Source of the DNA: an uncultured Gammaproteobacteria bacterium
GTDB taxonomy: Bacteria > Pseudomonadota > Gammaproteobacteria > Eutrophobiales > Eutrophobiaceae
Reading direction: 5' to 3'
Assembly (NCBI GenBank): GCA_958295485.1
Contig: OY282354.1
Coordinates: forward strand, 2,812,042 to 2,876,041
Length of the DNA stretch: 64,000 nucleotides
Shown: positions 1-64,000 of the stretch, piece by piece
Layout: the number at the start of each line of letters is the position of its first letter
Position numbering within the stretch: the stretch's first letter is position 1
Translations under genes and position numbers: made by a program
The notes under the pieces: model-generated
Databases searched by the model: none
The model's input: only the letters and a program-made list of their open reading frames with translations
What the model was told of the DNA's origin: nothing

Positions 1-865
1 CGGCGTGGCGCTGTCGGGTTGGACATTTCTCGCCCTCATCACCGGCACGCTTGCCGAGATCTGGGGCATCATGGTGGCGGCGCTCGTTCTGACAGTCATT
101 TCCTTTATCGATGATATAAGACATGTCCCGCTGTTGCTGCGGTTCGCCGGACATATCATTGCCGTTGCTTTCGGACTTACCCTTTTGCCTGATACGGCGC
201 TGCTTTTCGGAGGATTGCTGCCGTCCTGGGCGGATCGGCTGGTGACCGGCGTTGCCTGGGTGTGGTTCATTAACCTTTTCAACTTCATGGATGGAATCGA
301 CGGGATCACGGGTGTCGAAACCATCGCGGTGGCGGGTGGTCTCGCCACCGCGTTGTCGCTCATGGCTTTGAGCGGGGGCGGTGACTGGTCGATGACGCTG
401 CCGGCTGCCGTGCTGGCCGGCGCGGCCGCGGGTTTTCTTATGCTCAACTGGCATCCGGCGCGCCTGTTCCTGGGCGATGCAGGGAGTATTCCCCTCGGCT
501 ACCTGTTGGGCTGGCTGCTTGTCTGGACCGCCTGCGTAGCGGGCCTTTGGTGGCTCGCGTTGGCGTTGCCGTTGTACTATTGGGCCGACGCCACGACGAC
601 GCTGTTGGCCCGTGGGGCGCGGGGGGAGAAAATCTGGCGCGCCCATCGCCGGCACGCCTACCAGGTCGCAGTACAGGCGGGAGCGAGCCACGCCACCGTT
701 GCGGGATTCATTGCCCTGGTCAATGTCGCGCTAGTCCTCTTGGCGCTGCTGGCAGTGGCTGGGGTGATCCCCGTTTGGCCAATGATTGCCCTGGCCGTCG
801 CCCTGACCTCGATAGCGCTGTGGCGCCTTCGCCACTGGCCCGACAAACAAAGCGGTCTCAATTAA
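1..865 (+). CDS. polyprenyl-phosphate N-acetylhexosamine-1-phosphate transferase (WecA/WbpL/MraY family), 5'-truncated at window edge
   Basis: The ORF is open to the window start. NFMDGIDG and LFLGDAGSIPLGY motifs are characteristic of the MraY/WecA family. Many predicted TM helices. Confidence 0.8.
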   Translation, partial: GVALSGWTFLALITGTLAEIWGIMVAALVLTVISFIDDIRHVPLLLRFAGHIIAVAFGLTLLPDTALLFGGLLPSWADRLVTGVAWVWFINLFNFMDGIDGITGVETIAVAGGLATALSLMALSGGGDWSMTLPAAVLAGAAAGFLMLNWHPARLFLGDAGSIPLGYLLGWLLVWTACVAGLWWLALALPLYYWADATTTLLARGARGEKIWRAHRRHAYQVAVQAGASHATVAGFIALVNVALVLLALLAVAGVIPVWPMIALAVALTSIALWRLRHWPDKQSGLN

Positions 866-899
866 ATGCTTTATAAATCCAAGACATTGGTCGCTTGCG

Positions 900-2564
900 A
901 TGCCCTTGACTGACGATAAAGCCGCGCTCTTCATCCATATTCCCAAGTGCGCCGGCACAAGCGTGGAAATCGCCATGGGGTATGGCCATCGGTACCCGAC
1001 GTTGGGAGAATCAAGAACTGCCACGACACCGGACTACGATGATTTGTTCGGAGGCGGATTACAACACCTTTCCATGCGTGAAGTGAGTGAAAACTATTCG
1101 CATTGCCTGACCCCGGTCAACCTGCGATTTGCAATCATTCGGCATCCCATTGACAGGATTATTTCCGTATACGGTTGGCAAATATACCGGTTTGCCCGCG
1201 ATAACTTGCCCTCCACGCAGACCCTGTCCGGGGAATTTGAAGACTGGTTCGATGAAACCCTTCCCTTTCTGGAAGACAACTCGGTATTGGCGGATCCGCT
1301 TCAAGGTATATTGAGCGCCGAACACGCTTTCGATACACCGGTAATCAACGAAGAAAAAGGGCGCCACCTCATGCCGCAAACCGGCTTCATCTATAATCGC
1401 GGGAAGATAGACGTGGATTTGCTGATAAATTTCGACTCCGTCTCCGAGACTCGGGATATATTGAAAAGTTTCGGGATCAACGTCGGCAGCCTGCCTCACA
1501 GGATGAAGTCCATCAACGTCGCCGAGGTTAAAAGAAGTGTCTCGGAAAAATGTCGGAAACGAATCATGGACTTGTATCATTATGACCTTGAGCTATATGA
1601 AAATCTTCAGGGCCGGGCCTGTGTGGCGACTACGCCAATCGGCGCGGGCGCCGGGCCGGTGACTTCTTTCCCGCGCTCGTCAAAAGGACCGGGTTCCGAA
1701 AATAATATCCCCAAAAGACTATTCATGTATTGGCATCAGGGTTGGGACAACGCGCCGGACATCGTCAAACGCTGTGCCGCAACGTGGCAAAAGCACAACT
1801 CAACCTGGGACATCAACCTGTTGGATGCGACAAACATTGCCGGGAAAGTCGAACTTCCAGCCGCTGTAAAGACGTTGCAGCTGCCGCTCCCTGCGCTTTC
1901 GGACGTCATAAGGATATGCCTGCTCAAAAGGTACGGTGGGGTTTGGGCGGATGCCACGCTCTGGTGCACGCGACCGCTGGATGACTGGATCGAACCTGTT
2001 TGCGCTCGCAACGGTTTTTTCGCTTACGACAAACCGGGCCCCGATCGCCCCATCAGCAGCTGGTTTTTGGCCGCCGGCGCGAATTGTCGAATCATCGACC
2101 TTTGGCACTCCTCAATGCAGCATTTGTTGACAAAAACGCGAGCATACGCTCAATACGATAAGTGGTTCGACAATAAGCAGAAAGGTTGGCTGATTAATGC
2201 GGTTTCCAACCTGTGTATGAGCTACCTCCTGCTACGCTTCAAGTATGGAAAATTGTTGATGCCAACATCTGAAAATCCCGGAGGCAACAACTATTTTTGG
2301 TTTCACTACCTTTTCAGGGATTTGCTGGACCAGGATAGTGAATTTCGTCACCTCTGGACGTCCACTCCCAAGATAAGCGCCGACGGCCCTCACCTGTTGC
2401 AACATACCGGGCTCTTGAACCCGGCAACAGAACGAACCGATTTCGTTATCAGAAACAGATTTTCAAACGTGTTCAAGCTGACGCGTCGTGAAACTTTTCC
2501 TGAAGACATTGCCGGCGCGGTTCTGGATACCCTTTACCGCTCCGAAGATATTGTCAGGTACTGA
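900..2564 (+). CDS. two-domain fusion: carbohydrate sulfotransferase (N-terminal) + capsule-synthesis/OCH1-type glycosyltransferase-like domain (C-terminal)
   Basis: The N-terminus has the IHIPKCAGTS 5'-phosphosulfate-binding motif of Golgi-type/Sulfotransfer_2-like sulfotransferases. The C-terminal half (from about aa 260) has W..GWDNAP...W...N..WDINLLD and LKRYGGVWADATLWC blocks recalled from Caps_synth / DXD-sugar-binding GT families. Confidence 0.6.
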   Translation: MPLTDDKAALFIHIPKCAGTSVEIAMGYGHRYPTLGESRTATTPDYDDLFGGGLQHLSMREVSENYSHCLTPVNLRFAIIRHPIDRIISVYGWQIYRFARDNLPSTQTLSGEFEDWFDETLPFLEDNSVLADPLQGILSAEHAFDTPVINEEKGRHLMPQTGFIYNRGKIDVDLLINFDSVSETRDILKSFGINVGSLPHRMKSINVAEVKRSVSEKCRKRIMDLYHYDLELYENLQGRACVATTPIGAGAGPVTSFPRSSKGPGSENNIPKRLFMYWHQGWDNAPDIVKRCAATWQKHNSTWDINLLDATNIAGKVELPAAVKTLQLPLPALSDVIRICLLKRYGGVWADATLWCTRPLDDWIEPVCARNGFFAYDKPGPDRPISSWFLAAGANCRIIDLWHSSMQHLLTKTRAYAQYDKWFDNKQKGWLINAVSNLCMSYLLLRFKYGKLLMPTSENPGGNNYFWFHYLFRDLLDQDSEFRHLWTSTPKISADGPHLLQHTGLLNPATERTDFVIRNRFSNVFKLTRRETFPEDIAGAVLDTLYRSEDIVRY

Positions 2565-2632
2565 TTTGCCAGGCGCGAGACAGGCATGATTTTCAAACAA
2601 ATTCCGGGTTCCCACAGCGAACGTCGCTGACG

Positions 2633-4267
2633 ATGATGCGAATCCACGAACACTTGCTTGATTTCTTTATGGCGCTTTTTGCGCTGTCAAGCCTGACGCT
2701 ATGGGTAATTATCGTGGGCGGGGGGTCGTTCAGCGTCTACGCTGTCCTGGCGCTGGCAGCCCCGCTGGTTTCCGGTTACCTGGTCATGGTAAACGGTCGA
2801 AAGCATATCCCGGCGGCGCCCCCGGAACCTGTGGCCGAGGGCTACGGCAATCGCTTCAGGGCTGAGTCCGTTGCAATCTTTGTCCTGCTTCTTTTTATTT
2901 TCTTTTCGGAATCCAGCCTGATCATGATTTCCCTCCTGCTGATCGCGCTGTTTCTGCTCCTGCGGCAAACGGAGGTCTGTCCGCGGCCTTTTACCCCACC
3001 TTCAACCATGGAAAAATCACCATTCATGCTTATCGCCGCAGTGGTCATCGCCGTTTCCTATACGTTGATTTCACATCGGCCCACTCAAGACGACGCGCTC
3101 TACCTGTTTTTCGGACTGCTGCCTCTCGATCAGCCTCACTTGGCATTTAATCTCCTGCCAATCAAGACCTGGTATGACGATGGCTGGGTACTGGTCAGTT
3201 ACTCGACCATCGAAGCAGTCGTTTCATATTGGACCGGGGCTGATTTTCTAAAAATATACTACCTCGTTGTTCCTGCCTTGGCGGCCATGCTGTCCGCGCT
3301 CGCCTATTACGGGTTGTTTCAGAAGATCAGCAGTGACTATGCAGGCATGTTGACGCTTATGGCCATCATCATCCTGATATTGTGGGGCGATGGAAACCGG
3401 AGCCCCGGAAATTTCGCATTCGCTACCTTAGGCATTGGCAAGGCAATGTTTTATGCAGTGATCTGCCCTTATCTTTTCAGTTCGGCAATCGGTGTCTTTA
3501 CCGGTCTCCCAGGCAGCAACCTTCGTTTGGCGATGGCAAGCATTTGCGGCATCGGCTTGACCCAATCCGCTATCATCCTGCTCCCCCTGTTTTTTACAGG
3601 CATGATTTTGGCAGGGTGGCTGGTTTACAGGGAGCCACCGAAACGCGCGCGCTACCTGCCCTTTCTGGTGGGGTTGACTGTGTTCCTGACGCTGGGCGCC
3701 AGCGTGGTGATTTACCTGGGGAAAATTCCCATCGGCATTACCCGGGACTCCGGGCTCGTGGAGGCCCTTGATACCGCCTTCTACGACGGTCTGCGCGGAC
3801 CAATCGGCATCGCTTCCTTCGGCTTGTTGCCGCTGCTCGCGCACAACGCCACCAAACATAAAGCGGTTATCGCCGTGAGCGCGGGATTATTGTTGGTCGC
3901 GTTAAATCCTGTCACGGTCTTTCTCGCCGGACAAATCGCCTGGTCATTGACTTGGCGTCTGCAATGGTTGCTGCTGTTAGCCGGAGCGGCAGCCGCAGGC
4001 ATCTTCCTTACAGCCGATTTCATCTCCCGCGGCAAACCGTCTTTACGAGCGCTGCTTTGCGCTTTTGGTTTGATCGGATTCGCCATGCTGGGTCAGACAA
4101 CGTTTTCCATCTCGAACGGCAACCGTATCGGTATCCCCCAGATCAAGACGCCAGCCACCATAGATGGCGTTTTCGAACGTAACTATCGCAACCACTACAG
4201 GCTCCGGGACCACATGGAATATCGCCTGGAAAACGGGCGTATTTGCATGACGAATGGCTGCTACTGA
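2633..4267 (+). CDS. large polytopic inner-membrane protein (about 14 TM), function unknown; possibly Wzy/ArnT-like polysaccharide polymerase or glycosyltransferase
   Basis: 544-aa ORF made almost entirely of hydrophobic helices, with no soluble catalytic motif recognised. Its position is between a sulfotransferase-GT gene and ugd in a glycan locus. Confidence 0.35.
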   Translation: MMRIHEHLLDFFMALFALSSLTLWVIIVGGGSFSVYAVLALAAPLVSGYLVMVNGRKHIPAAPPEPVAEGYGNRFRAESVAIFVLLLFIFFSESSLIMISLLLIALFLLLRQTEVCPRPFTPPSTMEKSPFMLIAAVVIAVSYTLISHRPTQDDALYLFFGLLPLDQPHLAFNLLPIKTWYDDGWVLVSYSTIEAVVSYWTGADFLKIYYLVVPALAAMLSALAYYGLFQKISSDYAGMLTLMAIIILILWGDGNRSPGNFAFATLGIGKAMFYAVICPYLFSSAIGVFTGLPGSNLRLAMASICGIGLTQSAIILLPLFFTGMILAGWLVYREPPKRARYLPFLVGLTVFLTLGASVVIYLGKIPIGITRDSGLVEALDTAFYDGLRGPIGIASFGLLPLLAHNATKHKAVIAVSAGLLLVALNPVTVFLAGQIAWSLTWRLQWLLLLAGAAAAGIFLTADFISRGKPSLRALLCAFGLIGFAMLGQTTFSISNGNRIGIPQIKTPATIDGVFERNYRNHYRLRDHMEYRLENGRICMTNGCY

Positions 4268-4369
4268 ATGCGACGATAATCCGCAAGGGCGGGCCCCTAC
4301 GGGATTTAATGTCTCCTGCCCGTCTGAACCTGAACACCCCTTTTGCAGGAATTCCCGCTGCCAGGCAAA

Positions 4370-5674
4370 CTAACGGCCAACGCAAAAATAGTCAAATCCT
4401 GCCTCGCGCATCAGCTCGGGTTCATAAACATTGCGCAGGTCGATAAATACATTGCCGTGCATTTGCTTTTTGATTTCTTCCAGGTCCATGCCCCGATAAG
4501 CATTCCATTCCGTCATCAACACGACTGCATCCGCCCCGGCTAACGCTTCATGCATATCATTAAAAAATATGACGGTTTCGGGCAAAAGCGCTTTTGCCTC
4601 AGCCATGCCTTTTGGATCATGCGCATGTATCCTTGCGCCGTTTTCAATCAACTTTGGCAGGATGGACAGTGAAGGAGCGTCCCGCATGTCATCCGTCTCC
4701 GGTTTATAGGTCAGACCTAATACAGCTATAGTCTTGCCGATTTCGTTGCCCTCCAATGCTGTCCTGATCTTGCTGATCATTCTCGTCTTTTGCGCCTCGT
4801 TCACTTCGATAACCGATTCAACAATGCGGCTGGTCAAATTGTTTTCCTGCGCCATCCTTACCAGCGCCCTGGTATCTTTAGGGAAACAGGAACCGCCATA
4901 GCCGGGACCCGGGTGAAGGAATTTTCTACCTATCCGGCCATCCAGTCCCATACCTTTGGCAACGACGTGCACATCGGCATTCACAGCTTCGCACAGGACA
5001 GATATTTCATTGATAAAACTTATCTTTGTAGCCAAAAATGCATTGGAGGCATACTTGATTAACTCGGCGGTTTCCAGGTTTGTGATAAGAACGGGTGTTT
5101 CAATCAGGTTCAAGGGACGATACAAACGCTGTATTAATGTCTTTGCCCGCCCTGACTCTACTCCGACCACCACCCGGTCCGGATGCATGAAGTCAGATAT
5201 GGCAGCGCCCTCGCGGAGAAATTCAGGATTGGATGCAACGTCAAAATCAGCGCCTGAATTGACTTCCCTGATAATGCGCCAGACATTTCTTGCCGTGCCT
5301 ACGGGTACTGTGGACTTATTGACAATAACAGTATAGCCACTGAGATATGGGGCGAGGTCTTTTACGGCTTCATAGACGTAGCTTAAATCCGCATGACCAT
5401 CGCCCCTGCGACTGGGGGTGCCTACGGCAATAAAGACCAGGTCACTGTCAGGAATGGCGTCTTGATAACTATCGGTAAATTGCAATCTTGATTGCTTGAA
5501 ATTGCTTGCTACCAAATCATCAAGACCTGGCTCATAAATGAACATCTCACCCCTGTTGAGTTTGTTGATTTTTTCCGAATCGGTATCGATACAGGTGACG
5601 CTTGCGCCAAATTCAGCAAAACAAGCGCCTGAAACCAGGCCGACGTAGCCAGCCCCAACCATTGTGACATTCAT
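4370..5674 (-). CDS. ugd: UDP-glucose 6-dehydrogenase (nucleotide-sugar dehydrogenase family)
   Basis: N-terminal MNVTMVGAGYVGLVSGACFAEFG Rossmann motif. GGSCFPKD catalytic cysteine block. Length 434 aa is typical of Ugd. Confidence 0.8.
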   Translation of the reverse strand: MNVTMVGAGYVGLVSGACFAEFGASVTCIDTDSEKINKLNRGEMFIYEPGLDDLVASNFKQSRLQFTDSYQDAIPDSDLVFIAVGTPSRRGDGHADLSYVYEAVKDLAPYLSGYTVIVNKSTVPVGTARNVWRIIREVNSGADFDVASNPEFLREGAAISDFMHPDRVVVGVESGRAKTLIQRLYRPLNLIETPVLITNLETAELIKYASNAFLATKISFINEISVLCEAVNADVHVVAKGMGLDGRIGRKFLHPGPGYGGSCFPKDTRALVRMAQENNLTSRIVESVIEVNEAQKTRMISKIRTALEGNEIGKTIAVLGLTYKPETDDMRDAPSLSILPKLIENGARIHAHDPKGMAEAKALLPETVIFFNDMHEALAGADAVVLMTEWNAYRGMDLEEIKKQMHGNVFIDLRNVYEPELMREAGFDYFCVGR

Positions 5675-5709
5675 AGCAGTTACCCCTGTCTCCTATCACG
5701 CATTTCTTG

Positions 5710-6705
5710 TCATACCTTGTAATAATCTTTATACCAGTCGATGAATTTCTTTATGCCCTGTTGAAGTGAAACGCGTGTTTCAAATTTGAAATCTTTCAGC
5801 AACCTGGATGAGTCAGACAGGGTGTTGATAACGTCGCCCGGTTGTGCCCCCACAAATTGAATGGCAGCCTCCCTGCCGATTTCAGCCTCGAGAATTTTAA
5901 TGTAACCCATGAGATTCACCGCGTTTTGATTACCGATGTTATAAATCCTGTGTCTTGCCGGGCCGCTTGCAGGCTCAGGCCTGGTTGCATCCCTGGCCGG
6001 AATCTTATCCGTTATTCTTACCGTAGCCTCAACCGCGTCATCAATATAGGTAAAATCCCTTTGGTGCTTGCCCTGGTTGAAAACCCGGAGCGGTTCGCCG
6101 GCGTATATTTTTTTAGTGAAAAGCATGAGTGACATGTCCGGCCTGCCCCAGGGACCGTATACGGTAAAGTACCGCAGGGCGGTCATCGGTATGCCAAACA
6201 GGTGACTGTAGCTGTGCGCCATTAATTCATTTGCGCGTTTCGTGGCCCCATAGAGTGAAACCGGATGTGAAGCCGGGTCTGATTCTGAAAAAGGCATTTT
6301 CTCATTTGCGCCGTAAACCGAACTTGATGAGGCATACACCAGGTGTTCCACGCCTGTTGCGCGACAACCTTCCAGGATATTAAAAAAACCCGCGATGTTT
6401 GAATTAATACAGGTATGGGGGTGAGTAATCGAGTATCGGACACCGGCTTGCGCGGCCAGGTGGACTACGCGTTCAGGGTTAATCTCCTTGAACAGGTTTT
6501 CCACCTGGTTTGCATTCGTAATATCCAGTTTTTTGAAACTGAATTTTTCAAAGCCTGAAATGGCAGCCAACCGGTCCTGTTTGAGCTTGACGTCATAGTA
6601 GTCATTCAAATTATCGACCCCGATTATTTCATCTCCTCTCTCCAATAATAGTTTGGCCAATGCCGCGCCGATAAACCCGGCGCAACCGGTAACAAGAATC
6701 TTCAT
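5710..6705 (-). CDS. NAD-dependent nucleotide-sugar epimerase, UDP-glucuronate 4-epimerase-like
   Basis: MKILVTGCAGFIGAALAKLL Rossmann start and YASSSSVYG...YGATK catalytic motif of the extended SDR family (GalE/Cap1J/LpsL type). Adjacent to ugd. Confidence 0.8.
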   Translation of the reverse strand: MKILVTGCAGFIGAALAKLLLERGDEIIGVDNLNDYYDVKLKQDRLAAISGFEKFSFKKLDITNANQVENLFKEINPERVVHLAAQAGVRYSITHPHTCINSNIAGFFNILEGCRATGVEHLVYASSSSVYGANEKMPFSESDPASHPVSLYGATKRANELMAHSYSHLFGIPMTALRYFTVYGPWGRPDMSLMLFTKKIYAGEPLRVFNQGKHQRDFTYIDDAVEATVRITDKIPARDATRPEPASGPARHRIYNIGNQNAVNLMGYIKILEAEIGREAAIQFVGAQPGDVINTLSDSSRLLKDFKFETRVSLQQGIKKFIDWYKDYYKV

Positions 6706-6924
6706 TTACGCTTAAACCAGGAAAATATGATCCATGTTAAATACAGCTTGATATTTTGGCGTCCCCTGGGGAATTCGCGGAATCCCCAGATGGAATCGCC
6801 AGGCGCTCAGGATTATTGAATACCGGCCAACACACGGCTGCTCCGACAATAAATCTAAAGTCGAGTTGCAAGATCGAGTAAATATAGTAACAGATAAGGT
6901 CTGGACTATCTCACGCTCTCACAA

Positions 6925-8709
6925 CTAATGTGAATTCCTGGGCGTCCCATGGCGCTCAATAATCCGAACATATTCCTCATCTAACTCTAAACATGCTCCC
7001 CTGTCCAGCTGCCCTACTGTCTTTCGATAGAGCTCCTGCCAGGGTGTCGCATTCTCAAGCGCCTCTTTCTTCAATTTCGCTTTGCGGAGTTCCAATTCAG
7101 CAGATTCCACCAGCAGGTTTACACTGTTCGATACCAAGTCAATTTCCAGCATATCGCCATTCTCGAGTACAGCCAGACCGCCACCTGCGGCGGCCTCTGG
7201 AGACACGTTAAGGATCGACGGGCTTGCCGAAGTCCCGCTCTGACGTCCGTCGCCCATACAGGGCAGTTCGCGGATTCCCTGTTTAACCAGTATGGCGGGC
7301 GGCAACATATTGACCACCTCCGCAGAGCCAGGATAGCCCACCGGCCCACAGTTGCGGATAACCAGAATGCAGTGCTGATCAATATCCAATGAAGGATCAT
7401 CTATACGCTGGTGATAGTCTTCCGGCCCCTCAAAAATGACCGCTCTTGCCTGGAAACAATTTGGGTGTTGCGAATGGCTCAGATATTTTTCTCGGAACTC
7501 AGCGCTGATCCCGGACTTTTTCATTAGTGCGGAATCGAACAGGTTTCCGGACATAACGGCAAAGCCAGCGTTTTCCATCAAGGGAGCCGACACTGGTTTA
7601 ATCACTTTGTTATTGCCAGGGAAGCAGCCCGTTATGTTCTCGGCCAGTGTTTTGCCGGTTACGGTCAGGGTGTCACCTTCAATCAACCCTGCAGCAATCA
7701 GTTGGTTTAGAACAGCGGGCATGCCGCCGGCTCGGTAAAAGTCTTCGCCCAGGAATTCCCCTGTGGGCTGGCAGTTCACGATGAGAGGGATATGTTCTCC
7801 ATAGTTTTGCCAATCCGTGATATTTAAATCCTGTAATCCGAGCTGTTTGGCCATAGCCAGCCAATGCACAGGCGCATTGGACGACCCGCCGATGGCGCTG
7901 GTCACCACAATGGCATTATGGAATGCATCGGAGGTCATGATACGGCTGGGGCGAAGATCCTCATGTACCAGTGCAACGCTGCGAAAGCCGGTCTCATAGG
8001 CCATCTGCGCCCGCGCCTGGTAAGTTGCGGGAATCGCAGCACAGCCCGGCAACGACATGCCCAGCGCCTCAGCCATGCAGTTCATGGTCAGGGCAGTACC
8101 CATGGTATTGCAATGACCGACACTGGGACTGGAGTCGCGAACGTTGCGCATAAAGCCTTGATGATCGATTTCCCCGGCGGCGTATTGCTCGCGTGAACGC
8201 CAGATCACCGTACCGGAACCGATTCGCTCATCACCTTGCCAGCCGTTGTTCATGGGGCCGCCGGATAGCACGATAGCGGGGAGGTCAACAGCAGCAGCGG
8301 CCATCAAAGTGGCTGGTGTGGTTTTATCGCAGCCGGTAGTAAGCACCACACCATCAAGCGGATAGCCGTGCAGTATTTCCACCAATCCTAAAAATGCCAG
8401 ATTGCGATCCAGGGCGGCAGTGGGACGGCGACCCTGTTCATGAACAGGATGCACCGGAAACTCCAATGGAATACCGCCTGCGTCACGAATCCCGTCACGC
8501 ACCCGTTTTGCCAGTTCCAGGTGATGACGATTACAGGGCGCCAGATCGCTACCGGTCTGGGCGATGCCAATAATGGGTTTGCCGGACTGTAATTCCCCCG
8601 GGGTCAGGCCGTAGTTAAAATATCGCTCGACATAGAGCGCCGTCTGATCCGGCTGCCCGGGATTGTTAAACCAGTCTTCGCTACGAAGTCTTTTCTTACG
8701 TGAAGCCAT
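6925..8709 (-). CDS. IlvD/EDD-family sugar-acid dehydratase (L-arabinonate/D-xylonate/galactonate dehydratase type)
   Basis: 594 aa. N-terminal RSEDWF...PIIGIAQTGSDLAPCNRHH...TTGCDKTTPA...SGGPMNNGW blocks closely match recalled L-arabinonate dehydratase (AraC/XylD) sequences, including the Fe-S cluster cysteines. Confidence 0.85.
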   Translation of the reverse strand: MASRKKRLRSEDWFNNPGQPDQTALYVERYFNYGLTPGELQSGKPIIGIAQTGSDLAPCNRHHLELAKRVRDGIRDAGGIPLEFPVHPVHEQGRRPTAALDRNLAFLGLVEILHGYPLDGVVLTTGCDKTTPATLMAAAAVDLPAIVLSGGPMNNGWQGDERIGSGTVIWRSREQYAAGEIDHQGFMRNVRDSSPSVGHCNTMGTALTMNCMAEALGMSLPGCAAIPATYQARAQMAYETGFRSVALVHEDLRPSRIMTSDAFHNAIVVTSAIGGSSNAPVHWLAMAKQLGLQDLNITDWQNYGEHIPLIVNCQPTGEFLGEDFYRAGGMPAVLNQLIAAGLIEGDTLTVTGKTLAENITGCFPGNNKVIKPVSAPLMENAGFAVMSGNLFDSALMKKSGISAEFREKYLSHSQHPNCFQARAVIFEGPEDYHQRIDDPSLDIDQHCILVIRNCGPVGYPGSAEVVNMLPPAILVKQGIRELPCMGDGRQSGTSASPSILNVSPEAAAGGGLAVLENGDMLEIDLVSNSVNLLVESAELELRKAKLKKEALENATPWQELYRKTVGQLDRGACLELDEEYVRIIERHGTPRNSH

Positions 8710-8712
8710 GCA

Positions 8713-9606
8713 TCAGCTCTGTGAATTATCCAACCAGGACGCGGGAAAGCGCATATCCGGTATACCCTGAGTATTGGTTTTCAACGCGAATAGCGAACCG
8801 GCCAGAGGCTGCGCCTCTAATTCAGCGTCACTAAGGCCTTTTCTCGCGGTGGTAATGTACAAAGTGCGCAGATCGGAACCACCGAAACAGCAACTGGTGA
8901 CATTGGCTACCGGCATATCGACTACTTGATCCAGTGCGCCTCCAGGCGTATAGCGATGCAACCCCCATCCCGCAAACAACGCCACCCAAATATAACCCTG
9001 TTGATCGACAGTCATACCGTCGGGATATCCGAAATCTTCAGGAATAACAATGAAGGGGCGTTTGTTGGCAATCCCCCCTGCTTCATCAAGGTCAAAAGCG
9101 TAAATTGTCCTGTCCAGGGTTTCCGTGTGGTAAAGGATTTTTCCGTCCGAGCTCAGGGCTGGCCCATTGGTGATACCATAGCCCCTGTCCATGGCAACGA
9201 GTCCGCGATCGTCAAACCGGTAGAGCGTGCCGCAACGGGCGCTCTCCTTGTCATCCATGGTGCCAACCCAATATCGCCCGGATCGATCGAGCTTGCCGTC
9301 GTTGAAACGGTTGTTTTCGGGCTCTTGTTCAGGCCGATTCAGGAGTTTTATCCGGCTGATATCCAGGTCCAGCCTACCCAGTCCGTTTCTATGAGTGCAG
9401 AGATAACCGGCATCGCTACAAGGTACGATGCTGGTTACTTGCTCGGGGAAATACCAGCTTTCTTTCCGATCCATATCGGGTGAAAAACGATACACAAACT
9501 GTTGCTTGATATCGACAAAGAGCAGTTCCGCCTGGTCTTCAATCCAGACTGGCCCTTCACCAAGTTCGCAACCGCTCTGCCAGACGGCTTCTAGAAATCC
9601 ACCCAC
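8713..9606 (-). CDS. SMP-30/gluconolactonase/LRE-family sugar lactonase
   Basis: GEGPVWIEDQAELLFVDI, NDGKLDRSGRYWVGTM and GITNGPALS blocks of the six-bladed beta-propeller lactonases. Confidence 0.8.
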   Translation of the reverse strand: MGGFLEAVWQSGCELGEGPVWIEDQAELLFVDIKQQFVYRFSPDMDRKESWYFPEQVTSIVPCSDAGYLCTHRNGLGRLDLDISRIKLLNRPEQEPENNRFNDGKLDRSGRYWVGTMDDKESARCGTLYRFDDRGLVAMDRGYGITNGPALSSDGKILYHTETLDRTIYAFDLDEAGGIANKRPFIVIPEDFGYPDGMTVDQQGYIWVALFAGWGLHRYTPGGALDQVVDMPVANVTSCCFGGSDLRTLYITTARKGLSDAELEAQPLAGSLFALKTNTQGIPDMRFPASWLDNSQS

Positions 9607-10748
9607 TGACCGTCTGCTGCGGAAGATTTCAACACATTATCGATAAAACGTATGCCTTCCAATCCGTCTTCGACAGTGGGGACAAGCAGGCTACTCTGAT
9701 CCGGTTTACGGTTTTCAATATTAGCCCGAATTTGCTCGGCTGCATCCAGATAGATCTGTGCAAAACCTTCCAGGTAGCCCTCTGGATGGCCGGGAGGTGT
9801 ACGGGTTGCATGGGCAGCGGCCTCACCGGTACCCGCTCCGCCCCTGGTGATGATCTGAGCAGGTTCCCCCAGAGCGCTCCAATACAGACTATTGGGTTCT
9901 TCCTGCCGCCATTCCAGGCCTCCCTTTTCGCCATAAACCCGTATTTTCAGGGCATTAGCATTACCCGGCGCAACCTGGCTGGCCCAGATAGCGCCGCGCG
10001 CGCCATTGCTGTAGCGCAGCATGATTTGCACGTTATCGTCCAGTGCACGACCCTCGACAAAGGTATGCACGTCGGCTGACAATTGCCTTATCTTCAGACC
10101 GGTAATAAAGGCAGCCAGATTAAATGCATGAGTGCCTATATCGCCCAGACAGCCGGCCGGACCTGAGCGCGCCGGATCAGTGCGCCACTCCGCTTGTTTA
10201 ATGCCTTCATTTTCCAGGGGAGTGGAAAGCCAACCCTGAGGGTATTCAGCCTGTACTACGCGGATATTACCGAGCATGCCTTCGGCTACCATGTGCCGCG
10301 CATGTCTGACCAGCGGGTAAGCGGTATAGTTATGCGTCAGTGCAAATACACAGCCGGACTGCCGCACCGCCGTTTCCAGGGCTTCGGCATCGACCAGCGA
10401 TGAAGTCAAGGGCTTGTCGCAGATCACATGGATACCTTGCTCCAGGAAAGCTTTTGCTGCCGGGTAATGCAGATGGTTCGGAGTAACGATCCCTACCACA
10501 TCAATACCGTCTTCGCGCTTTGCCTCTGCCGCGGCCATTTCAGAAAAGTCGTCATAGATGCGGTCCGGGCTGATATTAATATCAGCGCCGGAGGCCTGGT
10601 TGTTTTCCGGGTCAGTTGAGAATACGCCGGCAACGAGCTCATATTGGTCGTCTATGCGTGCGGCAACCCTGTGAACGGCGCCTATAAAAGCCCCGATGCC
10701 GCCACCCACAAACCCAAGTCGTAACCTACGATTTCTTTTAGTCGTCAT
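9591..10748 (-). CDS. Gfo/Idh/MocA-family NAD(P)-dependent oxidoreductase (probable sugar 1-dehydrogenase)
   Basis: [18 protein letters not shown] Rossmann N-terminus and EKPL-type motif (ICDKPLTSS). Confidence 0.8.
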
Positions 10749-10755
10749 GATGCGC

Positions 10756-11814
10756 CTACCGGTCGAGTCCTAACAGCCGCGCATTACCTTTGACATCCGG
10801 GTCGCCATTGGCAAAATCGTCGAAAGCCCGGTCAGCGACATGAATGATATGGTCAGCAATGAATTTGGCGCCTTCCGCAGCGCCGTCGTCGGAATGTTTG
10901 AACACGCATTCCCATTCACAAATCGCCCAACCGTCGTAGTCGTACTTCGCCAACTTCGAGAACACGCTCTTGAAGTCCACCTGTCCGTCTCCGAGCGAGC
11001 GAAAGCGCCCGGCCCGATCTTCCCAGCGCGAATAGCCAGAATACACACCCTGACGGCCATCCGGCACAAATTCCCCATCCTTGGCCACAAACACCTTGAT
11101 ACGATCATGGTAGAGGTCAATGAAATGCAGATAATCCAACTGTTGTAAAACCAGATGACTGGTATCGTAAAGAATATTGCAACGCGGGTGCCCGTCCAGC
11201 AAACCCAGGAAGCGTTCAAAGCTTGCGCCATCAAACAGATCCTCGCCTGGATGGATTTCATAACAGACATCAACGCCCAACTCATCGAACCTGTCCAGTA
11301 TCGGTTTCCAGCGCTTTGCCAGTTCCGCGAATGCCGCTTCCACCAGACCAGCCGGTCGTGGCGGCCAGGGGTAGAGAAAAGGCCAGGCCAGGGCGCCGGA
11401 AAAGGTCGAGTGCCGATCCAGGCCAAGATTGGCGGACGCCTGCGCGGATAGCATAAGCTGTTGAACCGCCCATTCTTGACGGGCCACGTGGTTGCGATGT
11501 ACGCCCGGCGGGGCGAAACCGTCAAACACATCGTCATAGGCCGGATGTACAGCCACAAGCTGTCCCTGCAGATGAGATGTCAGGTCTGTTAATTCCAGAT
11601 TATTCTCAGCCAGTATGCCTTTGATGTCGTCACAGTAGTCTCTATTCTGCGCAGCTTTTTGCAAATCAAAAAACCGCGGATCCCAAGTAGGCAGTTGCAA
11701 ACCCTTGTAGCCCAGAGACGAAGCCCATGCGGCGATATCAGGAAGGTTATTAAAGGGCGGGTTATCCGTGGCAAATTGGGCGATAAAAATAGCCGGGCCT
11801 TTGATGGTTTTCAT
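10756..11814 (-). CDS. xylose-isomerase-like TIM-barrel sugar phosphate isomerase/epimerase
   Basis: 352-aa ORF with the general pattern of AP-endonuclease-2/xylose-isomerase-like barrels. It is the first gene of the minus-strand operon, directly downstream of the operator palindrome. Confidence 0.6.
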   Translation of the reverse strand: MKTIKGPAIFIAQFATDNPPFNNLPDIAAWASSLGYKGLQLPTWDPRFFDLQKAAQNRDYCDDIKGILAENNLELTDLTSHLQGQLVAVHPAYDDVFDGFAPPGVHRNHVARQEWAVQQLMLSAQASANLGLDRHSTFSGALAWPFLYPWPPRPAGLVEAAFAELAKRWKPILDRFDELGVDVCYEIHPGEDLFDGASFERFLGLLDGHPRCNILYDTSHLVLQQLDYLHFIDLYHDRIKVFVAKDGEFVPDGRQGVYSGYSRWEDRAGRFRSLGDGQVDFKSVFSKLAKYDYDGWAICEWECVFKHSDDGAAEGAKFIADHIIHVADRAFDDFANGDPDVKGNARLLGLDR

Positions 11815-11856
11815 TGATTTATCACCTTTCCAGGGTAATTAAGTGACAGAAAATTA

Positions 11857-11872
11857 ATGGTAACGTTACCAT
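11857..11872. promoter_or_regulatory. candidate LacI-family operator, perfect palindrome ATGGTAACGTTACCAT
   Basis: Seen directly in the sequence, 43 bp upstream of the start of the minus-strand dehydratase operon and next to the LacI gene. Has the TGnnAnCGnTnnCA architecture of LacI/GalR/CcpA-type operators. Confidence 0.45.
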
Positions 11873-11923
11873 AGTTTATCGAAATTTCAAAGTGTTCTGA
11901 ACCTGTTAGAGAGCAGCTTAGCT

Positions 11924-12934
11924 CTATCCCCGCAACGGCGCCGTTGAATCCCGAACGACCAGCTTGTGCGAGACAATTTCAAGTGGGTTTGTGATCTGCT
12001 GACCCTGAATCAGACTGCATAGCAGATAGAGTCCGTGCTCGCCGATTTCCTGGGCTGGCTGGGCAATGGTCGTTAAAGGCGGAGTCATCACTTCAGCATA
12101 GCGGGTGTTGTCATAACCCATGATGGAAATATCATCCGGTATCCTAAGGCCGGCAGCCGCTATTTCCGCATAGGCGCCCAAAGCCATTTCATCATTTGTA
12201 CAAAAGATTGCCGTTGGTTTGCCACCCATTTTAAGTATTCGCCGGGTAGCCTTGCGACCACCTTCGATGGAAAGACTGCCGGGCGCCACCCAAGCTTCAT
12301 TCACCTTTAAACCAGCCTCTTTCATGGCTTCGCGAAAACCCATCTCCCGCTCACGCGTCAAAATCGAGCCTTCCTGACCACCGATACAGGCAATCTTTTG
12401 ATGGCCCAATTGCAGCAGGTGTTTCGTCGCATCCTTGCCGGCCGCCAGGTTATCGATCCGCACGGCGGGCAAGGATTCCAATCCAGGTACGACCGCTTCA
12501 CAACAAATAACAATAGGGGGAATTACTCTCGAGTTTTTCAGCGAATCGGAAAATGGAGAGCGTGCGCCCAACAGAATAATGCCGTCGGACTGCTTGGAGA
12601 GAATAAAATTGGTAAGCTCGTCCTTTGCAACCGGGTGGGCATCAGCTTCCTTAATCAGAATCATGTAGCTGAGCTCGCTGGCAACACGGTTGATACCCTC
12701 CATTACATCGGTAAAGAAGGGATCGCCGATGCCAGATACTACTACCACGATAATTCCGGTACTGCCGGTACGGAAATTCCGTGCTATCCGGTTGGGCGCA
12801 AACCCCATTTCCTGAACCACTTCAGCGACCTTACTTCTGGTCGCCGACTTGACGCTGTCCGGATCGTTAAAATATCGCGAAACCGTGGTTACCGATACGC
12901 CTGCCACTTCGGCAACTTCTTTCATTGACGCCAT
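11924..12934 (-). CDS. LacI-family transcriptional regulator
   Basis: N-terminal HTH MASMKEVAEVAGVSVTTVSRYFN and a periplasmic-binding-protein-like sugar-binding core. 336 aa. Confidence 0.9.
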   Translation of the reverse strand: MASMKEVAEVAGVSVTTVSRYFNDPDSVKSATRSKVAEVVQEMGFAPNRIARNFRTGSTGIIVVVVSGIGDPFFTDVMEGINRVASELSYMILIKEADAHPVAKDELTNFILSKQSDGIILLGARSPFSDSLKNSRVIPPIVICCEAVVPGLESLPAVRIDNLAAGKDATKHLLQLGHQKIACIGGQEGSILTREREMGFREAMKEAGLKVNEAWVAPGSLSIEGGRKATRRILKMGGKPTAIFCTNDEMALGAYAEIAAAGLRIPDDISIMGYDNTRYAEVMTPPLTTIAQPAQEIGEHGLYLLCSLIQGQQITNPLEIVSHKLVVRDSTAPLRG

Positions 12935-13079
12935 AAGACAACTTTATCTATCTCCGCATAATTGACCGCATTATACAGCTTGATTTGAAGCCGTCGGGAA
13001 AATCTTTTTCGGATTGCGCTATCAAGCTGTTTGGTCCCGACTGAAAAATGGAACAGCATTCATTTTAACACATCAAAAA

Positions 13080-13095
13080 ATGGTAACGTTTGCAT
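13080..13095. promoter_or_regulatory. degenerate copy of the operator (ATGGTAACGTTTGCAT) plus a TTACCAT half-site at 13117-13123
   Basis: Seen in sequence about 57 bp upstream of the SDR/SDR/mutarotase operon, and divergent from the LacI gene. Confidence 0.3.
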
Positions 13096-13151
13096 TTTTT
13101 TTCATAAACCTGAATAATTACCATCAAATAAACCGAAACAACCCTGACTGA

Positions 13152-13892
13152 ATGGCCGCAAGACTTAAAAACAAAACCATCCTGGTAACGGGTTCTGCCC
13201 AAGGTATTGGGCTGGCCAGCGCCCAGGCGTTTTTGGCTGAAGGCGCCAAGGTGATTGCTACGGATATTAATCTTGGACCGTTAAAAAACTCTGGATTAAG
13301 TGGTAACGCCGAGATCATCCCACTGGACGTGACAGATGCTCAGGCGATTAAGCAACTTGCTATACAGAATCCCGAGGTTTCCGTTTTGATGAATTGCGCT
13401 GGCACGGTGTGCAACGGCGCCGTTTTGGACTGCACCATCGAAGATATGAAGAAAAGCTTTGCGCTGAACGTATTTTCCATCTATAGCACGATACAAGCCT
13501 TCCTCCCCGCTATGCTGGAACGCGCTCAGGGATCAATAATCAATATCGCCTCGGTGGTATCCACTGTTACAACAGCAACTAACCGCTTTGCCTACAGCGC
13601 CAGCAAAGGCGCGGTCATTGCCCTGACTCGTTCCGTTGCGCGCGATTACATTGAATCAGGTGTGCGCTGTAACGCTATCAGCCCGGGAACAGTATATACA
13701 CCTTCCCTGGAGGAGCGTATTTCCGCAACGGATAACCCGGACGCCACCCGCAAAATGTTTATTGACAGGCAGCCCATGAAACGGCTTGGCCGAGCGGAAG
13801 AGATTGCGTCCGCGGCCGTTTATCTGGCCTCTGATGAATCGGCCTTTACCAGCGGAGAGAACCTGGTGATCGACGGCGGTTTCAGCCTGTAA
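13152..13892 (+). CDS. SDR-family oxidoreductase
   Basis: TILVTGSAQGIGLASAQAF Rossmann motif and YSASKGAV catalytic YxxxK. Confidence 0.85.
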   Translation: MAARLKNKTILVTGSAQGIGLASAQAFLAEGAKVIATDINLGPLKNSGLSGNAEIIPLDVTDAQAIKQLAIQNPEVSVLMNCAGTVCNGAVLDCTIEDMKKSFALNVFSIYSTIQAFLPAMLERAQGSIINIASVVSTVTTATNRFAYSASKGAVIALTRSVARDYIESGVRCNAISPGTVYTPSLEERISATDNPDATRKMFIDRQPMKRLGRAEEIASAAVYLASDESAFTSGENLVIDGGFSL

Positions 13893-13911
13893 CCACAAGA
13901 AGAGGGTTTGA

Positions 13912-14718
13912 ATGAACAGACAAACTAACAAAGCGGAAGACAAACTCGCCATTGTCACAGGCGGCGGCGCGGGAATAGGCGTCGATATTGTTCTAAGTCT
14001 CGCCAAACAGGGCTGGGACACAGTGATTAACTATTGGCATTCCGCCGAGCAAGCGAACCAGGTGGCAGAAAAAGCAACGGATTTCGGAGTTCAGGCGTTA
14101 TGCGTGCAGGCCGATGTAGGTAATGCTCAGGATATCGGCAACCTGTTTGATCTGTGCATACAACATTTTGGCAAAACCCCAAACCTGCTGGTAAACAATG
14201 CAGCTGTGCAAACTTGGTCCAGCTTTCTGGATCTTGCCGAGGAAGACTGGGCCAGCACCATCCAAACCAACCTGACCGGCTGCTTCCTCACCTCACAAAA
14301 ATTTGCCAGAAATCTGGTCCGGGATGGTAAAAAAGGAGCGATTGTCAACATTGGCTCAGGCTGTAATAAGTTGGCTTTCCCCAACCTGGTTGACTACACC
14401 GCATCCAAAGGCGGTTTGGAGATGCTGACAAAATCTGTTGCCGTTGAACTGGCCCCCCACGGGATAAGGGTCAATTGCGTGGCGCCGGGTGCGATAGAAA
14501 CCGGGCGCACACAAGCCGAAGCCGATGGTTATGCGGAGATTTGGGGCGATTTCACCCCGATGGGAAGGGTGGGAACACCCGATGATGTCGCCAAGGCAGT
14601 ACTCTTTTTTGCAAACCAGGACTCCGACTATATAACAGGCCAAACACTGTGGGTGGACGGCGGTGTATTTACCAAGGCAAACTGGCCCTATCAAAATGAT
14701 CCGCCTGGAAAAAATTGA
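13912..14718 (+). CDS. SDR-family oxidoreductase
   Basis: LAIVTGGGAGIG Rossmann motif, NNAAV and YTASKGGL catalytic motif. Confidence 0.85.
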   Translation: MNRQTNKAEDKLAIVTGGGAGIGVDIVLSLAKQGWDTVINYWHSAEQANQVAEKATDFGVQALCVQADVGNAQDIGNLFDLCIQHFGKTPNLLVNNAAVQTWSSFLDLAEEDWASTIQTNLTGCFLTSQKFARNLVRDGKKGAIVNIGSGCNKLAFPNLVDYTASKGGLEMLTKSVAVELAPHGIRVNCVAPGAIETGRTQAEADGYAEIWGDFTPMGRVGTPDDVAKAVLFFANQDSDYITGQTLWVDGGVFTKANWPYQNDPPGKN

Positions 14719-15760
14719 TCAACAAAGGATTTCCTCCGGCGAAAAGGTCGGTCTGTACAGGCTATCGAACAGCCAGGGGGTGGAAATTGAGATAATCGAA
14801 CTCGGCGGTGCGATAAGATCGCTTAAAACACCCGACTGGCGGGGCGACCAGGGAGACATTGTCCTCGGTTACCAAGGCGCCCAGGACTATCTGCTTGACG
14901 ACTGCTATATGGGAACCCTGATTGGTCGCTATGCGAATCGCATCGCCGGGGGCCGATTCAGACTGGGTAACAAATCCTACCAATTAACTACCAATGAAGG
15001 CGGCAATCATCTGCACGGGGGTAGAGTCGGTTTCAATAAGCGCCTGTGGCAGGCATCCGAATACCAGGATTCGACCGGGCCGACGCTAAAATTGACCCTG
15101 CGCAGCCCTGATGGCGAAGAAGGTTTTCCCGGCACTCTGGATATCTCGGTGGTCTATTCGCTATCGGAAAACAATCGATTCAATATTTTCTACGAAGCCA
15201 CCACGGATGCCGACACCATCCTTAACCTTACTCAGCATAGCTATTTTAATCTCTCCGCCGGGCAGGTGGATACCATTCTTGAGCATGAGCTGCAGATTCA
15301 GGCATCACACTACTTGCCAATCACCGAAAATCTCATCCCTGACGGTAAATTTGAAAACGTTTCCAGATCACCCCTTAATTTTTTAACTTCGAAACCTATA
15401 GGAAAAGATATTCATTCCACACACCCGCAAATTAATCTGGCCAAAGGTTACGATCACACGCTGGCGCTTGATCCTGGCCACCAGTCTTTCCACAAAGCAA
15501 CGGTTAATGAACCCGTATCCCGACGCCAAATGTTACTTTATACAGATCGACCCGGAGTTCAGCTCTACACGGGAAACTCATTAATAAAACCTTTAAAAAC
15601 AAAGGTAAAATCGGATTTAAACTTTATAAAATGGGGCGCCTTTTGTCTGGAGGCGCAGTCTTTTCCGGATGCTCCCAATCACCCCCTGTTTCCCTCTGCA
15701 AATTTATCCGCAGGCGGGATATACCGCACCGCCAGTAGCTATGAATTTCAATGTATCTAG
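14696..15760 (+). CDS. aldose 1-epimerase (galactose mutarotase family)
   Basis: MIRLEK... N-terminus, with NEGGNHLHGG and FCLEAQSFPDAPNHP blocks typical of mutarotases. Start chosen at the internal Met of ORF 14663..15760, overlapping the upstream SDR stop by 23 bp. Confidence 0.75.
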   Translation: MIRLEKIDQQRISSGEKVGLYRLSNSQGVEIEIIELGGAIRSLKTPDWRGDQGDIVLGYQGAQDYLLDDCYMGTLIGRYANRIAGGRFRLGNKSYQLTTNEGGNHLHGGRVGFNKRLWQASEYQDSTGPTLKLTLRSPDGEEGFPGTLDISVVYSLSENNRFNIFYEATTDADTILNLTQHSYFNLSAGQVDTILEHELQIQASHYLPITENLIPDGKFENVSRSPLNFLTSKPIGKDIHSTHPQINLAKGYDHTLALDPGHQSFHKATVNEPVSRRQMLLYTDRPGVQLYTGNSLIKPLKTKVKSDLNFIKWGAFCLEAQSFPDAPNHPLFPSANLSAGGIYRTASSYEFQCI

Positions 15761-15846
15761 ATCCAATGAGCTCGTCGCGGGAATACTGTCATCTCGCAAA
15801 TATCAATGAACTATTCCGGGTTAAATGTTGTTTTTTGTTTTTAATT

Positions 15847-15862
15847 ATGGTAACGTTACCAT
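15847..15862. promoter_or_regulatory. candidate LacI-family operator ATGGTAACGTTACCAT (copy in duplication unit 1)
   Basis: Perfect 16-bp palindrome identical to the site at 11857. Confidence 0.45.
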
Positions 15863-15955
15863 AATGAATGAATATAAAGCGTAAAACAGTTTTCACATTT
15901 ACTAATACCTGCAAACAACCTGCACAAATACATTACAAAAAGGGGGATTTCCACC

Positions 15956-16090
15956 ATGTTAAATAAAAGCAATCCGTTTGGCTGGCTTAATCCGGCGTTT
16001 TACATAGCCCCACTTATCATATTTGCCGCATCTCCGGCAGTTTTTAATGAGCTCGTTACAAGAATACTGTCATCTCGCAAATATAAATGA
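15956..16090 (+). pseudogene. 44-codon orphan ORF: duplicated signal-peptide start of the TonB-dependent receptor (MLNKSNPFGWLNPAFYIAPLIIFAASPAVF) fused to 14 out-of-context codons
   Basis: Created by the tandem duplication. Has its own AAGGGGG Shine-Dalgarno sequence and the same first 30 residues as the receptor at 16238. Confidence 0.5.
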
Positions 16091-16127
16091 ACTATTCCGG
16101 GCTGAATGTTGTTTTTTGTTTTTCATA

Positions 16128-16143
16128 ATGGTAACGTTACCAT
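16128..16143. promoter_or_regulatory. candidate LacI-family operator ATGGTAACGTTACCAT (copy in duplication unit 2, proximal to the receptor gene)
   Basis: Perfect 16-bp palindrome 95 bp upstream of the receptor start codon. Confidence 0.45.
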
Positions 16144-16237
16144 TATGAATGAATATAAAGCGTAAAACAGTTTTCACATTTACTAATTACCTGCAAACAA
16201 CCTACACAAATGCATTACAAAAAGGGGGATTCCCACC

Positions 16238-18757
16238 ATGTTAAATAAAAGCAATCCGTTTAGCTGGATTAATCCGGCGTTTTACATAGCCCCACTTATC
16301 ATATTTGCCTCATCTCCGGCAGTTTTTATCGCTACCGCAACGATCAGCCCTTCCGTGCTTGCACAGGATGGCGCGTTGGAAGAAGTCGTAGTAAGCGCCC
16401 GTAGAAGGGAAGAAAACCTGCAGGATGTTCCGGATACGGTGGTAGCCTTCACGGCGGAAACCATAGAGCGCGCTAATATCGAGATGGTCAGGGATATAAC
16501 CGCTGCTATTCCAAACGTCTCTATTGAGGAATCTCTAAGCCCGAACTCGACGTTCATTGGAGTACGCGGAATCGTTTCCACCCGGAACGGCGAACCGGCG
16601 GTAGCCATGGTCGTGGATGGTGTGCAAATAGGTAGCGCCGCGGAAGTGTCCCAAGCGTTCAGTGACGTTGAACAAATTGAATTACTAAAAGGTCCTCAGG
16701 GCGCCTTATATGGACGTAACGCCATCGGCGGCGCCTTATTGGTTACCACCAAAAAACCCTCCCAGGAATCCGCGGCTAACTTCACCGCAGGCATTGGTGG
16801 CAACGGGTGGGTCGAGGCTTCAGGGTCCGTCAGCGGTCCGATAAGCGACAACCTGTTTTTCAGGGTTTCAGGAAACTTCAAGGACTTCGACGGCACTATT
16901 GAAAACGAATACCTGGCGGGCTTGCTCGACAACAATGTCGTAATACCCGGCTTCCAGAATGACCTCGATAGTGACGAAACCTACGTAGACTTTGAGAATA
17001 ACAAGGATTGGCGCGCACGGTTGCTTTGGGAGGCATCAGAAAATACCGAAGTTGATTTCAGATACTCCCACAATGAGCTTGAAGCAGGCTCCTTCTGGTA
17101 TCGACCATTGTTTCGACTCGAAACTCCGGGGGTTCTCTATGATTTCCCCATCGGTAACGATGTAAACACTGCCGCCATCAGGGAGCTTGATAATTTTACC
17201 GTCAAAATCGACCATCAGGCATCTTTCGCCACCATTACCTCGATTACCTCCTATACCAGTACCGAGGAGCGTTATGGCGTCGCTTTTGAGGGCCGTGGTT
17301 CGTTTCAAATCGGCGATGTGGATTTCATAAACGACCAGTTCGTCGCCGAATTCGGCACCACGCGCTTCCCCAACGCTTCTCAAGCAGATATTGACCTTCT
17401 GAATGCACAGTTTGGCCAGGACGTGGGTAGTGACCAATTTTACGACATCGAAAACTGGTCACAGGAAATACGTTTTACATCTCCGGATGAAGGGCGTTTC
17501 CGTTGGGTGGCAGGCGCCTACGCTTTATGGACCGATCGCAAAGATACTATCCGCGCGGATTACTATAACAATCAGGGGTTGCCGCTTGACGGTACCTTGA
17601 ATACCTCACCCGATGCGCAGGGGTTGGATGGCGCGCTTCCCAATGCACTTTTGTTTGAAACATCCAATGACCAGGACAATTTCGCCTGGGCCCTTTTCTT
17701 TAATGCTGACTACGATCTGACGGACAGACTAACCTTAACCGGTGCACTTCGCTACGATCGGGATGGCCGGGAACTTACCCGGATTTCCGGACCGACAGTT
17801 GATGACGGTGGCGCCACTGGAGCGCTGCTCCAGACCTGTGTCGCCGATGGCGGCGTGACCTGCACCGCGTCCGGCACGGTAGAAGATGCGACCTTTTCCG
17901 CCTTCCAGCCCAAATTCTCACTCGCCTACGCCTGGTCTGACGACGTCACCCTGTATGGTACTTACGCACGGGGCTTCCGCAGTGGAGGTTTTAACGGAAC
18001 TAACGCGCTGCTGACAGAAACCTACGACAAGGAAATCCTGGACAGTTACGAGCTTGGCTTCAAGTCAACCCTGGTGGGAGGCACGCTACGACTCAATGGC
18101 GCCTTTTTCTACCAGGATTGGGAAAACTCACAAGTATTTGAGTTTGACGGCCAAGTGTTCGTACAAAGCCTGTACAACATACCCGAGAGTGAGGTTTACG
18201 GCGGTGAGCTAAGCTTTGACTGGGCCGCTACCGATAATCTGACTGTAAGTGGTGGCTTCGGCATCATGGAATCCGAGATCAAGGAATTTAATCCGGATAT
18301 TCGCGACAGGCTGCAAGCTGAAATCAATGCCAGATTTAGCAACACCGTTGCCCTGACCCCGGATGTACAAGCCGAATTCGATAGCAATTTTGAAGGCAAC
18401 AAGCTGGTAAAATTCCCACACCAAACGGCTAACCTCTCGCTGGTACACGAACTTCCCCTGAATAGCTTTGGAGGAAGCGATTTAATCACCCGCATTGACT
18501 ACAACGTACGCTCCAAACGGTTCTGGTGGATCGATAATATCAACGAAGAGGACACCGAACAGTTCGTTAATGTCAGTGTTTCCCTGGGCTTTGGCGACAA
18601 CTGGGAATTGCAGGGCTGGTGTAAAAACTGTTTAGACAACCAATCATTATCTGCATATGAACCGGCCGAGATGGTTCTGTTCGGTGGGGCTGCATTAGAC
18701 GTCGCCTACGAGGCAAGGCGCAGAACCTATGGAATAAAAGTGAACTATAGTTTCTAA
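16238..18757 (+). CDS. TonB-dependent outer-membrane receptor
   Basis: Long signal peptide and an EEVVVSARRREENLQDVPDTV TonB-box/plug region. 839 aa with a C-terminal ...YGIKVNYSF ending in Phe. Confidence 0.9.
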   Translation: MLNKSNPFSWINPAFYIAPLIIFASSPAVFIATATISPSVLAQDGALEEVVVSARRREENLQDVPDTVVAFTAETIERANIEMVRDITAAIPNVSIEESLSPNSTFIGVRGIVSTRNGEPAVAMVVDGVQIGSAAEVSQAFSDVEQIELLKGPQGALYGRNAIGGALLVTTKKPSQESAANFTAGIGGNGWVEASGSVSGPISDNLFFRVSGNFKDFDGTIENEYLAGLLDNNVVIPGFQNDLDSDETYVDFENNKDWRARLLWEASENTEVDFRYSHNELEAGSFWYRPLFRLETPGVLYDFPIGNDVNTAAIRELDNFTVKIDHQASFATITSITSYTSTEERYGVAFEGRGSFQIGDVDFINDQFVAEFGTTRFPNASQADIDLLNAQFGQDVGSDQFYDIENWSQEIRFTSPDEGRFRWVAGAYALWTDRKDTIRADYYNNQGLPLDGTLNTSPDAQGLDGALPNALLFETSNDQDNFAWALFFNADYDLTDRLTLTGALRYDRDGRELTRISGPTVDDGGATGALLQTCVADGGVTCTASGTVEDATFSAFQPKFSLAYAWSDDVTLYGTYARGFRSGGFNGTNALLTETYDKEILDSYELGFKSTLVGGTLRLNGAFFYQDWENSQVFEFDGQVFVQSLYNIPESEVYGGELSFDWAATDNLTVSGGFGIMESEIKEFNPDIRDRLQAEINARFSNTVALTPDVQAEFDSNFEGNKLVKFPHQTANLSLVHELPLNSFGGSDLITRIDYNVRSKRFWWIDNINEEDTEQFVNVSVSLGFGDNWELQGWCKNCLDNQSLSAYEPAEMVLFGGAALDVAYEARRRTYGIKVNYSF

Positions 18758-18773
18758 CCCCCCTTCCTCCCCG

Positions 18774-18824
18774 GTTGAGTGCAGCCGTCCTGGCTCTCCC
18801 CACAGCTGCACTCAACTTTCTTTG
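18774..18824 (+). terminator. putative intrinsic terminator
   Basis: 12-bp perfect inverted repeat GTTGAGTGCAGC...GCTGCACTCAAC, followed by TTTCTTTG, 17 bp after the receptor stop. Confidence 0.45.
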
Positions 18825-18947
18825 AACATCGCCGGAAAATTAAGGAACTATAAGACGCTACCGTTAATATACCGGGATTGAACGGGTGGATACATTTTCG
18901 CGAACCACCGCAAACCAGCGCTACTACAACGGTCTTGAAGTAACAGG

Positions 18948-19421
18948 TTATCGCTGTAAGAAGAAATTTTCGCGTGGACAGTATTTCCGCTCCGGAGGAA
19001 CAGTCGGCGTATCACAATCTTCCGCGCTACCACGAAAGGTCAATTCGATCATGATGCCGCTTGGGTCGTATACGAATAGCTGCCAAAGGTCGATTTCCTC
19101 AAGAATATTTTCTCGCCAGGCAAGCCCATGTTGTTCAAATAACGCCCGAAACGATGTGAATCCATGCGCTTCAATGGAGATATGATCGATAACCCCAGAC
19201 CCCACAGCCATTGATCCATCTGGCTCGCGCGCGGTATCTCCGGCATAAAGATGAATAATGATATCGCCGCTGGCCGTACCGGTTCGAAACCAGGCGCCTT
19301 CGAATCCAACATCAGGGCGCGGCGCCGGTTCAAGCCCCATGACGTCAGAGTAAAAGCGTTTCGAAGCGTCAAGGTCCGGAGTCTTTATGGCGATGTGGAA
19401 TAATTTTGTTACCAGCCTCAT
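18948..19421 (-). CDS. VOC-family (glyoxalase/bleomycin-resistance/dioxygenase fold) protein
   Basis: HIAIKTPDLDASKRFYSDVMGL N-terminal paired beta-alpha-beta-beta-beta module. About 157 aa. Confidence 0.65.
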   Translation of the reverse strand: MRLVTKLFHIAIKTPDLDASKRFYSDVMGLEPAPRPDVGFEGAWFRTGTASGDIIIHLYAGDTAREPDGSMAVGSGVIDHISIEAHGFTSFRALFEQHGLAWRENILEEIDLWQLFVYDPSGIMIELTFRGSAEDCDTPTVPPERKYCPRENFFLQR

Positions 19422-19462
19422 GGTTTTTTCCTCATGGTTTTTTCCTCACAGTCGTTTCGTCA

Positions 19463-20446
19463 TTAGCCAGTCAGCAGCGCCCCGGGAAATCTAAGACGAT
19501 GGCGTTCAAGCGCATCCGGATTAATGAAATTGATCGGCGTTTCGCCTTGCAGTATGCGCAGCGTTTCCTCAACCGCTGCCACACCCAGACGCTCGAGACT
19601 ATCAGAGGTGACTCCGGCCATGTGAGGCGTCAGGATGACATTATCCATATGAAAAAGAGGATCCGTCGGGTCGAGCGGTTGATTCTCAAACACATCAAGA
19701 GCTGCACCCGCAATTTTTCCGGACTCCAAGGCTGCCAATAACGCGCTGCTATTGACGATCGGTCCGCGAGCGACATTGATCAGGAAGGCGTTATCTTTCA
19801 TCTTTGAAAATACGTCCATACTAAAAAGACCGCGGGTTTGCTCAGTGAGCGGGCATGTCAGGGCGACAATATCGCATGTTGAAATAACCTCTTCGAAATC
19901 CCGGCCTTGCACGGATGAATCGAAATTGTTGCAAGAAGGGTCGCACGCAAGGATGGTCATATCGAAAGCAGCCGCTCGCCTGGCAACGGCCCTGCCAACA
20001 TTGCCATAGCCGATGACCCCTAACTTTCGGCCAGCCAGGTCCTGGCCCTGCGTCGAATGAGCACGGCCGGCGAACCATCCATCTTTATGAAGATCACGTT
20101 GCACGACTGGAAAGCGGCGCAACAAGGCGATGGCGGCGAAAATGACATGTTCGGCAACAGTAGTGGCATTCAAGCCCGGCGCATTGGCGACTAAAACGCC
20201 GGCTTGGGTCGCCGCCTCAACCGGAATCATATCGAGCCCGGCGCCGTGGCGGATAGCAGCTCTCAGGCGTGGCGCATCAAATAGCTCTGGCGGCAAATGA
20301 GCGCGAACAATAATGACGTCAGCGTCCCGCACGCCTGCAACCAGCCCCGCAGCAGTATGGTCTTCCACAACGGAAATTTCTGCATGAGGCGCTAACAGCG
20401 CATGTGCCCTCGGATATAATGGATGCGTCGAGACAACCTGCGGCAT
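19463..20446 (-). CDS. D-isomer-specific 2-hydroxyacid dehydrogenase (glyoxylate/hydroxypyruvate-reductase type)
   Basis: LAGRKLGVIGYGNVGRAVARRA NAD-binding motif and catalytic R...E...H arrangement. 327 aa. Confidence 0.85.
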   Translation of the reverse strand: MPQVVSTHPLYPRAHALLAPHAEISVVEDHTAAGLVAGVRDADVIIVRAHLPPELFDAPRLRAAIRHGAGLDMIPVEAATQAGVLVANAPGLNATTVAEHVIFAAIALLRRFPVVQRDLHKDGWFAGRAHSTQGQDLAGRKLGVIGYGNVGRAVARRAAAFDMTILACDPSCNNFDSSVQGRDFEEVISTCDIVALTCPLTEQTRGLFSMDVFSKMKDNAFLINVARGPIVNSSALLAALESGKIAGAALDVFENQPLDPTDPLFHMDNVILTPHMAGVTSDSLERLGVAAVEETLRILQGETPINFINPDALERHRLRFPGALLTG

Positions 20447-20518
20447 GTTACTTTTCTTTCTTGTATCGTCGATGTTGAAGGAATGGCAATATATCAGCTA
20501 CGAGAGCGGGTTGACGAT

Positions 20519-21751
20519 TCACGATTGGTTCTCTCTTGATACAAAACGTTTCAGTGCATCCGTATTGATAGTAACACCCAATCCGACACGATCAGGAACG
20601 GGAATGCAACCTTCAACCGGTTGAATGCTTTCTTCAATGACATCATGTAGAACAGGGTTCGCGCCAAGCGAATACTCCACAATCCAGCCTGTAGGACTAG
20701 ACGCAAGAACGTGCAGGCCAGACATAAAACCAAGGGCGCCAGTCCACAGATGTGGCGCAAGCGGGACATCATAAGCAGCCGCCAAAGCGGCGATACGTAC
20801 ACCCTCGCTAATGCCGCCACAGACCGCCATATCCGGCTGAAGTATGTCGACGCACCGCAGATCAAGGAGATCTCGAAAATCGAAACGTGTAAATTCACTC
20901 TCGCCAGCGGCAATTGGAATATCGGTAAAACAGCGGACCTCCGCCATCCCGCGTTTATTGTCTCCGGTCACCGGCTCCTCCAGCCACCCTATATTTTCGG
21001 ATGTGACCATTCGGCAAAAACGCTTGGCTTCACTTACGGAAAATGTGCCGTGCGCATCACAAAAAATCTGAACGTCAGGTCCAAGCGCCGCGCGCGCCGC
21101 TTTTACTCGGCGCGCTGACAGTTCAGGCGAACCATCAAGCGCGCCAACACGCATCTTGACGGACGAAAAGCCGCCCTTTTCTATGTAGCCTGTCAATTCT
21201 TCACCTATGCCATCGACGTCGGCCCAACCACCGGAGGCATAGGCAGGAAAGCGCTCTTTGCGGCGTCCGCCAAGTAATTGCCAAACCGGCGCCTGCAATG
21301 ATTTACCAAGCAAATCCCAAAGCGCAATATCGACGGCTGACAAAGCCGCTATAGTCACACCGCGTCGTGAAAGTTCTGGAAAAACACGTCCGGCCCGATT
21401 GGCATGACCGGCCCGCACACCGTTATAAACGAGCTCCCAAATCGATTGAATGTCACGCGCAGACCGCCCAGGCAGTAACGGCACGATGTCTTCACGCAGA
21501 ATAGCGGCTAACCCCCCATATCGTCCCGTGCTGCCAGCCGCATTCTTTGCTTCGCCCCAACCTTCCAGACCACTTTCAGTGGTTATGCGCACAAAGACCG
21601 TATCGAATGTACTGACTTTCCCGAAATCGCTGACATGCTGCTTAGCCGGTGGGATGGGAGCGCTCAGCTGAAATACATCTACGCTCTCGATACGCGAATC
21701 TCGAAATGGCGCGCCCCCAAGCATCTTGGCCGGCGCCGTAGAACTCATCAT
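20519..21751 (-). CDS. enolase-superfamily (mandelate racemase/muconate-lactonizing enzyme-type) sugar-acid dehydratase or cycloisomerase
   Basis: KVSTFDTVFVRITTESGLEGWGEA capping domain and a barrel with metal-ligand Asp/Glu blocks (FCDAHG..., WLEEP...). 410 aa. Confidence 0.8.
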   Translation of the reverse strand: MMSSTAPAKMLGGAPFRDSRIESVDVFQLSAPIPPAKQHVSDFGKVSTFDTVFVRITTESGLEGWGEAKNAAGSTGRYGGLAAILREDIVPLLPGRSARDIQSIWELVYNGVRAGHANRAGRVFPELSRRGVTIAALSAVDIALWDLLGKSLQAPVWQLLGGRRKERFPAYASGGWADVDGIGEELTGYIEKGGFSSVKMRVGALDGSPELSARRVKAARAALGPDVQIFCDAHGTFSVSEAKRFCRMVTSENIGWLEEPVTGDNKRGMAEVRCFTDIPIAAGESEFTRFDFRDLLDLRCVDILQPDMAVCGGISEGVRIAALAAAYDVPLAPHLWTGALGFMSGLHVLASSPTGWIVEYSLGANPVLHDVIEESIQPVEGCIPVPDRVGLGVTINTDALKRFVSRENQS

Positions 21752-21791
21752 TTATTCCTTATTTGAAAAACCCGCAGGCCAGGAAAATCCC

Positions 21792-22703
21792 TTACGAGTG
21801 GACTTGCCGCCGACCTTTTCCGATAAGTGGCAGCAAAGTGTCTGCGGTCCTCTCGAAAAGCATTGTGTAGAACTCCTCGCTGAGCAAGCTTGAACCGTGA
21901 TCCTCAATGAACTTTAGTTGCTCGGGTGATATATCAACCGGATTGGTCTCGACTTGATTTGTCCAAGGGGAAGCTGGCGTACGATCAACCGACGCCACCA
22001 TCTCTGCGGTGAGCGCGCCCTCGTATCCAATTTCCTCCAATACACTGACGATCATGGGGAAATCAAGCGCCCCCATGCCAGCCGAAAGGCGATTATTGTC
22101 CGCTACGTGAAAATCGAATAGTTTTTTTCCAGCAAGTCGAATGGCTGCAGCAATATCTACCTCCTCAATATTCATATGAAAACAATCCAGGCATACGCCG
22201 CAATCGGGTCCAACTTCTTTCGCAAGCAGCAACGCCTGGTCAGCGCGATTGAGAAAATACGTCTCGAATCGGTTGAGCGGTTCGATCGCAAGACGAATAC
22301 CAAGCTGTTGAGACAAGTCGTAAACTTCACGTAGCGCGTCAACGACCCAACGCCATTCCTCTTCAGGCGTACCATCGGGGACGATTTTACTGACGGTTGC
22401 AGGCACAACAGTCACCTCCTCGCCGCCAAGGTCGTTTGAGAATTGAACAACGCTACGCATGTAATCGACGGTGGCCGCACGCTGCCCTTCATCCCGGGCT
22501 GCGAGATTGCGATCACCAAGTGTCAAGGTAACGCAACCCCAACAACGCATGCCATACTCTTTCAACGTCGCGCGTACTTCCGACGCGCGGTACTGAGCAG
22601 GTTCTCCACTGATTTCAATGCTTTCAAATCCTAAGCGTTTTATTCGCTTAATAGTAGTTTGGACGGGTTCTGCGCGCATCCAATTATGAGTTGAGAGGTG
22701 CAT
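21792..22703 (-). CDS. xylose-isomerase-like TIM-barrel sugar isomerase/epimerase (tagatose-3-epimerase-like)
   Basis: LGFESIEIS, LAIEPLNRFETYFLN and DCFHMNIEE metal-ligand blocks. Confidence 0.75.
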   Translation of the reverse strand: MHLSTHNWMRAEPVQTTIKRIKRLGFESIEISGEPAQYRASEVRATLKEYGMRCWGCVTLTLGDRNLAARDEGQRAATVDYMRSVVQFSNDLGGEEVTVVPATVSKIVPDGTPEEEWRWVVDALREVYDLSQQLGIRLAIEPLNRFETYFLNRADQALLLAKEVGPDCGVCLDCFHMNIEEVDIAAAIRLAGKKLFDFHVADNNRLSAGMGALDFPMIVSVLEEIGYEGALTAEMVASVDRTPASPWTNQVETNPVDISPEQLKFIEDHGSSLLSEEFYTMLFERTADTLLPLIGKGRRQVHS

Positions 22704-22725
22704 CGGGAAAATTCCTGAAATAGTT

Positions 22726-22741
22726 ATGGTGATACTACCAT
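22726..22741. promoter_or_regulatory. operator-like imperfect palindrome ATGGTGATACTACCAT (same ATGGT/ACCAT arms, different centre)
   Basis: Seen 23 bp upstream of the first gene of the minus-strand isomerase/enolase/hydroxyacid-DH/VOC operon. Confidence 0.2.
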
Positions 22742-22855
22742 TTTGGTACAGCCATTAGATTATTGTCAATAGCTACACAAAAACTCACGCCAAGTGACCC
22801 ACCACCCTGGACTGTTGTATTCATTACAATATCCGACTGGATGGTGGGGATAGTC

Positions 22856-22931
22856 TGGCGTCCCCTAGGGGATTCGAACCCCTGTCGCCGCCGTGAAAGG
22901 GCGGTGTCCTAGGCCTCTAGACGAAGGGGAC
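22856..22931 (-). tRNA. tRNA-Glu (anticodon UUC)
   Basis: The reverse complement reads GTCCCCTTCGTCTAGAGGCCTAGGACACCGCCCTTTCACGGCGGCGACAGGGGTTCGAATCCCCTAGGGGACGCCA. It is near-identical to E. coli tRNA-Glu, is 76 nt long and has an encoded CCA. Confidence 0.9.
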
Positions 22932-22946
22932 AGGTAGGGAAAATCC

Positions 22947-23022
<76 letters not shown>

Positions 23023-23223
23023 ACTGAAAACTTTCTCGGTCGCTCCTCCATGGCGACGCAATCGAAATATCGCCCGACGCCGGGCCCGCTCTCCCGGTTC
23101 GCCGCGCGACCGAATCATTCCTCATTGTCCAAAGCGGCGGCAAACTGTACGTCACGGCATGGAAGCTGTCAAGTCCGCGTTCGGGTTCAGCGGAGCAACT
23201 TCTCGCCTTGCCGGCATGTCAAC

Positions 23224-24711
23224 CTATACGGCCGACAGCCGCCGGCCTATGTATTCCAGGGCGAGAGCCAGGCGGGACAGAACTTTATCCCGTCCCAATA
23301 GCTGCAAGGTAATATCAATGGAGGGTGACACGGTATTGCCTGTTACGGCGACTCTCAGGGGCTGCGCAATTTTGCCAAACTTCATTGCATGTTTTTCAGC
23401 CGAAGAATTTATGACATCATGAATTGCCGGCTTTTCCCATTTTTCAAGCCGGGACAAAGATTCTTTAACATGCTGCATTGCTTCGAGCACAACCGGACGC
23501 AGGTGTTTTTTTGCGGCGGCTTCATCAAACGCGGCAAAGTTTATATAAAAGAGACGGCTTTGCTCGGCCATTTCCCTTATTGTCTTTACCCGCTCCTTCT
23601 GCACTTTGGCCAATTCGACAAGGCCGGGCGGCCCGACAACGTCAACCCCGAGTTCCTTTAACTTTGCTTCGAGCAGCCCGGCAATTTTTTCCGGCGCGCT
23701 TTCCCTGAGGTAATGCTGGTTCAACCAGGCCAGTTTTTCCGGGTTAAGGGCGGCGGCGGATTTGTTGACGCGTTCTATATCGAACAATTCAATCATCTCA
23801 TCAAGCGTGAAAATCTCCTGGTCTCCATGGGACCAGCCCAGGCGCACCAGGTAATTAAGCAGCGCCTCCGGCAAAAAACCCTGATTTTTATATTCCAACA
23901 CACTGGCGGCGCCCTGCCGTTTGGATAATTTCCCGCCATCGGGACCCAGGATGAGCGGCACGTGGGCGTACTTCGGCGGTGTCAGACCCAACGCCTTGAA
24001 GATATTAACCTGCCGCGGCGTATTATTGAGGTGATCATCTCCACGGATGACGTGGGTGATACCCATGTCGGCATCATCCGCAACCACGGTTAAATTATAG
24101 GTCGGGGAGTCATCAGAACGGGCAATGATCAAGTCATCGAGCTCCCTGTTGTCAATGACTACCCGGCCTTGAATAAGATCGTCGATGACGACTTCCCCGT
24201 CAGGGGGATTTTTGAACCTGACCACCGATTTCGGTTGGTCTTCAGGCACGTCAAGGAACTCCCTGGTCGCATGGGCCACGGACGACGCATCGTCCAGCGG
24301 CGGGAGTTGCGGCGGTTGGACTCCATCCCGACACTTGCCGTTATACCTGGGTTTTTCCCCTTTGCTCACGGCGTCCGCTCGCATGGCTTCCAATTCCTCC
24401 TTACTGCAATAACAATGATAAGCCTGACCTTCGTCCAACAGTCGTTGTATCGTGGTTTCATAAATTGCCGTGCGCCGCGACTGGTAAACCACGTCCCGGG
24501 CATGATCCAGCCCCAACCATGCCATGCCTTCCAGGATGACGTTTGTGGCCGCATCGGTTGTTCTCCGGCGATCCGTATCCTCGATTCTCAGCATGAATTC
24601 CCCCTGGTGACGCTTGGCGAACAACCAGGCAAACAAGGCCGTTCGTATGCCGCCTATATGCAGGTCGCCCGTAGGACTGGGGGCAAAGCGCGTTTTTACC
24701 TTATCAATCAT
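23224..24711 (-). CDS. gltX: glutamyl-tRNA synthetase
   Basis: RFAPSPTGDLHIGGIRTALFAW (HIGH motif) and GGKLSKRQGA (KMSKS-type motif). 495 aa. Confidence 0.9.
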   Translation of the reverse strand: MIDKVKTRFAPSPTGDLHIGGIRTALFAWLFAKRHQGEFMLRIEDTDRRRTTDAATNVILEGMAWLGLDHARDVVYQSRRTAIYETTIQRLLDEGQAYHCYCSKEELEAMRADAVSKGEKPRYNGKCRDGVQPPQLPPLDDASSVAHATREFLDVPEDQPKSVVRFKNPPDGEVVIDDLIQGRVVIDNRELDDLIIARSDDSPTYNLTVVADDADMGITHVIRGDDHLNNTPRQVNIFKALGLTPPKYAHVPLILGPDGGKLSKRQGAASVLEYKNQGFLPEALLNYLVRLGWSHGDQEIFTLDEMIELFDIERVNKSAAALNPEKLAWLNQHYLRESAPEKIAGLLEAKLKELGVDVVGPPGLVELAKVQKERVKTIREMAEQSRLFYINFAAFDEAAAKKHLRPVVLEAMQHVKESLSRLEKWEKPAIHDVINSSAEKHAMKFGKIAQPLRVAVTGNTVSPSIDITLQLLGRDKVLSRLALALEYIGRRLSAV

Positions 24712-24762
24712 TCGTGTCGGTTTTCAACGCTCCGTCCTCGAATATCTGCTCAAAACCAACAA

Positions 24763-25401
24763 CTAAACAGGTATGTATTTATTCGCCTCGAGATAACCGA
24801 TTACCTCCGCGACTGATTCTGCAACTGTTTTCTCGCCCGTCTTTATCCGCAACTCCGGGGCATCGGGCGCTTCGTAGGGGGCGGAAATGCCGGTAAATTC
24901 AGGTATTTCCCCGGCGCGGGCCTTCCGGTATAAACCTTTGACGTCCCGGCTTTCGCATACCTCCAGCGACGCGTCCACGTACACCTCTATAAACCCCCCC
25001 GCCGGGTGTCTTTCCCGAACCAAATTCCGGTCCGATTTATACGGTGAAATAAAAGCCGAAAAAACAATCAACCCGGCATCGGTGAACAACTTGCACACTT
25101 CGCCGATGCGACGGATGTTCTCGGTCCTGTCTTCGGGTGAAAACCCCAGGTTGGAATTAAGACCATGCCGTACATTGTCGCCATCAAGAATGAATGCCTT
25201 GACGCCCCGCTTGACCAGGGTGACTTCACAGGCCCTGGCTATGGTGGATTTGCCCGCGCCTGACAGGCCCGTAAACCAGACCGTAACCGGTTTATGGCCC
25301 ATGAGGCCGGCGCGTAGCTCCGCGGCGACCAAGCTGTCACTCCAGGCTATATTTTCACTCTTTGGTTGTTGCGCTGATATGGTTTCTTTATTTTTCATCA
25401 T
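24763..25401 (-). CDS. cysC: adenylylsulfate (APS) kinase
   Basis: VWFTGLSGAGKSTIA P-loop and DGDNVRHGLN, FISPY blocks of APS kinases. 212 aa. Its start overlaps the stop of the upstream gene. Confidence 0.9.
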   Translation of the reverse strand: MMKNKETISAQQPKSENIAWSDSLVAAELRAGLMGHKPVTVWFTGLSGAGKSTIARACEVTLVKRGVKAFILDGDNVRHGLNSNLGFSPEDRTENIRRIGEVCKLFTDAGLIVFSAFISPYKSDRNLVRERHPAGGFIEVYVDASLEVCESRDVKGLYRKARAGEIPEFTGISAPYEAPDAPELRIKTGEKTVAESVAEVIGYLEANKYIPV

Positions 25402-26945
25402 TATTTCCGCCTTGCCTCCGGGGTCAACAACGACGCGCCTGATTGCGCTCGTCTCCTCAGCCAGGAGCTTACCCGATAACGCGGGTCATTGGTAAGCCTG
25501 AACATATTATTTAATATTCCGACGATTTTGGCGCCGCCGACCTTGTCCCCCCAGGCTAAAGGCCCCAAAGGATAACCCAGGCCCAGGGTGACTGCATCTT
25601 CTATATCAGGCACGGTCGCAATGCCGCGTTGGGCGATATTGCCGGCGATATTCACGATTGTAGCCAGGATTCTCTGGCTGATAAAGCCGGGGCTGTCGTT
25701 GATCACGGTGACCGGAACCTTGTCCACCGATAACAAGCCGTGCATGCCGTTCCGCACCTCAACAGTGGTAACCGGCGACAGCATCAGGGTTCGTCTTGAT
25801 CTCAGGTCGGGCAAAGGATCAAGGGCAACCGCCCGGGTCGGGTCCAAATTCAACTCCGCGCAGGCATTGCTGACGTCATTGCCCCAGAATTGCAACATGA
25901 GCATCGTATCCTTGCCAGCGGCGGAATCCATTAGCCGCGCGCCATTGGCTTTCAATACCTGCGCCAGTTGTCGGGAATGATCGGTTCCATCCTGAGCCAG
26001 CCACACCTTGGTTAAACCGATTTTGGTTGGATCGATTTTCGGGGTCGGGCTGGCTTCCGGTTCGACTTTTTGATTATTTTCGTATCGGTAAAACCCCCTG
26101 CCGGTTTTTCGGCCAAATAATCCCGCCGCCATTCTCGGTGGCAGCAACGACGACGGGCGAAACAGGGGGTCTTGTTGAAACTGGTCATACACGGACTGCG
26201 CGACTTTCCCTGACACGTCCAGCCCGGTCAGGTCGAGCAACTCGAAGGGTCCCATTCGGAACCCCAGCGCCTCCCGCATGACCCGGTCGATGTCCGCGGG
26301 ACCTGCCACTCCCTCCTCTAAAATGCGCAAGGCCTCGGTGGTAAAGCCGCGGCCGGCATGATTGACCAGGAACCCGGGTTGGTCCGCGGCGACGACGGCG
26401 CGGTGTCCCGTCGAGGAGACCAGTGAGACCAGTTCATCGATAACAGCCTGTTCGGTTAAAACAGCCGGGATGATCTCGACCACCCGCATGAGCGGGGCCG
26501 GATTAAAAAAGTGCAAGCCGGCAACCCGGCCCGGATTGGCGCAGGCCGAGGCAATGTCTGCCACCAATAGTGAAGACGTATTGCTCGCCAGGATGGCCGA
26601 GGTGGGAACAAGCCGCTCCAATTCCGCAAACAGTTGTTTCTTTGCCTCTAAAATTTCAACGATTGCCTCAATCAGGACGTGACAACCGGATAATTCTTCC
26701 AGCTTGTTGCAGGCAATGAGGTTCGAGAGGATTTTTTCCCCTTCAGGCCTGGCGTATTTGCCTTTGTCCACTTGGCGGTTGACCATCTTGCGAATAAAGC
26801 CGACGGCATCGTTGACCGCGCCGGCATCCGCATCATAAAGGCACACCGGGTAACCGGATTGCGCAAATAACTGGGCAATCCCCCGCCCCATGACACCGGC
26901 CCCGACAATGCCAATCCGGCTTTTATCTTTTTCGCTGCCTGACAT
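25401..26945 (-). CDS. 3-hydroxyacyl-CoA dehydrogenase family protein (NAD-binding N-terminal domain plus duplicated C-terminal domains)
   Basis: IGIVGAGVMGRGIAQLFAQSG Rossmann motif. 514 aa, typical of the PaaH/FadB-like long form. Confidence 0.75.
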   Translation of the reverse strand: MSGSEKDKSRIGIVGAGVMGRGIAQLFAQSGYPVCLYDADAGAVNDAVGFIRKMVNRQVDKGKYARPEGEKILSNLIACNKLEELSGCHVLIEAIVEILEAKKQLFAELERLVPTSAILASNTSSLLVADIASACANPGRVAGLHFFNPAPLMRVVEIIPAVLTEQAVIDELVSLVSSTGHRAVVAADQPGFLVNHAGRGFTTEALRILEEGVAGPADIDRVMREALGFRMGPFELLDLTGLDVSGKVAQSVYDQFQQDPLFRPSSLLPPRMAAGLFGRKTGRGFYRYENNQKVEPEASPTPKIDPTKIGLTKVWLAQDGTDHSRQLAQVLKANGARLMDSAAGKDTMLMLQFWGNDVSNACAELNLDPTRAVALDPLPDLRSRRTLMLSPVTTVEVRNGMHGLLSVDKVPVTVINDSPGFISQRILATIVNIAGNIAQRGIATVPDIEDAVTLGLGYPLGPLAWGDKVGGAKIVGILNNMFRLTNDPRYRVSSWLRRRAQSGASLLTPEARRK

Positions 26946-26997
26946 GCTTTCCTGTTGAGAAATTAAGGTAATATGAGGGAAAAATTCTGATCGTCAG

Positions 26998-27819
26998 GTG
27001 GTTATTATACCGGCAACCATCGAATATAGAAGAATGAACAGAAAAAACCCAAACAAGAGAAACAGGGAGATACGGTTATTGCCCCTTAACGACATGCCGA
27101 TGGCGCTGCCCGGGGATAACCTGGCGGAATTGCTGCTGGCGCGTTTTCAGGAGACCCCTCCCAAAGACAACGATATTATTGTTATCGCGCAGAAGATTGT
27201 GTCAAAGGCGGAGAACCGCTACGTCAACCTGGCGGATATAAGGCCCTCGGACGATGCCATGCAACTGGCCGCGGAAACGGGCAAGGACCCGCGCCTGGTG
27301 GAATTGATACTGTCCCAGTCGAAACGGGTTGTCAGGCGACGGCGAGACGTCTTAATCGTGGAGCACGAATTGGGATTTGTGCATGCCAACGCCGGCATCG
27401 ATCATTCCAATATCCCACAAAATGATAACAGGGAAATGGTCTTGCTGTTGCCCGAAGACGCCAATGCCAGCGCGCGTGAAATCCATGCTGAAATCAAAAA
27501 CCGCCTGGGCATTCACCTTGCCGTCATTATCAATGACAGCCTGGGTCGAGCCTGGCGCAACGGGGTTACAGGTATCGCCATAGGCGCGGCCGGCCTGCCC
27601 TGCCTGTTGAATCTTTGTGGTGAGAAAGACCTTTACGGGAATACTCTCAGGGCGACCGAAGTCGGTATCGCCGATGAAATAGCCGCCGCTGCCTCGCTGG
27701 TCATGGGGCAGGCGGCGCAGGGAATACCCGCAGTGTTGGTCAGGGGGCTTGAATTCAGCGACCGAACCGGGGATGCCTCTGCCCTGATAAGAGCCCCGGA
27801 CAAGGACTTGTTCAGGTAA
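26998..27819 (+). CDS. cofE: coenzyme F420-0:L-glutamate ligase-like protein (CofE family)
   Basis: LPLNDMPMALPGDNLAELL, IIVIAQKIVSKAE and GFVHANAGID blocks recalled from CofE. The real start may be the internal Met at 27034. Confidence 0.65.
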   Translation: MVIIPATIEYRRMNRKNPNKRNREIRLLPLNDMPMALPGDNLAELLLARFQETPPKDNDIIVIAQKIVSKAENRYVNLADIRPSDDAMQLAAETGKDPRLVELILSQSKRVVRRRRDVLIVEHELGFVHANAGIDHSNIPQNDNREMVLLLPEDANASAREIHAEIKNRLGIHLAVIINDSLGRAWRNGVTGIAIGAAGLPCLLNLCGEKDLYGNTLRATEVGIADEIAAAASLVMGQAAQGIPAVLVRGLEFSDRTGDASALIRAPDKDLFR

Positions 27820-27828
27820 TAGTTAGCG

Positions 27829-28779
27829 ATGGGTAAATCAATTTTAGCCCTGTGTGGCGGGGTGGGGGGGGCAAAATTAGTTCAGGGACTCGGTAAAACG
27901 CTCCGGCCGGGAAACCTGTTTGTTTTCGTCAATACCGGCGATGACTTTCATCACCTGGGCCTGCCCGTCTCGCCTGATCTCGACACGGTTATGTACACGT
28001 TGGCGGGAGTGGCAGACCAGGCCAAGGGCTGGGGCATCGCCGGTGAAACCTGGCATTTTATGGAAATGATTTCCCGGTTTGATGATTTATCCTGGTTCAA
28101 TTCAGGTGATAAAGACCTTGCCACCCATTTATACAGGGCACGGGCGGCAAGGGAGGGCCTCAGGCTGGATGAGATAACCCGGTCACTCAGCCGTTCATTC
28201 GGCATCGAACACAACATTATCCCCATGAGCAATGATCCCGTGCGGACACTGGTGGTCACCGACCGGGGAACGCTCGCCTTCCAGGATTATTTTGTCCGGT
28301 TAAACTGCTCACCCAGGGTGAAAGCGATCAAATTCGCCGGTTGCGACAAGGCCCGCGTCCCTGGGAGCTTTACCGACCTGCTCAACGAAAACAAGCCGGA
28401 TGCAATCATCATCGCCCCTTCGAATCCGCTCCTGAGCATAGCCCCCATCCTGTCCCTGAAAGACGTGCGTTCGGCCCTGCAATCAGCTTCCGTTCCCATT
28501 GTCGCCGTCTCACCCATTATCAGCGGAAAGGCACTGAAAGGGCCGACGGCCAAAATCATGGAGCAAATGGACATGCCCGTAAATAACGTATCAATTGCCG
28601 AATTTTATCGTGATTTTTTAGATGGATTGGTCATCGATAACAAAGATGAACATGAAACCGGTGAAATCGAGAAACTGGGCATCAGGGTAAAAACCACCGG
28701 CACACTCATGAATTCGATACGGGACCGGATTGCTTTAGCTGAAACGACCATCCGGTTTGCCGACTCGCTAAGCGCCTAA
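27829..28779 (+). CDS. cofD: 2-phospho-L-lactate transferase-like protein (CofD / UPF0052 family)
   Basis: N-terminal ILALCGGVGGAKLVQGL glycine-rich motif of CofD/YvcK. 316 aa. Translationally adjacent to the cofE-like gene. Confidence 0.7.
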   Translation: MGKSILALCGGVGGAKLVQGLGKTLRPGNLFVFVNTGDDFHHLGLPVSPDLDTVMYTLAGVADQAKGWGIAGETWHFMEMISRFDDLSWFNSGDKDLATHLYRARAAREGLRLDEITRSLSRSFGIEHNIIPMSNDPVRTLVVTDRGTLAFQDYFVRLNCSPRVKAIKFAGCDKARVPGSFTDLLNENKPDAIIIAPSNPLLSIAPILSLKDVRSALQSASVPIVAVSPIISGKALKGPTAKIMEQMDMPVNNVSIAEFYRDFLDGLVIDNKDEHETGEIEKLGIRVKTTGTLMNSIRDRIALAETTIRFADSLSA

Positions 28780-29547
28780 ACGCTTTTCCCAGGCCACTTG
28801 ATTTCGACGGGCGTCCTGTATGAACGGCGACAGCCGGATCAGTTGGAGCACGAGCCGGTTGAGCAACGAGCCGGGAAATTTCAACGGGCGCAGCACGTCT
28901 AAAAACAGCACCACCCGCATGCCATCCGTATTGTTTTGCACGCGATGTTTATAAGTGTCATCAAAAACGATGCACCTGCCCTCTTCCCATGCAGTTGACT
29001 TATCACCGACCTCTATCCAACAATCCTCCCGCGGTTCAGGGACGATCAAGGCCAGGTGGCAGCGCAACAACCCCTTGTAGGGACCCCGGTGCCTTGGTAT
29101 GTGTTTGCCCGGCGCCAGAACGGAAAAAAAAGCCGTGAACATGCCGGGTATGTTTTCGATGATCCGCGTCGTTTCGGGACATTCATTACAGTTGCCGGCC
29201 ATTTTATAGCCATAGCCGTAGAGAAAATAAGATTTCCATTTATCGTCCCGGGTGATATTAGTTTGATCCCGTGAGATGTCCTGAAAGTTCGGGATGCGTT
29301 CAGGGGCTTTCAGCAACCGGTCCAGCTCCTTGCGAATCACCTTCCAGTCGGACTCCAGCAAGTCAACCCAGGCAAATTCCGCGGGGGACAGGAAGGGGGT
29401 ATCGCCAACCGGTGAGAATTTAACTAAAATCCGCTCTATCCGTTTGATTATCCACAATCCCAGGGCCACGCTGATACGGTGCTTTTTCTTCCCCTTGCCG
29501 GGCGGCGGGGCTGGCGGCGGGACAGCGGGATTCATCCGATCCATCAT
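28768..29547 (-). CDS. aspartyl/asparaginyl beta-hydroxylase-family Fe(II)/2-oxoglutarate oxygenase (LpxO-like)
   Basis: Central HIPRHRGPYKGLLRCHLALIVPE block resembles the AspH/LpxO cupin core. 259 aa. The 3' ends of this gene and the cofD-like gene overlap convergently by 12 bp. Confidence 0.55.
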   Translation of the reverse strand: MMDRMNPAVPPPAPPPGKGKKKHRISVALGLWIIKRIERILVKFSPVGDTPFLSPAEFAWVDLLESDWKVIRKELDRLLKAPERIPNFQDISRDQTNITRDDKWKSYFLYGYGYKMAGNCNECPETTRIIENIPGMFTAFFSVLAPGKHIPRHRGPYKGLLRCHLALIVPEPREDCWIEVGDKSTAWEEGRCIVFDDTYKHRVQNNTDGMRVVLFLDVLRPLKFPGSLLNRLVLQLIRLSPFIQDARRNQVAWEKRLGA

Positions 29548-29569
29548 CTAATAAACCTGTCCCCGCGGG

Positions 29570-30529
29570 CTAACGTAAAACATCCCGCTTGACCAGGCGC
29601 CGGAATACCCGCCAGCCGAATAACAAGGGATGGCGTCGGAGCTCAGGGGTGATTTCGACGGCCACGTCGGTATGCCGGCGGATCTTCCAGGCGGCGTAAT
29701 CAACGCCGCTCTCAAACGTCAAGGCGGCTTTCATCAGCCTCAGGACGGACAATATACGCCCCTGCCGGCTGCGCAGAGACCACAGGAACAAGGCCTTCTT
29801 CCGGGCGGCGTCATCACGACGGCGCAAGTAACCGGTTTCATCATGCCGGCGCAATAAACCATCCAGCCCGGGCAATGCCGCAGCCGTCAACCTGGCATAG
29901 TCGTCCAAACCGGATCGGGCCAATCGGCTGGCTCTTGACTTGGATTCAGGCCGGTATTCCGCGGCATAGGACAGGGATAAGGCCCTGGTCCAAATCGCTT
30001 CGATGCTGTTAAGCTCATCTTCCAGGGTCGGGGTCGTGGTTTTCAGGAGGGTCAGCGCCGCCTGCGCCAGGGTCGCGTGAAGCTCATGCCGCACTTTTTC
30101 ATCCCGCGCGTAAAGTATCCGCGCCGGCTGGGAAAACCGCCCCCACAGGTAGGAATGGAACCAATTCAAGACCCCATTGTTAAAATCCGCCAAACTGATT
30201 ACGGCCGACTTGATCCGTATTAACCCGTTGCTGCCTGGTATTTCCCGGTAAAAGACGTTGGGCGGCAACCAGGCATTCAAATACGCAAGGTATGGTTTTT
30301 GATATATCTTTTTGTAGTCATCGACAATAACGTAAATATCGGCAACGTTGTTTTCAAGGTCTTCGTCCTTCAAACAGGAACCATAGAACAAAATTCCGAG
30401 GAGCGCATCACCGTATGATTCTTGAATTTCCCGGGGTATGGCCTGGTATGCCCGGGGTACGGTGGCGGCGCACTGTCGCCCCACGACGGCAACCAGTTCC
30501 GTGGGTAATTCCGGGGGGGCGTTTTTCAT
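29570..30529 (-). CDS. hypothetical protein; nucleotidyltransferase-fold candidate (Tam41/Mmp37-like CDP-diacylglycerol synthase family?)
   Basis: GILFYGSCLKDEDLENNVADIYVIVDDY fits a minimal NTase G-S...D.D signature, and NAWLPPNVFY resembles a block recalled from Tam41. The assignment is tentative. Confidence 0.3.
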   Translation of the reverse strand: MKNAPPELPTELVAVVGRQCAATVPRAYQAIPREIQESYGDALLGILFYGSCLKDEDLENNVADIYVIVDDYKKIYQKPYLAYLNAWLPPNVFYREIPGSNGLIRIKSAVISLADFNNGVLNWFHSYLWGRFSQPARILYARDEKVRHELHATLAQAALTLLKTTTPTLEDELNSIEAIWTRALSLSYAAEYRPESKSRASRLARSGLDDYARLTAAALPGLDGLLRRHDETGYLRRRDDAARKKALFLWSLRSRQGRILSVLRLMKAALTFESGVDYAAWKIRRHTDVAVEITPELRRHPLLFGWRVFRRLVKRDVLR

Positions 30530-30635
30530 GGCGGATGAGTACTTTATAATGATAGTCTTGTTGCAGCGCCGATAATTTTAATACAGGAAACTTCAATGCG
30601 CCACGTCCCCGGTTCAATAAAGTGAGGCTGTCAGC

Positions 30636-31532
30636 TTGAAAATCGCACACATTTCCGACCCCCACATGACGTCATTAGACGACGTTAAATGGCATGAATT
30701 ATTGAACAAACGCATTTTAGGCTATTTTTCATGGCGATTAAATCGGCGTAATTCGCACAGCGTTGAAATACTGTCCCACACGCTCGATGACCTGGCCCGG
30801 CGGCAACCCGACCACGTGATCATCAGCGGTGATCTCACTCACCTGGGCACGATAAATGAATGCCTGGAGGCCAGCGCCTGGTTAAACCGCACAGGCGCGC
30901 CTGAGCATATCTCAATCGTGCCGGGAAATCATGATTGCTACGTGGCCGCCGATTTCGATGCGACAATTGGCCGGTGGCTTGCCTACATGCAAGGCGACCC
31001 GAATGAAACGGACGCCGTTAATCGCTTTCCATACCTGCGCATTCGCGACCCGGTGGCGGTCATCGGCCTTTCAACCGCAGTCCCCACTGCGCCTTTCTTT
31101 GCCACGGGCAGGTTAGGCGCCGAACAACTGCAACGGCTGCATCACCTTCTTGAAACAACTGCGAACCGGGGCCTGTACCGCATTATCGTGCTGCATCACG
31201 GCCCGCAGCCCGGCGCCTCGGGCCATCGGCGGAGATTGGTGGACGCAGGGGAGTTTCTGTCAACCCTGGAGGAGGCCGGCGCGGAGCTGATCATCCACGG
31301 TCATGGACACCGGCAGGTTCACCAGATGTTAGAGTCAGGCGGTCGCTCAATACCGGTCTTCGGTGTCCCGTCGGCATCGGCTCATTACAGCAAGCCGGAA
31401 AAAAAGGCTGGCTATAACATTTACGAAGTGAACAAAACCCCGAACGGATGGCTGACTCAGGTTGAATCCTTTGTTCTTGACGATGCTGATCAGAAATTTG
31501 TAAAAAACTTCTCCCGAGTCTTCAAAACCTGA
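30636..31532 (+). CDS. calcineurin-like metallophosphoesterase
   Basis: IAHISDPH, ISGDLTHLG and VPGNHDCY metal-ligand motifs. Confidence 0.8.
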   Translation: MKIAHISDPHMTSLDDVKWHELLNKRILGYFSWRLNRRNSHSVEILSHTLDDLARRQPDHVIISGDLTHLGTINECLEASAWLNRTGAPEHISIVPGNHDCYVAADFDATIGRWLAYMQGDPNETDAVNRFPYLRIRDPVAVIGLSTAVPTAPFFATGRLGAEQLQRLHHLLETTANRGLYRIIVLHHGPQPGASGHRRRLVDAGEFLSTLEEAGAELIIHGHGHRQVHQMLESGGRSIPVFGVPSASAHYSKPEKKAGYNIYEVNKTPNGWLTQVESFVLDDADQKFVKNFSRVFKT

Positions 31533-31612
31533 CCAGACGTCGCAAAAATCCAGCGCTCCCACGGCGATGGCCCGTAGAACCTGCCCCGGCGGTTGTGATG
31601 CCTGATGTCTGG

Positions 31613-32674
31613 CTAAGCGACCCGTTGCAGCCACAGGCGGGCCGTCAATATCAGGATAAATCCGGGCGCCAACGCAACCAACGCATAGTTCAAGTCAAGT
31701 AATAATCCTGCATTGGATAAAATTTGATCCAGCAGGTATACGCACATCCCGGTGATGCCTGCCAACACCAGGCGATTGCCAAGCCCCGTCCGTATCGAGC
31801 CGAAGACAAAGGGCACTGACAACAACAACATGGCGATCATGATAAAACCAGCGCCTAATTTTCTCCAAAAGACCAGCGAAATCTCATCGTGTTGTTGCCC
31901 TGTTTGCTTCAGGTAACGAATATGCTGGTATAAATCCAGCGGCGACAAACTTTCTGTCGGCTTGGTCAAGGTGGTAACCTGGTCAGGGCTTAAAAAGGGC
32001 TGCCAGCTCACTTGCTTCATATGTTTCGTGTTCGCCTGAGAAACGTAGAATTCCTTCTTTGTTACGTTATTCAAGTTCCATTTTTCATCGCTGATTATTT
32101 CTGCATTCTCTGCATGCATATATTCGGAGAGCAAACCCTTCTCATCCATTTTAAAAATTTCTATGTCTTTCATGTAGGAAGCATGTATCGACTCTCCTAT
32201 TCTCAAAACATGATTTTCATCGCGCGTCCATATGCCCAGGTCCTCTCCCAATTCCGCGCTCTTGTTCAGCGCCTCCGAACGATAGGCGATCGCTTTCTGT
32301 TGCAATAAGGGCGCGCCAAATTGCTCCAGCAGAACCAACAGCGCCAACAAGCCTATGCCGACCTTGAATGATGCAAGACTGAGTTTCGCGGGAGACAGCC
32401 CGGCGGCGCGCATGGAAATAATTTCCGAATGAATCGCCAAGCGCCCCAGCGCAATCACGTTGCCAATCAGCGCGATAAACGGAAGTAGTTGAATTAGCCT
32501 CCTGGGGAGCAATAACAAGACAAAGTAGAACGCATCCTGCGTGCGATAATATCCCTCGCCAACGTCATCCAACTGCTCAATCAGGTCCAAAAAGCTGAAA
32601 AGGGGTAGTAAAACAGCCGCCGCGATTAATAATCCCTGGCCAATCTGCCGCATCAGGTATTTTTCAATTATCAT
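31613..32674 (-). CDS. lptG: LPS export ABC transporter permease LptG
   Basis: YjgP/YjgQ-family permease. The start (MIIEKYLMRQ...) overlaps the lptF stop in an ATGA arrangement. Confidence 0.75.
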   Translation of the reverse strand: MIIEKYLMRQIGQGLLIAAAVLLPLFSFLDLIEQLDDVGEGYYRTQDAFYFVLLLLPRRLIQLLPFIALIGNVIALGRLAIHSEIISMRAAGLSPAKLSLASFKVGIGLLALLVLLEQFGAPLLQQKAIAYRSEALNKSAELGEDLGIWTRDENHVLRIGESIHASYMKDIEIFKMDEKGLLSEYMHAENAEIISDEKWNLNNVTKKEFYVSQANTKHMKQVSWQPFLSPDQVTTLTKPTESLSPLDLYQHIRYLKQTGQQHDEISLVFWRKLGAGFIMIAMLLLSVPFVFGSIRTGLGNRLVLAGITGMCVYLLDQILSNAGLLLDLNYALVALAPGFILILTARLWLQRVA

Positions 32675-33741
32675 CCAAAAACTTTTCTCTTGAACCCCGG
32701 GGAAAGAAATACAAGAACGACTGCCACCATCAAAAGATGCAACCACCAAATACCAGGAAATTCATCAACCGCGCCTTGTTCCACCCAGGTCCGGGCGACG
32801 CCACTGAGGTTATAGTAAACCGCGAATATCAAGGCAGCCATAAAGGCTTTTTCATTTTTCCCCTGCCTGGGTGATGAGCGACTCAGCGGAATGGCAATCA
32901 GCGCAAGCAATATGGTTACTATGGGCCTGGACAGCCTCCATTGGACTTCTGCAATATCCGACGGGATATCGGAATCGAGCAAGCTGGAAGTCGCTGCCGC
33001 TTTACGCTTATACCCGATACTGATCGCAAGATCTTCCTGGAACTTGACCAGCTTATCAAAATCAACCAGCTCATCGTCCGCCGAATTCCGCTTCAACTTG
33101 TACAGGCGACCATCCTTCAAATGCACTTGAAGTCCCTGGCCATCCTCCCCTTGGCGCTGGTTCGCGGTCACGGCCATGATGATTTCACTGTTGTTTCCAT
33201 TACGCGTGTAATGAAACACGTTGGATACCTCGCTGGTTGCTTCAGCCTTGTCATTAACGTAAACAACGGCGCCGGTTTCTTCGTTGCCATAAAACCGGCC
33301 CGGCTGAAACCGGTCGATGTTCAAATCGGCATTTGCCCTGGCATCAAGAATATAACTGCTCTCGTATGCCCAAGGCCGTCCTTGCAAAGAAAGCGCCCCT
33401 ACCACCATGCCGATTGGCACGGCAATGATAACTATTGAATGAATGATATGCTTGTCACCGCCGCCGGCCGCCTGCAAGGCGACTATCTCCTGGTCACGGT
33501 GCAACCTGCCTAATCCCATCACTATGGAAACATAAAGAGCGACAGGGATTAAAACTTCGAGGGCTATAAACGTCTTTAATAAAATCAATTTGAACATGAA
33601 ATAGATGCCCAGGGTCTCAGCAACCGCTTCCGCCAGGTATCTTGCGCTGCTAAAGCAGGCAAACAAGGCGACTAAAATGATTAATACGAAGCTGAAGGGC
33701 TTGAGTACTTCGAAGATGATATAACGTTCGATATTGGCCAT
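32671..33741 (-). CDS. lptF: LPS export ABC transporter permease LptF
   Basis: YjgP/YjgQ-family permease with an N-terminal MANIERYIIFEVLKPF and a periplasmic beta-jellyroll insert. Paired with lptG. Confidence 0.75.
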   Translation of the reverse strand: MANIERYIIFEVLKPFSFVLIILVALFACFSSARYLAEAVAETLGIYFMFKLILLKTFIALEVLIPVALYVSIVMGLGRLHRDQEIVALQAAGGGDKHIIHSIVIIAVPIGMVVGALSLQGRPWAYESSYILDARANADLNIDRFQPGRFYGNEETGAVVYVNDKAEATSEVSNVFHYTRNGNNSEIIMAVTANQRQGEDGQGLQVHLKDGRLYKLKRNSADDELVDFDKLVKFQEDLAISIGYKRKAAATSSLLDSDIPSDIAEVQWRLSRPIVTILLALIAIPLSRSSPRQGKNEKAFMAALIFAVYYNLSGVARTWVEQGAVDEFPGIWWLHLLMVAVVLVFLSPGFKRKVFG

Positions 33742-33845
33742 GCGCTGTCCGGCTGAATTTTACGGATGCCGATTTTATCCATATCCTGTAACATGCCGGA
33801 TTGTATTATAAATTCCGTTAAACTTCCCGAAAGAAACAAACATCC

Positions 33846-34592
33846 ATGGTTAACGCGATTATATTGAGCGCGGGACAGGGCAAAAGGCTGCTGCCCCTGA
33901 CGGAAACGCGCCCCAAGTGCATGCTTCCCGTCGCCGGAAAAACGATATTGGAATGGCAAATTCATTCATTACTGGAAGCGGACATCGACAAGCTGTTTAT
34001 CGTCACCGGGTTCAATACGGAGCTTGTTGAAGAGCATATCAACAAGCAATTCAGCGATGACCTGGCAAGGTTGAATATCATATTCAATCCCTTTTATAAC
34101 GTATCCGATAACCTGGCCAGTTGCTGGATGGCTGGTCATGCAATGGATGAAGATTTCATTTTATTAAACGGCGATACACTCTTCGAACCATTATTATTGG
34201 ACACCGTCCTTAATTCACCTTCCTGGCCGGTCACCTTGACTATCGACTATAAAGATGGTTACGACGATGACGATATGCGGGTCGAACTGCATGCTTCCAT
34301 GGTGAAATCTGTCAGTAAAGCATTAACGGACGAGCAAACCCATGCAGAATCCATCGGCCTGCTGTATTTTCGTGAAAACGGGCCAGCCTTGTTCCATGAC
34401 CATTTGAACCGGCAAATGAAAAAAAATGATGGCTTGAAGTTATGGTTTTTAAGCGTGGTCGATTTATTGGCCGGGCAATCCCTGGTGCGCCCCTGCAGCA
34501 TAAACGGTCATCGCTGGCGCGAAATCGATTTCAAAAAAGATCTGGACTCGGCAGAAAACATCGTTCTTCCCCGGATACAGCCAACTGCCTGA
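33846..34592 (+). CDS. sugar-phosphate/phospho-alcohol nucleotidyltransferase (LicC / CTP:phosphocholine cytidylyltransferase-like NTP-transferase)
   Basis: N-terminal NAIILSAGQGKRLLPLT motif and LNGDTLF block. 248 aa. Confidence 0.6.
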   Translation: MVNAIILSAGQGKRLLPLTETRPKCMLPVAGKTILEWQIHSLLEADIDKLFIVTGFNTELVEEHINKQFSDDLARLNIIFNPFYNVSDNLASCWMAGHAMDEDFILLNGDTLFEPLLLDTVLNSPSWPVTLTIDYKDGYDDDDMRVELHASMVKSVSKALTDEQTHAESIGLLYFRENGPALFHDHLNRQMKKNDGLKLWFLSVVDLLAGQSLVRPCSINGHRWREIDFKKDLDSAENIVLPRIQPTA

Positions 34593-34646
34593 ATCCCCCC
34601 TTGCCGGCCCCATCATCCATCGTAACAGGCATCGCCTGACACCGGG

Positions 34647-37460
34647 TCAGGAGAACAGGAAGTCTCCCGCGTCCAGGTCGGCAATATCGAAATTCTCAAG
34701 CCGGATCGTTCCCCCGCCATGGGCCACCAAGTCGATTGTAACACCGCCCGAGCCGGACGATACGACGAGTTCATCAAAGCCCGACAGACCAAAGGCGCTG
34801 AGGTCGATCAGGTTATCACCATCGGTAAAGTCGGCAATGACATCGTCGCCATGTCCAAAATCGAATATGAATACGTCGTCACCGCCCCTGCCCAAGAGCC
34901 TGTCATTGCCGCCACCACCGGACAGCCGGTTAGCGCCGTCGTCACCCCCCAGCACGTCCCCGTAGCCAGACCCCAGCACGTTCTCAAAGTTAACAATTAC
35001 ATCGCCTTCCGCATCGCCTCTCTTTACCGTGCCCTCTGACAGGTACACTATTACCCCCCGGTCCGACCCCGCATAGGACACCGTGTCCACGCCCGCGCCG
35101 CCGAACAGCTGGTCTGCGCCCGCGCCCCCTTCCAGCATATCGTCACCGGCCCCACCCAAGAGCCGGTCATTGCCGCCACCACCGGACAGCCGGTTGGCGC
35201 CGTCGTCACCCCCCAGCACGTCCCCGTGAACAGACCCCAGCACGTTCTCAAAGTTAACAATCACATCGCCCTGCGCATCGCCTCTCTTTACCGTGCCCTC
35301 CGACAGGTACACTGTTACCCCCCGGTCCGACCCCGCATAGGACACCGTGTCCACGCCCGCGCCGCCGAACAGCTGGTCTGCGCCCGCACCCCCTTCCAGC
35401 ATATCGTCACCGGCCGCGCCCAAGAGCCTGTCATTGCCGCCACCACCGGACAGCCGGTTGGCGCCGTCGTCACCCCCCAACACGTCCCTGTGAACAGACC
35501 CCAGCACGTTCTCAAAGTTAACAATCACATCGCCCTGCGCATCGCCTCGCTTTACCGTGCCCTCCGACAGGTACACGATTACCCCCAGGTCCGACCCCGC
35601 ATAGGACACCGTGTCCACGCCCGCGCCGCCAAGCAACCGGTCCGCGCCGGCGCCCCCGTCTAACATGTCATCACCATCGCCACCGGACAGCCGATTGGCG
35701 CTGCCATCACCCCCCAGTACATCCTCGTAACCAGATCCCAGCACGTTCTCAACGTCAACAATCACATCACCCTCGGCATGACCACCCTCTCCCGTGCCTG
35801 CCTCGAGATCCACCATCACCGCTCCGTCCGAACTACTATAGGACACCGTGTCTACGCCAGCGCCGCCAAGCAGCCGGTCCGCGCCCGCGCCCCCCTCCAG
35901 CACGTCGTCGCCACCCCTGCCCGAGAGATTGTCATTGCCACCACCACCGGACAGCCGGTTGGCGCCGTCGTCACCTTCCAAAACATCCTCATATCCAGAC
36001 CCCAGCACGTTCTCAACATCCACAATCACATCACCCTCGGCGTGACCACCCTCTCCCGTGCCCGTCTCGAGATCCACCGTCACTGCCTCGTCCGACCCAC
36101 TATAGGACACCGTGTCCATGCCCGCGCCGCCGTCCAGCTGGTCCGCGCCAACGCCCCCCTCCAACACGTCGGCGCCACCCCTGCCCGAGAGATTGTCATT
36201 GCCGCCACCACCGGACAGCCGATTGTCGTCGTCGTCACCCCCCAGCACGTCCCCGTAACCAGACCCCTGCACGTTCTCAACATCCACAATCACATCACCC
36301 TCCGCATGGCCTCCCGCCACTGTGCCCGTCTCAAGGTCCACTGTCACCGCTTCGTCCGACCCGCTATATAACACCGTGTCAGCGCCAAGACCACCCTCCA
36401 ACCGGTCGGCGCCGGCGCCCCCCTCCAACACGTCGTCACCGCCATTACCCCACAACTCATCATTGCCCGCGCCCCCCACCAGACGATTCACAACAGCATT
36501 GCCAATTATCCTGTCGTTGCCAGACCCGGCAATGACATTCTCAATCCAGGTATCACGCGCAATCACCACGTTGCCAACGAAGCCGTAAACATCCGAAATG
36601 CCCTCCGGACGCAAGTCAATCCGCTGGTCAAAGATATCCGTGCGCCCGTCCAGCGTGTCGCTGCCACCCGTGTCGTAGATCGTCAGCGTCACCGGCCAGT
36701 CAAGAGAAAAGTCCTCGGTCACCTGTGCAAAAAGCTGACCGAGGTAACCACCCACGTTGGATTCGTAACCATAGACGGTATCGCCGGCATTGATGTCAGT
36801 GGGCGCCCCATAGAGATTCTGGATCGCGATGATGTCCGCGATCATCGGTGTAACGACGTAAGCATAGCTCGCATTGATGTAGGTGTTCTCGGTCTGGCTG
36901 AAGTAGGACATGACCGTCGCTTGCCAGGAGTCGCCCGGGAATATGTTGTCGGCGCCGTAGGCGCCAGAACTGTTATAGGGCCCCGCGTGGCCCAGGCCGA
37001 GCGCGTGACCGATCTCGTGGATGTAGGTGGAGAAGCTGTAACTGTCAATTGTTGAGCCGTTGGCATCAAGCCAGTTCGTCGAGACATTGACGTGCGAGGA
37101 AATGATTTGGCTGCCCGACCAACTCGTGGATGCAAAGGCGCCTTCTTCTGCATCATCGAAGGTGATGTCGGCATCACCCCTCACGAACCGGAAGTCGATG
37201 TCGGTGACGTTAGTCCAGGCCTCCAGCGCCCAACGGGCAAGCTGCTGGCCTGCGGCGGTCAGACCGGTGATGTCGGCGTTCAGCGTACCGCCGGGCGCCA
37301 CGTCGAAGGCGTGACGGGAACCGCCATCCCACTCCCAATAACCGTCGGCCAGGTAGTCGGCAATTTGATCATAGTTGACTTTGGGGGGTTCGTTTCCCCC
37401 TGATGATTGGGTTTCAGCGCCCGTCACCGCCACGCCGTGATTGCTTTTCGGAATTGTCAT
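34647..37460 (-). CDS. secreted serralysin-family (M10B) zinc metalloprotease with an extended RTX calcium-binding repeat region and a C-terminal T1SS signal
   Basis: HEIGHALGLGH zinc motif plus ATVMSY Met-turn. Dozens of GGxGxDxL nonapeptides sit in about 7 tandem 88-aa modules. The acidic C-terminus is ...DLDAGDFLFS. Confidence 0.9.
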   Translation of the reverse strand: MTIPKSNHGVAVTGAETQSSGGNEPPKVNYDQIADYLADGYWEWDGGSRHAFDVAPGGTLNADITGLTAAGQQLARWALEAWTNVTDIDFRFVRGDADITFDDAEEGAFASTSWSGSQIISSHVNVSTNWLDANGSTIDSYSFSTYIHEIGHALGLGHAGPYNSSGAYGADNIFPGDSWQATVMSYFSQTENTYINASYAYVVTPMIADIIAIQNLYGAPTDINAGDTVYGYESNVGGYLGQLFAQVTEDFSLDWPVTLTIYDTGGSDTLDGRTDIFDQRIDLRPEGISDVYGFVGNVVIARDTWIENVIAGSGNDRIIGNAVVNRLVGGAGNDELWGNGGDDVLEGGAGADRLEGGLGADTVLYSGSDEAVTVDLETGTVAGGHAEGDVIVDVENVQGSGYGDVLGGDDDDNRLSGGGGNDNLSGRGGADVLEGGVGADQLDGGAGMDTVSYSGSDEAVTVDLETGTGEGGHAEGDVIVDVENVLGSGYEDVLEGDDGANRLSGGGGNDNLSGRGGDDVLEGGAGADRLLGGAGVDTVSYSSSDGAVMVDLEAGTGEGGHAEGDVIVDVENVLGSGYEDVLGGDGSANRLSGGDGDDMLDGGAGADRLLGGAGVDTVSYAGSDLGVIVYLSEGTVKRGDAQGDVIVNFENVLGSVHRDVLGGDDGANRLSGGGGNDRLLGAAGDDMLEGGAGADQLFGGAGVDTVSYAGSDRGVTVYLSEGTVKRGDAQGDVIVNFENVLGSVHGDVLGGDDGANRLSGGGGNDRLLGGAGDDMLEGGAGADQLFGGAGVDTVSYAGSDRGVIVYLSEGTVKRGDAEGDVIVNFENVLGSGYGDVLGGDDGANRLSGGGGNDRLLGRGGDDVFIFDFGHGDDVIADFTDGDNLIDLSAFGLSGFDELVVSSGSGGVTIDLVAHGGGTIRLENFDIADLDAGDFLFS
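34850..36420. repeat. about 7 tandem 264-bp near-identical repeats inside the RTX protease gene
   Basis: The nested reverse-frame ORFs MLTLRTCWGL... recur with ends at 34996, 35260 and 35524 (period 264). Protein modules DTVSY.GSD..V.V.L..GT...GDA.GDVIV..ENVLGS...DVLGGDDGANRLSGGGGND repeat almost verbatim. Confidence 0.8.
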
Positions 37461-37479
37461 GTCTCTTTCCTCTTTACCG

Positions 37480-37917
37480 TCAGAAGACGGGATAGCTCAC
37501 TTTCAAAAGACCCCGGACGAATTGCTGGTAAGCGCTCGGACCCAGCGGCGCATCCATGCCCCAGATCTCGACGGGTGGACCTGTCGTCCGGCCCGCGCCG
37601 CTTTTCTGCCCTGCCACCCCCCAGGTTAAACGCCCCTCCCAGCTATGGGGCTCAGTGCGTAGCACCTCGAGCACAATGTCTCGCGCCCCCGCAGGATAGG
37701 GTTCGGACTGAACGCGCCGCTGAACCACGCGGCCTGGCTCTCGCTCGCTGAGTTCTGCTTCGAGTACGGCGCAAAGCTCCGTAACAACCGCCTCGTCAGT
37801 ATTTGTCTCGCCATGGCAGGATAACACAATCGGCGTCGCATCCCCCCACGCCGCTAGCGCCATCCCCAAGACAAGGCCGGCGCCCAGAAACTGTGTCCGT
37901 GAGGGAAGCCTATTCAC
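37480..37917 (-). CDS. small secreted protein of unknown function; candidate cognate periplasmic protease inhibitor
   Basis: 145 aa with a signal peptide (LGAGLVLGMALAAWG) and two Cys. It ends 19 bp before the RTX protease start and is co-oriented with it. No confident similarity to AprI/Inh was recognised. Confidence 0.35.
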   Translation of the reverse strand: MNRLPSRTQFLGAGLVLGMALAAWGDATPIVLSCHGETNTDEAVVTELCAVLEAELSEREPGRVVQRRVQSEPYPAGARDIVLEVLRTEPHSWEGRLTWGVAGQKSGAGRTTGPPVEIWGMDAPLGPSAYQQFVRGLLKVSYPVF

Positions 37918-37928
37918 GACTGGTTCGG

Positions 37929-38774
37929 TCAGTCATGGTGAACACCCTGATCTTCAGGCCATTGTCCTTCGACTCCTGAAAGTATTCTCTCTACTAATTC
38001 CTTGTCAGCCGGGGTATCCACGTCGATGCTGGCGCGGGCAAACGGCAACTCGACGAAATTCACCCTGACTTCAGTGTTTTTAAAAACAGAACGCCTGGCT
38101 TGATCAATACTCAATAATCCGAAGAAATATTTTACCAGCGCGCTAAAACCAAACAGTCTGACAACTATTTGCCAGGGTTTTTTACGATTCGCTTCAACCC
38201 GGCGCCAGAATGAAATAATGCCTCTGCCTCTCCTGGTGGAAACAGCATATAAATTACAGCTACAGAATTCACCATCAGAAAACCGCAGGACAGTGCGCTG
38301 CGCGCCCGGATACGTCTCTTTAACCAGGCTGTAATTTACCAGCCCGATATTGAAGTCAACGCGACTTTCATCCACTCTGTCTAAAAAACAATCAAGCGCG
38401 TCTACGTCCAACAAAGCGTGGTCTGCCGTTGTTATTAAAACAAGTGAATCAGGATCAATCTTTTCCAGGCCTGCCCGTATGCTATTACTGAGGCTTTTTT
38501 CGCCGGAGGTCCAGGTGACATTATTTTGTTTAATGAATTGTTGCAATCGAGGACAGCCATCAACGGCCGATTGAGACGGACCACATAGCACATACGAATC
38601 AATGCGTTCACATGCTTCCAGCGCATTTATTACCCGGATGATCATCGGTGTTCCCAATATCGGCGCTAATGCCTTGCATTCAGAGTTGGAAACACGCGCA
38701 ACGGCATCGTTGTCCGTCCGGTCACCGGCCAGCAATAACGCTACGATTTCCCGCCCGTTTTCTTTTTTCACCAC
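37929..38774 (-). CDS. MobA-like NTP-transferase-fold protein (NTP_transf_3-type nucleotidyltransferase)
   Basis: IVALLLAGDRTDNDAV...KALAPILGTPMI N-terminus and LITTADHALLDVDAL block resemble MobA/CofC-type guanylyl/cytidylyl-transferases. 281 aa. Confidence 0.45.
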   Translation of the reverse strand: MVKKENGREIVALLLAGDRTDNDAVARVSNSECKALAPILGTPMIIRVINALEACERIDSYVLCGPSQSAVDGCPRLQQFIKQNNVTWTSGEKSLSNSIRAGLEKIDPDSLVLITTADHALLDVDALDCFLDRVDESRVDFNIGLVNYSLVKETYPGAQRTVLRFSDGEFCSCNLYAVSTRRGRGIISFWRRVEANRKKPWQIVVRLFGFSALVKYFFGLLSIDQARRSVFKNTEVRVNFVELPFARASIDVDTPADKELVERILSGVEGQWPEDQGVHHD

Positions 38775-38856
38775 AGTTTATCTATAAAATAAACATCGTC
38801 TTAACCACGAGACTACGGGGAATATGCTTCCTGTTGCCTGTTGCCTGTTGTCTGAT

Positions 38857-39996
38857 TCATAAGTATTTTTGGTATATCCGGTAAGTTTTGTACAAGCTGC
38901 TCCCTATCCTCTCGAGGATGCTGCGCATCCCCAGGTTGTCTTCCAGAATCCATGACATCTCCACCGCTTCGACCCCCCGGGCCATGAGCGCCTCCTTGAC
39001 GCAATTTATCACTAAAAAGGCTAATGCCATTCCCAGGGGCGTGTTTTGCAATACCTTCCTGACACCCATTAACGGCACTCTTCCCGTTTTGATTTCCTGT
39101 TTTTTCAAGGCCCGAATTAACCTGAATATGCCCAGTGGCAATAATCTGCCATCCAGGCCCTTCAAAACCTCATTCAAATTGGGCAACGCCACGATAAAAG
39201 CGACCGGCGTTCCTTCATACTCCGCAATATAGACGTAATCATCCGGGACGAATAATCGTAGACTCGCTCCCAGCTCGGCGAACTCCGCCTGCGTGATGGG
39301 GGTAAACCCCCAGTTATCAGACCAGGCGTCATTGAAAATATTCCTGATAAGCTCCAATTCCTGTTTGAATTTTTTTCGATTCAGTTCTCTCAAGGTGACG
39401 GATTTTCCATACCTGTCGACCAGGGCTCGCATGACGCGGGGCGCGGTAAAATCGGTTTTGACCCAATAGGCGTACAGGTCTTTTACCGCGCAGTACCCCT
39501 GTTGTTCCAGCAATTCGCCGTACCATTCACGGTTATGGGGCATCATCAATGCTGGGGGAGTGTCAAATCCATCCACCAGCAGACCGCATTCCTGGTTGAT
39601 GGAAAAATTGAAGGGGCCTGTAACGACTTCGGTCTGTTGTTGCAGCAGCCAACCCTCGCTCTTTGCCACGAGCGCGCTGGCTACGTCATGGTTATTTTCA
39701 TACTCCAATAATCCGAAGTGACCGGATTTCACGGAATAATGGCGGCGATGCAATTCATCAACCTGGGCGCTGACCCTGCCCACAGGCTGGTTGCCCCGAT
39801 AAGCAACCCACGCTTGCCACCGGCCATGGGCAAAATAAGGATTTAAAGAGGAAAAATGCAGTCTTCGCTCCAATTTCAGCGGAGGGACCCAATTGGGATC
39901 ATCTGCATATATCTGCCAGGGCACGCGGATAAATGCCGCCAGGCGACGCCGATCGCTGACAGGCAAGACCCGTATGCTGCCAGAAGTAGCCGCCAA
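38857..39996 (-). CDS. GNAT-fold acyltransferase-like protein (FemAB/BioF2-like); candidate bacterial ceramide synthase
   Basis: 379-aa soluble protein with an acetyltransferase-like C-terminal half (...VAFIVALPNLNEV...). It is divergently adjacent to the spt/acp/acyl-ACP-synthetase/reductase set. The function is inferred from context only. Confidence 0.4.
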   Translation of the reverse strand: MAATSGSIRVLPVSDRRRLAAFIRVPWQIYADDPNWVPPLKLERRLHFSSLNPYFAHGRWQAWVAYRGNQPVGRVSAQVDELHRRHYSVKSGHFGLLEYENNHDVASALVAKSEGWLLQQQTEVVTGPFNFSINQECGLLVDGFDTPPALMMPHNREWYGELLEQQGYCAVKDLYAYWVKTDFTAPRVMRALVDRYGKSVTLRELNRKKFKQELELIRNIFNDAWSDNWGFTPITQAEFAELGASLRLFVPDDYVYIAEYEGTPVAFIVALPNLNEVLKGLDGRLLPLGIFRLIRALKKQEIKTGRVPLMGVRKVLQNTPLGMALAFLVINCVKEALMARGVEAVEMSWILEDNLGMRSILERIGSSLYKTYRIYQKYL

Positions 39997-40166
39997 CGCT
40001 TCCCCCCTTTATAATCCTTGCCGCGCCATTACCGCGGGCTGATAGCCCGCTTCACTAAAGAAAAGCAAGAATTCTTCTCAACTTTGAAGCACAACTGATT
40101 AAATTAACTGGAAAAATCATTTTAGTAGTGTAAACTGCGCCTATTTTTACCATAATAATCAGCGGA

Positions 40167-40619
40167 ATGACAGAAGATATTAGCATCCCGAATAAGACGA
40201 TGCTGAAATTCGGGGCGCCGGAGACCAGTATTCACTCCTATTCCTCCTGGTTGGTGTTACTGCGTCCGGTCCAAGTAACGTTGGGCGCCCTTGTACTGGT
40301 CGCCCGTGAGCCAGTGACTGCATTTTCACAGCTCAGCCCGGCTGGTTTTACTGAACTTGCCAAAGTCACGCATGACGTTGAGACAGTATTATCTCATCTC
40401 TTTCACTATGATAAACTGAACTACCTGATGCTGATGATGATTGACCCTGACGTCCATTTTCATGTGATACCCCGTTACGCAAAAAATCAGCAGTATGCCG
40501 CCCGGGATTTTTTCGATTTTGCCTGGCCCGGGCCACCAGATCTGGGACAAAATAATAAGGTCGATGATGAAATTTTTAATCATCTGCGGGATGAATTGAA
40601 GGCCAACTGGCCGGCTTGA
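40167..40619 (+). CDS. HIT-family (histidine triad) nucleotide-binding protein
   Basis: HFHVIPR histidine-triad motif. 150 aa. Confidence 0.65.
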   Translation: MTEDISIPNKTMLKFGAPETSIHSYSSWLVLLRPVQVTLGALVLVAREPVTAFSQLSPAGFTELAKVTHDVETVLSHLFHYDKLNYLMLMMIDPDVHFHVIPRYAKNQQYAARDFFDFAWPGPPDLGQNNKVDDEIFNHLRDELKANWPA

Positions 40620-40860
40620 GTGTGATAAGTAATGGATATAAAAGGATGCACGTTTTTACAAGGTGGTGTAATATTCCGTGTTGTGCTTCTTGGGAGGAGG
40701 GGTATGATAAATGGTTTTTTTATAGCAACTATTCATTTCTTTAACAGAACAGCTTAAGAGTTTTTTGCTTTTGCATGGATATTTGATATATTGTGATATG
40801 ATAGAAAATAAATCTATCGCCGTTAACGGACGTAAAAAATAAGACAGAGGTTTATCAGCC

Positions 40861-42612
40861 GTGAACCGAAAAGCAACGACCACTGCTAATGTACTAGCGC
40901 AAAATTTAGCGGGTTTTCCCAGTTTGTCTGAGGCGTTGGACTACGCAGCCGCCGGTGTTACCGGATGTAATTTTTATGATGCAAGGGGAAAACTCTCTGT
41001 AGTTTTACCTTATAGTGAGCTACAGCAACAAGCGAAAATTACCGCCCGGCGTCTCTTACAACTCAATTTAAAACGCGGTGATCATGTTGCCCTGGTCGCC
41101 GATACCCATCCTGATTTCATTGTCCTGTTCTTTGCCTGCCAGTACATCGGTCTTGTGCCATTCGCAATGCCAATACCATTGAATTTGGGCAGCCACGCCG
41201 TTTATGTTCAACAACTCCGCGGCTTGCTGACCGGTGGCAATGCAAAGGTGGCTATAGCCCCCAAAGAATTCATCGGTTTTTTAGAAGAAGCGACGGTTGA
41301 TGATAAAACCCTCGAGTGGGTTGGAACACCGGAGCAATTAGCGACCATTCCCCCATTAGACCATCCCCTTAGTCCAAGCAAACCCAACGAACCTGCGTAC
41401 CTGCAATTTACCTCGGGCAGCACCAGGTTCCCTCAAGGAGTCGTTATTACCGGTAAAGCGGTAATGAGTAACCTGCAAGGAATAGTGAGAACCGGTTTAA
41501 AGGTCCACCATGGTGACCGTTGCGCGTCCTGGTTGCCGTTTTACCATGACATGGGGTTGGTCGGATTTGTCCTGGGTCCAATCGTATCCCAGTTATCAGT
41601 GGATTATTTACGTACCCGTGATTTTGCAATCCGTCCCCTGCAGTGGTTACACCTAATCAGCCGTAACCGCTGTACCATCGCATTTGCGCCACCCTTCGGC
41701 TATGAGCTTTGCACCCGCCGAATTCGTAAAGCGGATCTGCAAAAATTGAACCTGGCCAGTTGGCGCATTGCCGGCATCGGCGCCGAGATGCTTCGCTCCA
41801 GCACCTTTGATAATTTTGCGGCAAAGATGACTGAAACAGGTTTTGACTCCAAGGCTTTTTTACCTTGCTATGGACTTGCCGAAGCTTCGCTTGCAGCTAC
41901 GTTTTCGGAACTGGATCGCGGTCTGAACGTAATGTCTATCGACGCGCTGACCATGGCCGAGCGAGGCACTGCTGTGCGGGTTAAATCGGATCACAGAAAA
42001 GTGAATGAAATCGTAAATTGCGGCCGCGCCATTCCTGATCATGACATCAAGATCGTCGATAACAAAGGAAGCTCCCTGCCTGATCTGCGAGTCGGCAGGA
42101 TCCTGATAAAAGGGCCCAGCCTGATGAGCGGCTATTTAAACGATCAACAATCAACCGACCGGGTTTTATTGGATGACGACTGGCTGGACACTGGCGACCT
42201 GGGTTATTTATTCGAGCATAACCTTTATTTAACCGGGCGGCGTAAAGACATCATCATTGTAAACGGCAGAAATATTCGCGCCCAGGATCTCGAAGAGATC
42301 GCAGAAGACCTGGACGAGGTAAGAATGGGTGAGGCCTCCGCGTTCGACACTGAAGATACCGATGGAAGGCAAACTGTCGTATTAGTGGTTGAATGTCGTC
42401 TTACAGACAGCACGACCAGACAATCATTAATTAAACGCCTGCAAAGAAAAGTTTACGAAGGCTTTGGAATTTATTGCTATGTGGATTTGGTAGTGCCGCA
42501 TACGCTGCCACGCACCTCCTCAGGGAAACTATCCCGTGTCGCCGCGCGTAAAGGGTTCATGGAAAGAGTAGACCTGAAGCAGACCGATTCAGGGCAGCTG
42601 GAAACCGGATAA
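40861..42612 (+). CDS. fatty acyl-AMP ligase-type adenylating enzyme (acyl-ACP synthetase candidate)
   Basis: FTSGSTRFPQGV (AMP-binding core A3) and GDLGYL...GRRKDIIIVNGRNI, SSGKLSR (A8/A10) motifs. GTG start. 583 aa. An ACP gene lies two genes downstream. Confidence 0.8.
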   Translation: MNRKATTTANVLAQNLAGFPSLSEALDYAAAGVTGCNFYDARGKLSVVLPYSELQQQAKITARRLLQLNLKRGDHVALVADTHPDFIVLFFACQYIGLVPFAMPIPLNLGSHAVYVQQLRGLLTGGNAKVAIAPKEFIGFLEEATVDDKTLEWVGTPEQLATIPPLDHPLSPSKPNEPAYLQFTSGSTRFPQGVVITGKAVMSNLQGIVRTGLKVHHGDRCASWLPFYHDMGLVGFVLGPIVSQLSVDYLRTRDFAIRPLQWLHLISRNRCTIAFAPPFGYELCTRRIRKADLQKLNLASWRIAGIGAEMLRSSTFDNFAAKMTETGFDSKAFLPCYGLAEASLAATFSELDRGLNVMSIDALTMAERGTAVRVKSDHRKVNEIVNCGRAIPDHDIKIVDNKGSSLPDLRVGRILIKGPSLMSGYLNDQQSTDRVLLDDDWLDTGDLGYLFEHNLYLTGRRKDIIIVNGRNIRAQDLEEIAEDLDEVRMGEASAFDTEDTDGRQTVVLVVECRLTDSTTRQSLIKRLQRKVYEGFGIYCYVDLVVPHTLPRTSSGKLSRVAARKGFMERVDLKQTDSGQLETG

Positions 42613-42621
42613 CGGGTTAAA

Positions 42622-43542
42622 ATGTCGAAGCAGGTGGCGCTGACAGGAGCCACAGGCTTCATTGGAAGGAACCTGCTCACTTCACTGGTTAAATCAAGGG
42701 TCCCGACGCGGGCGTTAACGCGCCGGCAACAAACCGGGTCTGAATTGTCCGGGCTTGTTCATTGGATCAACGGCGATTTAAACAATCATTCCGCATTAAA
42801 TGAATTAGTCGAAGGCTGCGCTTCCGTAATACATTGCGCCGGCGTCGTCAGGGGAAATTCACTGGAAGATTTTTTGGAAGTCAACCTCAAGGGAACTGAA
42901 AATCTTCTTAATGAAATCTGCAAAAAGGCATATAAACCAAAATTCCTCCTGATCTCATCGCTCGCCGCGCGCTACCCTGATTATTCCTGGTATGCCCAGA
43001 GTAAATCACTGGCGGAAACATTGCTGCTGTCGGAGAAGCATTCCGGGTTGCCCCGGACGGTCTACCGCCCAACCGCGGTTTACGGTCCCGGCGATAAGGA
43101 AATGCGTCCCTTATTCAGCGCCATGCGTCATGGTTTCTTGTTGGCGCCGAAAGTAGCTGACTCAAGGATCAGCCTGCTCCACATTGATGACTTGGTGAAT
43201 GCCGTCTTAAAATGGTTAACGGCAAAAAATACCGGGGGCATATTTGAGTTGGACGACGGTACTGAAGATGGTTACCAATGGAAAGACATCGTGGCCATTG
43301 GACAGGACACCTGGAATAATTCGATAAAACAGGTCCGGGTTCCAATTCCATTATTAAACACTTTCGCCCATATTAATCTCCTGCTGGCCAGGATTTTTCG
43401 GTATCCGGCCATGCTGACTCCGGGTAAAATCAATGAGATTACCCATAAGGATTGGGTATGCGATAATGCTCCCTTGACAACCTGTCTGGGATGGGAACCA
43501 AAAATAAATTTAATCGATGCGATTAATGGGGCTTCAATTTAA
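42622..43542 (+). CDS. NAD(P)-dependent epimerase/dehydratase-family reductase (ceramide/3-ketosphinganine reductase candidate)
   Basis: ALTGATGFIGRNL Rossmann motif and YAQSK catalytic YxxxK. 306 aa. Confidence 0.7.
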   Translation: MSKQVALTGATGFIGRNLLTSLVKSRVPTRALTRRQQTGSELSGLVHWINGDLNNHSALNELVEGCASVIHCAGVVRGNSLEDFLEVNLKGTENLLNEICKKAYKPKFLLISSLAARYPDYSWYAQSKSLAETLLLSEKHSGLPRTVYRPTAVYGPGDKEMRPLFSAMRHGFLLAPKVADSRISLLHIDDLVNAVLKWLTAKNTGGIFELDDGTEDGYQWKDIVAIGQDTWNNSIKQVRVPIPLLNTFAHINLLLARIFRYPAMLTPGKINEITHKDWVCDNAPLTTCLGWEPKINLIDAINGASI

Positions 43543-43628
43543 TCCATTTAGAGGCAGCCCTCGCGCCGGCCCTGGACAGGGCCGGCGCATACCAAGGTCG
43601 GGGATGATTTAAATTCGGGGAATGACCT

Positions 43629-43883
43629 ATGCCTTCAAGTTATGAAGAAATATCGACAAAGATCACGAGTGAGCTATCCGGCCTCGTTCCGCCGGGCGTC
43701 AGATTAAGCGATGATTCCGAACTGGCTACGGAGCTCGGGCTGGATTCATTCAAGGTCCTGGACCTGTTGCTGGACATCGAAGATGAGTTCGACATAACCA
43801 TGCCCGTGAATCTCCTCGCAGACGTTCACACCGTTAAAGACCTGGTGGATAAGATCCACGAAGTAGTCAATTCTTCCCCATGA
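43629..43883 (+). CDS. acyl carrier protein
   Basis: 84 aa with an ELGLDSFKVLDLL phosphopantetheine-attachment-like DS motif and the acidic helix-II pattern. Confidence 0.8.
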   Translation: MPSSYEEISTKITSELSGLVPPGVRLSDDSELATELGLDSFKVLDLLLDIEDEFDITMPVNLLADVHTVKDLVDKIHEVVNSSP

Positions 43884-43890
43884 GCGCCCC

Positions 43891-45084
43891 ATGAGCCTGT
43901 TCGCCAAATTTCAACCCCTGGCGCAAGACCGGGAAGCCCTGCTTTCACAGGGCGTCGACCCCTTCGGGGCGCCCATCGAAGAAATCTACTCGCCCACGGA
44001 GGCCAGGATAAACGGGAAGAAGACGATTCTTGCCGGCACCAACAATTACCTGGGACTTACTTTCGATAAAAAGTGCCTCGATGCAGCCCATGCGGCGATT
44101 GATGAACAAGGCACGGGAACAACGGGCTCAAGGATGGCGAACGGCAGTTTCTCGGGGCACCGGGCGCTGGAAAAAGAAATAGCCACCTTTTATACCTGTG
44201 AAAAAGCCATTGTATTTACCACCGGTTACCAGGCAAACCTGGCCGTGATCTCCGGCTTGGCCAATAATGAAGATGTTATCCTTATCGACGCCGACAGCCA
44301 TGCCAGTATTTATGACGGCTGCCAGCTGAGCGGGGCAGACATAGTCCGGTTTCGCCACAATAATCCCGATGATTTACACAAACGACTGGAACGACTGGGG
44401 GAGCGCGCGGCAAACGCCCTGATCATCATCGAAGGTATTTACAGCATGTTGGGGGACAGGGCCCGGATCCGGGAAATCATCGAAGTCAAAAAATCCTTTG
44501 GCGCATTTTTATTAGTTGACGAAGCGCACTCACTGGGGGTGCTGGGGGAAAAAGGCAGGGGGCTGGTTGAAGAAGCCGGCGTTATCGGCGAGGCGGATTT
44601 CATTGTCGGCACCTTCAGTAAAAGCCTGGCAAGCACCGGGGGATACTGTGTCAGCAATCACCCGCAGCTTGATTTCATCCGCTATGCCAGCAGGCCCTAC
44701 GTTTTTACGGCGTCATCTCCTCCCTCAGTGATAGCGTCCACGCGGGAAGCCTTGAGGAGGATAGAGAAGGGCGGCGACCTTCGCGCAACGCTTTGGAAAC
44801 ATACCAATCGCCTGTACAAACACCTGCAGGATTCAGGCTATGAACTGGGTCCTGAACCCTGCCCGGTGATCGCGGCGCTCCTGCACACCCGCGAGCAGGC
44901 GCTGAGGTTATGGCGCGGCCTTTACGAACATGGAATATACGTGAATTTGATCTTCCCTCCTGCAACGCCGGGCGGCAAGTCGCTCGTGCGCATCAGCGTC
45001 AGCGCCGCGCACACCGCTGAGCAAATCGAAAAAATATGCCATGCCTTCACCACCTTAGCCGAAACGGCGTCAGCTTCTGATTGA
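43891..45084 (+). CDS. spt: serine palmitoyltransferase (alpha-oxoamine synthase family)
   Basis: Block-for-block similarity to recalled Sphingomonas paucimobilis SPT: GTNNYLGL, GSRMANGSF, DSHASIYDGCQ, DIVRFRHNN, EGIYSMLGD, LVDEAHSLG, VGTFSKS (PLP lysine), YVFTASSPPSV and GIYVNLIFPPATP. Confidence 0.85.
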   Translation: MSLFAKFQPLAQDREALLSQGVDPFGAPIEEIYSPTEARINGKKTILAGTNNYLGLTFDKKCLDAAHAAIDEQGTGTTGSRMANGSFSGHRALEKEIATFYTCEKAIVFTTGYQANLAVISGLANNEDVILIDADSHASIYDGCQLSGADIVRFRHNNPDDLHKRLERLGERAANALIIIEGIYSMLGDRARIREIIEVKKSFGAFLLVDEAHSLGVLGEKGRGLVEEAGVIGEADFIVGTFSKSLASTGGYCVSNHPQLDFIRYASRPYVFTASSPPSVIASTREALRRIEKGGDLRATLWKHTNRLYKHLQDSGYELGPEPCPVIAALLHTREQALRLWRGLYEHGIYVNLIFPPATPGGKSLVRISVSAAHTAEQIEKICHAFTTLAETASASD

Positions 45085-45135
45085 AAAGGGTTGGGTGAGA
45101 GCTGCGGGTTATAACCCGTCTTGAAATAAAGCGCC

Positions 45136-46476
45136 ATGCCGGTAACGCCTGAAAGTACAGACAGGTTCGAAGCAGCGGTGGATGACGGCCTGTTCCGTCG
45201 TGTTTTTAAAAATTCCGCCATGTTGACCGGTGGAAAAATATACACGGCCCTGGTGGGACTGATCTACCTGGCGCTGGCCACCCGGTCCCTGGGCGCGCAT
45301 GACTTCGGCGTGCTTATCCTCATCCATGCTTACGTCGTCGCAATCCGGGATTTTACGACGCTGAAAACGGCGCAGTGCGTCGTCAGATATGGCGCTATTT
45401 GCCTGGAAAGCAACGATAAGGCAGGTTTTCAAAAGCTGGTCAAATTCACCACGCTGCTGGATTTCGGCTTTTGTCTTGCGGGAACATTATTGGGCATGTT
45501 GGCCGTTGCCGTAGTCGGGCCGTGGTTCAGCATAACGCCGGAATTGATGCCCATGGCGACAATTTATTGCTGCGCCATCCTGTTCAGCTTCAAGTCAACC
45601 CCCCTGGGATTACTGCGTCTGTTCAACCGTTTCGACCTCGTCGCAATCATGCTCATGGTCGTTCCGTCAATCCGCCTGATCGGCGCCTGCGCGGCATTCA
45701 TGTTTTACCGGGACATCGTCTCATTTCTTTTCGTCTGGTTTATCGCCGGCGCCTGTAACTGTCTCGCCACCGTTTATTTCGGCTGGCGCGAATTCAGGCG
45801 GCAGGGCTTCGTTGAAGGAATGGATTATCGGCTCGATCAACTGACGCGCCCCCATGAAAACATATGGTCTTTTGTCTGGACCTCGAACATTCACAGGACG
45901 CTGGTTACTTCCCAGGTGCACTTCTCGACCCTCGCCGTCGGTTTTTTACTAGGCCCGGTCGGGGCCGGTCTTTTCAAGGTCGCCCAGGAGTCTGCGTCCA
46001 TATTAATCAAACCCGCGCAGTTATTTAATGAAACGATCTACCCGGAAATGGCCAAAATCGCCACCGGCGGGCGTGGCCGTCAACTCTGGAAAGTAATCAC
46101 CCACTCGGCCATGGTTGCCGGGGCTATAGCCGGCGTCATTTTTCTGGTCGTGTTCGTCTTCGGCAAACCTTTGTTGAACCTGATCTTCGGCGCCGAGTTC
46201 ATCGGTTCCTATAACGTATTGATCCTGCTCATGATCGCGGCGGTAATCACCATGGCCACGTTTGCCCTGGACCCGGCCATGTACGCCATAGGCAGGCCCG
46301 CCATAGCCATGAACATCAGGATACTCACGTCACTCCTCCATGTAGGGGTAATGATAATGCTACTGATGGAAATCGGATTGATCGGAGCGGGCATTGCCGG
46401 CATCATCAGCAGCTTTACAACGGCCTTCTTGTTGCTGTTTTATGCCAACCGCCTGATAAAAAACAAGTCCTCCTGA
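45136..46476 (+). CDS. MOP-superfamily (Wzx/polysaccharide-biosynthesis-protein-type) flippase
   Basis: 446 aa, about 12-14 TM, with an N-terminal ...MLTGGKIYTALVGLIYLALATRSLG typical of PST-family exporters. Confidence 0.6.
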   Translation: MPVTPESTDRFEAAVDDGLFRRVFKNSAMLTGGKIYTALVGLIYLALATRSLGAHDFGVLILIHAYVVAIRDFTTLKTAQCVVRYGAICLESNDKAGFQKLVKFTTLLDFGFCLAGTLLGMLAVAVVGPWFSITPELMPMATIYCCAILFSFKSTPLGLLRLFNRFDLVAIMLMVVPSIRLIGACAAFMFYRDIVSFLFVWFIAGACNCLATVYFGWREFRRQGFVEGMDYRLDQLTRPHENIWSFVWTSNIHRTLVTSQVHFSTLAVGFLLGPVGAGLFKVAQESASILIKPAQLFNETIYPEMAKIATGGRGRQLWKVITHSAMVAGAIAGVIFLVVFVFGKPLLNLIFGAEFIGSYNVLILLMIAAVITMATFALDPAMYAIGRPAIAMNIRILTSLLHVGVMIMLLMEIGLIGAGIAGIISSFTTAFLLLFYANRLIKNKSS

Positions 46477-46524
46477 CAAGGGGGATTCGCGCCGGGGTCG
46501 AGGGGGTTGTCGCGGCGCCCCCTT

Positions 46525-47562
46525 TTATCCTCCCTTGTCAGGGGAGAAATTGCGCAAGCTGTCCGTTATCTGGGCCATAACGGATATGGCTATTTCAGCT
46601 GGTGACTGGGCGCCGATATCGAGACCAATCGGCGCATCGAGGCGGGCGATCTCAGCCTGTTTGAATCCGGCCCGCTCCAATCGTTTTACCCTTGCGGCCT
46701 GGGTTTTCCTGCTGCCCAACGCGCCGATATAAAATGCCTGGGACCGCAGGGCAACGTTCAGGGCCGGGTCGTCCAATTTCGGATCATGGGTCAATGTAGT
46801 TATCGCCGTTCGGCTGTCTATGCCCAAATTCGTCAAAGCGACATCGGGCCAATCCCTGTTGATTGTCACGCCGGGAAAGCGCTCCTCACTGGCGAACGCC
46901 TGTCTCGGATCAACCATGATGACTTCATAGCCACAGGACAGGGCGCTGGCCGCCAGGTATTGACCTATATGCACGGCGCCGATGATGATCAACCTTAACG
47001 GCGGGTTAAACGGCTGTATGAAATAATCCTGTCCCTGAAATTGTCGATGGAAACACCGGTCATTCGTCAAGGCGTTCACGGCACAGTCATGCAGTTCGGC
47101 GTCCTGGGCGGTTACATGAAGGCCGGGATTCATCACGTAGCTATCATGGGTATCCAGATTTCTTATCAATACGCATGGTTTGTTTTCCCCAAGATAACCG
47201 TTTATTTGCTCCAATAACGCTCTTCGCGGGAGCTGGTCCGGCTCAATCGACTCAACGTAGACTTTGATCTGCCCGCCGCAGGCCAAGCCGACTTCCCAGG
47301 CCATATCGTTGGTGACGCCAAATTCCAGCATACGCGGTTGTCTGGTCTTTATCACGTCAAGCGCTTCACTGATGACCGCGGTTTCGACGCAACCCCCGGA
47401 AACGGAACCTTCAAAGTGGGACCCTGTGTCCACCACCAACTGACTCCCCCTTGGACACGGCGCCGACCCCCAGGTTTCGACCACGGTGGCAAGGGCGATA
47501 TTGCGGCCTTCTTCAAGCCAGCGATTCGCCGTCGTAATGATGTCTTCTGTTGCCATGCTCAC
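46525..47562 (-). CDS. XdhC/CoxI-family molybdoenzyme maturation protein
   Basis: The GSVSGGC...E block and the second Rossmann-like half (IIIGAVHIGQ) are typical of XdhC. Confidence 0.7.
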   Translation of the reverse strand: MSMATEDIITTANRWLEEGRNIALATVVETWGSAPCPRGSQLVVDTGSHFEGSVSGGCVETAVISEALDVIKTRQPRMLEFGVTNDMAWEVGLACGGQIKVYVESIEPDQLPRRALLEQINGYLGENKPCVLIRNLDTHDSYVMNPGLHVTAQDAELHDCAVNALTNDRCFHRQFQGQDYFIQPFNPPLRLIIIGAVHIGQYLAASALSCGYEVIMVDPRQAFASEERFPGVTINRDWPDVALTNLGIDSRTAITTLTHDPKLDDPALNVALRSQAFYIGALGSRKTQAARVKRLERAGFKQAEIARLDAPIGLDIGAQSPAEIAISVMAQITDSLRNFSPDKGG

Positions 47563-47785
47563 TTTTCCACTATAACGTTATTGCAGGGACTGGTTTCAAA
47601 CCCGTCCCTGCTGGAAGGAGGACGTCGTAAAAGCCCCGGCGGCGCCACCGACGCTGACCCACTGGGACAAGCTCCGTGGTTGCCCCTGCGGGATTAATGT
47701 CTCCGGTCATTTCGGAGACAGTTTACTTAATTCTTCGTAATTAAGTAAACTGTCCCCCCCAATTGGAATTATTCAAGGGTATAAC

Positions 47786-49078
47786 ATGTCCAAGCTGAAA
47801 TATCCTGGTTTTGATACTTTGAGCCTGCACGGCGGGCAACAGCCAGACCCCGTCACCGGCGCCCGCGCGGCGCCCATTTATCAAACAACGTCTTTTGTAT
47901 TCAAGGAAACAGATCACGCATCTTCAATGTTCGACCTGGCGAGATCCGGTCACGTGTACTCGCGCATCTCCAACCCGACCGTCGCCGTCCTGGAAGAACG
48001 CATTGCCGGGCTGGAAGGAGGAGTCGGGGCCGTGGCAACGGCAAGCGGCATGGCTGCAATCCACCTGGCTGTATGCACAATCATGGACGGCGGCAGCCAC
48101 ATCGTCTCATCACGCGCCTTGTACGGCGGCACCCATAACCTGTTTACCTATACCTTGCCCCGCTTCGGGATCCATGCCACTTTCGTGGACCCGGGAAATC
48201 CGGCGGAATTCAAACGCGCGATCACGCCTGAAACCAGGTTAATTTACGCCGAGACCATAGGCAATCCCCGTTGTGAAGTGTTGGACATCGAGACGGTCGC
48301 CAGGATAGCCCATGAGGCGGAAATTCCACTGATGTTGGACTCGACCCTGACCACGCCTTACCTGTTGAAGCCCTTCGACCACGGCGCCGACCTCGTCATC
48401 CATTCCCTCACCAAGTTTATCGGCGGCCACGGCGTCGCCATCGGCGGCATGGTGGTGGACTCCGGCAAGTTCAATTGGGACGACTCCGGCAAGTTCAAGA
48501 CACTGACGGAACCTTACGAGGGGATATTGAACATCGACTTTGCCGAAGATTTCGGCCCCGGCGCCTTCCTCCATCGGGCGCGGCGTGAAGGACTGAGAGA
48601 TTTCGGCGCCGCCTTGAGTCCCACCAATGCGTTTTATATCCTGCAAGGCGCTGAAACACTTTCAGTAAGGATGGATAAACATGTATCCAACACGAAAAAA
48701 ATCGTCGAGCGCCTTGACGGCAATGAAGCCGTCGAATACGTTACCTACCCGGAACTGCCCTCTCACCAGGATTACGATCTGGCGAAAAAACTGCTGCCGA
48801 AAGGCTGCGGTTCGGTATTCAGTTTTGAATTGAAAGGCGGACGTGAAGCGGGACGAAAATTCATTGAATCGCTGAAGGTCTTTTCTCATCTCGCCAACGT
48901 CGGCGATGCCAAATCCCTGGTGATACACCCGGCCTCAACTACCCATAGCCGCATGGATGACAAGGCATTAAAAGAGGCCGGCATTACCGAAGGCCTGGTC
49001 AGGCTGTCCGTCGGCATGGAAGACCCGGAAGACCTGATCAACGATTTGAACCGGGCGCTTTATCAATCCCAAAAATGA
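47786..49078 (+). CDS. metY: O-acetylhomoserine sulfhydrylase (aminocarboxypropyltransferase)
   Basis: GFDTLSLHGGQ start and IYQTTSFVF, HSLTKFIGGHG (PLP lysine) blocks. 430 aa. Confidence 0.9.
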   Translation: MSKLKYPGFDTLSLHGGQQPDPVTGARAAPIYQTTSFVFKETDHASSMFDLARSGHVYSRISNPTVAVLEERIAGLEGGVGAVATASGMAAIHLAVCTIMDGGSHIVSSRALYGGTHNLFTYTLPRFGIHATFVDPGNPAEFKRAITPETRLIYAETIGNPRCEVLDIETVARIAHEAEIPLMLDSTLTTPYLLKPFDHGADLVIHSLTKFIGGHGVAIGGMVVDSGKFNWDDSGKFKTLTEPYEGILNIDFAEDFGPGAFLHRARREGLRDFGAALSPTNAFYILQGAETLSVRMDKHVSNTKKIVERLDGNEAVEYVTYPELPSHQDYDLAKKLLPKGCGSVFSFELKGGREAGRKFIESLKVFSHLANVGDAKSLVIHPASTTHSRMDDKALKEAGITEGLVRLSVGMEDPEDLINDLNRALYQSQK

Positions 49079-49115
49079 GAATGCCGCAAAAGCGCATTAT
49101 ATTTCCCCCTCCCCT

Positions 49116-49919
49116 ATGGAAATCAAGATAAATAACGACGTGGCCTTTGCCGCCACCGGCACGAAAGCCTTTGACCCCGACCTGCCGAGCATCGTCTTCA
49201 TTCACGGGGCCGGCCTGGACCACACGGCTTGGACCTTGTTCAACCGTTACTATGCCAGACATGAATTCAATTCAATCGCTGTTGACCTGCCCGGCCACAA
49301 TCGCTCGGGCGGGAAACCATTGGCGTCCATCGAAGAAATTGCCCGGTGGCTAATCGAATACATAAAGACCCTGGAAATAGAAAAGACCGCATTGGTAGGC
49401 CACAGCATGGGCTCACTTGTCGCATTGGAAGCGGCTTATCAAGCCGGAGAAACTGTTGATAAACTTGTCTTGCTGGGCACGGCGGTACCGATGTTGGTAG
49501 GTGAACCCTTATTGAATGCCGCAAAAGAAAACGACCACAGCGCCGTTGACATGATCATGTTGTATTCGCATTCTTACGCATCTCAAACAGGCGGAAATCC
49601 TGTAGCGGGCATTAACATAGTAAACAGCAACATGCGATTATTGGAACGTTCACTGAAAAACGTTTTATATACCGACCTTAACGCCTGCCATGAATACAAG
49701 AATGGAATCGAGGCCGCGAGAAGTATTGCCATACCGGTGAACCTGATTTCAGGGGAAGAAGACAAGATGACGCCACCTGCAATGGCGGCTGATCTCATTA
49801 ATGCGCTGGTAAAGGCGGAGGTCGATATCCTGCCCCATTGCGGTCACATGATGTTGTCCGAACAACCGGAAGCCGTGCACCGGTCATTGGTGAAAATATT
49901 GAGGGGAAATAATGGTTAA
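49116..49919 (+). CDS. alpha/beta-hydrolase fold protein
   Basis: IVFIHGAG, GHSMGS nucleophile elbow and C-terminal HCGHMM. 267 aa, so too short for MetX. Confidence 0.75.
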   Translation: MEIKINNDVAFAATGTKAFDPDLPSIVFIHGAGLDHTAWTLFNRYYARHEFNSIAVDLPGHNRSGGKPLASIEEIARWLIEYIKTLEIEKTALVGHSMGSLVALEAAYQAGETVDKLVLLGTAVPMLVGEPLLNAAKENDHSAVDMIMLYSHSYASQTGGNPVAGINIVNSNMRLLERSLKNVLYTDLNACHEYKNGIEAARSIAIPVNLISGEEDKMTPPAMAADLINALVKAEVDILPHCGHMMLSEQPEAVHRSLVKILRGNNG

Positions 49920-50811
49920 GCGACTGAATCAATTAGAGAATTCCCTCAATTCAGGAAGATTTTGTTTCACTGCGGAATTGGTGCCGCCGTTATCGACCGA
50001 ACCGGACAGGATACTTGAACAGGTAGATTCGATTAAAGGTCGAGTTGAAGCGATCAACGTCACCGACGCCGCCGCTGCCAAGACCACCATGTCCAGTTGT
50101 GCCGCGGCCGCCCTGCTCGCCCTCAATAATATAGAACCGGTCCTTCAACTTACTTGCCGGGACCGCAATCGTATCGCTTTATGCGCGGATTTAATCGGCT
50201 CAGCCGCATTCGGCATATGCAACCTGTTGCTGTTAACCGGGGATGACCCGGCTAACGGCGACCAACCTGACGCCAAGGCAGTCCATGATATTAACAGCGC
50301 CAGCTTGACCGCCCTTGTCAGGGATATGGGGGAGAAAGGAATATTGCCGAATGGCCGCCAAATTGATTCGCCACCGCATTTTTATATCGGTTCGGCAGAC
50401 GTGCCGCAAAGGTTCGATAATAAAGGGGTCCCTCCTGCCATAATAAAAAAAATAGACGCGGGCGCGCGTTTTATACAGACTCAGTTGTGTTATGACATTG
50501 ACCTGATCGAAGCATACATTGCTGCATTGGGTGATTGGGGCATCCTGGACAAGGTGAAAGTGCTTATCGGCCTGGGGCCTGTGGCGTCCGTCCGGTCGGC
50601 CCTATGGATGAAAGATAATCTTTGGGGCGTGGCAATCCCTGATTCTGTCCTGCAACGTTTGCAAGACAGTACTGATCCGAAACAGGAGGGCAGACGGATT
50701 TGCATCGAATTGATTGAGAACATGCAAAAGATAGACGGCATAGCCGGGGCGCACCTGATGGCGCCGGGCCAATCTATTCCATCGATTGCGGCTTTATTAT
50801 CAGAACTTTGA
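49912..50811 (+). CDS. methylenetetrahydrofolate reductase family protein (MetF-like)
   Basis: FCFTAELVPP and LQLTCRDRN...LLLLTGDDP blocks parallel the FEFFPP / HLTC / ALRGDPP blocks of MetF. Confidence 0.65.
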   Translation: MVKRLNQLENSLNSGRFCFTAELVPPLSTEPDRILEQVDSIKGRVEAINVTDAAAAKTTMSSCAAAALLALNNIEPVLQLTCRDRNRIALCADLIGSAAFGICNLLLLTGDDPANGDQPDAKAVHDINSASLTALVRDMGEKGILPNGRQIDSPPHFYIGSADVPQRFDNKGVPPAIIKKIDAGARFIQTQLCYDIDLIEAYIAALGDWGILDKVKVLIGLGPVASVRSALWMKDNLWGVAIPDSVLQRLQDSTDPKQEGRRICIELIENMQKIDGIAGAHLMAPGQSIPSIAALLSEL

Positions 50812-51034
50812 CAACCCCCCCCTCCAGGCAGGAAAGACTGGCCCCTTTGGGACGGGATACTGACATGGACTTCGACTTTGACACCTCCTCCAGGCAAGAA
50901 GGGCTGGTCCTGTGGTTGTTCTGCCCCCGGTACGCGCCGGCGCGCTCAGGGCTGGCGCGGGGCCTGCCCCTGCCTGGTCGGGGGGCTTGCAAGGTTCTGT
51001 ACCCCATCCTGTTTTAGCTGTATAATCTCGCTCC

Positions 51035-51541
51035 ATGAAAAAACTCGGTGTAATTATAGTCGTGCTGTGCCTGTCAATCACACCGGCGCTCGCTGACTTT
51101 AACGATGGCGTTTATGCTTATTCGATTGGTGAATATCGCAGGGCGTATAACACCATGCGGTCACTGGCTGAAACTTCCGACCATGGCCTGGCTCAATACT
51201 ATTTGGCCATGATGTACTTCAGGGGAAATGGGGCAGAGCAAAGTTACGAAGAGGCGGCGAAATGGTTTCGAAAAGCGGCGGAACAACGAGTCAAACAGGC
51301 CCAATACCAGTTAGGGGAGTTTTATATGAACGGCAGGGGTCTGCCAAGAGATTATGAGTACGCCTATGCCTGGTATCGGGTGGGCGCTGAACACAAGCAT
51401 AAAAAATCAATAGACGCGTTAGATGCGGCAAAATCGAACCTTTCGGATGAGGAACTGAAAGAAGCAGAGAAACTCTCGCGGGAATTTATAAAGAAATTCG
51501 GCCCGTTGCCTGACCAACCTGAAAAAAACATCGGCCCTTAA
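51035..51541 (+). CDS. Sel1-repeat (TPR-like) secreted protein
   Basis: Signal peptide, then repeated A.YYLA.MYF.G.G...EA.KWFRKAAEQ Sel1 modules. Confidence 0.8.
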   Translation: MKKLGVIIVVLCLSITPALADFNDGVYAYSIGEYRRAYNTMRSLAETSDHGLAQYYLAMMYFRGNGAEQSYEEAAKWFRKAAEQRVKQAQYQLGEFYMNGRGLPRDYEYAYAWYRVGAEHKHKKSIDALDAAKSNLSDEELKEAEKLSREFIKKFGPLPDQPEKNIGP

Positions 51542-51855
51542 TCCGGGAGAAACGGAGAGTATCGTGCCGTCAACCGGGAGGATTTGGGGGCTGTTTTTCC
51601 GTTCCGCGCAAAGTCTCTCCAAAACAGCCCCCAAATCCTCTCTCAGCCCGGTGGCTTTACAAGCATGAGCTTGCCTTGGCAAACGCGGCCTTTTCCGGAA
51701 AGTGGGAAATCCGGGAGAAATAGAGAATATCGTGCCGTCAACCGGGGGGATTTGCGGGCTGTTTTTCCGTTCCGCGCAAAGTCTCTCCAAAACAGCCCGC
51801 AAATCCCCCCTCGGCCCGGTCGGCTTTACAAACGTGGTCTTGCCTTGGTCAAACT
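51541..51855. repeat. two tandem about 168-bp repeat units, each containing an 18-bp-stem hairpin (GGATTTGGGGGCTGTTTT...AAAACAGCCCCCAAATCC)
   Basis: Unit 1 is 51541-51708 and unit 2 is 51709 to about 51855. The hairpins are at 51580-51638 and about 51748-51806. Unit 2 carries a compensatory G/C to C/G change in the stem. Confidence 0.8.
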
Positions 51856-51870
51856 ATCAGGGTAAATGCA

Positions 51871-52497
51871 TCAAAAATCAAAGACCTGGCCCCTTGCGCT
51901 TTGAAGATCTTCAGGCCGATCAATATCACGCCGCCTGACTAATTCATACGACTTTAATTTCAATTGCGCAACCCTCTCCCGGGTTTTTTCCAAAACCCTG
52001 TCTGTTCCCCACTCGATATTGATGAATAGTTGTCGATATGATTTTGTCAGTCCAATTAAATAATATCCGCCGTCATAAGCCGGACCTAAAACGACATCAC
52101 AGCCGTTTATTAATTTTTCCAAGGCAAGTTCAAGGTCAAACTCGCTCAATTCAATGCAGTCACTCCCGATGAGCAATACACCGTTATAACTTCGCAAGGC
52201 CTGCTCAATGGCAAAACACATGCGTTCTCCTAAATCACCGCCGGCCTGGGTTTTAAGCGTAATCGAAAAATTTTCAGCATGGGCGGCCAATACTTGATGC
52301 TCAGTGGTAGGCGTACACCATAACTCTATATGCTTGATGGACGACCGTTTGGCGGTTTCAATCGTCTGTTTTAATAATTCAGTATGGATTTCAACCGCCC
52401 CGGCCTCACCTGTTATCGGTATAAGGCGGGTTTTTACCTTTCCCGGAATGGGTGTCCTGGTAAATATAAGCAATACCACCTCTTTTTTAACCCGCAT
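51871..52497 (-). CDS. DUF2064-type glycosyltransferase-A-fold protein (TIGR04282-like)
   Basis: VVLLIFTRTPIPGKVKTRL N-terminus recalled from the DUF2064 family. Paired with the downstream GT2. Confidence 0.55.
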   Translation of the reverse strand: MRVKKEVVLLIFTRTPIPGKVKTRLIPITGEAGAVEIHTELLKQTIETAKRSSIKHIELWCTPTTEHQVLAAHAENFSITLKTQAGGDLGERMCFAIEQALRSYNGVLLIGSDCIELSEFDLELALEKLINGCDVVLGPAYDGGYYLIGLTKSYRQLFINIEWGTDRVLEKTRERVAQLKLKSYELVRRRDIDRPEDLQSARGQVFDF

Positions 52498-52602
52498 ATA
52501 GGGTACGCCCCGGTTTTGCAGGGATTAAATTCGACGTGGAAAGAAGTCGGTTGCTGTCATATGTCCGGCCTCTGTGTGGGGTGTATTTGCGAGATATGCG
52601 GG

Positions 52603-53277
52603 TTAATCATACTGATCGGCCAAAACCCGCGGGTCAAACCCGATGGCATAGCATAATCTTAATTTCCACATCGTCAGGATTGTCCTGATTATTCCATGCT
52701 TTTCCCATCGGCGGGATGAGCTGGTGACCGTTTTATCAACGCAAACAGGCGGAGAAATTCTTTTAAGCCTTGACGTCAAGTCTATGTCTTCCATTAATGG
52801 AATATCTGCATATCCATCGACTTCCCGAAAAATACGCTGGCCGACAAAAACAGCCTGGTCGCCCGTGGCGATGCCGGTGATGCGGGAACGGATGTTCATG
52901 AGCCTTTCGATACACCTGTACATCGGGTGTTCACCTGACAACTTGATATTAAACCGTCCCCAGGCGTCTCCTGAGATAGGCGGATTATCCAGTATCTTAT
53001 CAAAATCACTATCTAACAAAGTATCGGCATGAAGAAAAACATAAACGTCTCCGGTAGCGATTTCCGCGCCATAATTCATCTGCCTGGCCCGGCCCGGCCC
53101 GCATTTTAAAACATGATCTACATGGTCTGCCGCTATCCCGCGCGTATCGTCAATACTGCCGCCATCCACAAGGATGACCTCATGGCCCCTGCCGCGCGCG
53201 GCCTGAAGGCGCTCCAGGGTTTTGCTTATGTAACCCGCTTCATTCAGGGCGGGTATTATGACCGAGTACTTTTGCAT
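52603..53277 (-). CDS. GT2-family glycosyltransferase
   Basis: YSVIIPALNEAGYISKTLERL, ILVDGGSIDDT and DAD (DxD) motifs. Confidence 0.75.
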   Translation of the reverse strand: MQKYSVIIPALNEAGYISKTLERLQAARGRGHEVILVDGGSIDDTRGIAADHVDHVLKCGPGRARQMNYGAEIATGDVYVFLHADTLLDSDFDKILDNPPISGDAWGRFNIKLSGEHPMYRCIERLMNIRSRITGIATGDQAVFVGQRIFREVDGYADIPLMEDIDLTSRLKRISPPVCVDKTVTSSSRRWEKHGIIRTILTMWKLRLCYAIGFDPRVLADQYD

Positions 53278-53439
53278 AAGGATAATGAACGGCTGGTTTA
53301 ATATGACATATAGTCAAGCCGCCTCGAAAGTTTACCTGCTTGATGCGATTTTGTCCCATGGCTGAGGGCTGCTATCCCACGGGCAGCGTTCCGGTTTAGC
53401 GCATTATAAGACAAACCCGGGGTCAAGACCCATGAGGCA

Positions 53440-53580
53440 AGGACAGCGGTTCCCGCTAACAGTGGGTTTGGGGGCTGTTTTGGAGTGACTAACGTCAGGG
53501 ATGAGCATGGGATGGGCTATGGAACGGAAAAGCAGCCACCAAACCCGCTTTCGACGAACAGCGGGAACTCTTGGGGTAAG
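53440..53580. repeat. third, diverged copy of the hairpin element (GGGTTTGGGGGCTGTTTT...AAAAGCAGCCACCAAACCC) within a long imperfect palindrome
   Basis: Seen in sequence. The flanking arms CAGCGGTTCCCGCT / AGCGGGAACTC are also partly complementary. About 150 bp upstream of tRNA-Arg. Confidence 0.6.
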
Positions 53581-53731
53581 GACAGATATTCCCTATCGGC
53601 CAAGTCCGCAGGGGCAATGAAGCAATCTCCTGCCTTTCCGGCTTCGCCGATAAGGTATTGATGCCAACGATATATCCCTGTATTGTTGGATGATGTTTTC
53701 AAGATTGTCTACAGATAGCCTTTATAGCTAC

Positions 53732-53808
53732 GCCCTGATAGCTCAGATGGATAGAGCGTCCGCCTCCTAAGCGGAAGGTCAGAGGTTCGAATCCTCTTCA
53801 GGGCGCCA
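53732..53808 (+). tRNA. tRNA-Arg (anticodon CCU)
   Basis: GCCCTGATAGCTCAGATGGATAGAGCGTCCGCCTCCTAAGCGGAAGGTCAGAGGTTCGAATCCTCTTCAGGGCGCCA folds as a cloverleaf with anticodon loop CUCCUAA. Confidence 0.9.
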
Positions 53809-53969
53809 TTTACCACCCCTTTACACTCCCATCCTCTCGTGATAAACTCTTGTAAGTGGTTATTTTGACTGATATTATGTCTCTCATACGCTATTATTCA
53901 TTTCTAATCGTTATCAGACACTCTCATTTTTAGCGTGGGGAAAAACGTGGGAAAAATGAGAGTTGAGCC

Positions 53970-54107
53970 ATGAAAAAAGCCATCACCGCCGCCGAAGCGA
54001 AATCCATCACGAATCCCAGCTCTTATTATGCCGGCGAGACCCTGTACCTGTCTATTGCGCCCGGCGGCTCGAAATCCTGGGTGCAGCGCCTCACTATTTG
54101 TTCTTAA
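53970..54107 (+). pseudogene. N-terminal 45-codon remnant of a P4-type tyrosine integrase (arm-binding DUF4102-like domain)
   Basis: It translates to MKKAITAAEAKSITNPSSYYAGETLYLSIAPGGSKSWVQRLTICS*. The pattern (K..Y.L.DG.GLYL.V.P.GSK.W..R) is the start of tRNA-associated integrases. It lies 160 bp 3' of tRNA-Arg in an AT-rich stretch. Confidence 0.55.
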
Positions 54108-54203
54108 TGTATTTAATATCATCTCCTTGCTTTTATTCCCACGATTTCCCCAACAAGATTTGGATTGATAAAGACGAGTGATTCCAGGGCCTGTACTGAT
54201 ATC

Positions 54204-54983
54204 TTATTCGGTGAACCGTTGCCGCAAATCTTCCAGCATAGCGGCTGAAATTGAAAATCTTTCCTCCAGATAGCGCTCAATTGTTCCGTGATTGTCTTCC
54301 ATATAGTTCAGGGCGCCCAATATATATTCCGCTTTCACGCCCAGCATGGCAAGGACAGAGGCCCTGTCCATCCCGGTATCCTCCCAGCCGTACCTGGCCG
54401 AAGCCTGGGCAACCTGCTGTTCAGGCACAAAACATTTGCCGGAAAGCAGGTAATCTTCAACAACAATTTCCCTGGGTACGCCCAGGGCCGATAGCAGAAG
54501 AGTTGAGCCAAAACCCGTGCGGTCCTTGCCGGCCGAGCAATGAATGAGCATCGCCCCATGCTCAAGCTCCGACAGGTACCGGAACATGCCGCTGAATTCA
54601 TCAACATGGCTTGAAGCAAACTCAACATATATACCACGCATCATGTCGTCTATACACTGTATGGAGATTCTCTTTCCCGGTCCTGGTTTCACATAGGATT
54701 CCATTTGTCCCGGATCGATCGCCAGCTGCATAACCTGAGCGTTATCCGGCAATCGGCTGGGGTCTTTTCGTCTTTCATTTTGCCCCCGGAAATCACAGCA
54801 ATAGACAATATCAAGACCGGAAAGATATTCGATGTCCCTGTCTGTCAGGTCACTCAATTGGCCTGACCGGAATAACCGGTTCCACTTGACCTGCCGCCCG
54901 TCGGTGGTTGGATAACCCCCAAGGTCGCGAAAGTTGACCCCGCCCTCCAGCGGTAATAATCGTTCCGGCATTCGGCTATTCAA
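54204..54983 (-). CDS. protein-tyrosine/dual-specificity phosphatase-like protein (Y_phosphatase3-type)
   Basis: HCSAGKDRTG CX5R P-loop. 259 aa. Confidence 0.75.
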   Translation of the reverse strand: MNSRMPERLLPLEGGVNFRDLGGYPTTDGRQVKWNRLFRSGQLSDLTDRDIEYLSGLDIVYCCDFRGQNERRKDPSRLPDNAQVMQLAIDPGQMESYVKPGPGKRISIQCIDDMMRGIYVEFASSHVDEFSGMFRYLSELEHGAMLIHCSAGKDRTGFGSTLLLSALGVPREIVVEDYLLSGKCFVPEQQVAQASARYGWEDTGMDRASVLAMLGVKAEYILGALNYMEDNHGTIERYLEERFSISAAMLEDLRQRFTE

Positions 54984-55258
54984 CAGATTGCGACCACAAT
55001 TTCCCTGACCACAGATTTCATATCAGGCTCCTGAAATTTAAAACGGCAATCATGGTCTTGCCCCGGGAATATTATCTGAATGTTGGTTTAAAGTGTTTCG
55101 TTGTCGATTCCTTCGGCGCCACCTCCGAGACAACCGCCAGGCGCAGGGGCAGTGGCAATTGCCTGAGACCGTTAATCTGCAGGCGCACTCCTTCAGCGAG
55201 TGTGTAGTATGAATGTTATCCATATTCGTGTCCATGCCACTGGTCATTTGCTCTATTT

Positions 55259-55272
55259 CGTAAACAGGTTTA
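55259..55272. promoter_or_regulatory. candidate TetR operator, palindrome GTAAAC-AG-GTTTAC
   Basis: 14-bp inverted repeat 33 bp upstream of the TetR start. Confidence 0.3.
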
Positions 55273-55304
55273 CACTTAACGAACATTCAGTCAGAAGACT
55301 CTTC

Positions 55305-55886
55305 ATGAACACAACCGCTTCACATTTGATCTCGGTCGCTGCAAAACAGTTTGCCGAAAAGGGTTATTCAGGCGCTTCCATGCGCAGTATTGCCAACGCC
55401 GCCGGGACGACTCAGGCAGCGATATACCACCATTTTTCGAACAAGAACGCTCTCTACCTGGCCGTGCTGGCCAGACATTTTGATGCTAAATCCAGTGACA
55501 TGGCTGATGATCTGGCCCAGGTCAGTGATCCGGAAAAGCGTTTGAAAATCCTGGTTCACCGTTTGCTTGAACTGGTGGAGGAAGATGAACAGTTTCGCCA
55601 GCTCTATTTTCGCGAACTGCTGGAGACTGACGAAGAGCGTTTGCGCGTACTGGCAGACAACGTGTTTGGCGAATTGGCTGTCACCCTGACCGAACTTCTG
55701 AAGGAGCTGGCGCCGCGAATGGACTCTCACCTTATGCTGCTCTCACTCGGCGGCCTGGTTTGCCACCACCTTGAGGCGCGCAAGCTCAGTCCCTTCCTGC
55801 CGGGAGGCAAACGTAAACACCAACAGCTGGATGTGCTGGCTGAACACATTACGGAACTCCTCCTTCACGGAGTACAGCGGTCATGA
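55305..55886 (+). CDS. TetR-family transcriptional regulator
   Basis: LISVAAKQFAEKGYSGASMRSIANAAGTTQAAIYHHF HTH. Start taken at the internal Met of ORF 55200..55886. The stop overlaps the start of the MMPL gene. Confidence 0.85.
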   Translation: MNTTASHLISVAAKQFAEKGYSGASMRSIANAAGTTQAAIYHHFSNKNALYLAVLARHFDAKSSDMADDLAQVSDPEKRLKILVHRLLELVEEDEQFRQLYFRELLETDEERLRVLADNVFGELAVTLTELLKELAPRMDSHLMLLSLGGLVCHHLEARKLSPFLPGGKRKHQQLDVLAEHITELLLHGVQRS

Positions 55887-58324
55887 GGCAGGGAAAAAGC
55901 GACTATCTGCACAAGGCCGATGAGATGTTCGGTCACCTGGGCCTTTGGATGTACGGCCACAAACTCATCGTCCTGCTGTGCGCACTGGGATTACTGAGCA
56001 CCGGTCTTTACTTCGCCGGCAAGACTCGTGCCGACAACGGTCTGGATAGTTTTTTTGATGCGACAGACACTGCCTATAACGCCTATGTAATCTACCAGGA
56101 TGAGTTCGGTTCAGACGAGGTGGCTTATATCCTTTACACGGTTCCCAACAGTCCCTACGGCCCCTTTGACCTGGACGCCATGCAGCGCATAGCGCAACTG
56201 ACCGAGGCCCTGGAATACGAGGTGCCTTTCGTAAGGGACGTAACCAGCCTGAGTAACGTGGAGTTCATCACTGCCGATGGCGATTTCCTTGAGATCCACG
56301 AGTTGGCGCTGGATATGCCGGAGGACCAGGCCGGCCTGCTGGAGCGCGGCCTGGCGATGATGCAAAAGCCCAGTTACCGTGGCGCCATCGTCAACAACGA
56401 GGCCACCCATGGCGCTATCATCCTGGAAATGACTATTTCCATCAACGATCCGCTGGACGAAATAAGACTGGACCCGGAAGGTGGCGACGGGCTGCCCAAC
56501 CTGTATCCGCAGGCGGCCAAACACAAGATCGACGAGATCCTGTCCCGGCCGGAATACACCGGTATTGACTTTTACCTGGGCGGCGATGTCCAGATGAGCA
56601 CGGCCTATAACGAGACCATCACACGTGACACGGCACGGCAAACCCTGTTGACACTGGCCCTGGTCAGTATCATTGCCATGATATGCTTCCGCATGCAGCT
56701 TCTGGGGCTGGCCGGGCCGCTTTCAGTTGTGATTCTCGCCCTGATCCTGACCATAGGCTTCATGGGCCTTGTCGGCTACGAGATGGGGATTCTGTTCCTC
56801 ATTGTGCCCACCTTCCTGACCGCCATCGGTGTTGCGCAGTCGGTACACCTGATCACCGAATTCAACCTGATGCGCGCCCGGGGCCTGGACCGGCGAGAGG
56901 CAGTAAAACAGGCCATGGAACACGTGGCCATGCCCTGCCTCCTGGCGGCATTTACCACGGCGGCAGGGTTCCTGGTCATGGCGACCTCTAAACTGCGCCC
57001 CTTGTCGGAAATAGCCGTGTACCAGAGCGTTGGTGTGATGCTTGCCTTCCTTGCCAGCATCACCGTCATGGTCTGTTACATGTCCATGGGCAAAGACAGA
57101 CCACACAAATCACTCGATCCGTCGGAGAGGAAATCCGGCCTGTTGTATTATTTCCTCCACCGCGTTGCAGCATTGAACCTTAAGCGTCCCTTCGCCATCA
57201 TGGCGGTGTTCGGTGTAATTCTGACAGGTTCCATGATCGGGATCGGCAAACTGCACGTAGGCTTCAACTTCCTGGAGGAATTCAAGCCACATACCCGGTT
57301 CCGGCTGGATACCGACTACATACAAAACGTGATGGGCGGCATGCTTAACGTGGTTTTCATCTACGACAGCGGTAAGGCCGATGGCATCAAGAGCAGCGAG
57401 ATGCTTGCCCACCTTGAAGGGCTCCAGGCCTATGCTGAGCGGTCGACCATTGTCGAAAAGAGCTACTCTGTGGTCGATATTCTCAAGGATATAAACCAGA
57501 GTTTTCACAGTGATGACCCGGCCTACTACCGACTGCCGGAAAGCGGCGAGTTAATCGCACAGTACCTGTTGTTGTATGAGATCTCCGGCGGCGAAGAACT
57601 CAGTGATTTCGTAAGTGGCGACTACCGCCGGACTGCCCTGGAACTGCGAGTGGATATTACCGATTCGAGACATATCAAGGCCTTGATCGACGACCTGGAG
57701 CGCTATATGGCGGCGCACCCTGTATCCGGCGCAGAGATCCGGACCACAGGCATGGGTTTATTATGGGTCAGGTTAGCCAGTTATATCGCCGAGAGCCAGA
57801 TGTGGTGCTACGGGCTTGCCTTCATCATAATCGCCCTGGTAATGTGCCTGGCTTTCCGTTCAGTGAAAGTTGGTCTGCTTGTCATGATTCCCAACCTGTT
57901 TCCTGCTGTTCTGGTTCTGGGCTTTATGGGCTTGAACGGCATGCAACTGGACTATTTCAAGCTGATGCTGGCGACGGTAGCCATCGGTATCGCGGTTGAC
58001 GACACGGTGCACATTTCCACCCGCATACGAAAAGAGTTCCACCGTTCCGGCAACTACGAGGAAGCCATTCGGACCAGCCTGTTGAGCACGGGCCGGGCTC
58101 TTGTCATTACCACTATCATCCTTTCACTGTCCTTCCTTGTATACACGGTTTCCGATATGGCAATACTGGCAGATTTCGGGATACTGCTATCTGCCACCAT
58201 GGTTTCGGCATTGGTCGCCGACCTGTTCCTGTTACCTTGCCTGGTGCTGGTGCTGAAGCCCTTTGGGTCGGAATACGAACCGGCCACTGTCAGTGATCCA
58301 GCGCCCGCAGCCCACACATTATGA
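55883..58324 (+). CDS. RND-superfamily exporter of the MMPL/HpnN-like type
   Basis: 813 aa with two 6-TM bundles, each followed by a sterol-sensing-domain-like region, and two large periplasmic loops. Confidence 0.8.
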   Translation: MRQGKSDYLHKADEMFGHLGLWMYGHKLIVLLCALGLLSTGLYFAGKTRADNGLDSFFDATDTAYNAYVIYQDEFGSDEVAYILYTVPNSPYGPFDLDAMQRIAQLTEALEYEVPFVRDVTSLSNVEFITADGDFLEIHELALDMPEDQAGLLERGLAMMQKPSYRGAIVNNEATHGAIILEMTISINDPLDEIRLDPEGGDGLPNLYPQAAKHKIDEILSRPEYTGIDFYLGGDVQMSTAYNETITRDTARQTLLTLALVSIIAMICFRMQLLGLAGPLSVVILALILTIGFMGLVGYEMGILFLIVPTFLTAIGVAQSVHLITEFNLMRARGLDRREAVKQAMEHVAMPCLLAAFTTAAGFLVMATSKLRPLSEIAVYQSVGVMLAFLASITVMVCYMSMGKDRPHKSLDPSERKSGLLYYFLHRVAALNLKRPFAIMAVFGVILTGSMIGIGKLHVGFNFLEEFKPHTRFRLDTDYIQNVMGGMLNVVFIYDSGKADGIKSSEMLAHLEGLQAYAERSTIVEKSYSVVDILKDINQSFHSDDPAYYRLPESGELIAQYLLLYEISGGEELSDFVSGDYRRTALELRVDITDSRHIKALIDDLERYMAAHPVSGAEIRTTGMGLLWVRLASYIAESQMWCYGLAFIIIALVMCLAFRSVKVGLLVMIPNLFPAVLVLGFMGLNGMQLDYFKLMLATVAIGIAVDDTVHISTRIRKEFHRSGNYEEAIRTSLLSTGRALVITTIILSLSFLVYTVSDMAILADFGILLSATMVSALVADLFLLPCLVLVLKPFGSEYEPATVSDPAPAAHTL

Positions 58325-58333
58325 GAGATCGTC

Positions 58334-59131
58334 ATGTTTGCAAAGAAATACATGTATTTGATTACCCTGGCCATGAGCTCCCCGGCGCTTGCGCAGGCGG
58401 TCCATGATCGGGACGCCGTGGAAAAAGGCATCGCCATCGCCGCCGAAGCAGATCGCCGCGACAGCGGTTACGTGGACAGCGAGGAGTCCTTCACCATGGT
58501 GCTGCGGGACAGCAAGGGGCGCGAGCGTTTTCGTACCCTGCGCACGAAAACCCTGGAACGCACTGATGACGGCGACTGGAGCCTGACCATCTTCGACGAA
58601 CCGGCGGACGTTAAAGGCACCGCCATGCTCACCTACAGCCACGGCCTGGAGCCTGACGACCAGTGGCTTTACCTGCCGGCCTTAAAACGCGTGAAACGTA
58701 TTTCCTCCAAAAATCGCTCCGGGCCGTTCATGGGCAGCGAGTTTGCCTTTGAGGATTTGAGCGACTTCGAGTTGGAAAAATACAGCTATCGATACCTGCG
58801 TGATGAGCCGTGTGGCGAGCACAGCTGTTTTGTCTCCGAGTGGGTGCCCGCCTATGAGCACTCCGGTTACACCCGGATCGAAGTCTGGCACGACCGGGAG
58901 GAATACCGTGAGCAAAAAATAGAGTTCTACGATAAAGTCGGCAAGCACCTGAAAACACTGGTGCTTAACGACTACTCACTTTACCGGGAACGCTTCTGGC
59001 GCCCCCTGAAGATGGAGATGACCAACCACAAGACAGGCAAGGCCACCCTGCTCCACTTCAACAATATTGAGTTGGGAGCAGGTCTGACCGAGCGTGAGTT
59101 CGACCAGAACTCCCTCAGGCGTGCCAAGTAA
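58334..59131 (+). CDS. LolA-like outer-membrane lipoprotein-sorting-fold protein (DUF1329-type)
   Basis: Signal peptide. The size and the blocks ...LYLPALKRVKRISS...GSEFAFEDL... are recalled from DUF1329 proteins that partner MMPL exporters. Confidence 0.6.
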   Translation: MFAKKYMYLITLAMSSPALAQAVHDRDAVEKGIAIAAEADRRDSGYVDSEESFTMVLRDSKGRERFRTLRTKTLERTDDGDWSLTIFDEPADVKGTAMLTYSHGLEPDDQWLYLPALKRVKRISSKNRSGPFMGSEFAFEDLSDFELEKYSYRYLRDEPCGEHSCFVSEWVPAYEHSGYTRIEVWHDREEYREQKIEFYDKVGKHLKTLVLNDYSLYRERFWRPLKMEMTNHKTGKATLLHFNNIELGAGLTEREFDQNSLRRAK

Positions 59132-60350
59132 CCGTTTCGGTACCGGCGCCAGGCTATCCGGCGCTATCCTGGCCGGTATCCTGGCTACACCCGCCGCCAT
59201 TGCAATGGATCCGGAGAAAATGCAGTGGTCCGGCCACGTGGGCGGGGAGTACCGGTATTTCACGGATGCCGGCGCCGGCGGGGCACGCTACCAGCACAAT
59301 TTTTCCCTTGTCGCCGAACCGGAGCTTTACTATCCCGTCCGCGCCTCCGGCGACAGCCTGCGTCTCACGGCGTTCCTGCGCCTGGACGAGCACGATGATG
59401 AGCGCTCCCATGGTGACATACGCGAAATGAAGTGGCACAAGGTGGCGGACCGCTGGGAATTGACCCTGGGAGTCGACCGGATATTCTGGGGTGTCACCGA
59501 GACCATTCACCTGGTAAATATCATAAACCAGCAGGACTTTGTGGAGAACCCGGATGGCGAGGACCTGCTCGGGCAACCCATGATACGCCTCGAGCTTGTG
59601 CGGGACTGGGGAACACTGGGTTTATTTGTCCTGCCCTACTTCCGTGAACGTTCCTATCCCGGCACAGAAGGACGCCCGGGATCCGCCCTCGTGGTGAACA
59701 CCGACAATCCCGTTTATGAGTCCGGCACGGAACAATGGCACACGGACTTTGCCCTGCGCTGGAGCCACTATATCGGCAACTGGGACCTGGGCGCTTCCTA
59801 TTTCTACGGCACCAGCCGCGAGCCGCGCTTCGACCCGATGTTCTCAAGTATAACGAAGCAAGGCGTAACAACCCTGCGGCCTGTCTACGATATCATTCAC
59901 CAGGCGGGTGTTGACGTGCAGGGCACCTTCGATGCGTGGTTGTGGAAGCTGGAGGCCATCTACCGGGATGGGCAGGACGATGCGTTTTTCGCCGGCGCCG
60001 TCGGACTGGAATACACCTTCTTCGATATCTCCGGCCACGGTATCGATATCGGCCTGGTCACCGAGTATCTCTACGATGAGCGGACATTTTTCATCAGTAC
60101 CGATAATGATCTCAGCCTGGGCATGAGACTGACATTGAACGATATCGATTCGACCGAATTTCTGGCCGCCGTGGTGCAGGACCTGGACAATCAGTCACGC
60201 TATTTCTTTGTGGAGGCCAGCCGGCGTATCGGGGATTCCTTCAAACTCTCCGTGGAAGCCCGCGGCATTAACAACGTCGCTGAGGGTGACCCCCTGCAAT
60301 TCTATGACGGCGACAATTTTATCCAGGTGGAGCTGGCGTACTACTTCTGA
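59094..60350 (+). CDS. outer-membrane beta-barrel protein (DUF1302-like) partnering the MMPL exporter
   Basis: Signal peptide (AILAGILATPAAIA) and alternating-hydrophobic beta-strand pattern. The C-terminal ...IQVELAYYF ends in an aromatic residue. Confidence 0.5.
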   Translation: MSSTRTPSGVPSNRFGTGARLSGAILAGILATPAAIAMDPEKMQWSGHVGGEYRYFTDAGAGGARYQHNFSLVAEPELYYPVRASGDSLRLTAFLRLDEHDDERSHGDIREMKWHKVADRWELTLGVDRIFWGVTETIHLVNIINQQDFVENPDGEDLLGQPMIRLELVRDWGTLGLFVLPYFRERSYPGTEGRPGSALVVNTDNPVYESGTEQWHTDFALRWSHYIGNWDLGASYFYGTSREPRFDPMFSSITKQGVTTLRPVYDIIHQAGVDVQGTFDAWLWKLEAIYRDGQDDAFFAGAVGLEYTFFDISGHGIDIGLVTEYLYDERTFFISTDNDLSLGMRLTLNDIDSTEFLAAVVQDLDNQSRYFFVEASRRIGDSFKLSVEARGINNVAEGDPLQFYDGDNFIQVELAYYF

Positions 60351-60351
60351 A

Positions 60352-60564
60352 ATTATGCCTCCGGTTGGCTCTCAGTGTTCTTACAATGTCGTCAACGCCG
60401 AAATTTCTCTAAGTAGTGCCGACGAAAGGTGGAAATTTAAAATTTGGGCAAAAAATCTGTTTGAAGAAGACTATTCCATATTTACCAACACAGGTCAGTT
60501 TGGTGATCTGGTGGCATTTGCACCACCACGCGTTGCGGGTGCCAGAGTAGAATTTAATTTCTAA
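60352..60564 (+). pseudogene. C-terminal about 70-aa remnant of a TonB-dependent receptor
   Basis: It translates to MPPVGSQCSYNVVNAEISLSSADERWKFKIWAKNLFEEDYSIFTNTGQFGDLVAFAPPRVAGARVEFNF*. This is the canonical last beta-strands and terminal Phe of TBDRs, with no upstream barrel or plug. Confidence 0.55.
60354..60376. repeat. 23-bp direct repeat, left copy (TATGCCTCCGGTTGGCTCTCAGT)
   Basis: 22/23 identical to 63080-63102. Confidence 0.7.
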
Positions 60565-60584
60565 TATTCTTACGACATCTTCAT

Positions 60585-61679
60585 CTATTCATCCATTTTT
60601 AATATAGGTTTGATTGTTTTACCGGAATGGGTGTCGGCAACCGCTTCGTTGATCTGCTCCAACGAATAAAAACCCGCGAGCTTGTCCATAGGGAATGAAC
60701 CGTCAAGATACATTTCTATCAATTGCGGAATAATTGCAACTGGATCGCAATCACCATTTACCACACCACGAATGACTTTACCGCTTATCAGTGGTAGCAC
60801 ATTTAGTGTAACCTGCGGTTCCTTCGAGGCACCAAGCAAGGTCAATGTTCCACGTGTTTTTAAAGCGTCAGCCGCAGTAGAGATAAGCGCCGGTACACCG
60901 CTGGTATCAACACCTTGATCAATCCCGCCCAGTTCTGCCAGTTCGCCGGCAAGATCCTGGTCCGCAGTATTAATAGAATCACTGGCTCCAAGCTCACGTG
61001 CCAAAGCAAGACGGCTCTCAACTCGGTCCACTGCAATAATTTTGCCTGCATTCATGGCTTTCGCAGCCATCAAGGCCGCCATACCGACGGCACCGGCGCC
61101 AAATACAGCAAGTGTCGTGTCCGGCCCTGGTCTTAATACATTCATCACTGTACCGGCACCTGTTAAATAACCACAGCCTAGTGGCCCCATGAGCTCCAGT
61201 GGTACGTCCTTACGGATCTTGATGGCATTCCGCGCCTGCGCTAGAGAGTAAGTTGCAAAGGAAGACTGGGAAAAAAAACCACCGCCAATGGCTTCTCCAC
61301 TTTCGGCATGCAATGTGGGTGAACCATCCAGACGACGCCCCATGAAATTTAAAGGCATGTACTGCTCACAATAGGCTGGGTGTGAATCGCTACAGGGAGC
61401 ACAGGCCCCGCAGGTATTGAATGTAAGAACGACGTGATCACCCGGCTCATAGCCGCTGACATTGGCCCCCACTTTTTCGACTACACCTGCACCTTCATGT
61501 CCAAGTACAAAGGGAAGCGGCAAAGGCATGATCTGGTCGACGATTGACAAATCCGTATGACAAATTCCAGTGGCGACGATCTGCACCAATAATTCATCGT
61601 CATTTGGGTCTGCCAGATCTATTCCTTCTACACTAAATTGACCTCCTGCCTCCCGTGCAACAGCAGCTTTTATTTTCAT
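60585..61679 (-). CDS. zinc-dependent alcohol dehydrogenase (aryl/benzyl-alcohol dehydrogenase-like MDR)
   Basis: GICHTDLS and GHEGAGVVEKVG zinc-site motifs. Structural zinc cysteines CGACAPC. GAGAVG Rossmann motif. Confidence 0.85.
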   Translation of the reverse strand: MKIKAAVAREAGGQFSVEGIDLADPNDDELLVQIVATGICHTDLSIVDQIMPLPLPFVLGHEGAGVVEKVGANVSGYEPGDHVVLTFNTCGACAPCSDSHPAYCEQYMPLNFMGRRLDGSPTLHAESGEAIGGGFFSQSSFATYSLAQARNAIKIRKDVPLELMGPLGCGYLTGAGTVMNVLRPGPDTTLAVFGAGAVGMAALMAAKAMNAGKIIAVDRVESRLALARELGASDSINTADQDLAGELAELGGIDQGVDTSGVPALISTAADALKTRGTLTLLGASKEPQVTLNVLPLISGKVIRGVVNGDCDPVAIIPQLIEMYLDGSFPMDKLAGFYSLEQINEAVADTHSGKTIKPILKMDE

Positions 61680-61705
61680 ATTACTTCCCCCTGAGTCCGT
61701 CTTGC

Positions 61706-62953
61706 TTAATTACGTTCGCTTATTATCATTGGTAGTGTTTCAAGACCCCGGAAGGCCATGGGCGGTGAAAAATCCAACTCATCATTTACCAAACTAAATT
61801 CAAAACGCTCGATAAAGGCAGGAAAAAATTCACTCAATACCATCTTTGCAAGGCGAAGACCAATACAGTGATGCATGCCCGGTGCAAATACCAGGTTTTG
61901 GCCCTGATCCCGTTCAAAATTAAATTCATGAGGCTCAGCAAACACAGACGGATCCTGGTTTGCTGCACTTTGAAAAAGCAACACAAATTGTCCTTTCTTT
62001 ATTATATTTCCATCCCACTCAAAATCTTCCGCGACAACCCGAGACATGAAGGTCGACATCTGTGCGCGCCGTTGAATCTCCATTATCGCATCTATGTCAA
62101 TATCGTCGGATTGTCGTAACTTGTCGATAGATTCAGGCTGACGAGCCAGTTCAGCCACACCCAATGCCATGGTATTCACAGTCGTGTCATGACCGGCAAT
62201 CAACACAATATGGCAAACGCCAAGCATCTCTTCCTCTGTTAACTTATCTCCCGCATCAACCGCCAATACCAATTCGGAAATAAAATCGCCGGTGGGATTT
62301 TTGCGTTTTTCCTCAAACTTGGGTTTGAATAATTCGTTCAACTCATTGATGACGCCGTCAACCTTGAATAATTGCTCAAGCGGTACATTGATGTTACCGA
62401 TGGTATTCAAGTCGATTGACCAGCGTTGCATCTCGTTAATCAATGTATCGTCAAAGTCACAGACCTTCAGGATCATGCGAGCCGGAATGATGCGTGCCAC
62501 GTTTTCAACAAATTCAACCGGGCCATCTATTTCTGCAACCGCATCCAGCGCCTCCTTAATATAGCGCTGCACATCAGGACGAATCGCTTCTACCACTGCG
62601 CGCCCAAATGCCCTTTGAATCAAGCGACGTATTCTCTGGTGCTCGTCACCGTCCATGTTCAGCAGCCAGGTCTTCGGCGTCTGCATCACAGCAGGAATCT
62701 GCGTCCTCTCTTCATCGCTCAGGTGTGCGGTGGCAAAAAACGGCAACCTCTCATTGGATAGTGGGAGTTTTCCCGAATAACCCATGAGAACTTCGCAATG
62801 ACCCGTCACCATCCAGGCCTGGTTGATCTCACTCCAGTATATCGGGCTGGTCTTTCGTAAATCGTCCAGGCGTTCTGTCAGGGAACTACCCAGGCTCTGT
62901 ATGTCCAGTGGGAAATCCAGCTCGCTGGCAACACTTTGACTAGGACCGGTCAT
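61706..62953 (-). CDS. cytochrome P450 monooxygenase
   Basis: I-helix AGHDTT, EXXR, and heme-ligand loop FAPGMHHCIGLRLA. 415 aa. Confidence 0.9.
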   Translation of the reverse strand: MTGPSQSVASELDFPLDIQSLGSSLTERLDDLRKTSPIYWSEINQAWMVTGHCEVLMGYSGKLPLSNERLPFFATAHLSDEERTQIPAVMQTPKTWLLNMDGDEHQRIRRLIQRAFGRAVVEAIRPDVQRYIKEALDAVAEIDGPVEFVENVARIIPARMILKVCDFDDTLINEMQRWSIDLNTIGNINVPLEQLFKVDGVINELNELFKPKFEEKRKNPTGDFISELVLAVDAGDKLTEEEMLGVCHIVLIAGHDTTVNTMALGVAELARQPESIDKLRQSDDIDIDAIMEIQRRAQMSTFMSRVVAEDFEWDGNIIKKGQFVLLFQSAANQDPSVFAEPHEFNFERDQGQNLVFAPGMHHCIGLRLAKMVLSEFFPAFIERFEFSLVNDELDFSPPMAFRGLETLPMIISERN

Positions 62954-63079
62954 GTCTAAAACTCCTTGCGGGATGTTTAGGAACGAATAATTTTAACCCA
63001 TATTATAACAAACGCTATACAAAAAAGTTATCACCAGCCCGGATGTTGTGCAAGTAACTTATAAGGCGCAGTAATTGGG

Positions 63080-63102
63080 TATGCCTCCGGTTGGCTCCCA
63101 GT
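63080..63102. repeat. 23-bp direct repeat, right copy (TATGCCTCCGGTTGGCTCCCAGT)
   Basis: Matches 60354-60376. Here it is followed by only 8 further sense codons before a stop. Confidence 0.7.
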
Positions 63103-63194
63103 ACGTTCGTTGAGTTTAACGGGCAGGCGTTCAAGGCCGCGCAACGACATGGCAGGAGAGAATACAAAGTCCAGACTATCCCGTATCCGGTCAG

Positions 63195-63965
63195 TCAAAG
63201 CTGCCAACCCCCATCGACGGCCAGGTTCACACCCGATATGTACCTGCCTTTTTCTGATGCCAGGAAGACTACCGCATTGGCGATGTCTTCAGGTGTACCC
63301 AGGTTACCCAGGGGGACTTGCGCGGTAATCGCCTTGATGGCCTTCTCGTCCATCTGGCCGTCCATACCTCTTGCCAGTTTTCCTCCTGCCAACCAGCCCG
63401 AACGGATGCTGTTTGCCCGGATGCCATAGCGACCATTTTCCCTGGCCACCACCTCCAGCAGGTTCTCAATGGCTGCCTTGGGCGCGCTGGAGAGCACACT
63501 CTTCGGCAGGTGTCGTGTCGCCTGGGTGGTGGTCACTGCGGTAATACTGCCGCCGCCGGTATCCTTCAATACGGGAAGCGCAGCCTGGATCAGGTTGAAA
63601 CAGGCATGGGTGTCCTGCGTAAAGATGTTTTTCCAGGCTTCCAGACTTGTGGAACCGACAAAATCTATGGGTATTGCCGGACCTGCTGCATACACAACGC
63701 TATGGACGGCGACGTACTTTTCCTTGACCTGCTGCATAAATGAATGGGTGGCAGCCTCATCATGCAAAGCCAGTTGATAGTAGTCCACTGCAATGTCTGA
63801 AGATATACAGGATTGCATTACCTGTCGCGCCCCCTGCTCGTTCAGGTGATAGGTGAACGCCACCGGCGATCCCGACCTCGCAAACGCCTCTACGATTGCC
63901 GCGCCGATCCCCCCGCTACCGCCGGCCACAACCGCAACCCCCTCTTTAAACTCCTTTACACCCAT
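63195..63965 (-). CDS. SDR-family oxidoreductase
   Basis: VAVVAGGSGGIGAAIV Rossmann motif and YAAGPA... catalytic region. 256 aa. Confidence 0.8.
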   Translation of the reverse strand: MGVKEFKEGVAVVAGGSGGIGAAIVEAFARSGSPVAFTYHLNEQGARQVMQSCISSDIAVDYYQLALHDEAATHSFMQQVKEKYVAVHSVVYAAGPAIPIDFVGSTSLEAWKNIFTQDTHACFNLIQAALPVLKDTGGGSITAVTTTQATRHLPKSVLSSAPKAAIENLLEVVARENGRYGIRANSIRSGWLAGGKLARGMDGQMDEKAIKAITAQVPLGNLGTPEDIANAVVFLASEKGRYISGVNLAVDGGWQL

Positions 63966-64000
63966 TATTCATTCAGCGCCAGATACGGCGATCAATCAGC

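Follow-up and report, generated by a model that had tools for sequence, protein, structure and literature searches.

A repeat-rich RTX protease gene that stands apart from secretion genes raises the question of what, if anything, is unusual about its locus. The gene considered here lies in a 64-kb stretch of DNA, the whole of which is referred to as the window. A first-pass annotation had described it as an orphan serralysin gene with an exceptionally long RTX region. The protease belongs to a large marine family, of which it is an unremarkable representative; the one unusual thing at the locus is orf145, a small partner gene beside it that is conserved but uncharacterised.

A divergent protease of the serralysin family

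The open reading frame of the protease is uninterrupted and encodes 937 aa, at exactly the coordinates given by the annotation (Table 1); the frameshift or disruption for which the annotation had allowed was not seen. Its assignment of the HEIGHALGLGH catalytic domain to the serralysin type was borne out by the motif itself, by Pfam and by the best PDB matches. Pfam scores exceeded the cut-offs for Peptidase_M10 (26.7 bits versus 24), Peptidase_M10_C (PF08548; 68.7 bits versus 20.7) and HemolysinCabind (161.8 bits, in 10 stretches). With phmmer, aa 64-359 aligned with residues 78-381 of serralysin (1SAT) at an E value of 8e-44, and Foldseek matched the protease domain to AprA (1KAP), serralysin (1SAT) and PrtC, with serralysins at E values of about 1e-14; these three proteins were the best PDB matches by both sequence and fold.

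Table 1. Positions of features at the protease locus, numbered from the first nucleotide of the window.
Feature	Position	Strand	Basis or remark
NTP-transferase gene	33846..34592	+	flanks protease
Serralysin-family RTX zinc metalloprotease gene, complete, 937 aa	34647..37460	-	ORF list; Pfam
N-terminal region, aa 1-310: catalytic metzincin domain and start of serralysin C-terminal domain	36531..37460	-	phmmer, Foldseek
Zinc-binding motif HEIGHALGLGH (HExxHxxGxxH), aa 148-158	36987..37019	-	sequence
Met-turn TVMSY with serralysin-type tyrosine, aa 182-186	36903..36917	-	sequence
Four RTX nonapeptides before module array, aa 311-346	36423..36530	-	sequence, nonapeptide pattern, model
A-type modules R1-R3, 88/88/79 aa, '...VTVDLExGTGEGGHAEGD...'	35658..36422	-	DNA identity 79-84%
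B-type modules R4-R6, 3 x 88 aa, '...VYLSEGTVKRGDAQGD...', copy-number-variable array	34866..35657	-	DNA identity 89-94%
C-terminal 72 aa, '...DVIADFTDGDNLIDLSAFGL...' capping region, end ...DLDAGDFLFS	34650..34865	-	sequence
Ribosome-binding site GAGGA, 7 nt before protease ATG	37468..37472	-	sequence
orf145, small exported protein of 145 aa with signal peptide and two invariant Cys	37480..37917	-	upstream of protease
NTP-transferase gene	37929..38774	-	flanks cassette, upstream side
Antisense ORF	34719..35039	+	
Antisense ORF	35226..35663	+	
Antisense ORF	35778..36371	+	

Among 34 homologues, residues H148, E149, H152, G155 and H158 of the zinc site were invariant, as were M184 and S185 of the Met-turn, and Y186 was at least 90% conserved. 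The tyrosine of the (S/T)xMSY Met-turn is the fifth zinc ligand in the serralysin family. Three defining features of this family (MEROPS M10B) were found in the protease: the HExxHxxGxxH motif, the Met-turn with its tyrosine and a catalytic domain followed by a C-terminal beta-roll domain. The tandem GGxGxDxUx nonapeptides typical of RTX proteins were found as well, with 27 regular-expression matches, two of the leading ones at aa 329 and 338. Conservation extended to the C-terminal region, where F864, F866, D877, F878, D880, D883, I885, D933 and F934 were conserved in the same 34 homologues, and both the ...DLDAGDFLFS end and the '...DFTDGDNLIDLS...' region were conserved across the family. 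In the AF2 model (mean pLDDT 80.6) the RTX region, including the leading nonapeptides, shows strands every 9 residues and mostly scores 85-96. Confidence is low for a hinge at aa 594-605 and for some stretches of the catalytic domain, among them aa 161-201, where the Met-turn lies. The N-terminal metzincin domain would be predicted to carry out catalysis, the remainder forming a long calcium-binding RTX beta-roll.

Serralysin, AprA and PrtC of Serratia, Pseudomonas and Dickeya (MEROPS M10B) share with the protease the zinc motif, the tyrosine-bearing Met-turn and a Ca-binding parallel beta-roll behind the catalytic domain. They lack an N-terminal signal peptide, as the protease also appears to, and at their C-terminal end, as at its own, hydrophobic residues come after an acidic one. 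Identity to them is only about 27-32%, and the protease differs in having no adjacent inh or T1SS genes. Its score with the NCBIfam model NF035945 for the Zn_serralysin subfamily, 301.5 bits, falls under the curated cut-off of 500, and it is therefore placed on a divergent branch, serralysin-like at the family level but not an orthologue of serralysin. Typical RTX proteases have about 480 aa (PMC3034196), compared with 937 aa here, the difference being due to extension of the beta-roll by six 88-aa modules.

Marine Alpha- and Gammaproteobacteria (Roseibium, Stappia, Rhodobacteraceae and sponge-type MAGs) encode long serralysin-like RTX proteins that have the same architecture, 88-aa module and small partner gene, and whose catalytic domains are 50-61% identical to that of the window protease. 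Such proteins have been reported in bulk for Pseudovibrio (PMC4811931); no biochemical characterisation of them was apparent in the literature searched. At E <= 1e-30, 5597 related database proteins were found, and the 101 listed relatives carrying the zinc motif range from 613 to 1640 aa, with a median of 1383. The RTX region had been called exceptionally long, but at 937 aa the window copy is shorter than most and is thus short for its clade. The protease itself adds little; many-repeat serralysin-like RTX proteins abound in bacteria that are marine or host-associated.

A module array that varies among strains

The repeat region forms a tandem array with a period of 264 bp, with TRF scores of 1383 and 1075 (threshold 50), far above chance. 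It had been reported as about seven near-identical copies; the 264-bp period and the 88-aa module are real, but the modules number six and share 76-94% DNA identity. They span positions 34866-36422; five units measure 264 bp and the other, from which one 27-nt nonapeptide is absent, 237 bp. Each comprises some nine turns of nonapeptide length, of which six approach the GGxGxDxUx pattern. Two subfamilies were distinguished, R1-R3 and R4-R6, whose internal DNA identities are given in Table 1 and which are 76-79% identical to one another; protein identity between modules is 67-93%, and the longest exact DNA run that modules have in common is 73 nt.

The best PDB match of the repeat region, by sequence search and Foldseek, was the RTX domain of Bordetella CyaA, in which canonical nonapeptide blocks likewise alternate with degenerate '...D.V.NIENL.GS..ND.L.GD...N.L.G' linkers. 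CyaA differs in having five non-identical blocks and no protease domain, and it is a pore-forming toxin that needs acylation. The antisense ORFs of Table 1, which had been described as identical and nested, encode peptides that are similar rather than identical; they were rejected as real genes and are by-products that merely mirror the repeat.

Comparison with sister strains revealed variation in the array, as the annotation had anticipated. Positional orthologues in L082 (1291 aa) and L083 (1115 aa) share the neighbouring genes of the window locus, with flanking DNA 95.8-98.2% identical to that of the window locus, and contain 10 and 8 modules, respectively, versus six here. These alleles differ from that of the window only in the number of B-type modules, seven and five versus three, the A-type set R1-R3 being kept in all three strains. 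Every length difference preserves the frame and amounts to a whole number of 264-bp units. L082 contains two modules with 100% identity and two with 98.5%, which points to a recent duplication of three modules.

In the mechanism proposed, unequal homologous recombination would add or remove distal B-type modules in whole units of 264 bp; the resulting 6-, 8- and 10-module alleles would differ in the length of the beta-roll stalk, leaving the protease domain untouched. Alleles of 6, 8 and 10 modules in backgrounds about 96-98% identical provide a clean natural case of in-frame module gain and loss, suggesting that beta-roll length is tuned by recombination. They also warn annotators that length differences in such genes need not be errors.

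The same comparison bears on the proposal that the count of six is an error of assembly, in which a longer array (8-10 modules, as in the sister strains) was collapsed. The 8 and 10 modules found at this locus in those strains are compatible with collapse, and the fully identical modules of L082 imply that assembling arrays of this kind can be difficult. The window modules, however, diverge by 6-24%, and no exact match between them exceeds 73 bases, so that ordinary reads could place them; the reading frame and the order of A and B modules are intact, and a 100% identical protein (P0010) is encoded on a single contig of 3.57 Mb (3,568,310 bp), which suggests a long-read assembly. Collapse is thus very improbable, and the annotation's warning of easy mis-assembly loses most of its force, the strain differences also being exact 264-bp steps in an intact frame.

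Few relatives have secretion genes nearby

No ABC, MFP or TolC genes were found in the flanks of the protease gene, in agreement with the first-pass annotation. The finding extends to the whole 64-kb window, where the ABC signature motif LSGGQ is absent and Pfam detected no T1SS component among the larger ORFs. T1SS genes were also absent beside two paralogue loci of sister strains (L084, L085), and when the PrtD-type ABC protein of the related locus L081 was used as query, no protein of this species occurred among the best 120 matches, each of which shares at least 67% identity with that protein. The designation 'orphan' describes what is the rule in this family, as an ABC and MFP gene pair was found within the flanks (up to 10 kb on each side) of only 5 of 80 homologous loci. 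Unlinked T1SS acting in trans are textbook knowledge for serralysins, the LipBCD system of S. marcescens secreting PrtA (PMC3034196). At L081, a 102-aa mini-protein homologous to the C-terminal domain of the protease is encoded directly upstream of the PrtD-type ABC and AprE-type MFP genes; both the ...DLDAGDFLFS end and the '...DFTDGDNLIDLS...' region recur in this mini-protein.

The ...DFLFS end of the protease is predicted to be a serralysin-like C-terminal type I secretion end. The protein would be exported unfolded, C-terminus first, through a PrtD/AprE/TolC-type T1SS encoded elsewhere in the genome, and would fold outside the cell on binding Ca2+.

The protease gene had been placed between nucleotidyltransferase genes. 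NTP-transferase genes do bracket the locus, but orf145 intervenes on the upstream side, so that the protease is not directly flanked there. A scan of the 34.3-39.1 kb region for promoters and terminators gave only uninformative counts, at or below the shuffled expectation. A recent horizontal insertion, considered because of the G+C content of the two genes (61-63% versus 47-48% in the adjacent NTP-transferase genes), was rejected: their GC3 of 0.66-0.72 lies partly within the range of other window genes, which reaches 0.70, and their G+C is inflated by Gly/Asp/Ala-rich repeats.

The distance from secretion genes could also mean that the protease gene was moved away from them and is a decaying or non-secreted relic, no longer active or exported, its shrinking array reflecting erosion. 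Consistent with this are the lack of a T1SS inside the window, an allele that is the shortest among the three strains, a site and gene order that differ from those of more distant gammaproteobacterial MAGs, and a protease G+C of 61.5% compared with 47-48% in the two flanking NTP-transferase genes. Yet no part of the ORF is missing, its catalytic and calcium-binding motifs are all conserved, it is preceded by a good ribosome-binding site, and all changes in length are in frame. Furthermore, the locus is conserved in three strains, the order of orf145 followed by the protease gene is common in alphaproteobacteria, and most members of the family are unlinked to T1SS genes, all of which makes a relic quite improbable. 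The product is probably a functional, secreted zinc endopeptidase of the serralysin family (MEROPS M10B-type), with the T1SS route, repeat dynamics and partner gene proposed here, its proteolytic activity being predicted from sequence.

A conserved exported partner

The gene orf145 was overlooked in the first-pass annotation. Its stop codon is separated by a 19-nt gap from the protease ATG, the GAGGA ribosome-binding site lying inside this gap, and the two genes are probably co-transcribed. In the orf145 family, the N-terminal hydrophobic segment preceding AWG|D or AWA|D corresponds to a signal peptide, mature orf145 being predicted to begin at D26, and a homologue from another relative (P0001) is 92% identical. 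The predicted fold is a beta-alpha-beta4-alpha sandwich, resembling PelC and LptE.

Linkage to the protease is tight across two proteobacterial classes: in 32 of 33 alpha- and gammaproteobacterial loci the orf145-family gene is linked to a protease gene and not to T1SS genes. It is located 16-93 nt upstream of the protease in L082, L083 and 22 of 23 alphaproteobacterial loci, 564 nt upstream in the remaining one (L018), and immediately downstream in seven gammaproteobacterial MAG loci. By position and localisation, orf145 would most simply be a periplasmic partner of the protease, with which it would form a two-gene cassette.

Inhibitors of the Inh/AprI/SmaPI/LupI type (MEROPS I38) are likewise small proteins with a signal peptide, encoded beside the protease or ahead of T1SS genes (operon layouts from PMC3034196). 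Of the traits of such inhibitors, orf145 has a Sec signal peptide, a mature size of about 12-13 kDa, comparable with theirs, and a gene beside that of the protease. Homology to Inh/AprI was rejected, as no sequence match was found and the predicted sandwich is not the eight-stranded antiparallel beta-barrel of these inhibitors. Searches of Pfam with 11 family members (no match at E <= 10), of NCBIfam (no inhibitor-family match at E <= 1), of PDB sequences (no match to the inhibitors of 1SMP, 1JIW and 6IXX) and of folds revealed no similarity to known protease inhibitors. By analogy rather than homology, orf145 could nevertheless be a protective inhibitor resembling Inh/AprI.

A comparable pair is BamI and Mep72 of P. 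aeruginosa. The small gene for BamI, which has no relation to AprI, directly precedes the gene for the metzincin Mep72 and is transcribed together with it; BamI binds Mep72 and neutralises the toxicity of the protease (PMC4334185). As differences, Mep72 carries carbohydrate-binding modules and is secreted by the type II route, BamI is described as partly disordered, and no homology between BamI and orf145 was apparent here.

It is possible, though still tentative, that the orf145 family, whose members are exported proteins of about 120-150 aa with two conserved Cys, a PelC/LptE-like fold and no curated model, constitutes a hitherto undescribed class of proteins that act in the periplasm as partners of serralysin-like RTX proteases. 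Its members would most likely be cognate inhibitors or immunity proteins that replace the Inh/AprI beta-barrel in marine Alpha- and Gammaproteobacteria, forming with the protease a mobile two-gene cassette that uses a T1SS encoded elsewhere.

Rather doubtful, but to be weighed against an inhibitor, is a role of orf145 as an envelope or secretion accessory, such as a periplasmic or outer-membrane-associated factor that aids the T1SS or anchors the exported protease. At L081 the orf145-family gene heads the mini-RTX / ABC / MFP cluster (PrtD/AprE-type), which contains no protease gene, and the homologue P0003 has a possible lipobox Cys, both consistent with such a role. The linkage to the protease rather than to T1SS genes in all but one of the loci argues against it, as does the lack of any orf145 match at the five protease loci that carry a T1SS. 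As a tightly linked exported partner, orf145 is a candidate for either a new type of metzincin inhibitor or a secretion accessory.

Paralogues and possible hosts

Two or more further serralysin paralogues (including P0013 and P0014) and an RTX-only protein also appear to be encoded in the same genome. A mosaic pattern was observed among the paralogues, suggesting that several RTX protease genes of one genome may undergo concerted evolution. The nearest genomes belong to MAGs whose isolate names suggest sponge symbionts; if so, these proteases may matter for interactions with the host matrix or immune system.

The serralysin-like protease

Most of the interest of this locus lies in orf145, a conserved, uncharacterised gene for a small exported protein, and in a clean allelic series of 6, 8 and 10 repeat modules in the adjacent RTX protease, which is itself intact and ordinary for its very large serralysin-like family. 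The protease gene is uninterrupted and lies exactly where the first-pass annotation placed it. Peptidase_M10, Peptidase_M10_C and ten HemolysinCabind stretches were all above their gathering scores in Pfam, and in a phmmer search of PDB sequences residues 64-359 aligned with residues 78-381 of serralysin 1SAT (E 8e-44), with PrtC and AprA close behind and the repeat region matching the RTX domain of CyaA. The zinc motif HEIGHALGLGH occupies residues 148-158 and the Met-turn TVMSY residues 182-186; H148, E149, H152, G155, H158, M184 and S185 are invariant across 34 aligned homologues, of which at least 90% also keep Y186.

In the AlphaFold2 model (mean pLDDT 80.6), three-residue strands recur every nine residues through an RTX region mostly at pLDDT 85-96, a predicted beta-roll, and a low-confidence hinge at residues 594-605 coincides with the junction of the A- and B-type modules. 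Foldseek placed CyaA-RTX first, followed by AprA, serralysin and PrtC (E ~1e-14, 27-32% identity). There is no N-terminal signal peptide, and the C-terminal 72 residues (...DVIADFTDGDNLIDLSAFGL...DLDAGDFLFS) resemble in pattern the tail of serralysin, which ends in ...DFQKGIDKIDLS...DFIV. With the NCBIfam serralysin subfamily model the score was 301.5 bits against a cut-off of 500; the protein belongs to a divergent serralysin-like branch and is not an orthologue of Serratia serralysin.

When one genome per species was scanned, at least 549 loci proved to encode relatives of the catalytic domain, the best matches being uncultured Gammaproteobacteria MAGs (57-61% identity), followed by Roseibium, Stappia, Rhizobium/Ciceribacter and many Rhodobacteraceae (48-59%). 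Among 8000 candidates scored, 5597 database proteins matched at E <= 1e-30; the 101 with the zinc motif among the matches listed have 613-1640 residues (median 1383). Characterised RTX proteases typically have about 480 (PMC3034196). Against these the protein, with its supposedly exceptionally long RTX region, is indeed long, but within its clade it counts as short. In sponge-associated Pseudovibrio, serralysin-like RTX proteins have been noted as the dominant "toxin-like" class (PMC4811931).

Anatomy of the repeat array

Tandem Repeats Finder detected two arrays with a 264-bp period and a 237-bp variant between them. Anchoring on the protein motif GGxGADxLxGGxGxDTV delimited six modules, R1-R6, instead of the seven or so first counted. 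The A-type modules R1-R3 ('VTVDLExGTGEGGHAEGD') are 79-84% identical in DNA and the B-type modules R4-R6 ('VYLSEGTVKRGDAQGD') 89-94%, with 76-79% between types. To call the repeats near-identical or almost verbatim was an overstatement, since they fall into two subfamilies (76-94% overall) and the longest exact stretch common to any two is 73 nt; the antisense ORFs, described as identical, are similar only and simply mirror the repeat. Nine segments of nonapeptide length and seven further residues make up the 88-residue module; about six of the nine are close to the calcium-binding pattern GGxGxDxUx, which is matched 27 times in the whole protease.

Coordinates of features in the window and of example orf145 homologues in other loci
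Feature	Position	Strand	Remarks
Protease	34647..37460	-	937 aa
orf145	37480..37917	-	145 aa; directly upstream of protease, 19-nt gap to its ATG
R1	36159-36422	-	264 bp / 88 aa
R2	35895-36158	-	264 bp / 88 aa
R3	35658-35894	-	237 bp / 79 aa; one 27-nt nonapeptide missing
R4	35394-35657	-	264 bp / 88 aa
R5	35130-35393	-	264 bp / 88 aa
R6	34866-35129	-	264 bp / 88 aa
264-bp-period array	34876-35675		3.0 copies, 93% matches, score 1383
264-bp-period array	35666-36437		2.9 copies, 84% matches, score 1075
Fatty acyl-AMP ligase	40861-42612
Serine palmitoyltransferase	43891-45084		NCBIfam 616 bits, above cut-off
CofE and CofD genes	26998-28779
ORF	2633-4267	+	544 aa
ORF	59094-60350	+	418 aa
orf145 homologue	L001:11865-12401
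orf145 homologue	L030:9060-9557
orf145 homologue	L069:9121-9543
orf145 homologue	L081:10001-10438

Module number in sister strains

Positional orthologues occur in two sister strains, L082 (protein P0004, 1291 aa, on a 3.77-Mb contig) and L083 (P0007, 1115 aa). Their flanks match the window DNA at 95.8-98.2% identity, and the neighbours are the same, in the same order: XdhC, Polysacc_synt, aminotransferase, ACP, reductase, AMP-ligase, a 150-aa gene (HIT-like in the window), a 379-aa gene (GNAT-like), NTP-transferase, orf145, protease, NTP-transferase, LptF and LptG, on to the F420 ligase. Every allele holds three A-type modules (88, 88 and 79 aa in the window), together with three B-type modules in the window, five in L083 and seven in L082, and all differences are exact multiples of 88 residues, the reading frame being kept. 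In L082 the 264-bp modules starting at residues 780 and 1044 of P0004 (L082:12338-12601 and 13130-13393) are 100% identical in DNA and the adjacent pair, starting at residues 692 and 956, 98.5%, which indicates a very recent 792-bp duplication of three modules. The predicted recombinational change in copy number is thus borne out, and from family knowledge unequal homologous recombination would account for both gain and loss of modules. The accompanying worry about mis-assembly loses its force for the window allele, in which such an error is unlikely because it is the contracted and most diverged form of the three.

A database protein 100% identical to the protease, P0010, comes from a 3,568,310-bp contig. 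Three further matches are listed with a contig of this very length and are inferred from it to come from the same genome: two serralysin paralogues, P0013 (1406 aa) and P0014 (1290 aa), and P0056 (860 aa), which is RTX-only. The genome thus seems to have three or more serralysin-RTX paralogues and an RTX-only protein, all with the same 88-aa module. A comparison of window 36400-37460 with L082:10001-11066, L083:10001-11066 and L084:10001-11060 showed the catalytic-domain DNA to be mosaic: the first 100 nt are closest to the positional orthologues (95-96% vs 84% for paralogue P0005), and alignment columns 700-1000 are closest to P0005 (92-95% vs 76-88%). This pattern suggests gene conversion among the RTX-protease paralogues. 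A 696-aa paralogue also lies about 30 kb away in one sister strain (L083/L085), about 10 kb from a Caps_synth/sulfotransferase gene whose counterpart is at 900-2564, and for this reason a further protease copy may lie just beyond the left edge of the window.

The partner gene orf145

Nucleotidyltransferase genes do bracket the locus, but the description of the protease as sandwiched between them overlooked orf145. Read from its GTG start, the product begins with what looks like a signal peptide (…FLGAGLVLGMALAAWG|DATP) and contains two invariant cysteines, and a GAGGA ribosome-binding site precedes the protease ATG in the gap that follows orf145. A family profile search found it in 33 of 85 fetched loci from Alpha- and Gammaproteobacteria. 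In L082, L083 and 22 of the 23 alphaproteobacterial loci, it lies upstream on the protease strand, with 16-93 nt between its end and the protease start; in the remaining one, L018, the gap is 564 nt. Rhizobium/Ciceribacter, Nioella, Shimia, Stappia and Rhodobacter capsulatus are among the alphaproteobacterial sources. In seven gammaproteobacterial MAG loci it directly follows the protease. The family has no sequence match in Pfam, NCBIfam or PDB, and an exhaustive profile search among 1.84 billion proteins gave only 84 representative clusters at E <= 1e-3. The AlphaFold2 model is a beta-alpha-beta4-alpha sandwich (pLDDT 76, pTM 0.71) with a predicted PelC/LptE-like fold.

Classical serralysin operons carry the gene for a small periplasmic inhibitor, inh/aprI, in positions like that of orf145 (PMC3034196), and the metzincin Mep72 has an upstream, co-transcribed gene for BamI, a small inhibitor unrelated to inh/aprI (PMC4334185). 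Because of its gene position and localisation, orf145 is tentatively proposed as a candidate functional analogue of Inh, a reading to which we give somewhat less than even credence; the main alternative is an envelope or secretion accessory instead of an inhibitor. Homology to Inh was tested and rejected. Any role of orf145, or of the protease toward a host, is speculative.

Secretion

The protease had been called an orphan, and Pfam searches of the ORFs between 27 and 51 kb and of other large ORFs indeed found no type I secretion system (T1SS) component in the window, nor does an LSGGQ ABC signature occur in any frame of the 64 kb. The label is nevertheless unremarkable: by tblastn, a PrtD-type ABC transporter and an AprE-type MFP occur together in only 5 of 80 homologous loci (fetched flanks of up to 10 kb per side), no T1SS was found at the paralogue loci of the sister strains, and a protease unlinked to its T1SS is the normal state for the family. 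S. marcescens offers an established case, in which the serralysin PrtA is secreted by LipBCD, a T1SS not linked to it (PMC3034196).

In a distant relative, L081, an orf145 homologue (53% identical) stands ahead of a 102-aa mini-RTX gene, an ABC transporter and an AprE-type MFP (L081:10438-13879). The 102-aa protein has one or two RTX nonapeptides and a C-terminal secretion domain homologous to the protease tail; it may be either what is left of a deleted protease gene or a T1SS substrate of minimal size. The transporter has 581 residues, and one database relative is named "PrtD family type I secretion system ABC transporter". A search with it returned no protein of the window species' contigs among the best 120 matches. 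From family knowledge, the C-terminal signal would direct the protease through a trans-encoded PrtD/AprE/TolC-type system, Ca2+ would drive its folding outside the cell, and it would act by Zn-dependent proteolysis.

Cassette relocation and neighbourhood

In the distant gammaproteobacterial MAG loci L001, L002, L004, L006, L007, L008 and L011, an epimerase gene and gltX enclose the cassette, in which the protease precedes orf145; L004 and L007 have tandem protease genes, two each. The window species has orf145 first and the protease second, across the F420-ligase…LptG block from the MAG position (window 23224-37917 compared); these opposite sides of one block indicate that the cassette has moved within its neighbourhood.

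The surroundings (38857-46476 and 28768-34592, beside lptF/lptG) look like a bacterial sphingolipid (ceramide) gene neighbourhood. They hold a serine palmitoyltransferase, a fatty acyl-AMP ligase, an SDR reductase, an ACP (called in L082/L083), the GNAT-like 379-aa protein, an OlsC/LpxO-like hydroxylase, a Tam41-like protein and two NTP transferases. Elsewhere in the window, Pfam gave no match at E <= 1e-5 for the two large ORFs of 544 and 418 aa. Genes for the F420-0:gamma-glutamyl ligase (CofE) and CofD are present in this gammaproteobacterial context, and are kept beside the same block in L001, L004, L006, L007, L008 and L011.

What the first reader, a model, noticed from the sequence alone, without database searches (positions are those of the whole stretch)
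38857..46476. Ceramide/sphingolipid-type lipid biosynthesis cluster (Spt + ACP + acyl-ACP synthetase + reductase + GNAT candidate ceramide synthase + flippase) in an apparently gammaproteobacterial context
What the sequence shows directly:
- The ORF at 43891-45084 matches serine palmitoyltransferase block for block, including the PLP-lysine motif and DSHASIYDGCQ, LVDEAHS and VGTFSKS. It does not match BioF, Kbl or CqsA.
- Immediately upstream, in one orientation, are a dedicated ACP, an epimerase/dehydratase-family reductase and a FAAL-type adenylating enzyme.
- Divergently, next to a HIT protein, sits a 379-aa GNAT-fold protein.

What established knowledge adds: this is the gene set described for de novo ceramide synthesis in Caulobacter crescentus. 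That set comprises Spt, ACP, acyl-ACP synthetase, CerR reductase and the GNAT-type bacterial ceramide synthase bCerS.

What is inference:
- The GNAT and reductase assignments rest on context only.
- The lineage call (gamma-like gltX/tRNA/lptFG/DUF1302) is a guess.

Sphingolipid synthesis is rarely documented in this part of the bacterial tree. Here the cluster sits beside an RTX protease, sulfation genes and nucleotidyltransferases that could build a polar headgroup. A very AT-rich 240-bp intergenic region (40620-40860) precedes the FAAL gene, consistent with a separately regulated or acquired block.
Basis: partly seen in the sequence, partly recalled or inferred. Interest (0 to 1): 0.8.

Follow-up and report, generated by a model that had tools for sequence, protein, structure and literature searches.

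The report
Bacterial ceramide (sphingolipid) synthesis and export locus
This is a real gene cluster for making and exporting ceramide-type membrane lipids, but clusters of this kind are already described in Caulobacter, E. coli, Nitrosomonas and Pseudomonas, so it is a new example of a known system and not a surprise.

Summary

**The five ceramide genes**
- The AOS enzyme is a serine palmitoyltransferase. It passes the NCBIfam Spt equivalog cutoff (616 vs 500 bits) and fails the BioF, Kbl and CqsA cutoffs. It is 56% identical to the Spt of the E. coli yghO–spt cluster.
- The 379-aa GNAT is a bCerS/YghO-family protein. It is 46% identical to YghO and 44% identical to the positional CC_1154 ortholog in Phenylobacterium. 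Its model is a tandem-GNAT fold.
- AasR, CerR and AcpR match their E. coli counterparts at 48, 39 and 44% identity.

**The locus is larger than reported.** It runs from about 28.8 to 46.5 kb and carries homologs of 13 of the 17 Caulobacter CC_1152–CC_1168 genes. These include LptF2/G2, Tam41-like CpgC, two nucleotidyltransferases, a metallophosphoesterase and a HIT protein. An OlsC/LpxO-like hydroxylase is also present.

- The ceramide kinase CpgB and the CDP-alcohol transferase CpgA are absent, so the headgroup cannot be assumed to be CPG2.
- The RTX protease is a high-GC insertion that relatives lack.
- The sulfation genes are unrelated neighbours.
- The AT-rich spacer is a conserved leader, not an acquisition scar.

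Such clusters are already published for beta- and gammaproteobacteria. The YghO gene is found in 4549 of 5426 complete E. coli genomes. Interest is low to moderate.

The parts
28768..29547 (-). Fe/2-oxoglutarate acyl-chain hydroxylase (OlsC/LpxO-like); probably hydroxylates a ceramide acyl chain
   Evidence: Pfam Asp_Arg_Hydrox 185 bits. The best NCBIfam hits are OlsC at 258 bits and LpxO at 141 bits, both below their cutoffs. It is 65% identical to the hydroxylase in the Pseudomonas plasmid sphingolipid cluster. It is also present in L004-L006 and L084.
29570..30529 (-). Tam41-like protein, homolog of Caulobacter CC_1161/CpgC
   Evidence: Pfam Tam41_Mmp37 27 bits against a cutoff of 24. Identity is 40% to the Pseudomonas plasmid cluster gene, 54% to L084 and 31% to the positional CC_1161 ortholog in Phenylobacterium L076. 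The ORF is intact with an ATG at 30529.
30636..31532 (+). Calcineurin-like metallophosphoesterase, CC_1158-like
   Evidence: Pfam Metallophos 56 bits. Identity is 37% to the positional CC_1158 ortholog in L076 and 64-67% to L004-L006.
31613..32674 (-). LptG paralog of the cluster-associated type (LptG2, CC_1155/1156-like); proposed sphingolipid extraction from the inner membrane
   Evidence: NCBIfam LptG 296 bits. It scores 177 bits against E. coli cluster LptG2 and 123 bits against K-12 housekeeping LptG.
32671..33741 (-). LptF paralog of the cluster-associated type (LptF2)
   Evidence: NCBIfam LptF 313 bits. It scores 166 bits against E. coli cluster LptF2 and 67 bits against K-12 LptF.
33846..34592 (+). 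Sugar-phosphate-type nucleotidyltransferase, CC_1152-like
   Evidence: Pfam NTP_transferase 56 bits. Identity is 44% to the positional CC_1152 ortholog in L076 and 44% to the Pseudomonas plasmid 'phosphocholine cytidylyltransferase family' gene. CC_1152 is required for CPG2 formation in Caulobacter.
34647..37917 (-). Insertion that interrupts the locus and is not part of the pathway: a 937-aa RTX serralysin-type metalloprotease (34647-37460) plus a 145-aa protein with a hydrophobic, signal-peptide-like N-terminus (37480-37917)
   Evidence: Pfam HemolysinCabind, Peptidase_M10_C and Peptidase_M10. GC is 61.5% and 62.8%, against 50.5-52.1% for the cluster. The insertion is absent from L004 and L005, where the MobA-like and NTP-transferase genes abut.
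37929..38774 (-). MobA/CofC-like nucleotidyltransferase, CC_1153-like
   Evidence: Pfam NTP_transf_3 43 bits. Identity is 32% to the positional CC_1153 ortholog in L076. It lies within 400 bp of the GNAT in 51 of 80 related loci. A natural GNAT + MobA-like fusion protein exists, P0081.
38857..39996 (-). Bacterial ceramide synthase candidate (bCerS/YghO/CC_1154 family), an N-acyltransferase with a tandem GNAT fold
   Evidence: Identity is 46% to E. coli YghO over 373 aa and 49% to the Pseudomonas plasmid homolog. It is 44% identical to the positional CC_1154 ortholog in L076. The literature lists yghO as the ortholog of CC_1154. The AF2 model has pLDDT 79, and its top fold matches are tandem GNATs.
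40167..40619 (+). HIT-family protein, CC_1157-like, with a degenerate His triad (HFHVIP)
   Evidence: Pfam HIT 22.5 bits against a cutoff of 21.5. Identity is 48% to the positional CC_1157 ortholog in L076 and 74-78% in L004, L005 and L007. The motif was read.
40620..40860 (+). AT-rich conserved leader/promoter region upstream of aasR
   Evidence: GC is 33.6%. It aligns with the equivalent spacers of L004, L005 and L007 at 76% mean column identity, with conserved blocks and a conserved GTG start. There is no Rfam match and no promoter consensus above chance.
40861..42612 (+). AasR: fatty acyl-AMP ligase-type acyl-ACP synthetase (CC_1165-like)
   Evidence: NCBIfam NF006624 fatty acyl-AMP ligase, 798 bits against a cutoff of 600. 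It is 48% identical to the AasR gene of the E. coli cluster. The role of AasR was shown biochemically for Caulobacter and E. coli BL21.
42622..43542 (+). CerR: NAD(P)-dependent 3-keto reductase of the extended SDR/epimerase family (CC_1164-like)
   Evidence: Pfam Epimerase 85.5 bits. Identity is 39% to the E. coli cluster 'epi' gene and 34% to the positional CC_1164 ortholog in L076. The GATGFIG and YAQSK motifs are present.
43629..43883 (+). AcpR: dedicated acyl carrier protein (CC_1163-like)
   Evidence: Pfam PP-binding 41.5 bits. It is 44% identical to E. coli AcpR. The DSF phosphopantetheine-attachment motif is at residue 39.
43891..45084 (+). Spt: serine palmitoyltransferase (CC_1162-like)
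   Evidence: NCBIfam NF047599, 616 bits against a cutoff of 500; the BioF, Kbl and CqsA models fall below their cutoffs. The best PDB match is S. wittichii SPT 2x8u at 458 bits. The PLP-Lys, His, Asp and Arg positions are conserved in the alignments. It is 56% identical to E. coli Spt.
45136..46476 (+). MOP/Wzx-type flippase (YghQ/CC_1166-like)
   Evidence: Pfam Polysacc_synt 42.9 bits against a cutoff of 28.2. It is 30% identical to the E. coli gene in the yghQ position over 414 aa. It is conserved next to spt in L004-L006.

Best explanation
The region is the core of a roughly 17.7-kb sphingolipid locus (about 28.8-46.5 kb) of the Caulobacter CC_1152-CC_1166 / E. coli yghO-spt type.

**Ceramide synthesis (inferred from orthology to characterised enzymes)**
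1. AasR adenylates a free fatty acid and loads it onto the dedicated carrier AcpR.
2. Spt condenses acyl-AcpR with L-serine to give 3-ketosphinganine.
3. The tandem-GNAT bCerS adds the amide-linked acyl chain.
4. CerR reduces the 3-keto group, giving dihydroceramide. The order of steps 3 and 4 is disputed in the literature.
5. An OlsC/LpxO-like dioxygenase probably hydroxylates an acyl chain.

**Export (inferred)**
- A MOP-type flippase moves the lipid across the inner membrane.
- A dedicated LptF2/LptG2 pair extracts it towards the outer membrane.

**Headgroup (uncertain)**
- A partial CPG-type module is retained: Tam41-like CpgC, CC_1152- and CC_1153-like nucleotidyltransferases, a CC_1158-like metallophosphoesterase and a HIT protein.
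- The ceramide kinase CpgB and the CDP-alcohol transferase CpgA are missing from the window.
- The final polar head is therefore either neutral, or an anionic phospho-head made with a kinase encoded elsewhere or by a different route. It cannot be assumed to be Caulobacter's CPG2.

**Shown here:** gene identities, orthology, synteny and the absence of cpgA/cpgB from the window.
**Inferred:** every enzymatic step and the product.
For: **Spt**
- NCBIfam equivalog passed at 616 vs 500 bits; rival AOS models fall below their cutoffs.
- The PDB ranking places SPTs first.
- Catalytic residues are conserved.

**Window proteins against the E. coli cluster**

| Protein | Identity |
|---|---|
| Spt | 56% |
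| AcpR | 44% |
| reductase | 39% |
| AasR | 48% |
| YghO | 46% |
| YghQ | 30% |
| LptF2 / LptG2 | 31% / 34% |

The Spt, AcpR and AasR of E. coli BL21 were characterised in vitro.

**Synteny**
- The Phenylobacterium locus L076 reproduces the published CC_1164 to CC_1152 gene order. Every window gene has its positional counterpart there.
- The same architecture occurs on the conjugative Pseudomonas plasmid pBYT5-2.
- It also occurs in three species-level relatives at 51-86% identity with all ORFs intact.

**Other support**
- The GNAT model has a tandem-GNAT fold.
- A GNAT homolog lies within 10 kb of an Spt homolog in 33 of 80 related loci, 23 of the 41 that are full length.
- The LptF/G pair is closer to the cluster-type paralogs than to housekeeping LptFG.
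- No kinase or CDP-alcohol transferase was found by tblastn or by a 120-sequence HMM that detects them in 32 other loci.
Against: - There is no lipid or enzyme data for this organism; every function is assigned by homology.
- C. crescentus sequences themselves could not be obtained. Orthology to CC_1154 and CC_1164 runs through a Caulobacteraceae MAG and through E. coli proteins that the literature equates with them.
- Loss of cpgB and cpgA, together with an RTX-protease insertion inside the locus, could mean the headgroup branch is decaying.
- Only 64 kb of a roughly 3.6-Mb genome is visible, so absence of the kinase from the genome is not shown.
- A. vinelandii carries an aasR pseudogene, which shows that such clusters can be inactive.
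Confidence: 0.85

Rival explanations
1. The locus makes the full Caulobacter-type anionic lipids CPG/CPG2. The ceramide kinase, and a CpgA-like transferase, are simply encoded elsewhere in the genome.
For: - CpgC-, CC_1152-, CC_1153- and CC_1158-like genes are retained intact here and in relatives.
- In other bacteria the sphingolipid genes are scattered over several regions.
- Relatives L004 and L005 still carry the CDP-alcohol transferase, and L084 carries both genes at the same position.
Against: - No CpgB-type kinase is present in the 64-kb window or within 10 kb of the GNAT in L004-L006.
- A database search with the L084 kinase listed hits down to 37% identity. None lay on a contig with the length of the window genome or its clade members, and the next-best hit was only 48% identical.
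- In Caulobacter, a cpgB deletion abolishes ceramide phosphate, CPG and CPG2.
Confidence: 0.25
2. The locus is a decaying remnant. The headgroup branch, and perhaps the whole pathway, is no longer functional after loss of cpgA/cpgB and insertion of an RTX protease.
For: - cpgB and cpgA have been deleted cleanly, leaving only 106 bp between Tam41 and the metallophosphoesterase.
- A foreign, high-GC insertion sits between the two nucleotidyltransferase genes.
- There is a precedent: aasR is a pseudogene in A. vinelandii.
Against: - All 15 locus genes are full-length ORFs with conserved motifs.
- The kinase-less arrangement is kept in at least three other species-level genomes at 51-86% amino-acid identity. 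This argues for purifying selection.
Confidence: 0.07
3. The AOS enzyme is not an Spt. The cluster would then make a different amino-ketone lipid, such as capnine-type sulfonolipid, a CAI-1-like signal, or a biotin or threonine-pathway intermediate.
For: All AOS enzymes share the PLP-lysine fold and the general motifs. BioF and Kbl models still score 309-341 bits.
Against: - Only the Spt equivalog cutoff is passed.
- SPT structures score 285-458 bits, against 197 for cysteate acyltransferase, 217 for Kbl, 172 for BioF and 120 for CqsA.
- The dedicated AcpR, AasR, CerR and bCerS partners are all present in the canonical order.
Confidence: 0.03
4. The block is a recently acquired island, marked by the AT-rich spacer.
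For: - The same cluster type sits on a conjugative Pseudomonas plasmid.
- The closest homologs outside the clade are Nitrosomonadaceae, so horizontal transfer has occurred at some point.
- The spacer has 33.6% GC.
Against: - The cluster's GC (50.5-52.1%) equals the window average of 52.6%.
- The locus and its flanks, gltX-cysC-3HCDH-cofE-cofD on one side and xdhC on the other, are syntenic in four related genomes.
- The spacer itself is conserved at 76% column identity.
- Only the RTX segment looks foreign.
Confidence: 0.08

Closest known systems
Caulobacter crescentus sphingolipid region CC_1152-CC_1168 (spt, acpR, cerR, aasR, bcerS, cpgABC, lptF2G2, flippase). References: Olea-Ozuna 2021 and 2024 (PMC11324152), Stankeviciute 2022, Zik 2022 (PMC9393093).
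   Same: Homologs of 13 of the 17 genes are present: CC_1166, 1165, 1164, 1163, 1162, 1161, 1158, 1157, 1156, 1155, 1154, 1153 and 1152. The aasR-cerR-acpR-spt order is the same, and so is the bcerS + CC_1153 pairing.
   Different: - It lacks CC_1160 (the ceramide kinase CpgB), CC_1159 (CpgA), CC_1167 and CC_1168/LptC2.
- It adds an OlsC/LpxO-like hydroxylase.
- It carries an RTX-protease insertion.
- Gene blocks are rearranged, and identities are only 31-54%.
E. coli yghO-aasR-epi-acpR-spt-lptG2-lptF2...yghQ chromosomal cluster (ECD_02850-02854 in BL21; Padilla-Gomez 2022, PMC9386255)
   Same: The architecture is the same: a GNAT divergent from aasR-reductase-acpR-spt, with cluster-type LptF2/G2 and a MOP flippase nearby. 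Identities are 30-56%.
   Different: E. coli has no Tam41-like, nucleotidyltransferase, metallophosphoesterase, HIT or hydroxylase genes in its cluster. Instead it has YtfJ-family and ATP-binding proteins.
Pseudomonas sp. BYT-5 conjugative plasmid pBYT5-2 sphingolipid cluster (comparable to the contiguous A. vinelandii and P. luteola clusters)
   Same: It has the core five genes, the MobA-like NTP transferase, LptF/G, the Tam41-like gene, the hydroxylase (65% identical) and the CC_1152-like cytidylyltransferase.
   Different: The plasmid cluster keeps the acylglycerol/ceramide kinase and the CDP-alcohol phosphatidyltransferase. It adds an ABC transporter and an ELM1/GtrOC1 glycosyltransferase, and it is plasmid-borne.
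Eukaryotic de novo ceramide pathway (SPT, KDSR, Lag1/CerS)
   Same: The chemistry is the same overall: serine plus an acyl thioester gives 3-ketosphinganine, followed by reduction and N-acylation. The Spt is homologous to eukaryotic SPT subunits at 139-167 bits.
   Different: - The N-acyltransferase is a soluble tandem GNAT, not a Lag1-type membrane protein.
- The reductase belongs to the epimerase/extended-SDR family.
- The acyl donor is a dedicated acyl-ACP.
- The order of reduction and acylation may be reversed.

Membership tests
Serine palmitoyltransferase (bacterial Spt, alpha-oxoamine synthase family) | Scores above the curated Spt equivalog threshold and below the thresholds of BioF, Kbl, ALAS and CqsA | tested here: met
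   | Model | Bits | Cutoff |
|---|---|---|
| NF047599 (Spt) | 616.3 | 500 |
| bioF | 341 | 426 |
| Kbl | 309 | 460 |
| ALAS | 229 | 339 |
| CqsA-type | 213 | 428 |

Serine palmitoyltransferase (bacterial Spt, alpha-oxoamine synthase family) | PLP-binding lysine and the catalytic His/Asp/His/Arg positions seen in solved SPT structures | tested here: met
   GTFSKS, DSHASIYDG, LVDEAHS and the LVRISV arginine align with the corresponding stretches of the 2x8u and 2jg2 chains. The motifs were located.
Serine palmitoyltransferase (bacterial Spt, alpha-oxoamine synthase family) | Closest to experimentally characterised SPTs rather than to other AOS enzymes | tested here: met
   PDB scores: S. wittichii SPT 458 bits, S. 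paucimobilis 406, Sphingobacterium 285. Against these: Kbl 217, cysteate acyltransferase 197, BioF 172, CqsA 120. It is 56% identical to E. coli Spt.
Serine palmitoyltransferase (bacterial Spt, alpha-oxoamine synthase family) | Condenses L-serine with a long-chain acyl thioester | not testable with these tools
   This needs an enzyme assay.
Bacterial ceramide synthase bCerS (CC_1154 / YghO family) | Full-length sequence homology to CC_1154 orthologs | tested here: met
   Identity is 46% to E. coli YghO over 373 aa, E = 2e-119; yghO is listed as the CC_1154 ortholog in PMC9386255. It is 44% identical to the gene at the CC_1154 position in Phenylobacterium L076. The C. crescentus sequence itself was not available.
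Bacterial ceramide synthase bCerS (CC_1154 / YghO family) | GNAT-superfamily acyltransferase fold | tested here: met
   The AF2 model has pLDDT 79 and pTM 0.76. Its top Foldseek matches are tandem-GNAT enzymes: 5kf1, 7q3a, 2wpx and MshD, with E from 1e-15 to 1e-11. By sequence, the Pfam GNAT hit is marginal at 21.2 bits against a cutoff of 20.7.
Bacterial ceramide synthase bCerS (CC_1154 / YghO family) | Genomic linkage to spt and cerR | tested here: met
   It is divergent from aasR-cerR-acpR-spt here. An Spt homolog lies within 10 kb of the GNAT in 33 of 80 related loci, 23 of the 41 that are full length.
Bacterial ceramide synthase bCerS (CC_1154 / YghO family) | N-acylates 3-ketosphinganine or sphinganine | not testable with these tools
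   This needs an enzyme assay or a knockout.
Ceramide reductase CerR (CC_1164 family) | Extended SDR/epimerase fold with a Rossmann GxxGxxG motif and a catalytic YxxxK | tested here: met
   Pfam Epimerase 85.5 bits. GATGFIG is at residue 9 and YAQSK at residue 124.
Ceramide reductase CerR (CC_1164 family) | Homology and position equivalent to CC_1164/ECD_02852, between aasR and acpR | tested here: met
   Identity is 39% to the E. coli cluster reductase over 302 aa and 34% to the positional ortholog in L076. The position between aasR and acpR is the same.
AasR/AcpR acyl-loading pair | FAAL-type adenylating enzyme next to a small ACP that has a phosphopantetheine-attachment serine, upstream of spt | tested here: met
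   NF006624 scores 798 bits against a cutoff of 600. PP-binding scores 41.5 bits and the DSF motif is present. Identities to E. coli AasR and AcpR are 48% and 44%.
Caulobacter CPG/CPG2 headgroup pathway (CpgA, CpgB, CpgC) | Ceramide kinase CpgB (DAGK_cat/LCB5-type) present | tested here: not met
   tblastn found nothing below E = 1. A 120-sequence kinase HMM found no hit in the window, while it detected the kinase in 32 other loci. The test is limited to the 64-kb window.
Caulobacter CPG/CPG2 headgroup pathway (CpgA, CpgB, CpgC) | CDP-alcohol phosphatidyltransferase CpgA present | tested here: not met
   There is no hit in the window. Relatives L004, L005 and L084 have the gene between the Tam41-like gene and the metallophosphoesterase.
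Caulobacter CPG/CPG2 headgroup pathway (CpgA, CpgB, CpgC) | Tam41-like CpgC present | tested here: met
   The gene is at 29570-30529. Pfam Tam41_Mmp37 scores 27 bits. It is 31% identical to the positional CC_1161 ortholog.
Coenzyme F420 biosynthesis CofD/CofE (considered for the adjacent genes 26998-28779) | Pass the curated equivalog thresholds and resemble a solved CofD | tested here: met
   CofE TIGR01916 scores 277 bits against 181, and CofD TIGR01819 scores 279 against 257. The match to M. mazei CofD 3c3d is 198 bits with conserved motifs. Homologs at 52-53% identity lie in operons with CofC and FbiC. These genes are therefore filed as F420 genes, not as part of the lipid locus.

The most novel reading that the evidence does not exclude
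In this clade the lost ceramide kinase and CpgA steps are bypassed by an F420-like headgroup route.
1. The CofC-like nucleotidyltransferase (CC_1153 homolog) would activate a phospho-acid such as phosphoglycerate, phosphoenolpyruvate or phospholactate.
2. The adjacent CofD would transfer it directly onto the ceramide 1-hydroxyl.
3. CofE would add glutamate.

The product would be a previously unseen anionic sphingolipid made without a kinase.

**Not excluded because:**
- The cofE-cofD pair lies directly beside the locus in every clade member seen.
- No cofC or fbiC is nearby.
- The clade lacks the kinase.

**Unlikely because:**
- CofD and CofE pass the F420 equivalog cutoffs.
- CofD keeps strong similarity (198 bits) and shared motifs with archaeal CofD.
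- Its sister sequences sit in true F420 operons.
- Unrelated flanking genes (gltX, cysC, xdhC) are equally syntenic.
Probability: 0.05. Interest if true: 0.75.

Novelty: new member of a known kind. Interest (0 to 1): 0.3.

Why it matters
The locus adds an uncultured, metagenome-abundant proteobacterial clade to the list of likely sphingolipid producers. More than 100 protein clusters at 58-79% identity belong to this clade.

It also shows a natural variant of the Caulobacter-type locus. The core ceramide and transport genes are kept, but the ceramide kinase and CpgA are gone. This could help separate the genes needed for ceramide synthesis and export from those needed for the phosphoglycerate headgroup.

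It does not open a new question. The gene set, its presence in beta- and gammaproteobacteria, and its horizontal mobility are all already documented.

Tried and rejected
**Searches that gave nothing**
- Exact-sequence look-ups of the window Spt and GNAT found no contig on record.
- Cluster look-ups returned no names or organism.
- The window's own genome was not among the species representatives; the best match was 75% identical.
- The key paper, Stankeviciute 2022, is not held, neither by DOI nor by PMC id.
- C. crescentus protein sequences could not be fetched. Orthology was argued through E. coli and a Phenylobacterium MAG.
- An Rfam scan of 22-48 kb found only two tRNAs and no riboswitch in the AT-rich leader.
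- The sigma-70 and terminator scan of the leader was at chance level.

**Readings considered and rejected**
- BioF, Kbl, CqsA or cysteate acyltransferase as the identity of the AOS enzyme.
- Housekeeping identity for LptFG.
- The RTX protease and the sulfation genes as headgroup enzymes.
- N-terminal truncation of the Tam41-like gene. The upstream tblastn extension crosses a stop codon, and the ATG at 30529 is a plausible start.
- CofD/CofE as lipid enzymes. This is kept only as a low-probability reading.

Full report
**1.

| Gene | Coordinates | Strand | Length |
|---|---|---|---|
| GNAT | 38857-39996 | − | 379 aa |
| HIT | 40167-40619 | + | 150 aa |
| adenylating enzyme | 40861-42612 | + | 583 aa |
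| epimerase-family reductase | 42622-43542 | + | 306 aa |
| ACP | 43629-43883 | + | 84 aa |
| alpha-oxoamine synthase | 43891-45084 | + | 397 aa |
| MOP-type flippase | 45136-46476 | + | 446 aa |

The quoted motifs are present, as are the ACP DSF serine motif and the reductase motifs GATGFIG and YAQSK. The spacer 40620-40860 has 33.6% GC, against 52.6% for the window.

**2. Identity of the core genes.**

*Spt.*
- The AOS protein passes NCBIfam's curated serine-palmitoyltransferase equivalog NF047599 (616 bits, cutoff 500).
- It falls below the cutoffs for BioF (341 vs 426), Kbl (309 vs 460), ALAS (229 vs 339) and the CqsA-type synthase (213 vs 428).
- Among solved structures it is closest to S. 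wittichii SPT (458 bits), then S. paucimobilis SPT (406) and Sphingobacterium SPT (285). It is far from Kbl (217), cysteate-C-fatty-acyltransferase (197), BioF (172) and CqsA (120).
- The PLP lysine and the His/Asp/His/Arg positions align with these structures.

*Adenylating enzyme.* It passes the fatty acyl-AMP ligase model (798 vs 600 bits).

*GNAT.*
- By sequence it gives only a marginal Pfam hit (21.2 vs 20.7 bits) and no PDB match.
- It belongs to a very large family: at least 7974 clusters at 90% identity.
- Its AlphaFold model (pLDDT 79, pTM 0.76) is a tandem-GNAT acyltransferase fold. The closest structures are glucosamine N-acetyltransferase, MAB_4324, the clavulanate tandem GNAT and MshD.

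**3. Direct comparison with characterised systems.**

A tblastn search against plasmid records showed that the GNAT is 46% identical to E. coli YghO.

The E. coli chromosome carries yghO divergent from a fatty acyl-AMP ligase, an epimerase-family protein, an ACP and a gene that PGAP already names spt. These are followed by second copies of lptG and lptF and by a polysaccharide-type flippase. The yghO gene is found in 4549 of 5426 complete E. coli genomes.

Padilla-Gomez et al. (PMC9386255) list ECD_02850 (yghO) to ECD_02854 as the orthologs of Caulobacter CC_1154, CC_1165, CC_1164, CC_1163 and CC_1162. They characterised E. coli BL21 Spt, AcpR and AasR in vitro.

Window proteins against this E. 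coli set:

| Protein | Identity |
|---|---|
| Spt | 56% |
| AcpR | 44% |
| reductase | 39% |
| AasR | 48% |
| YghO | 46% |
| flippase | 30% |
| LptF2 / LptG2 | 31% / 34% |

A scan of one genome per species with the GNAT returned 80 loci. One of them, from a Phenylobacterium (Caulobacteraceae) MAG, reproduces the published CC_1164 to CC_1152 order gene for gene. The GNAT at its CC_1154 position is 44% identical to the window protein.

**4. The locus is much larger than the finding.**

Pfam and NCBIfam scans of the flanks show, leftwards from the GNAT:

| Coordinates | Gene | Caulobacter counterpart |
|---|---|---|
| 37929-38774 | MobA/CofC-like nucleotidyltransferase | CC_1153 |
| 33846-34592 | nucleotidyltransferase | CC_1152 |
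| 32671-33741 and 31613-32674 | LptF and LptG | CC_1155/1156 |
| 30636-31532 | metallophosphoesterase | CC_1158 |
| 29570-30529 | Tam41-like protein | CC_1161/CpgC |
| 28768-29547 | OlsC/LpxO-like acyl hydroxylase | none |

- Together with the HIT protein (CC_1157) and the flippase (CC_1166), 13 of the 17 genes of the Caulobacter region have homologs here.
- The LptF/G pair is closer to the cluster-associated E. coli paralogs (166 and 177 bits) than to K-12 housekeeping LptF/G (67 and 123 bits).
- The MobA-like gene lies within 400 bp of the GNAT in 51 of 80 related loci. A natural GNAT + MobA-like fusion protein exists. Both facts argue for functional coupling.
- The same extended architecture sits on a conjugative Pseudomonas plasmid.

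**5. What is missing, and what is inserted.**

*Missing genes.*
- Neither the ceramide kinase (CC_1160/CpgB) nor the CDP-alcohol transferase (CC_1159/CpgA) is in the window.
- tblastn with Pseudomonas and clade queries gives only noise.
- An HMM built from 120 cluster-type kinases hits 32 other loci but not the window or its closest relatives.
- A more distant clade member, L084, has Tam41-kinase-CDP-alcohol-transferase at exactly this position. L004 and L005 keep only the transferase. The window and L006 keep neither.
- Only 106 bp separates the Tam41-like gene from the metallophosphoesterase here, and the Tam41 ORF is intact.
- The L084 kinase is an orphan. Its next database relative is 48% identical, and no listed hit lies on a contig of the window clade.
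- In Caulobacter, a cpgB deletion abolishes ceramide phosphate, CPG and CPG2. The product here therefore cannot be assumed to be CPG2.

*Inserted genes.*
- The 937-aa RTX serralysin-type protease and a 145-aa protein with a hydrophobic, signal-peptide-like N-terminus occupy 34647-37917.
- They have 61.5-62.8% GC, against 50.5-52.1% for the locus.
- They are absent from relatives, where the two nucleotidyltransferase genes abut.
- They form an insertion at the 3' end of the GNAT-MobA operon, not a headgroup function.

**6. The other contextual claims.**

*Sulfation genes.*
- The APS kinase (24763-25401) belongs to a gltX-cysC-3HCDH block that is syntenic in L084.
- The sulfotransferase-domain protein (900-2564) lies about 26 kb to the left, next to glycosyltransferase and sugar-nucleotide genes.
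- Nothing links either gene to the lipid.

*AT-rich spacer.*
- It aligns with the equivalent spacers of three relatives at 76% column identity, with conserved blocks and a conserved GTG start.
- The locus has the same GC as the window.
- The spacer is therefore a conserved leader or promoter region, not an acquisition scar.
- No Rfam family matches it and no promoter consensus stands above chance.

*Lineage.*
- The closest genomes are MAGs labelled only 'Gammaproteobacteria bacterium' (69-75% GNAT identity).
- Nitrosomonadaceae follow at 56-60%.
- The best Spt model is the 'beta-proteobacterial' one.
- Classical gamma versus beta cannot be resolved with these tools.

**7. The adjacent cofE-cofD pair.**

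Genes 26998-27819 and 27829-28779 lie directly beside the locus in every clade member. The lipid locus also contains a CofC-like enzyme and lacks a kinase, so an F420-like headgroup route was considered. The evidence is against it:
- Both proteins pass the F420 equivalog cutoffs.
- CofD scores 198 bits against M. mazei CofD, with the shared motifs intact.
- Its 52-53% identical sisters sit in operons with Fno, and one of these operons also carries CofC and FbiC.
- Unrelated flanking genes are equally syntenic.

I keep it only as a 5% reading. It is testable by asking whether these genomes encode fbiC and cofC.

**8. Mechanism.**

The steps below are inferred from orthology:
1. AasR loads a fatty acid onto AcpR.
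2. Spt condenses acyl-AcpR with serine to give 3-ketosphinganine.
3. bCerS N-acylates.
4. CerR reduces. The order of steps 3 and 4 is disputed between the Klein and Geiger groups.
5. The dioxygenase hydroxylates an acyl chain.
6. The flippase and LptF2G2 export the lipid.
7. The retained CpgC-, CC_1152-, CC_1153-, CC_1158- and HIT-like proteins modify the head in a way that cannot be specified without the kinase.

**9. Novelty and score.**

The gene set, its co-occurrence rules and its presence in alpha-, beta- and gammaproteobacteria are published. Metagenomic surveys already report Spt-like proteins in MAGs from 38 bacterial phyla in the Black Sea.

This is a new member of a known kind, in an uncultured clade, with a reduced headgroup module as its only distinctive feature.
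- Interest: 0.3.
- Confidence in the core assignment: 0.85.

Noticed in passing
window 34647-37917 (-): A 937-aa RTX serralysin-type metalloprotease and an upstream 145-aa protein are inserted at the 3' end of the GNAT-MobA operon. The small protein has a hydrophobic, signal-peptide-like N-terminus and no family match. Intergenic gaps are only 11 and 19 bp. GC is 61.5-62.8%, against about 51% for the locus. The segment is absent in relatives. The small protein might be a protease inhibitor; this is untested.
   Followed up: partly
window 26998-28779 (+): A cofE-cofD pair that passes the F420 equivalog cutoffs has no cofC, fbiC or fno nearby. It lies directly beside the sphingolipid locus in every member of the clade seen (L004-L006, L084).
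   Followed up: partly
window 30530-30635; L084 12721-14830: The ceramide-kinase and CDP-alcohol-transferase genes have been deleted cleanly relative to L084. Only 106 bp remains between the Tam41-like gene and the metallophosphoesterase. Relatives show intermediate states: L004 and L005 keep only the transferase. The L084 kinase is short (274 aa) and has no close relative in the database.
   Followed up: yes
P0081 (JGI metagenome contig, 651 aa): This is a natural fusion of a bCerS-like GNAT (residues 5-379, 69% identical to the window GNAT) with a MobA/CC_1153-like nucleotidyltransferase (residues 384-651, 54% identical). It suggests the two enzymes act together. A missed stop codon in a short contig cannot be excluded.
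   Followed up: partly
L002 (Pseudomonas sp. BYT-5 plasmid pBYT5-2, NZ_CP097491.1, 93990-123087): A complete sphingolipid cluster sits on a conjugative MOBP plasmid next to an IS481 transposase. It includes the core five genes, LptFG, the kinase, the Tam41-like gene, the hydroxylase, the CDP-alcohol transferase, an ABC transporter and an ELM1/GtrOC1 glycosyltransferase. This is direct evidence that such clusters are mobile.
   Followed up: partly
L003 (E. coli NZ_AP022222.1, 774700-795818): The yghO gene is found in 4549 of 5426 complete E. coli genomes. In this genome it flanks aasR, the reductase gene, acpR, spt, lptG2 and lptF2, and the locus lies next to glcC. PGAP already names the AOS gene spt.
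   Followed up: partly
window 40620-40860: The AT-rich leader upstream of aasR contains sequence blocks conserved across four genomes, for example TGTAATAT, TTTTAT and AATAAATCT. It has no Rfam match and no clear sigma-70 consensus. It may be a binding site for an unknown regulator.
   Followed up: partly
window 40167-40619 (+): The HIT-family protein has a degenerate histidine triad: HFHVIP, with the third His replaced. It is nevertheless conserved in sphingolipid loci from alpha- to gammaproteobacteria, in 12 of 80 loci. The Caulobacter authors considered CC_1157 probably unrelated to the pathway.
   Followed up: no
window 5-6705: A group of glycosyltransferase and sugar-nucleotide genes: a family-4 glycosyltransferase, a 554-aa fusion of a sulfotransferase domain with a capsule-synthesis domain (900-2564), a 544-aa protein with no family match, a UDP-glucose/GDP-mannose dehydrogenase and an epimerase/dehydratase. 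Together with the APS kinase at 24763-25401, this hints at a sulfated surface polysaccharide.
   Followed up: no
window 55200-59131 (+): A TetR regulator, an 813-aa MMPL/RND-type transporter with a sterol-sensing-like domain, and a LolA-like/DUF1329 protein. This is a putative lipid or hydrophobic-compound export module about 9 kb from the sphingolipid locus. No link between the two was tested.
   Followed up: no
window 22856-23022 (-) and 53732-53808 (+): tRNA-Glu(UUC) and tRNA-Ala(GGC) lie immediately downstream of gltX. tRNA-Arg(CCU) is at 53.7 kb.
   Followed up: no

What the first reader, a model, noticed from the sequence alone, without database searches (positions are those of the whole stretch)
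51541..53580. Family of structured hairpin repeats with a compensatory stem mutation: candidate small-RNA/MITE-like element
- Two tandem about 168-bp units (51541-51855) each contain an 18-bp perfect stem GGATTTGGGGGCTGTTTT/AAAACAGCCCCCAAATCC with a 23-nt loop.
- The second unit has GCGGG on one arm and CCCGC on the other, a compensatory change that preserves pairing. This indicates selection on the structure, as RNA or as a cruciform.
- A third, diverged copy with the same arms sits at 53464-53546 inside a larger imperfect palindrome in the 450-bp non-coding stretch upstream of tRNA-Arg.

The elements lie between convergent or flanking genes and near a tRNA-linked island remnant. This is typical for REP/MITE-like mobile repeats or sRNA genes.
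Basis: seen in the sequence. Interest (0 to 1): 0.5.

Follow-up and report, generated by a model that had tools for sequence, protein, structure and literature searches.

The report
Relics of a mobile hairpin element
The three hairpins are worn-down copies of a small (about 130-150 bp) palindromic DNA element that has inserted at different intergenic sites in a few uncultured gammaproteobacteria; its intact form resembles the TwoAYGGAY RNA motif, a suspected decoy for the regulator CsrA, so this is a new family of a known kind and not a new kind of system.

Summary
There is a 168-bp tandem repeat (51540-51854, 1.9 copies) with two perfect 20/22-bp hairpins. Two stem positions differ between the units and are compensated. 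A third copy lies at 53447-53577 in inverted orientation.

Related DNA shows what these are: degenerate copies of a low-copy, MITE-like insertion element.
- Intact copies in two Gammaproteobacteria MAGs and one metagenome contig are 137-147 bp.
- Four copies, including window copy 3, are flanked by 8-10-bp direct repeats.
- They sit at non-orthologous sites in different genomes.
- One is a roughly 150-bp insertion into an rpoS-DUF498 spacer that is 11-52 nt long in four relatives.

The intact element is a long closing stem (12 of 21 pairs covary) around a conserved 63-66-nt core. The core holds two small hairpins with CA(N)GGAU loops. This is the architecture of Rfam TwoAYGGAY (Csr-Rsm clan). 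It matches only below threshold (21-28 bits against 43).

The window copies have lost part of this core (copy 3) or all of it (tandem units).

In a 97-99% identical sister strain both 'compensatory' pairs are half-done mismatches. No promoters or terminators accompany the copies, so they are not independent sRNA genes.

Verdict: new member of a known kind, moderate interest.

The parts
51540..51707 (+). Tandem unit 1 (168 bp): internally deleted element copy (about 51559-51670) plus about 56 bp of duplicated flank. It starts at the stop codon of the Sel1-like gene.
   Evidence: TRF; the repeat finder D1/D3; ends inferred by alignment to L004.
51708..51854 (+). Tandem unit 2 (partial, 147 bp), 92% identical to unit 1 over 113 nt.
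51576..51642 (.). Hairpin 1: 22-pair stem (20 perfect pairs, then one G.T and one further G:C pair) with a 23-nt loop (51598-51620). It is the closing stem (P1) of the element with the core deleted.
51744..51810 (.). Hairpin 2: 22-bp perfect stem and 23-nt loop. It carries the two compensated pairs (51747/51807 and 51755/51799).
53447..53577 (+). Copy 3: 131-bp element, opposite in orientation to units 1 and 2 (its GGA-rich strand is the window + strand; theirs is the - strand). Outer stem 53449-53457/53560-53568. Inner stem 53464-53481/53529-53546. The 47-nt core (53482-53528) keeps UCAGGGAUGA (53495-53504) and a distorted second GGA hairpin (53505-53517).
53439..53446 (.). Left flanking direct repeat AAGGACAG (candidate target-site duplication).
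   Evidence: Weak on its own (p=0.12), but it lies in the same position as the 9-10-bp repeats of L002, L004 and L023.
53578..53585 (.). Right flanking direct repeat AAGGACAG.
51035..51541 (+). Context: Sel1-repeat protein gene, convergent with the glycosyltransferase operon. The array fills the spacer between them.
51871..53277 (-). Context: TIGR04282 and TIGR04283 glycosyltransferase genes lying between the array and copy 3.
53732..53808 (+). Context: tRNA-Arg(CCT), 154 nt downstream of copy 3.

Best explanation
The hairpins are three copies of one family of small, non-coding, palindromic insertion elements (MITE-like).

The intact element:
- It is 137-147 bp long.
- It has two imperfect inverted arms of about 30-35 bp (consensus ..AGCAGTTCCCGCTAACAGAGGGTTTGGGGGCTGTTTT).
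- The arms fold into a long closing stem around a conserved, asymmetric 63-66-nt core.
- On its GGA-rich strand the core forms two small hairpins with CA(N)GGAU loops, plus further GGA motifs.

Shown:
- The family exists outside this window.
- It sits at different intergenic sites in different genomes.
- It is absent from orthologous sites in relatives.
- Four copies, including window copy 3, are bounded by 8-10-bp direct repeats.

Inferred: it was inserted by a transposase supplied in trans that makes 8-10-bp staggered cuts. No partner IS was found.

In this window the copies are decaying.
- Copy 3 has lost about 13 nt of the second core hairpin.
- A copy that lost the whole two-hairpin core (leaving a 23-nt loop) was then duplicated in tandem together with about 56 bp of flank. 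This gave the 168-bp array.

The compensated stem positions reflect maintenance of the palindrome. The likely mechanism is gene conversion between the tandem units and/or hairpin-templated repair, possibly helped by selection for a stable hairpin in read-through transcripts. A sister strain shows the single-sided intermediates.

Any present role of the window copies is most likely passive: stable hairpins in the 3' ends or leaders of neighbouring transcripts.
For: Distribution:
- The invariant 19-mer core occurs in only two species representatives (out of 185,579 species), with 2 copies each. The other 21 hits are chance, at about 17 expected (my own estimate from pattern length and database size).
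- One metagenome copy has the same core but unrelated, perfectly paired arms.
- The covariance model found a further copy at L025:383-495.

Insertion:
- Flanking direct repeats: L002 10 bp (p=0.011), L023 10 bp (p=0.0075), L004 9 bp (p=0.03), copy 3 8 bp (p=0.12). All lie 30-46 nt from the core.
- Empty sites: the rpoS-DUF498 spacer is 166 nt with the element in L025, against 11-52 nt in L032-L035 with the same synteny.
- L038 has no element at the rlmB site.
- L030 has no array between Sel1 and DUF2064.
- Copies do not cluster by genome: L002 is 88% identical to copy 3 but 82% to L025a from its own genome.

Structure:
- P1 helix: 21 pairs, 12 with changes on both sides, 97% of cells paired, 0 of 500 shuffles reach this.

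Micro-evolution:
- Sister strain L031 (97-98.6% identical flanks) has a C.C and an A.C mismatch exactly at the two 'compensated' pairs. Its two left arms are identical.

Not an independent gene:
- No promoter- or terminator-like sites lie on either strand next to the copies.
Against: - No autonomous IS with matching terminal repeats was seen. The outer-arm motif occurs only inside the copies.
- The very ends of the element are poorly conserved, and two copies (L025a, L027) have no detectable flanking repeat (L025b has only a weak 6-bp one).
- Copy number is low for a MITE: at least 2-3 per genome (the 19-mer found 2 in each of the two MAGs, and the covariance model added a third in one).
- In L027 the arms have diverged completely while the core is conserved. 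This is the opposite of what transposase-bound terminal repeats should do. It points to constraint on the core sequence and on pairing, that is, to some RNA-level or ssDNA-level function.
- Whole genomes could not be scanned with the covariance model.
Confidence: 0.62

Rival explanations
1. A CsrA/RsmA-binding structured RNA (TwoAYGGAY-type). When the GGA-rich strand is transcribed, the long stem presents two CA(N)GGAU hairpins 22 nt apart, plus 3-4 further GGA motifs. These bind a CsrA dimer and act as a decoy or as a cis-regulatory CsrA site. This is compatible with mobility for the intact family. As an explanation of the window copies, it would require that they still function this way.
For: [quoted passage not shown] The hits are full-length, always on the GGA-rich strand, and score 21-28.1 bits.
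- The architecture matches the published description: two AYGGAY terminal loops and a P1 that is 'often very large, e.g. 24 bp'.
- Gardner & Eldai proposed that TwoAYGGAY sequesters CsrA (PMC4333381).
- The core has 6-7 GGA against 0-1 UCC. Two CA.GGA[UC] motifs have p of about 0.001 against shuffles.
- The N of CA(N)GGAU varies (G/A/U) while the rest is fixed.
- The core is conserved where the arms are not (L027).
Against: - All hits are below the gathering score of 43, and eukaryotic miRNA hairpin models score similarly, so part of the score is just the long stem.
- Window copy 3 gives no hit.
- Units 1 and 2 lack both hairpins.
- There are no promoters or terminators. Convergent spacers are filled by the element. 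In L002 the GGA strand is antisense to both neighbouring genes.
- The wobble-pair strand test gives 6 against 2, which is not significant.
- No csrA gene was seen in the sequences held.
- CsrA binding is untested even for TwoAYGGAY itself.
Confidence: 0.2
2. REP/BIME-type repetitive extragenic palindromes mobilised by a RAYT (TnpA-REP) transposase.
For: Intergenic, palindromic and sometimes tandem, as REP clusters are.
Against: - The units are 110-147 bp with 20-35-bp arms, not 20-40-nt palindromes.
- There is no conserved GTAG-like head.
- Flanking direct repeats are present, whereas the HUH/Y1 (RAYT-type) mechanism proposed for REP mobilisation is not expected to leave target duplications (from established knowledge).
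- Only a few copies per genome.
Confidence: 0.03
3. Host-evolved transcription terminators or 3'-end stabilisers for the convergent genes, and not mobile DNA.
For: - Four loci place the element between convergent genes.
- No other terminator-like site exists in the 330-nt Sel1/DUF2064 spacer.
- The hairpins are very stable (-58 to -70 kcal/mol, z of about -3.5).
Against: - No U-tract follows the stems on either strand.
- Copies also lie in divergent promoter regions (copy 3, L004, L025b).
- Relatives manage with spacers of 11-52 nt.
- Flanking direct repeats are present.
- At best this is a secondary, exapted role.
Confidence: 0.1

Closest known systems
TwoAYGGAY RNA motif (Rfam RF01731; Weinberg et al. 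2010, PMC2864571; proposed CsrA-binding sRNA, Gardner & Eldai 2015, PMC4333381)
   Same: - A long, near-perfect closing stem (P1) encloses two short hairpins whose terminal loops carry A-N-GGA-U.
- It is found in Gammaproteobacteria.
- It has several copies per genome: at least five in Psychromonas ingrahamii in the published alignment.
- It has no consistent gene association.
- It is the only bacterial Rfam family that intact copies hit, always on the same strand.
   Different: - Scores of 21-28 bits are below the curated cut-off of 43.
- Loops are mostly AGGGAU or AAGGAU (ARGGAU), not AYGGAY. Only L027 has AUGGAU.
- The hairpin stems are shorter.
- The window copies have lost one hairpin in part (copy 3) or both hairpins (units 1 and 2).
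- Insertion signatures (flanking repeats, empty sites) are shown here. They are not mentioned in the TwoAYGGAY papers I read.
Bacterial MITEs and palindromic intergenic repeats (for example Correia/NEMIS elements of Neisseria, ERIC/IRU of enterobacteria; from established knowledge)
   Same: - About 100-150 bp and non-coding.
- Long terminal inverted repeats that fold into a hairpin when transcribed.
- Intergenic insertion with target-site duplication.
- Presence/absence between relatives, and internal-deletion variants.
   Different: - Very low copy number.
- The duplication is 8-10 bp and variable (Correia: TA).
- The terminal nucleotides are poorly conserved.
- The internal core is better conserved than the arms in the most distant copy.
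- No partner transposase has been identified.
Csr/Rsm sponge sRNAs (CsrB, CsrC, RsmX/Y/Z)
   Same: Several GGA motifs are presented in hairpin loops. One intact copy lies immediately downstream of rpoS, as rsmZ does in Pseudomonas (the latter from memory).
   Different: - No Rfam match to any of these families.
- No own promoter, GacA/UvrY box or terminator.
- The rpoS-linked copy is a lineage-specific insertion absent from four relatives, so the synteny is coincidental.

Membership tests
TwoAYGGAY (RF01731) | Covariance-model score at or above Rfam's gathering score (43 bits) | tested here: not met
   Intact relatives score 28.1, 27.2, 23.9, 22.0 and 21.0 bits. Window copy 3 and units 1 and 2 give no hit at E<=10.
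TwoAYGGAY (RF01731) | Two hairpins with AYGGAY terminal loops | tested here: inconclusive
   Intact copies have two CA(N)GGAU hairpins, but N is mostly a purine. Only L027 has AUGGAU. In the window, copy 3 keeps one and a distorted second. Units 1 and 2 keep none.
TwoAYGGAY (RF01731) | Large closing P1 stem (about 24 bp with few mismatches) | tested here: met
   A 21-pair helix is 97% paired across 8 copies, and 12 pairs covary. The window stems are 20-22 bp and perfect.
MITE (non-autonomous DNA transposon) | Terminal inverted repeats, small size, no coding capacity | tested here: met
   Arms of about 30-35 bp, elements of 131-147 bp, and no conserved ORF (the start codon is not conserved among copies).
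MITE (non-autonomous DNA transposon) | Target-site duplication flanking the element | tested here: met
   Direct repeats of 10, 10, 9 and 8 bp lie at equivalent positions in L002, L023, L004 and copy 3 (p=0.011, 0.0075, 0.03, 0.12). None is found in L025a or L027, and L025b has only 6 bp.
MITE (non-autonomous DNA transposon) | Presence/absence at orthologous sites | tested here: met
   rpoS-DUF498 spacer: occupied in L025, empty in L032-L035. rlmB 3' site: occupied in L002, L036 and L037, empty in L038. Sel1-DUF2064 spacer: occupied in the window and L031, not in L029/L030.
MITE (non-autonomous DNA transposon) | Cognate autonomous IS sharing the terminal repeats | not tested
There the outer-arm motif occurs only within the copies.
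REP / RAYT system | Imperfect palindromes of 20-40 nt with a conserved GTAG-type head, in high copy number | tested here: not met
   The element is 110-147 bp, has no GTAG head, and has 2-3 copies per genome by 19-mer and covariance-model search.
REP / RAYT system | RAYT (Y1 transposase) gene associated with the repeats | not tested
   Only the genes next to the copies were profiled. None is a transposase.
Csr/Rsm sponge sRNA gene | Independent transcription unit (promoter with GacA/UvrY box, intrinsic terminator) | tested here: not met
   No promoter-like or terminator-like site lies on the GGA strand next to any copy. Convergent spacers of 166-186 nt are filled by the element.
Csr/Rsm sponge sRNA gene | Binds CsrA/RsmA | not testable with these tools
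   Only motif resemblance is available.
Intrinsic terminator | GC-rich stem followed by a U-tract | tested here: not met
   The scan finds none at the hairpins, and the sequence after the stems is not T-rich.

The most novel reading that the evidence does not exclude
TwoAYGGAY-type RNAs are carried by a transposable, hairpin-shaped module. The intact element would be a mobile cassette that plants a pair of high-affinity CsrA/RsmA binding hairpins, held out on a long stem, into 3' UTRs and leaders. This would disperse CsrA decoys or CsrA control points around the genome. The window would then hold three inactivated relics. The core conserved over diverged arms (L027) and the strand-consistent Rfam hits would be the trace of that RNA-level function.
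Probability: 0.2. Interest if true: 0.7.

Novelty: new member of a known kind. Interest (0 to 1): 0.4.

Why it matters
- It turns an unexplained 'structured repeat with a compensatory mutation' into a documented case of a small palindromic insertion element caught in decay: internal deletions and a tandem duplication.
- A sister strain shows that the apparent compensatory substitutions are polymorphic half-steps. This is a caution against reading stem compensation in tandem palindromes as proof of RNA-level selection.
- It links an orphan Rfam motif of unknown function (TwoAYGGAY, a candidate CsrA decoy) to insertion signatures. If confirmed, that would bear on how Csr/Rsm-binding RNAs arise and spread.
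- It marks these hairpins as likely false positives for sRNA or miRNA-like hairpin predictors. Several eukaryotic miRNA models hit them weakly.

Tried and rejected
- Rfam at gathering thresholds over the whole window found only three tRNAs. At E<=10 over 51400-53750 it found only spurious eukaryotic miRNA and snoRNA models.
- The exact-protein look-up for the Sel1 gene, P0001, P0002 and P0258 returned nothing.
- Viral contigs, plasmids and phages gave no match, so there is no sign of a phage or plasmid origin.
- rsmZ-like synteny downstream of rpoS: rejected, because the copy is an insertion absent from four relatives.
- 'Copy 3 is under strong purifying selection' (0 differences from L031 over 53398-54098): rejected. 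The identical block also covers the integrase 5' fragment, and other blocks of several hundred bp with no differences exist, so this is a recombination mosaic.
- Strand assignment from G.U against A.C mismatches: 6 against 2, not significant.
- Promoters seen by eye (TTGCCA/TTGACC-17/18-TAAAGC on the minus strand of the array; TATAAG upstream of copy 3) were not confirmed by the scan.
- A peptide in the core: the ATG of L002 is not conserved in other copies.
- ISAs1-family partner (8-10-bp duplications, CAGGG ends): recalled from memory only, and the literature search gave nothing usable.
- Taxonomy beyond 'uncultured Gammaproteobacteria': the cluster look-up returned no names.
Full report
**1. 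Observation**

The region holds one tandem array (51540-51854, period 168, 1.9 copies, 89% matches). It has two perfect inverted repeats, 51578-51597/51621-51640 (20 bp) and 51744-51765/51789-51810 (22 bp), each with a 23-nt loop. The 18-nt arm occurs six times in the 64-kb window at up to 3 mismatches, against 0.08 expected, and all six are the arms of three hairpins.

Units 1 and 2 differ at 9 of 113 aligned positions. Five of these lie in the stem:
- 51579/51639 A:T becomes 51747/51807 G:C.
- 51587/51631 G:C becomes 51755/51799 C:G.
- 51641 T becomes C at 51809, which turns a G.T into G:C.

The third copy (arms 53464-53481/53529-53546, 16 of 18 paired) is real but inverted relative to the array. 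It has a 47-nt loop that begins and ends with the same loop sequences as units 1 and 2, and it sits inside an outer 9-bp stem (53449-53457/53560-53568).

**2. Context**

The array fills the 330-nt spacer between a Sel1-repeat gene (+, stop at 51541) and the convergent TIGR04282/TIGR04283 glycosyltransferase pair (-). Copy 3 lies between the start of that operon (53277) and tRNA-Arg(CCT) (53732-53808, +). No Rfam family reaches threshold anywhere near. No sigma-70-like promoter or intrinsic terminator is predicted at the hairpins on either strand.

**3. Relatives elsewhere**

- The 19-mer CTCCAAAACAGCCCNCAAA is invariant in the three window copies. A scan of one genome for each of 185,579 species gave 25 hits. 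Twenty-one are unrelated, at about 17 expected by chance (my own estimate from pattern length and database size). Four are true homologues, two in each of two Gammaproteobacteria MAGs: OZ242169.1 (L002, L025) and OZ252091.1 (L004, L023).
- A gapped pattern on the metagenome collection gave one more (L027). It has the same core but completely different, perfectly complementary arms: CTGGACGGATGCTGTTTT/AAAACAGCATCCGTCCAG.
- A covariance model built from the eight copies found a further diverged copy at L025:383-495 and nothing else in about 154 kb of related loci.
- There was no match in viral contigs, plasmids or phages.

All of these relatives carry a 63-66-nt core where units 1 and 2 have 23 nt and copy 3 has 47. 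The window copies are internal-deletion derivatives.

**4. It is (or was) mobile**

*Flanking repeats.* Four copies are bounded by direct repeats at equivalent positions 30-46 nt outside the core:

| Copy | Repeat | Length | p |
|---|---|---|---|
| L002 | GACAGATTTA | 10 bp | 0.011 |
| L023 | GGGCCGGTTA | 10 bp | 0.0075 |
| L004 | GTTTGACAG | 9 bp | 0.03 |
| Copy 3 | AAGGACAG (53439-53446 and 53578-53585) | 8 bp | 0.12 |

These bounds give elements of 131-147 bp.

*Empty sites.*
- The surE-pcm-nlpD-rpoS / DUF498 / adk neighbourhood is conserved in four relatives (RpoS 77-88% identical). Their convergent rpoS-DUF498 spacer is 11-52 nt. In L025 it is 166 nt, and the extra roughly 150 bp is the element. 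It is inserted within a small hairpin, GCTGCAGGGTTTTTGCAGC, that is still intact in L034 and L035.
- The genome that carries L004 and L023 lacks the element both at that site (L033) and downstream of rlmB (L038). The L002 lineage has it downstream of rlmB, including two 96%-RlmB relatives with identical flanking repeats.
- A relative with 75%-identical TIGR04283 protein has a 66-codon ORF, not the array, between Sel1 and DUF2064.

*Phylogeny of copies.* Copies do not group by genome. L002 is 88% identical to window copy 3 but 82% to L025a from its own genome.

*Insertion contexts.* They are convergent (units 1 and 2, L023, L025a, L027), tandem (L002) and divergent (copy 3, L004, L025b).

Together this is the signature of a non-autonomous insertion element. 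I did not find a partner transposase or solitary terminal repeats, and the outermost nucleotides are poorly conserved. The mobilisation mechanism is therefore inferred, not shown.

**5. Structure and the closest known family**

The closing helix is strongly supported. It has 21 pairs, 12 with changes on both sides, and 97% of cells paired. None of 500 shuffles reaches this, and it is far above all slid controls.

On the strand complementary to TTTTCCGTTCC... the core is GGA-rich, with 6-7 GGA against 0-1 UCC. It folds into two small hairpins with loops CAGGGAUG, CAAGGAUG or CAUGGAUG about 22 nt apart. Two CA.GGA[UC] motifs have p of about 0.001 against composition-matched shuffles.

With permissive thresholds, all five intact copies tested hit a single bacterial Rfam family, TwoAYGGAY (RF01731). 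The hits are full-length, on that strand, and score 21.0-28.1 bits against a gathering score of 43. [quoted passage not shown]

What the literature says about TwoAYGGAY:
- Its discoverers describe two terminal AYGGAY loops closed by a P1 that is 'often very large (e.g., 24 base pairs...)'. It is found in Clostridia, gamma-proteobacteria and gut metagenomes (PMC2864571 supplement).
- Their alignment holds at least five copies from Psychromonas ingrahamii.
- Gardner & Eldai proposed that it sequesters CsrA (PMC4333381).

So the intact element has the TwoAYGGAY architecture but fails the curated membership threshold. Part of the score is generic long-hairpin signal, since eukaryotic miRNA models score similarly. 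Window copy 3 gives no hit, and units 1 and 2 lack both hairpins.

**6. Are they RNA genes?**

Probably not as independent genes.
- No promoter-like site lies upstream on the GGA strand of any copy, and there are no terminators.
- The convergent spacers are almost entirely element.
- In L002 the GGA strand is antisense to both neighbours.
- A strand test based on mismatches that would be G.U on one strand and A.C on the other gives 6 against 2 in favour of the GGA strand, which is not significant.

What argues for some RNA- or ssDNA-level constraint is L027. Its arms are unrelated in sequence yet perfectly paired, while the core is conserved.

**7. The 'compensatory mutation'**

A sister strain is available (L031, ena:ERZ19489113 contig s842.ptg001013l; flanks 97-98.6% identical). 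It has the same array, but unit 1 reads GCGGG/CCCCC (a C.C mismatch) and unit 2 reads GGGAGG/CCCCCC (an A.C mismatch). Its two left arms are identical to each other. Both compensated pairs of the window are thus single-sided in a natural relative.

Either the L031 lineage homogenised the left arms by gene conversion between the tandem units, or the window lineage repaired two mismatches using the opposite arm as template. Both are DNA-level recombination processes. Selection on a hairpin is possible but not required.

The array diverges faster (about 6%) than its flanks. The zero-difference block 53398-54098 around copy 3 also covers an integrase fragment and so reflects recombination mosaicism, not constraint.

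**8. Verdict**

The finding is a genuine, non-chance repeat family. The best-supported reading is three decaying copies of a low-copy, lineage-restricted, MITE-like palindromic element. Its intact form is TwoAYGGAY-like.

For the window itself the elements are most likely relics that, at most, provide stable hairpins to neighbouring transcripts. The most interesting open possibility is that the intact family is a mobile carrier of CsrA-binding hairpins. That needs transcript and binding data.

Noticed in passing
window 50812-50943: There is a 66-bp tandem duplication (two copies, 81% identical over 27 nt by the repeat finder D4) in the MTHFR-Sel1 spacer. The sister strain L031 has a single copy, so this spacer also carries a recent tandem duplication or indel polymorphism.
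   Followed up: partly
window 53809-54100 versus L031:3127-4308: Downstream of tRNA-Arg(CCT) the window keeps only the first roughly 128 nt of a tyrosine-integrase gene; identity with L031 ends at 54098. In L031 the integrase is intact (393 aa) and is followed by an IS3-like pair (HTH_Tnp_1 + rve). A tRNA-linked island has been deleted or replaced in the window strain.
   Followed up: partly
window 47534-54098 versus L031: Divergence between the two strains is mosaic. Stretches of several hundred bp with no differences (49200-49799, 53398-54098) alternate with stretches at 3-6%. This suggests frequent homologous recombination within the population.
   Followed up: partly
window 53664-53699 (+): A terminator-like hairpin (CCAACGATATATCCCTGTATTGTTGG followed by ATGATGTTTT) lies 33 nt upstream of tRNA-Arg. 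No convincing sigma-70 promoter was seen for the tRNA between it and the gene.
   Followed up: no
L004:958-966 and 1107-1115: The 9-bp flanking repeat of this copy (GTTTGACAG on the minus strand) contains the TTGACA -35 hexamer of a predicted yceD-rpmF promoter. The insertion duplicated a -35 box within a divergent promoter region (maf / yceD).
   Followed up: no
L025:383-495: In this copy the loop-proximal stem is extended by 5 bp (GTTTGTCCG/CGGACAAAC). The extension sequesters the first GGA motif and part of the last ones. The two CAGGGA hairpins are unchanged.
   Followed up: no
PMC2864571 supplement, TwoAYGGAY.sto (Psychromonas ingrahamii NC_008709.1): The published TwoAYGGAY copies from P. 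ingrahamii occur in at least five places, some within a few kb of each other. They are embedded in flanks that are themselves repeated. This suggests that the Rfam family is also part of a dispersed repeat.
   Followed up: no
L002:5350-5600 (minus strand): The spacer between the element and the acyl-CoA dehydrogenase-like gene contains a small ORF. By position it corresponds to the 78-aa CDGSH zinc-finger gene called in L038. It was not in my 90-aa ORF list.
   Followed up: no
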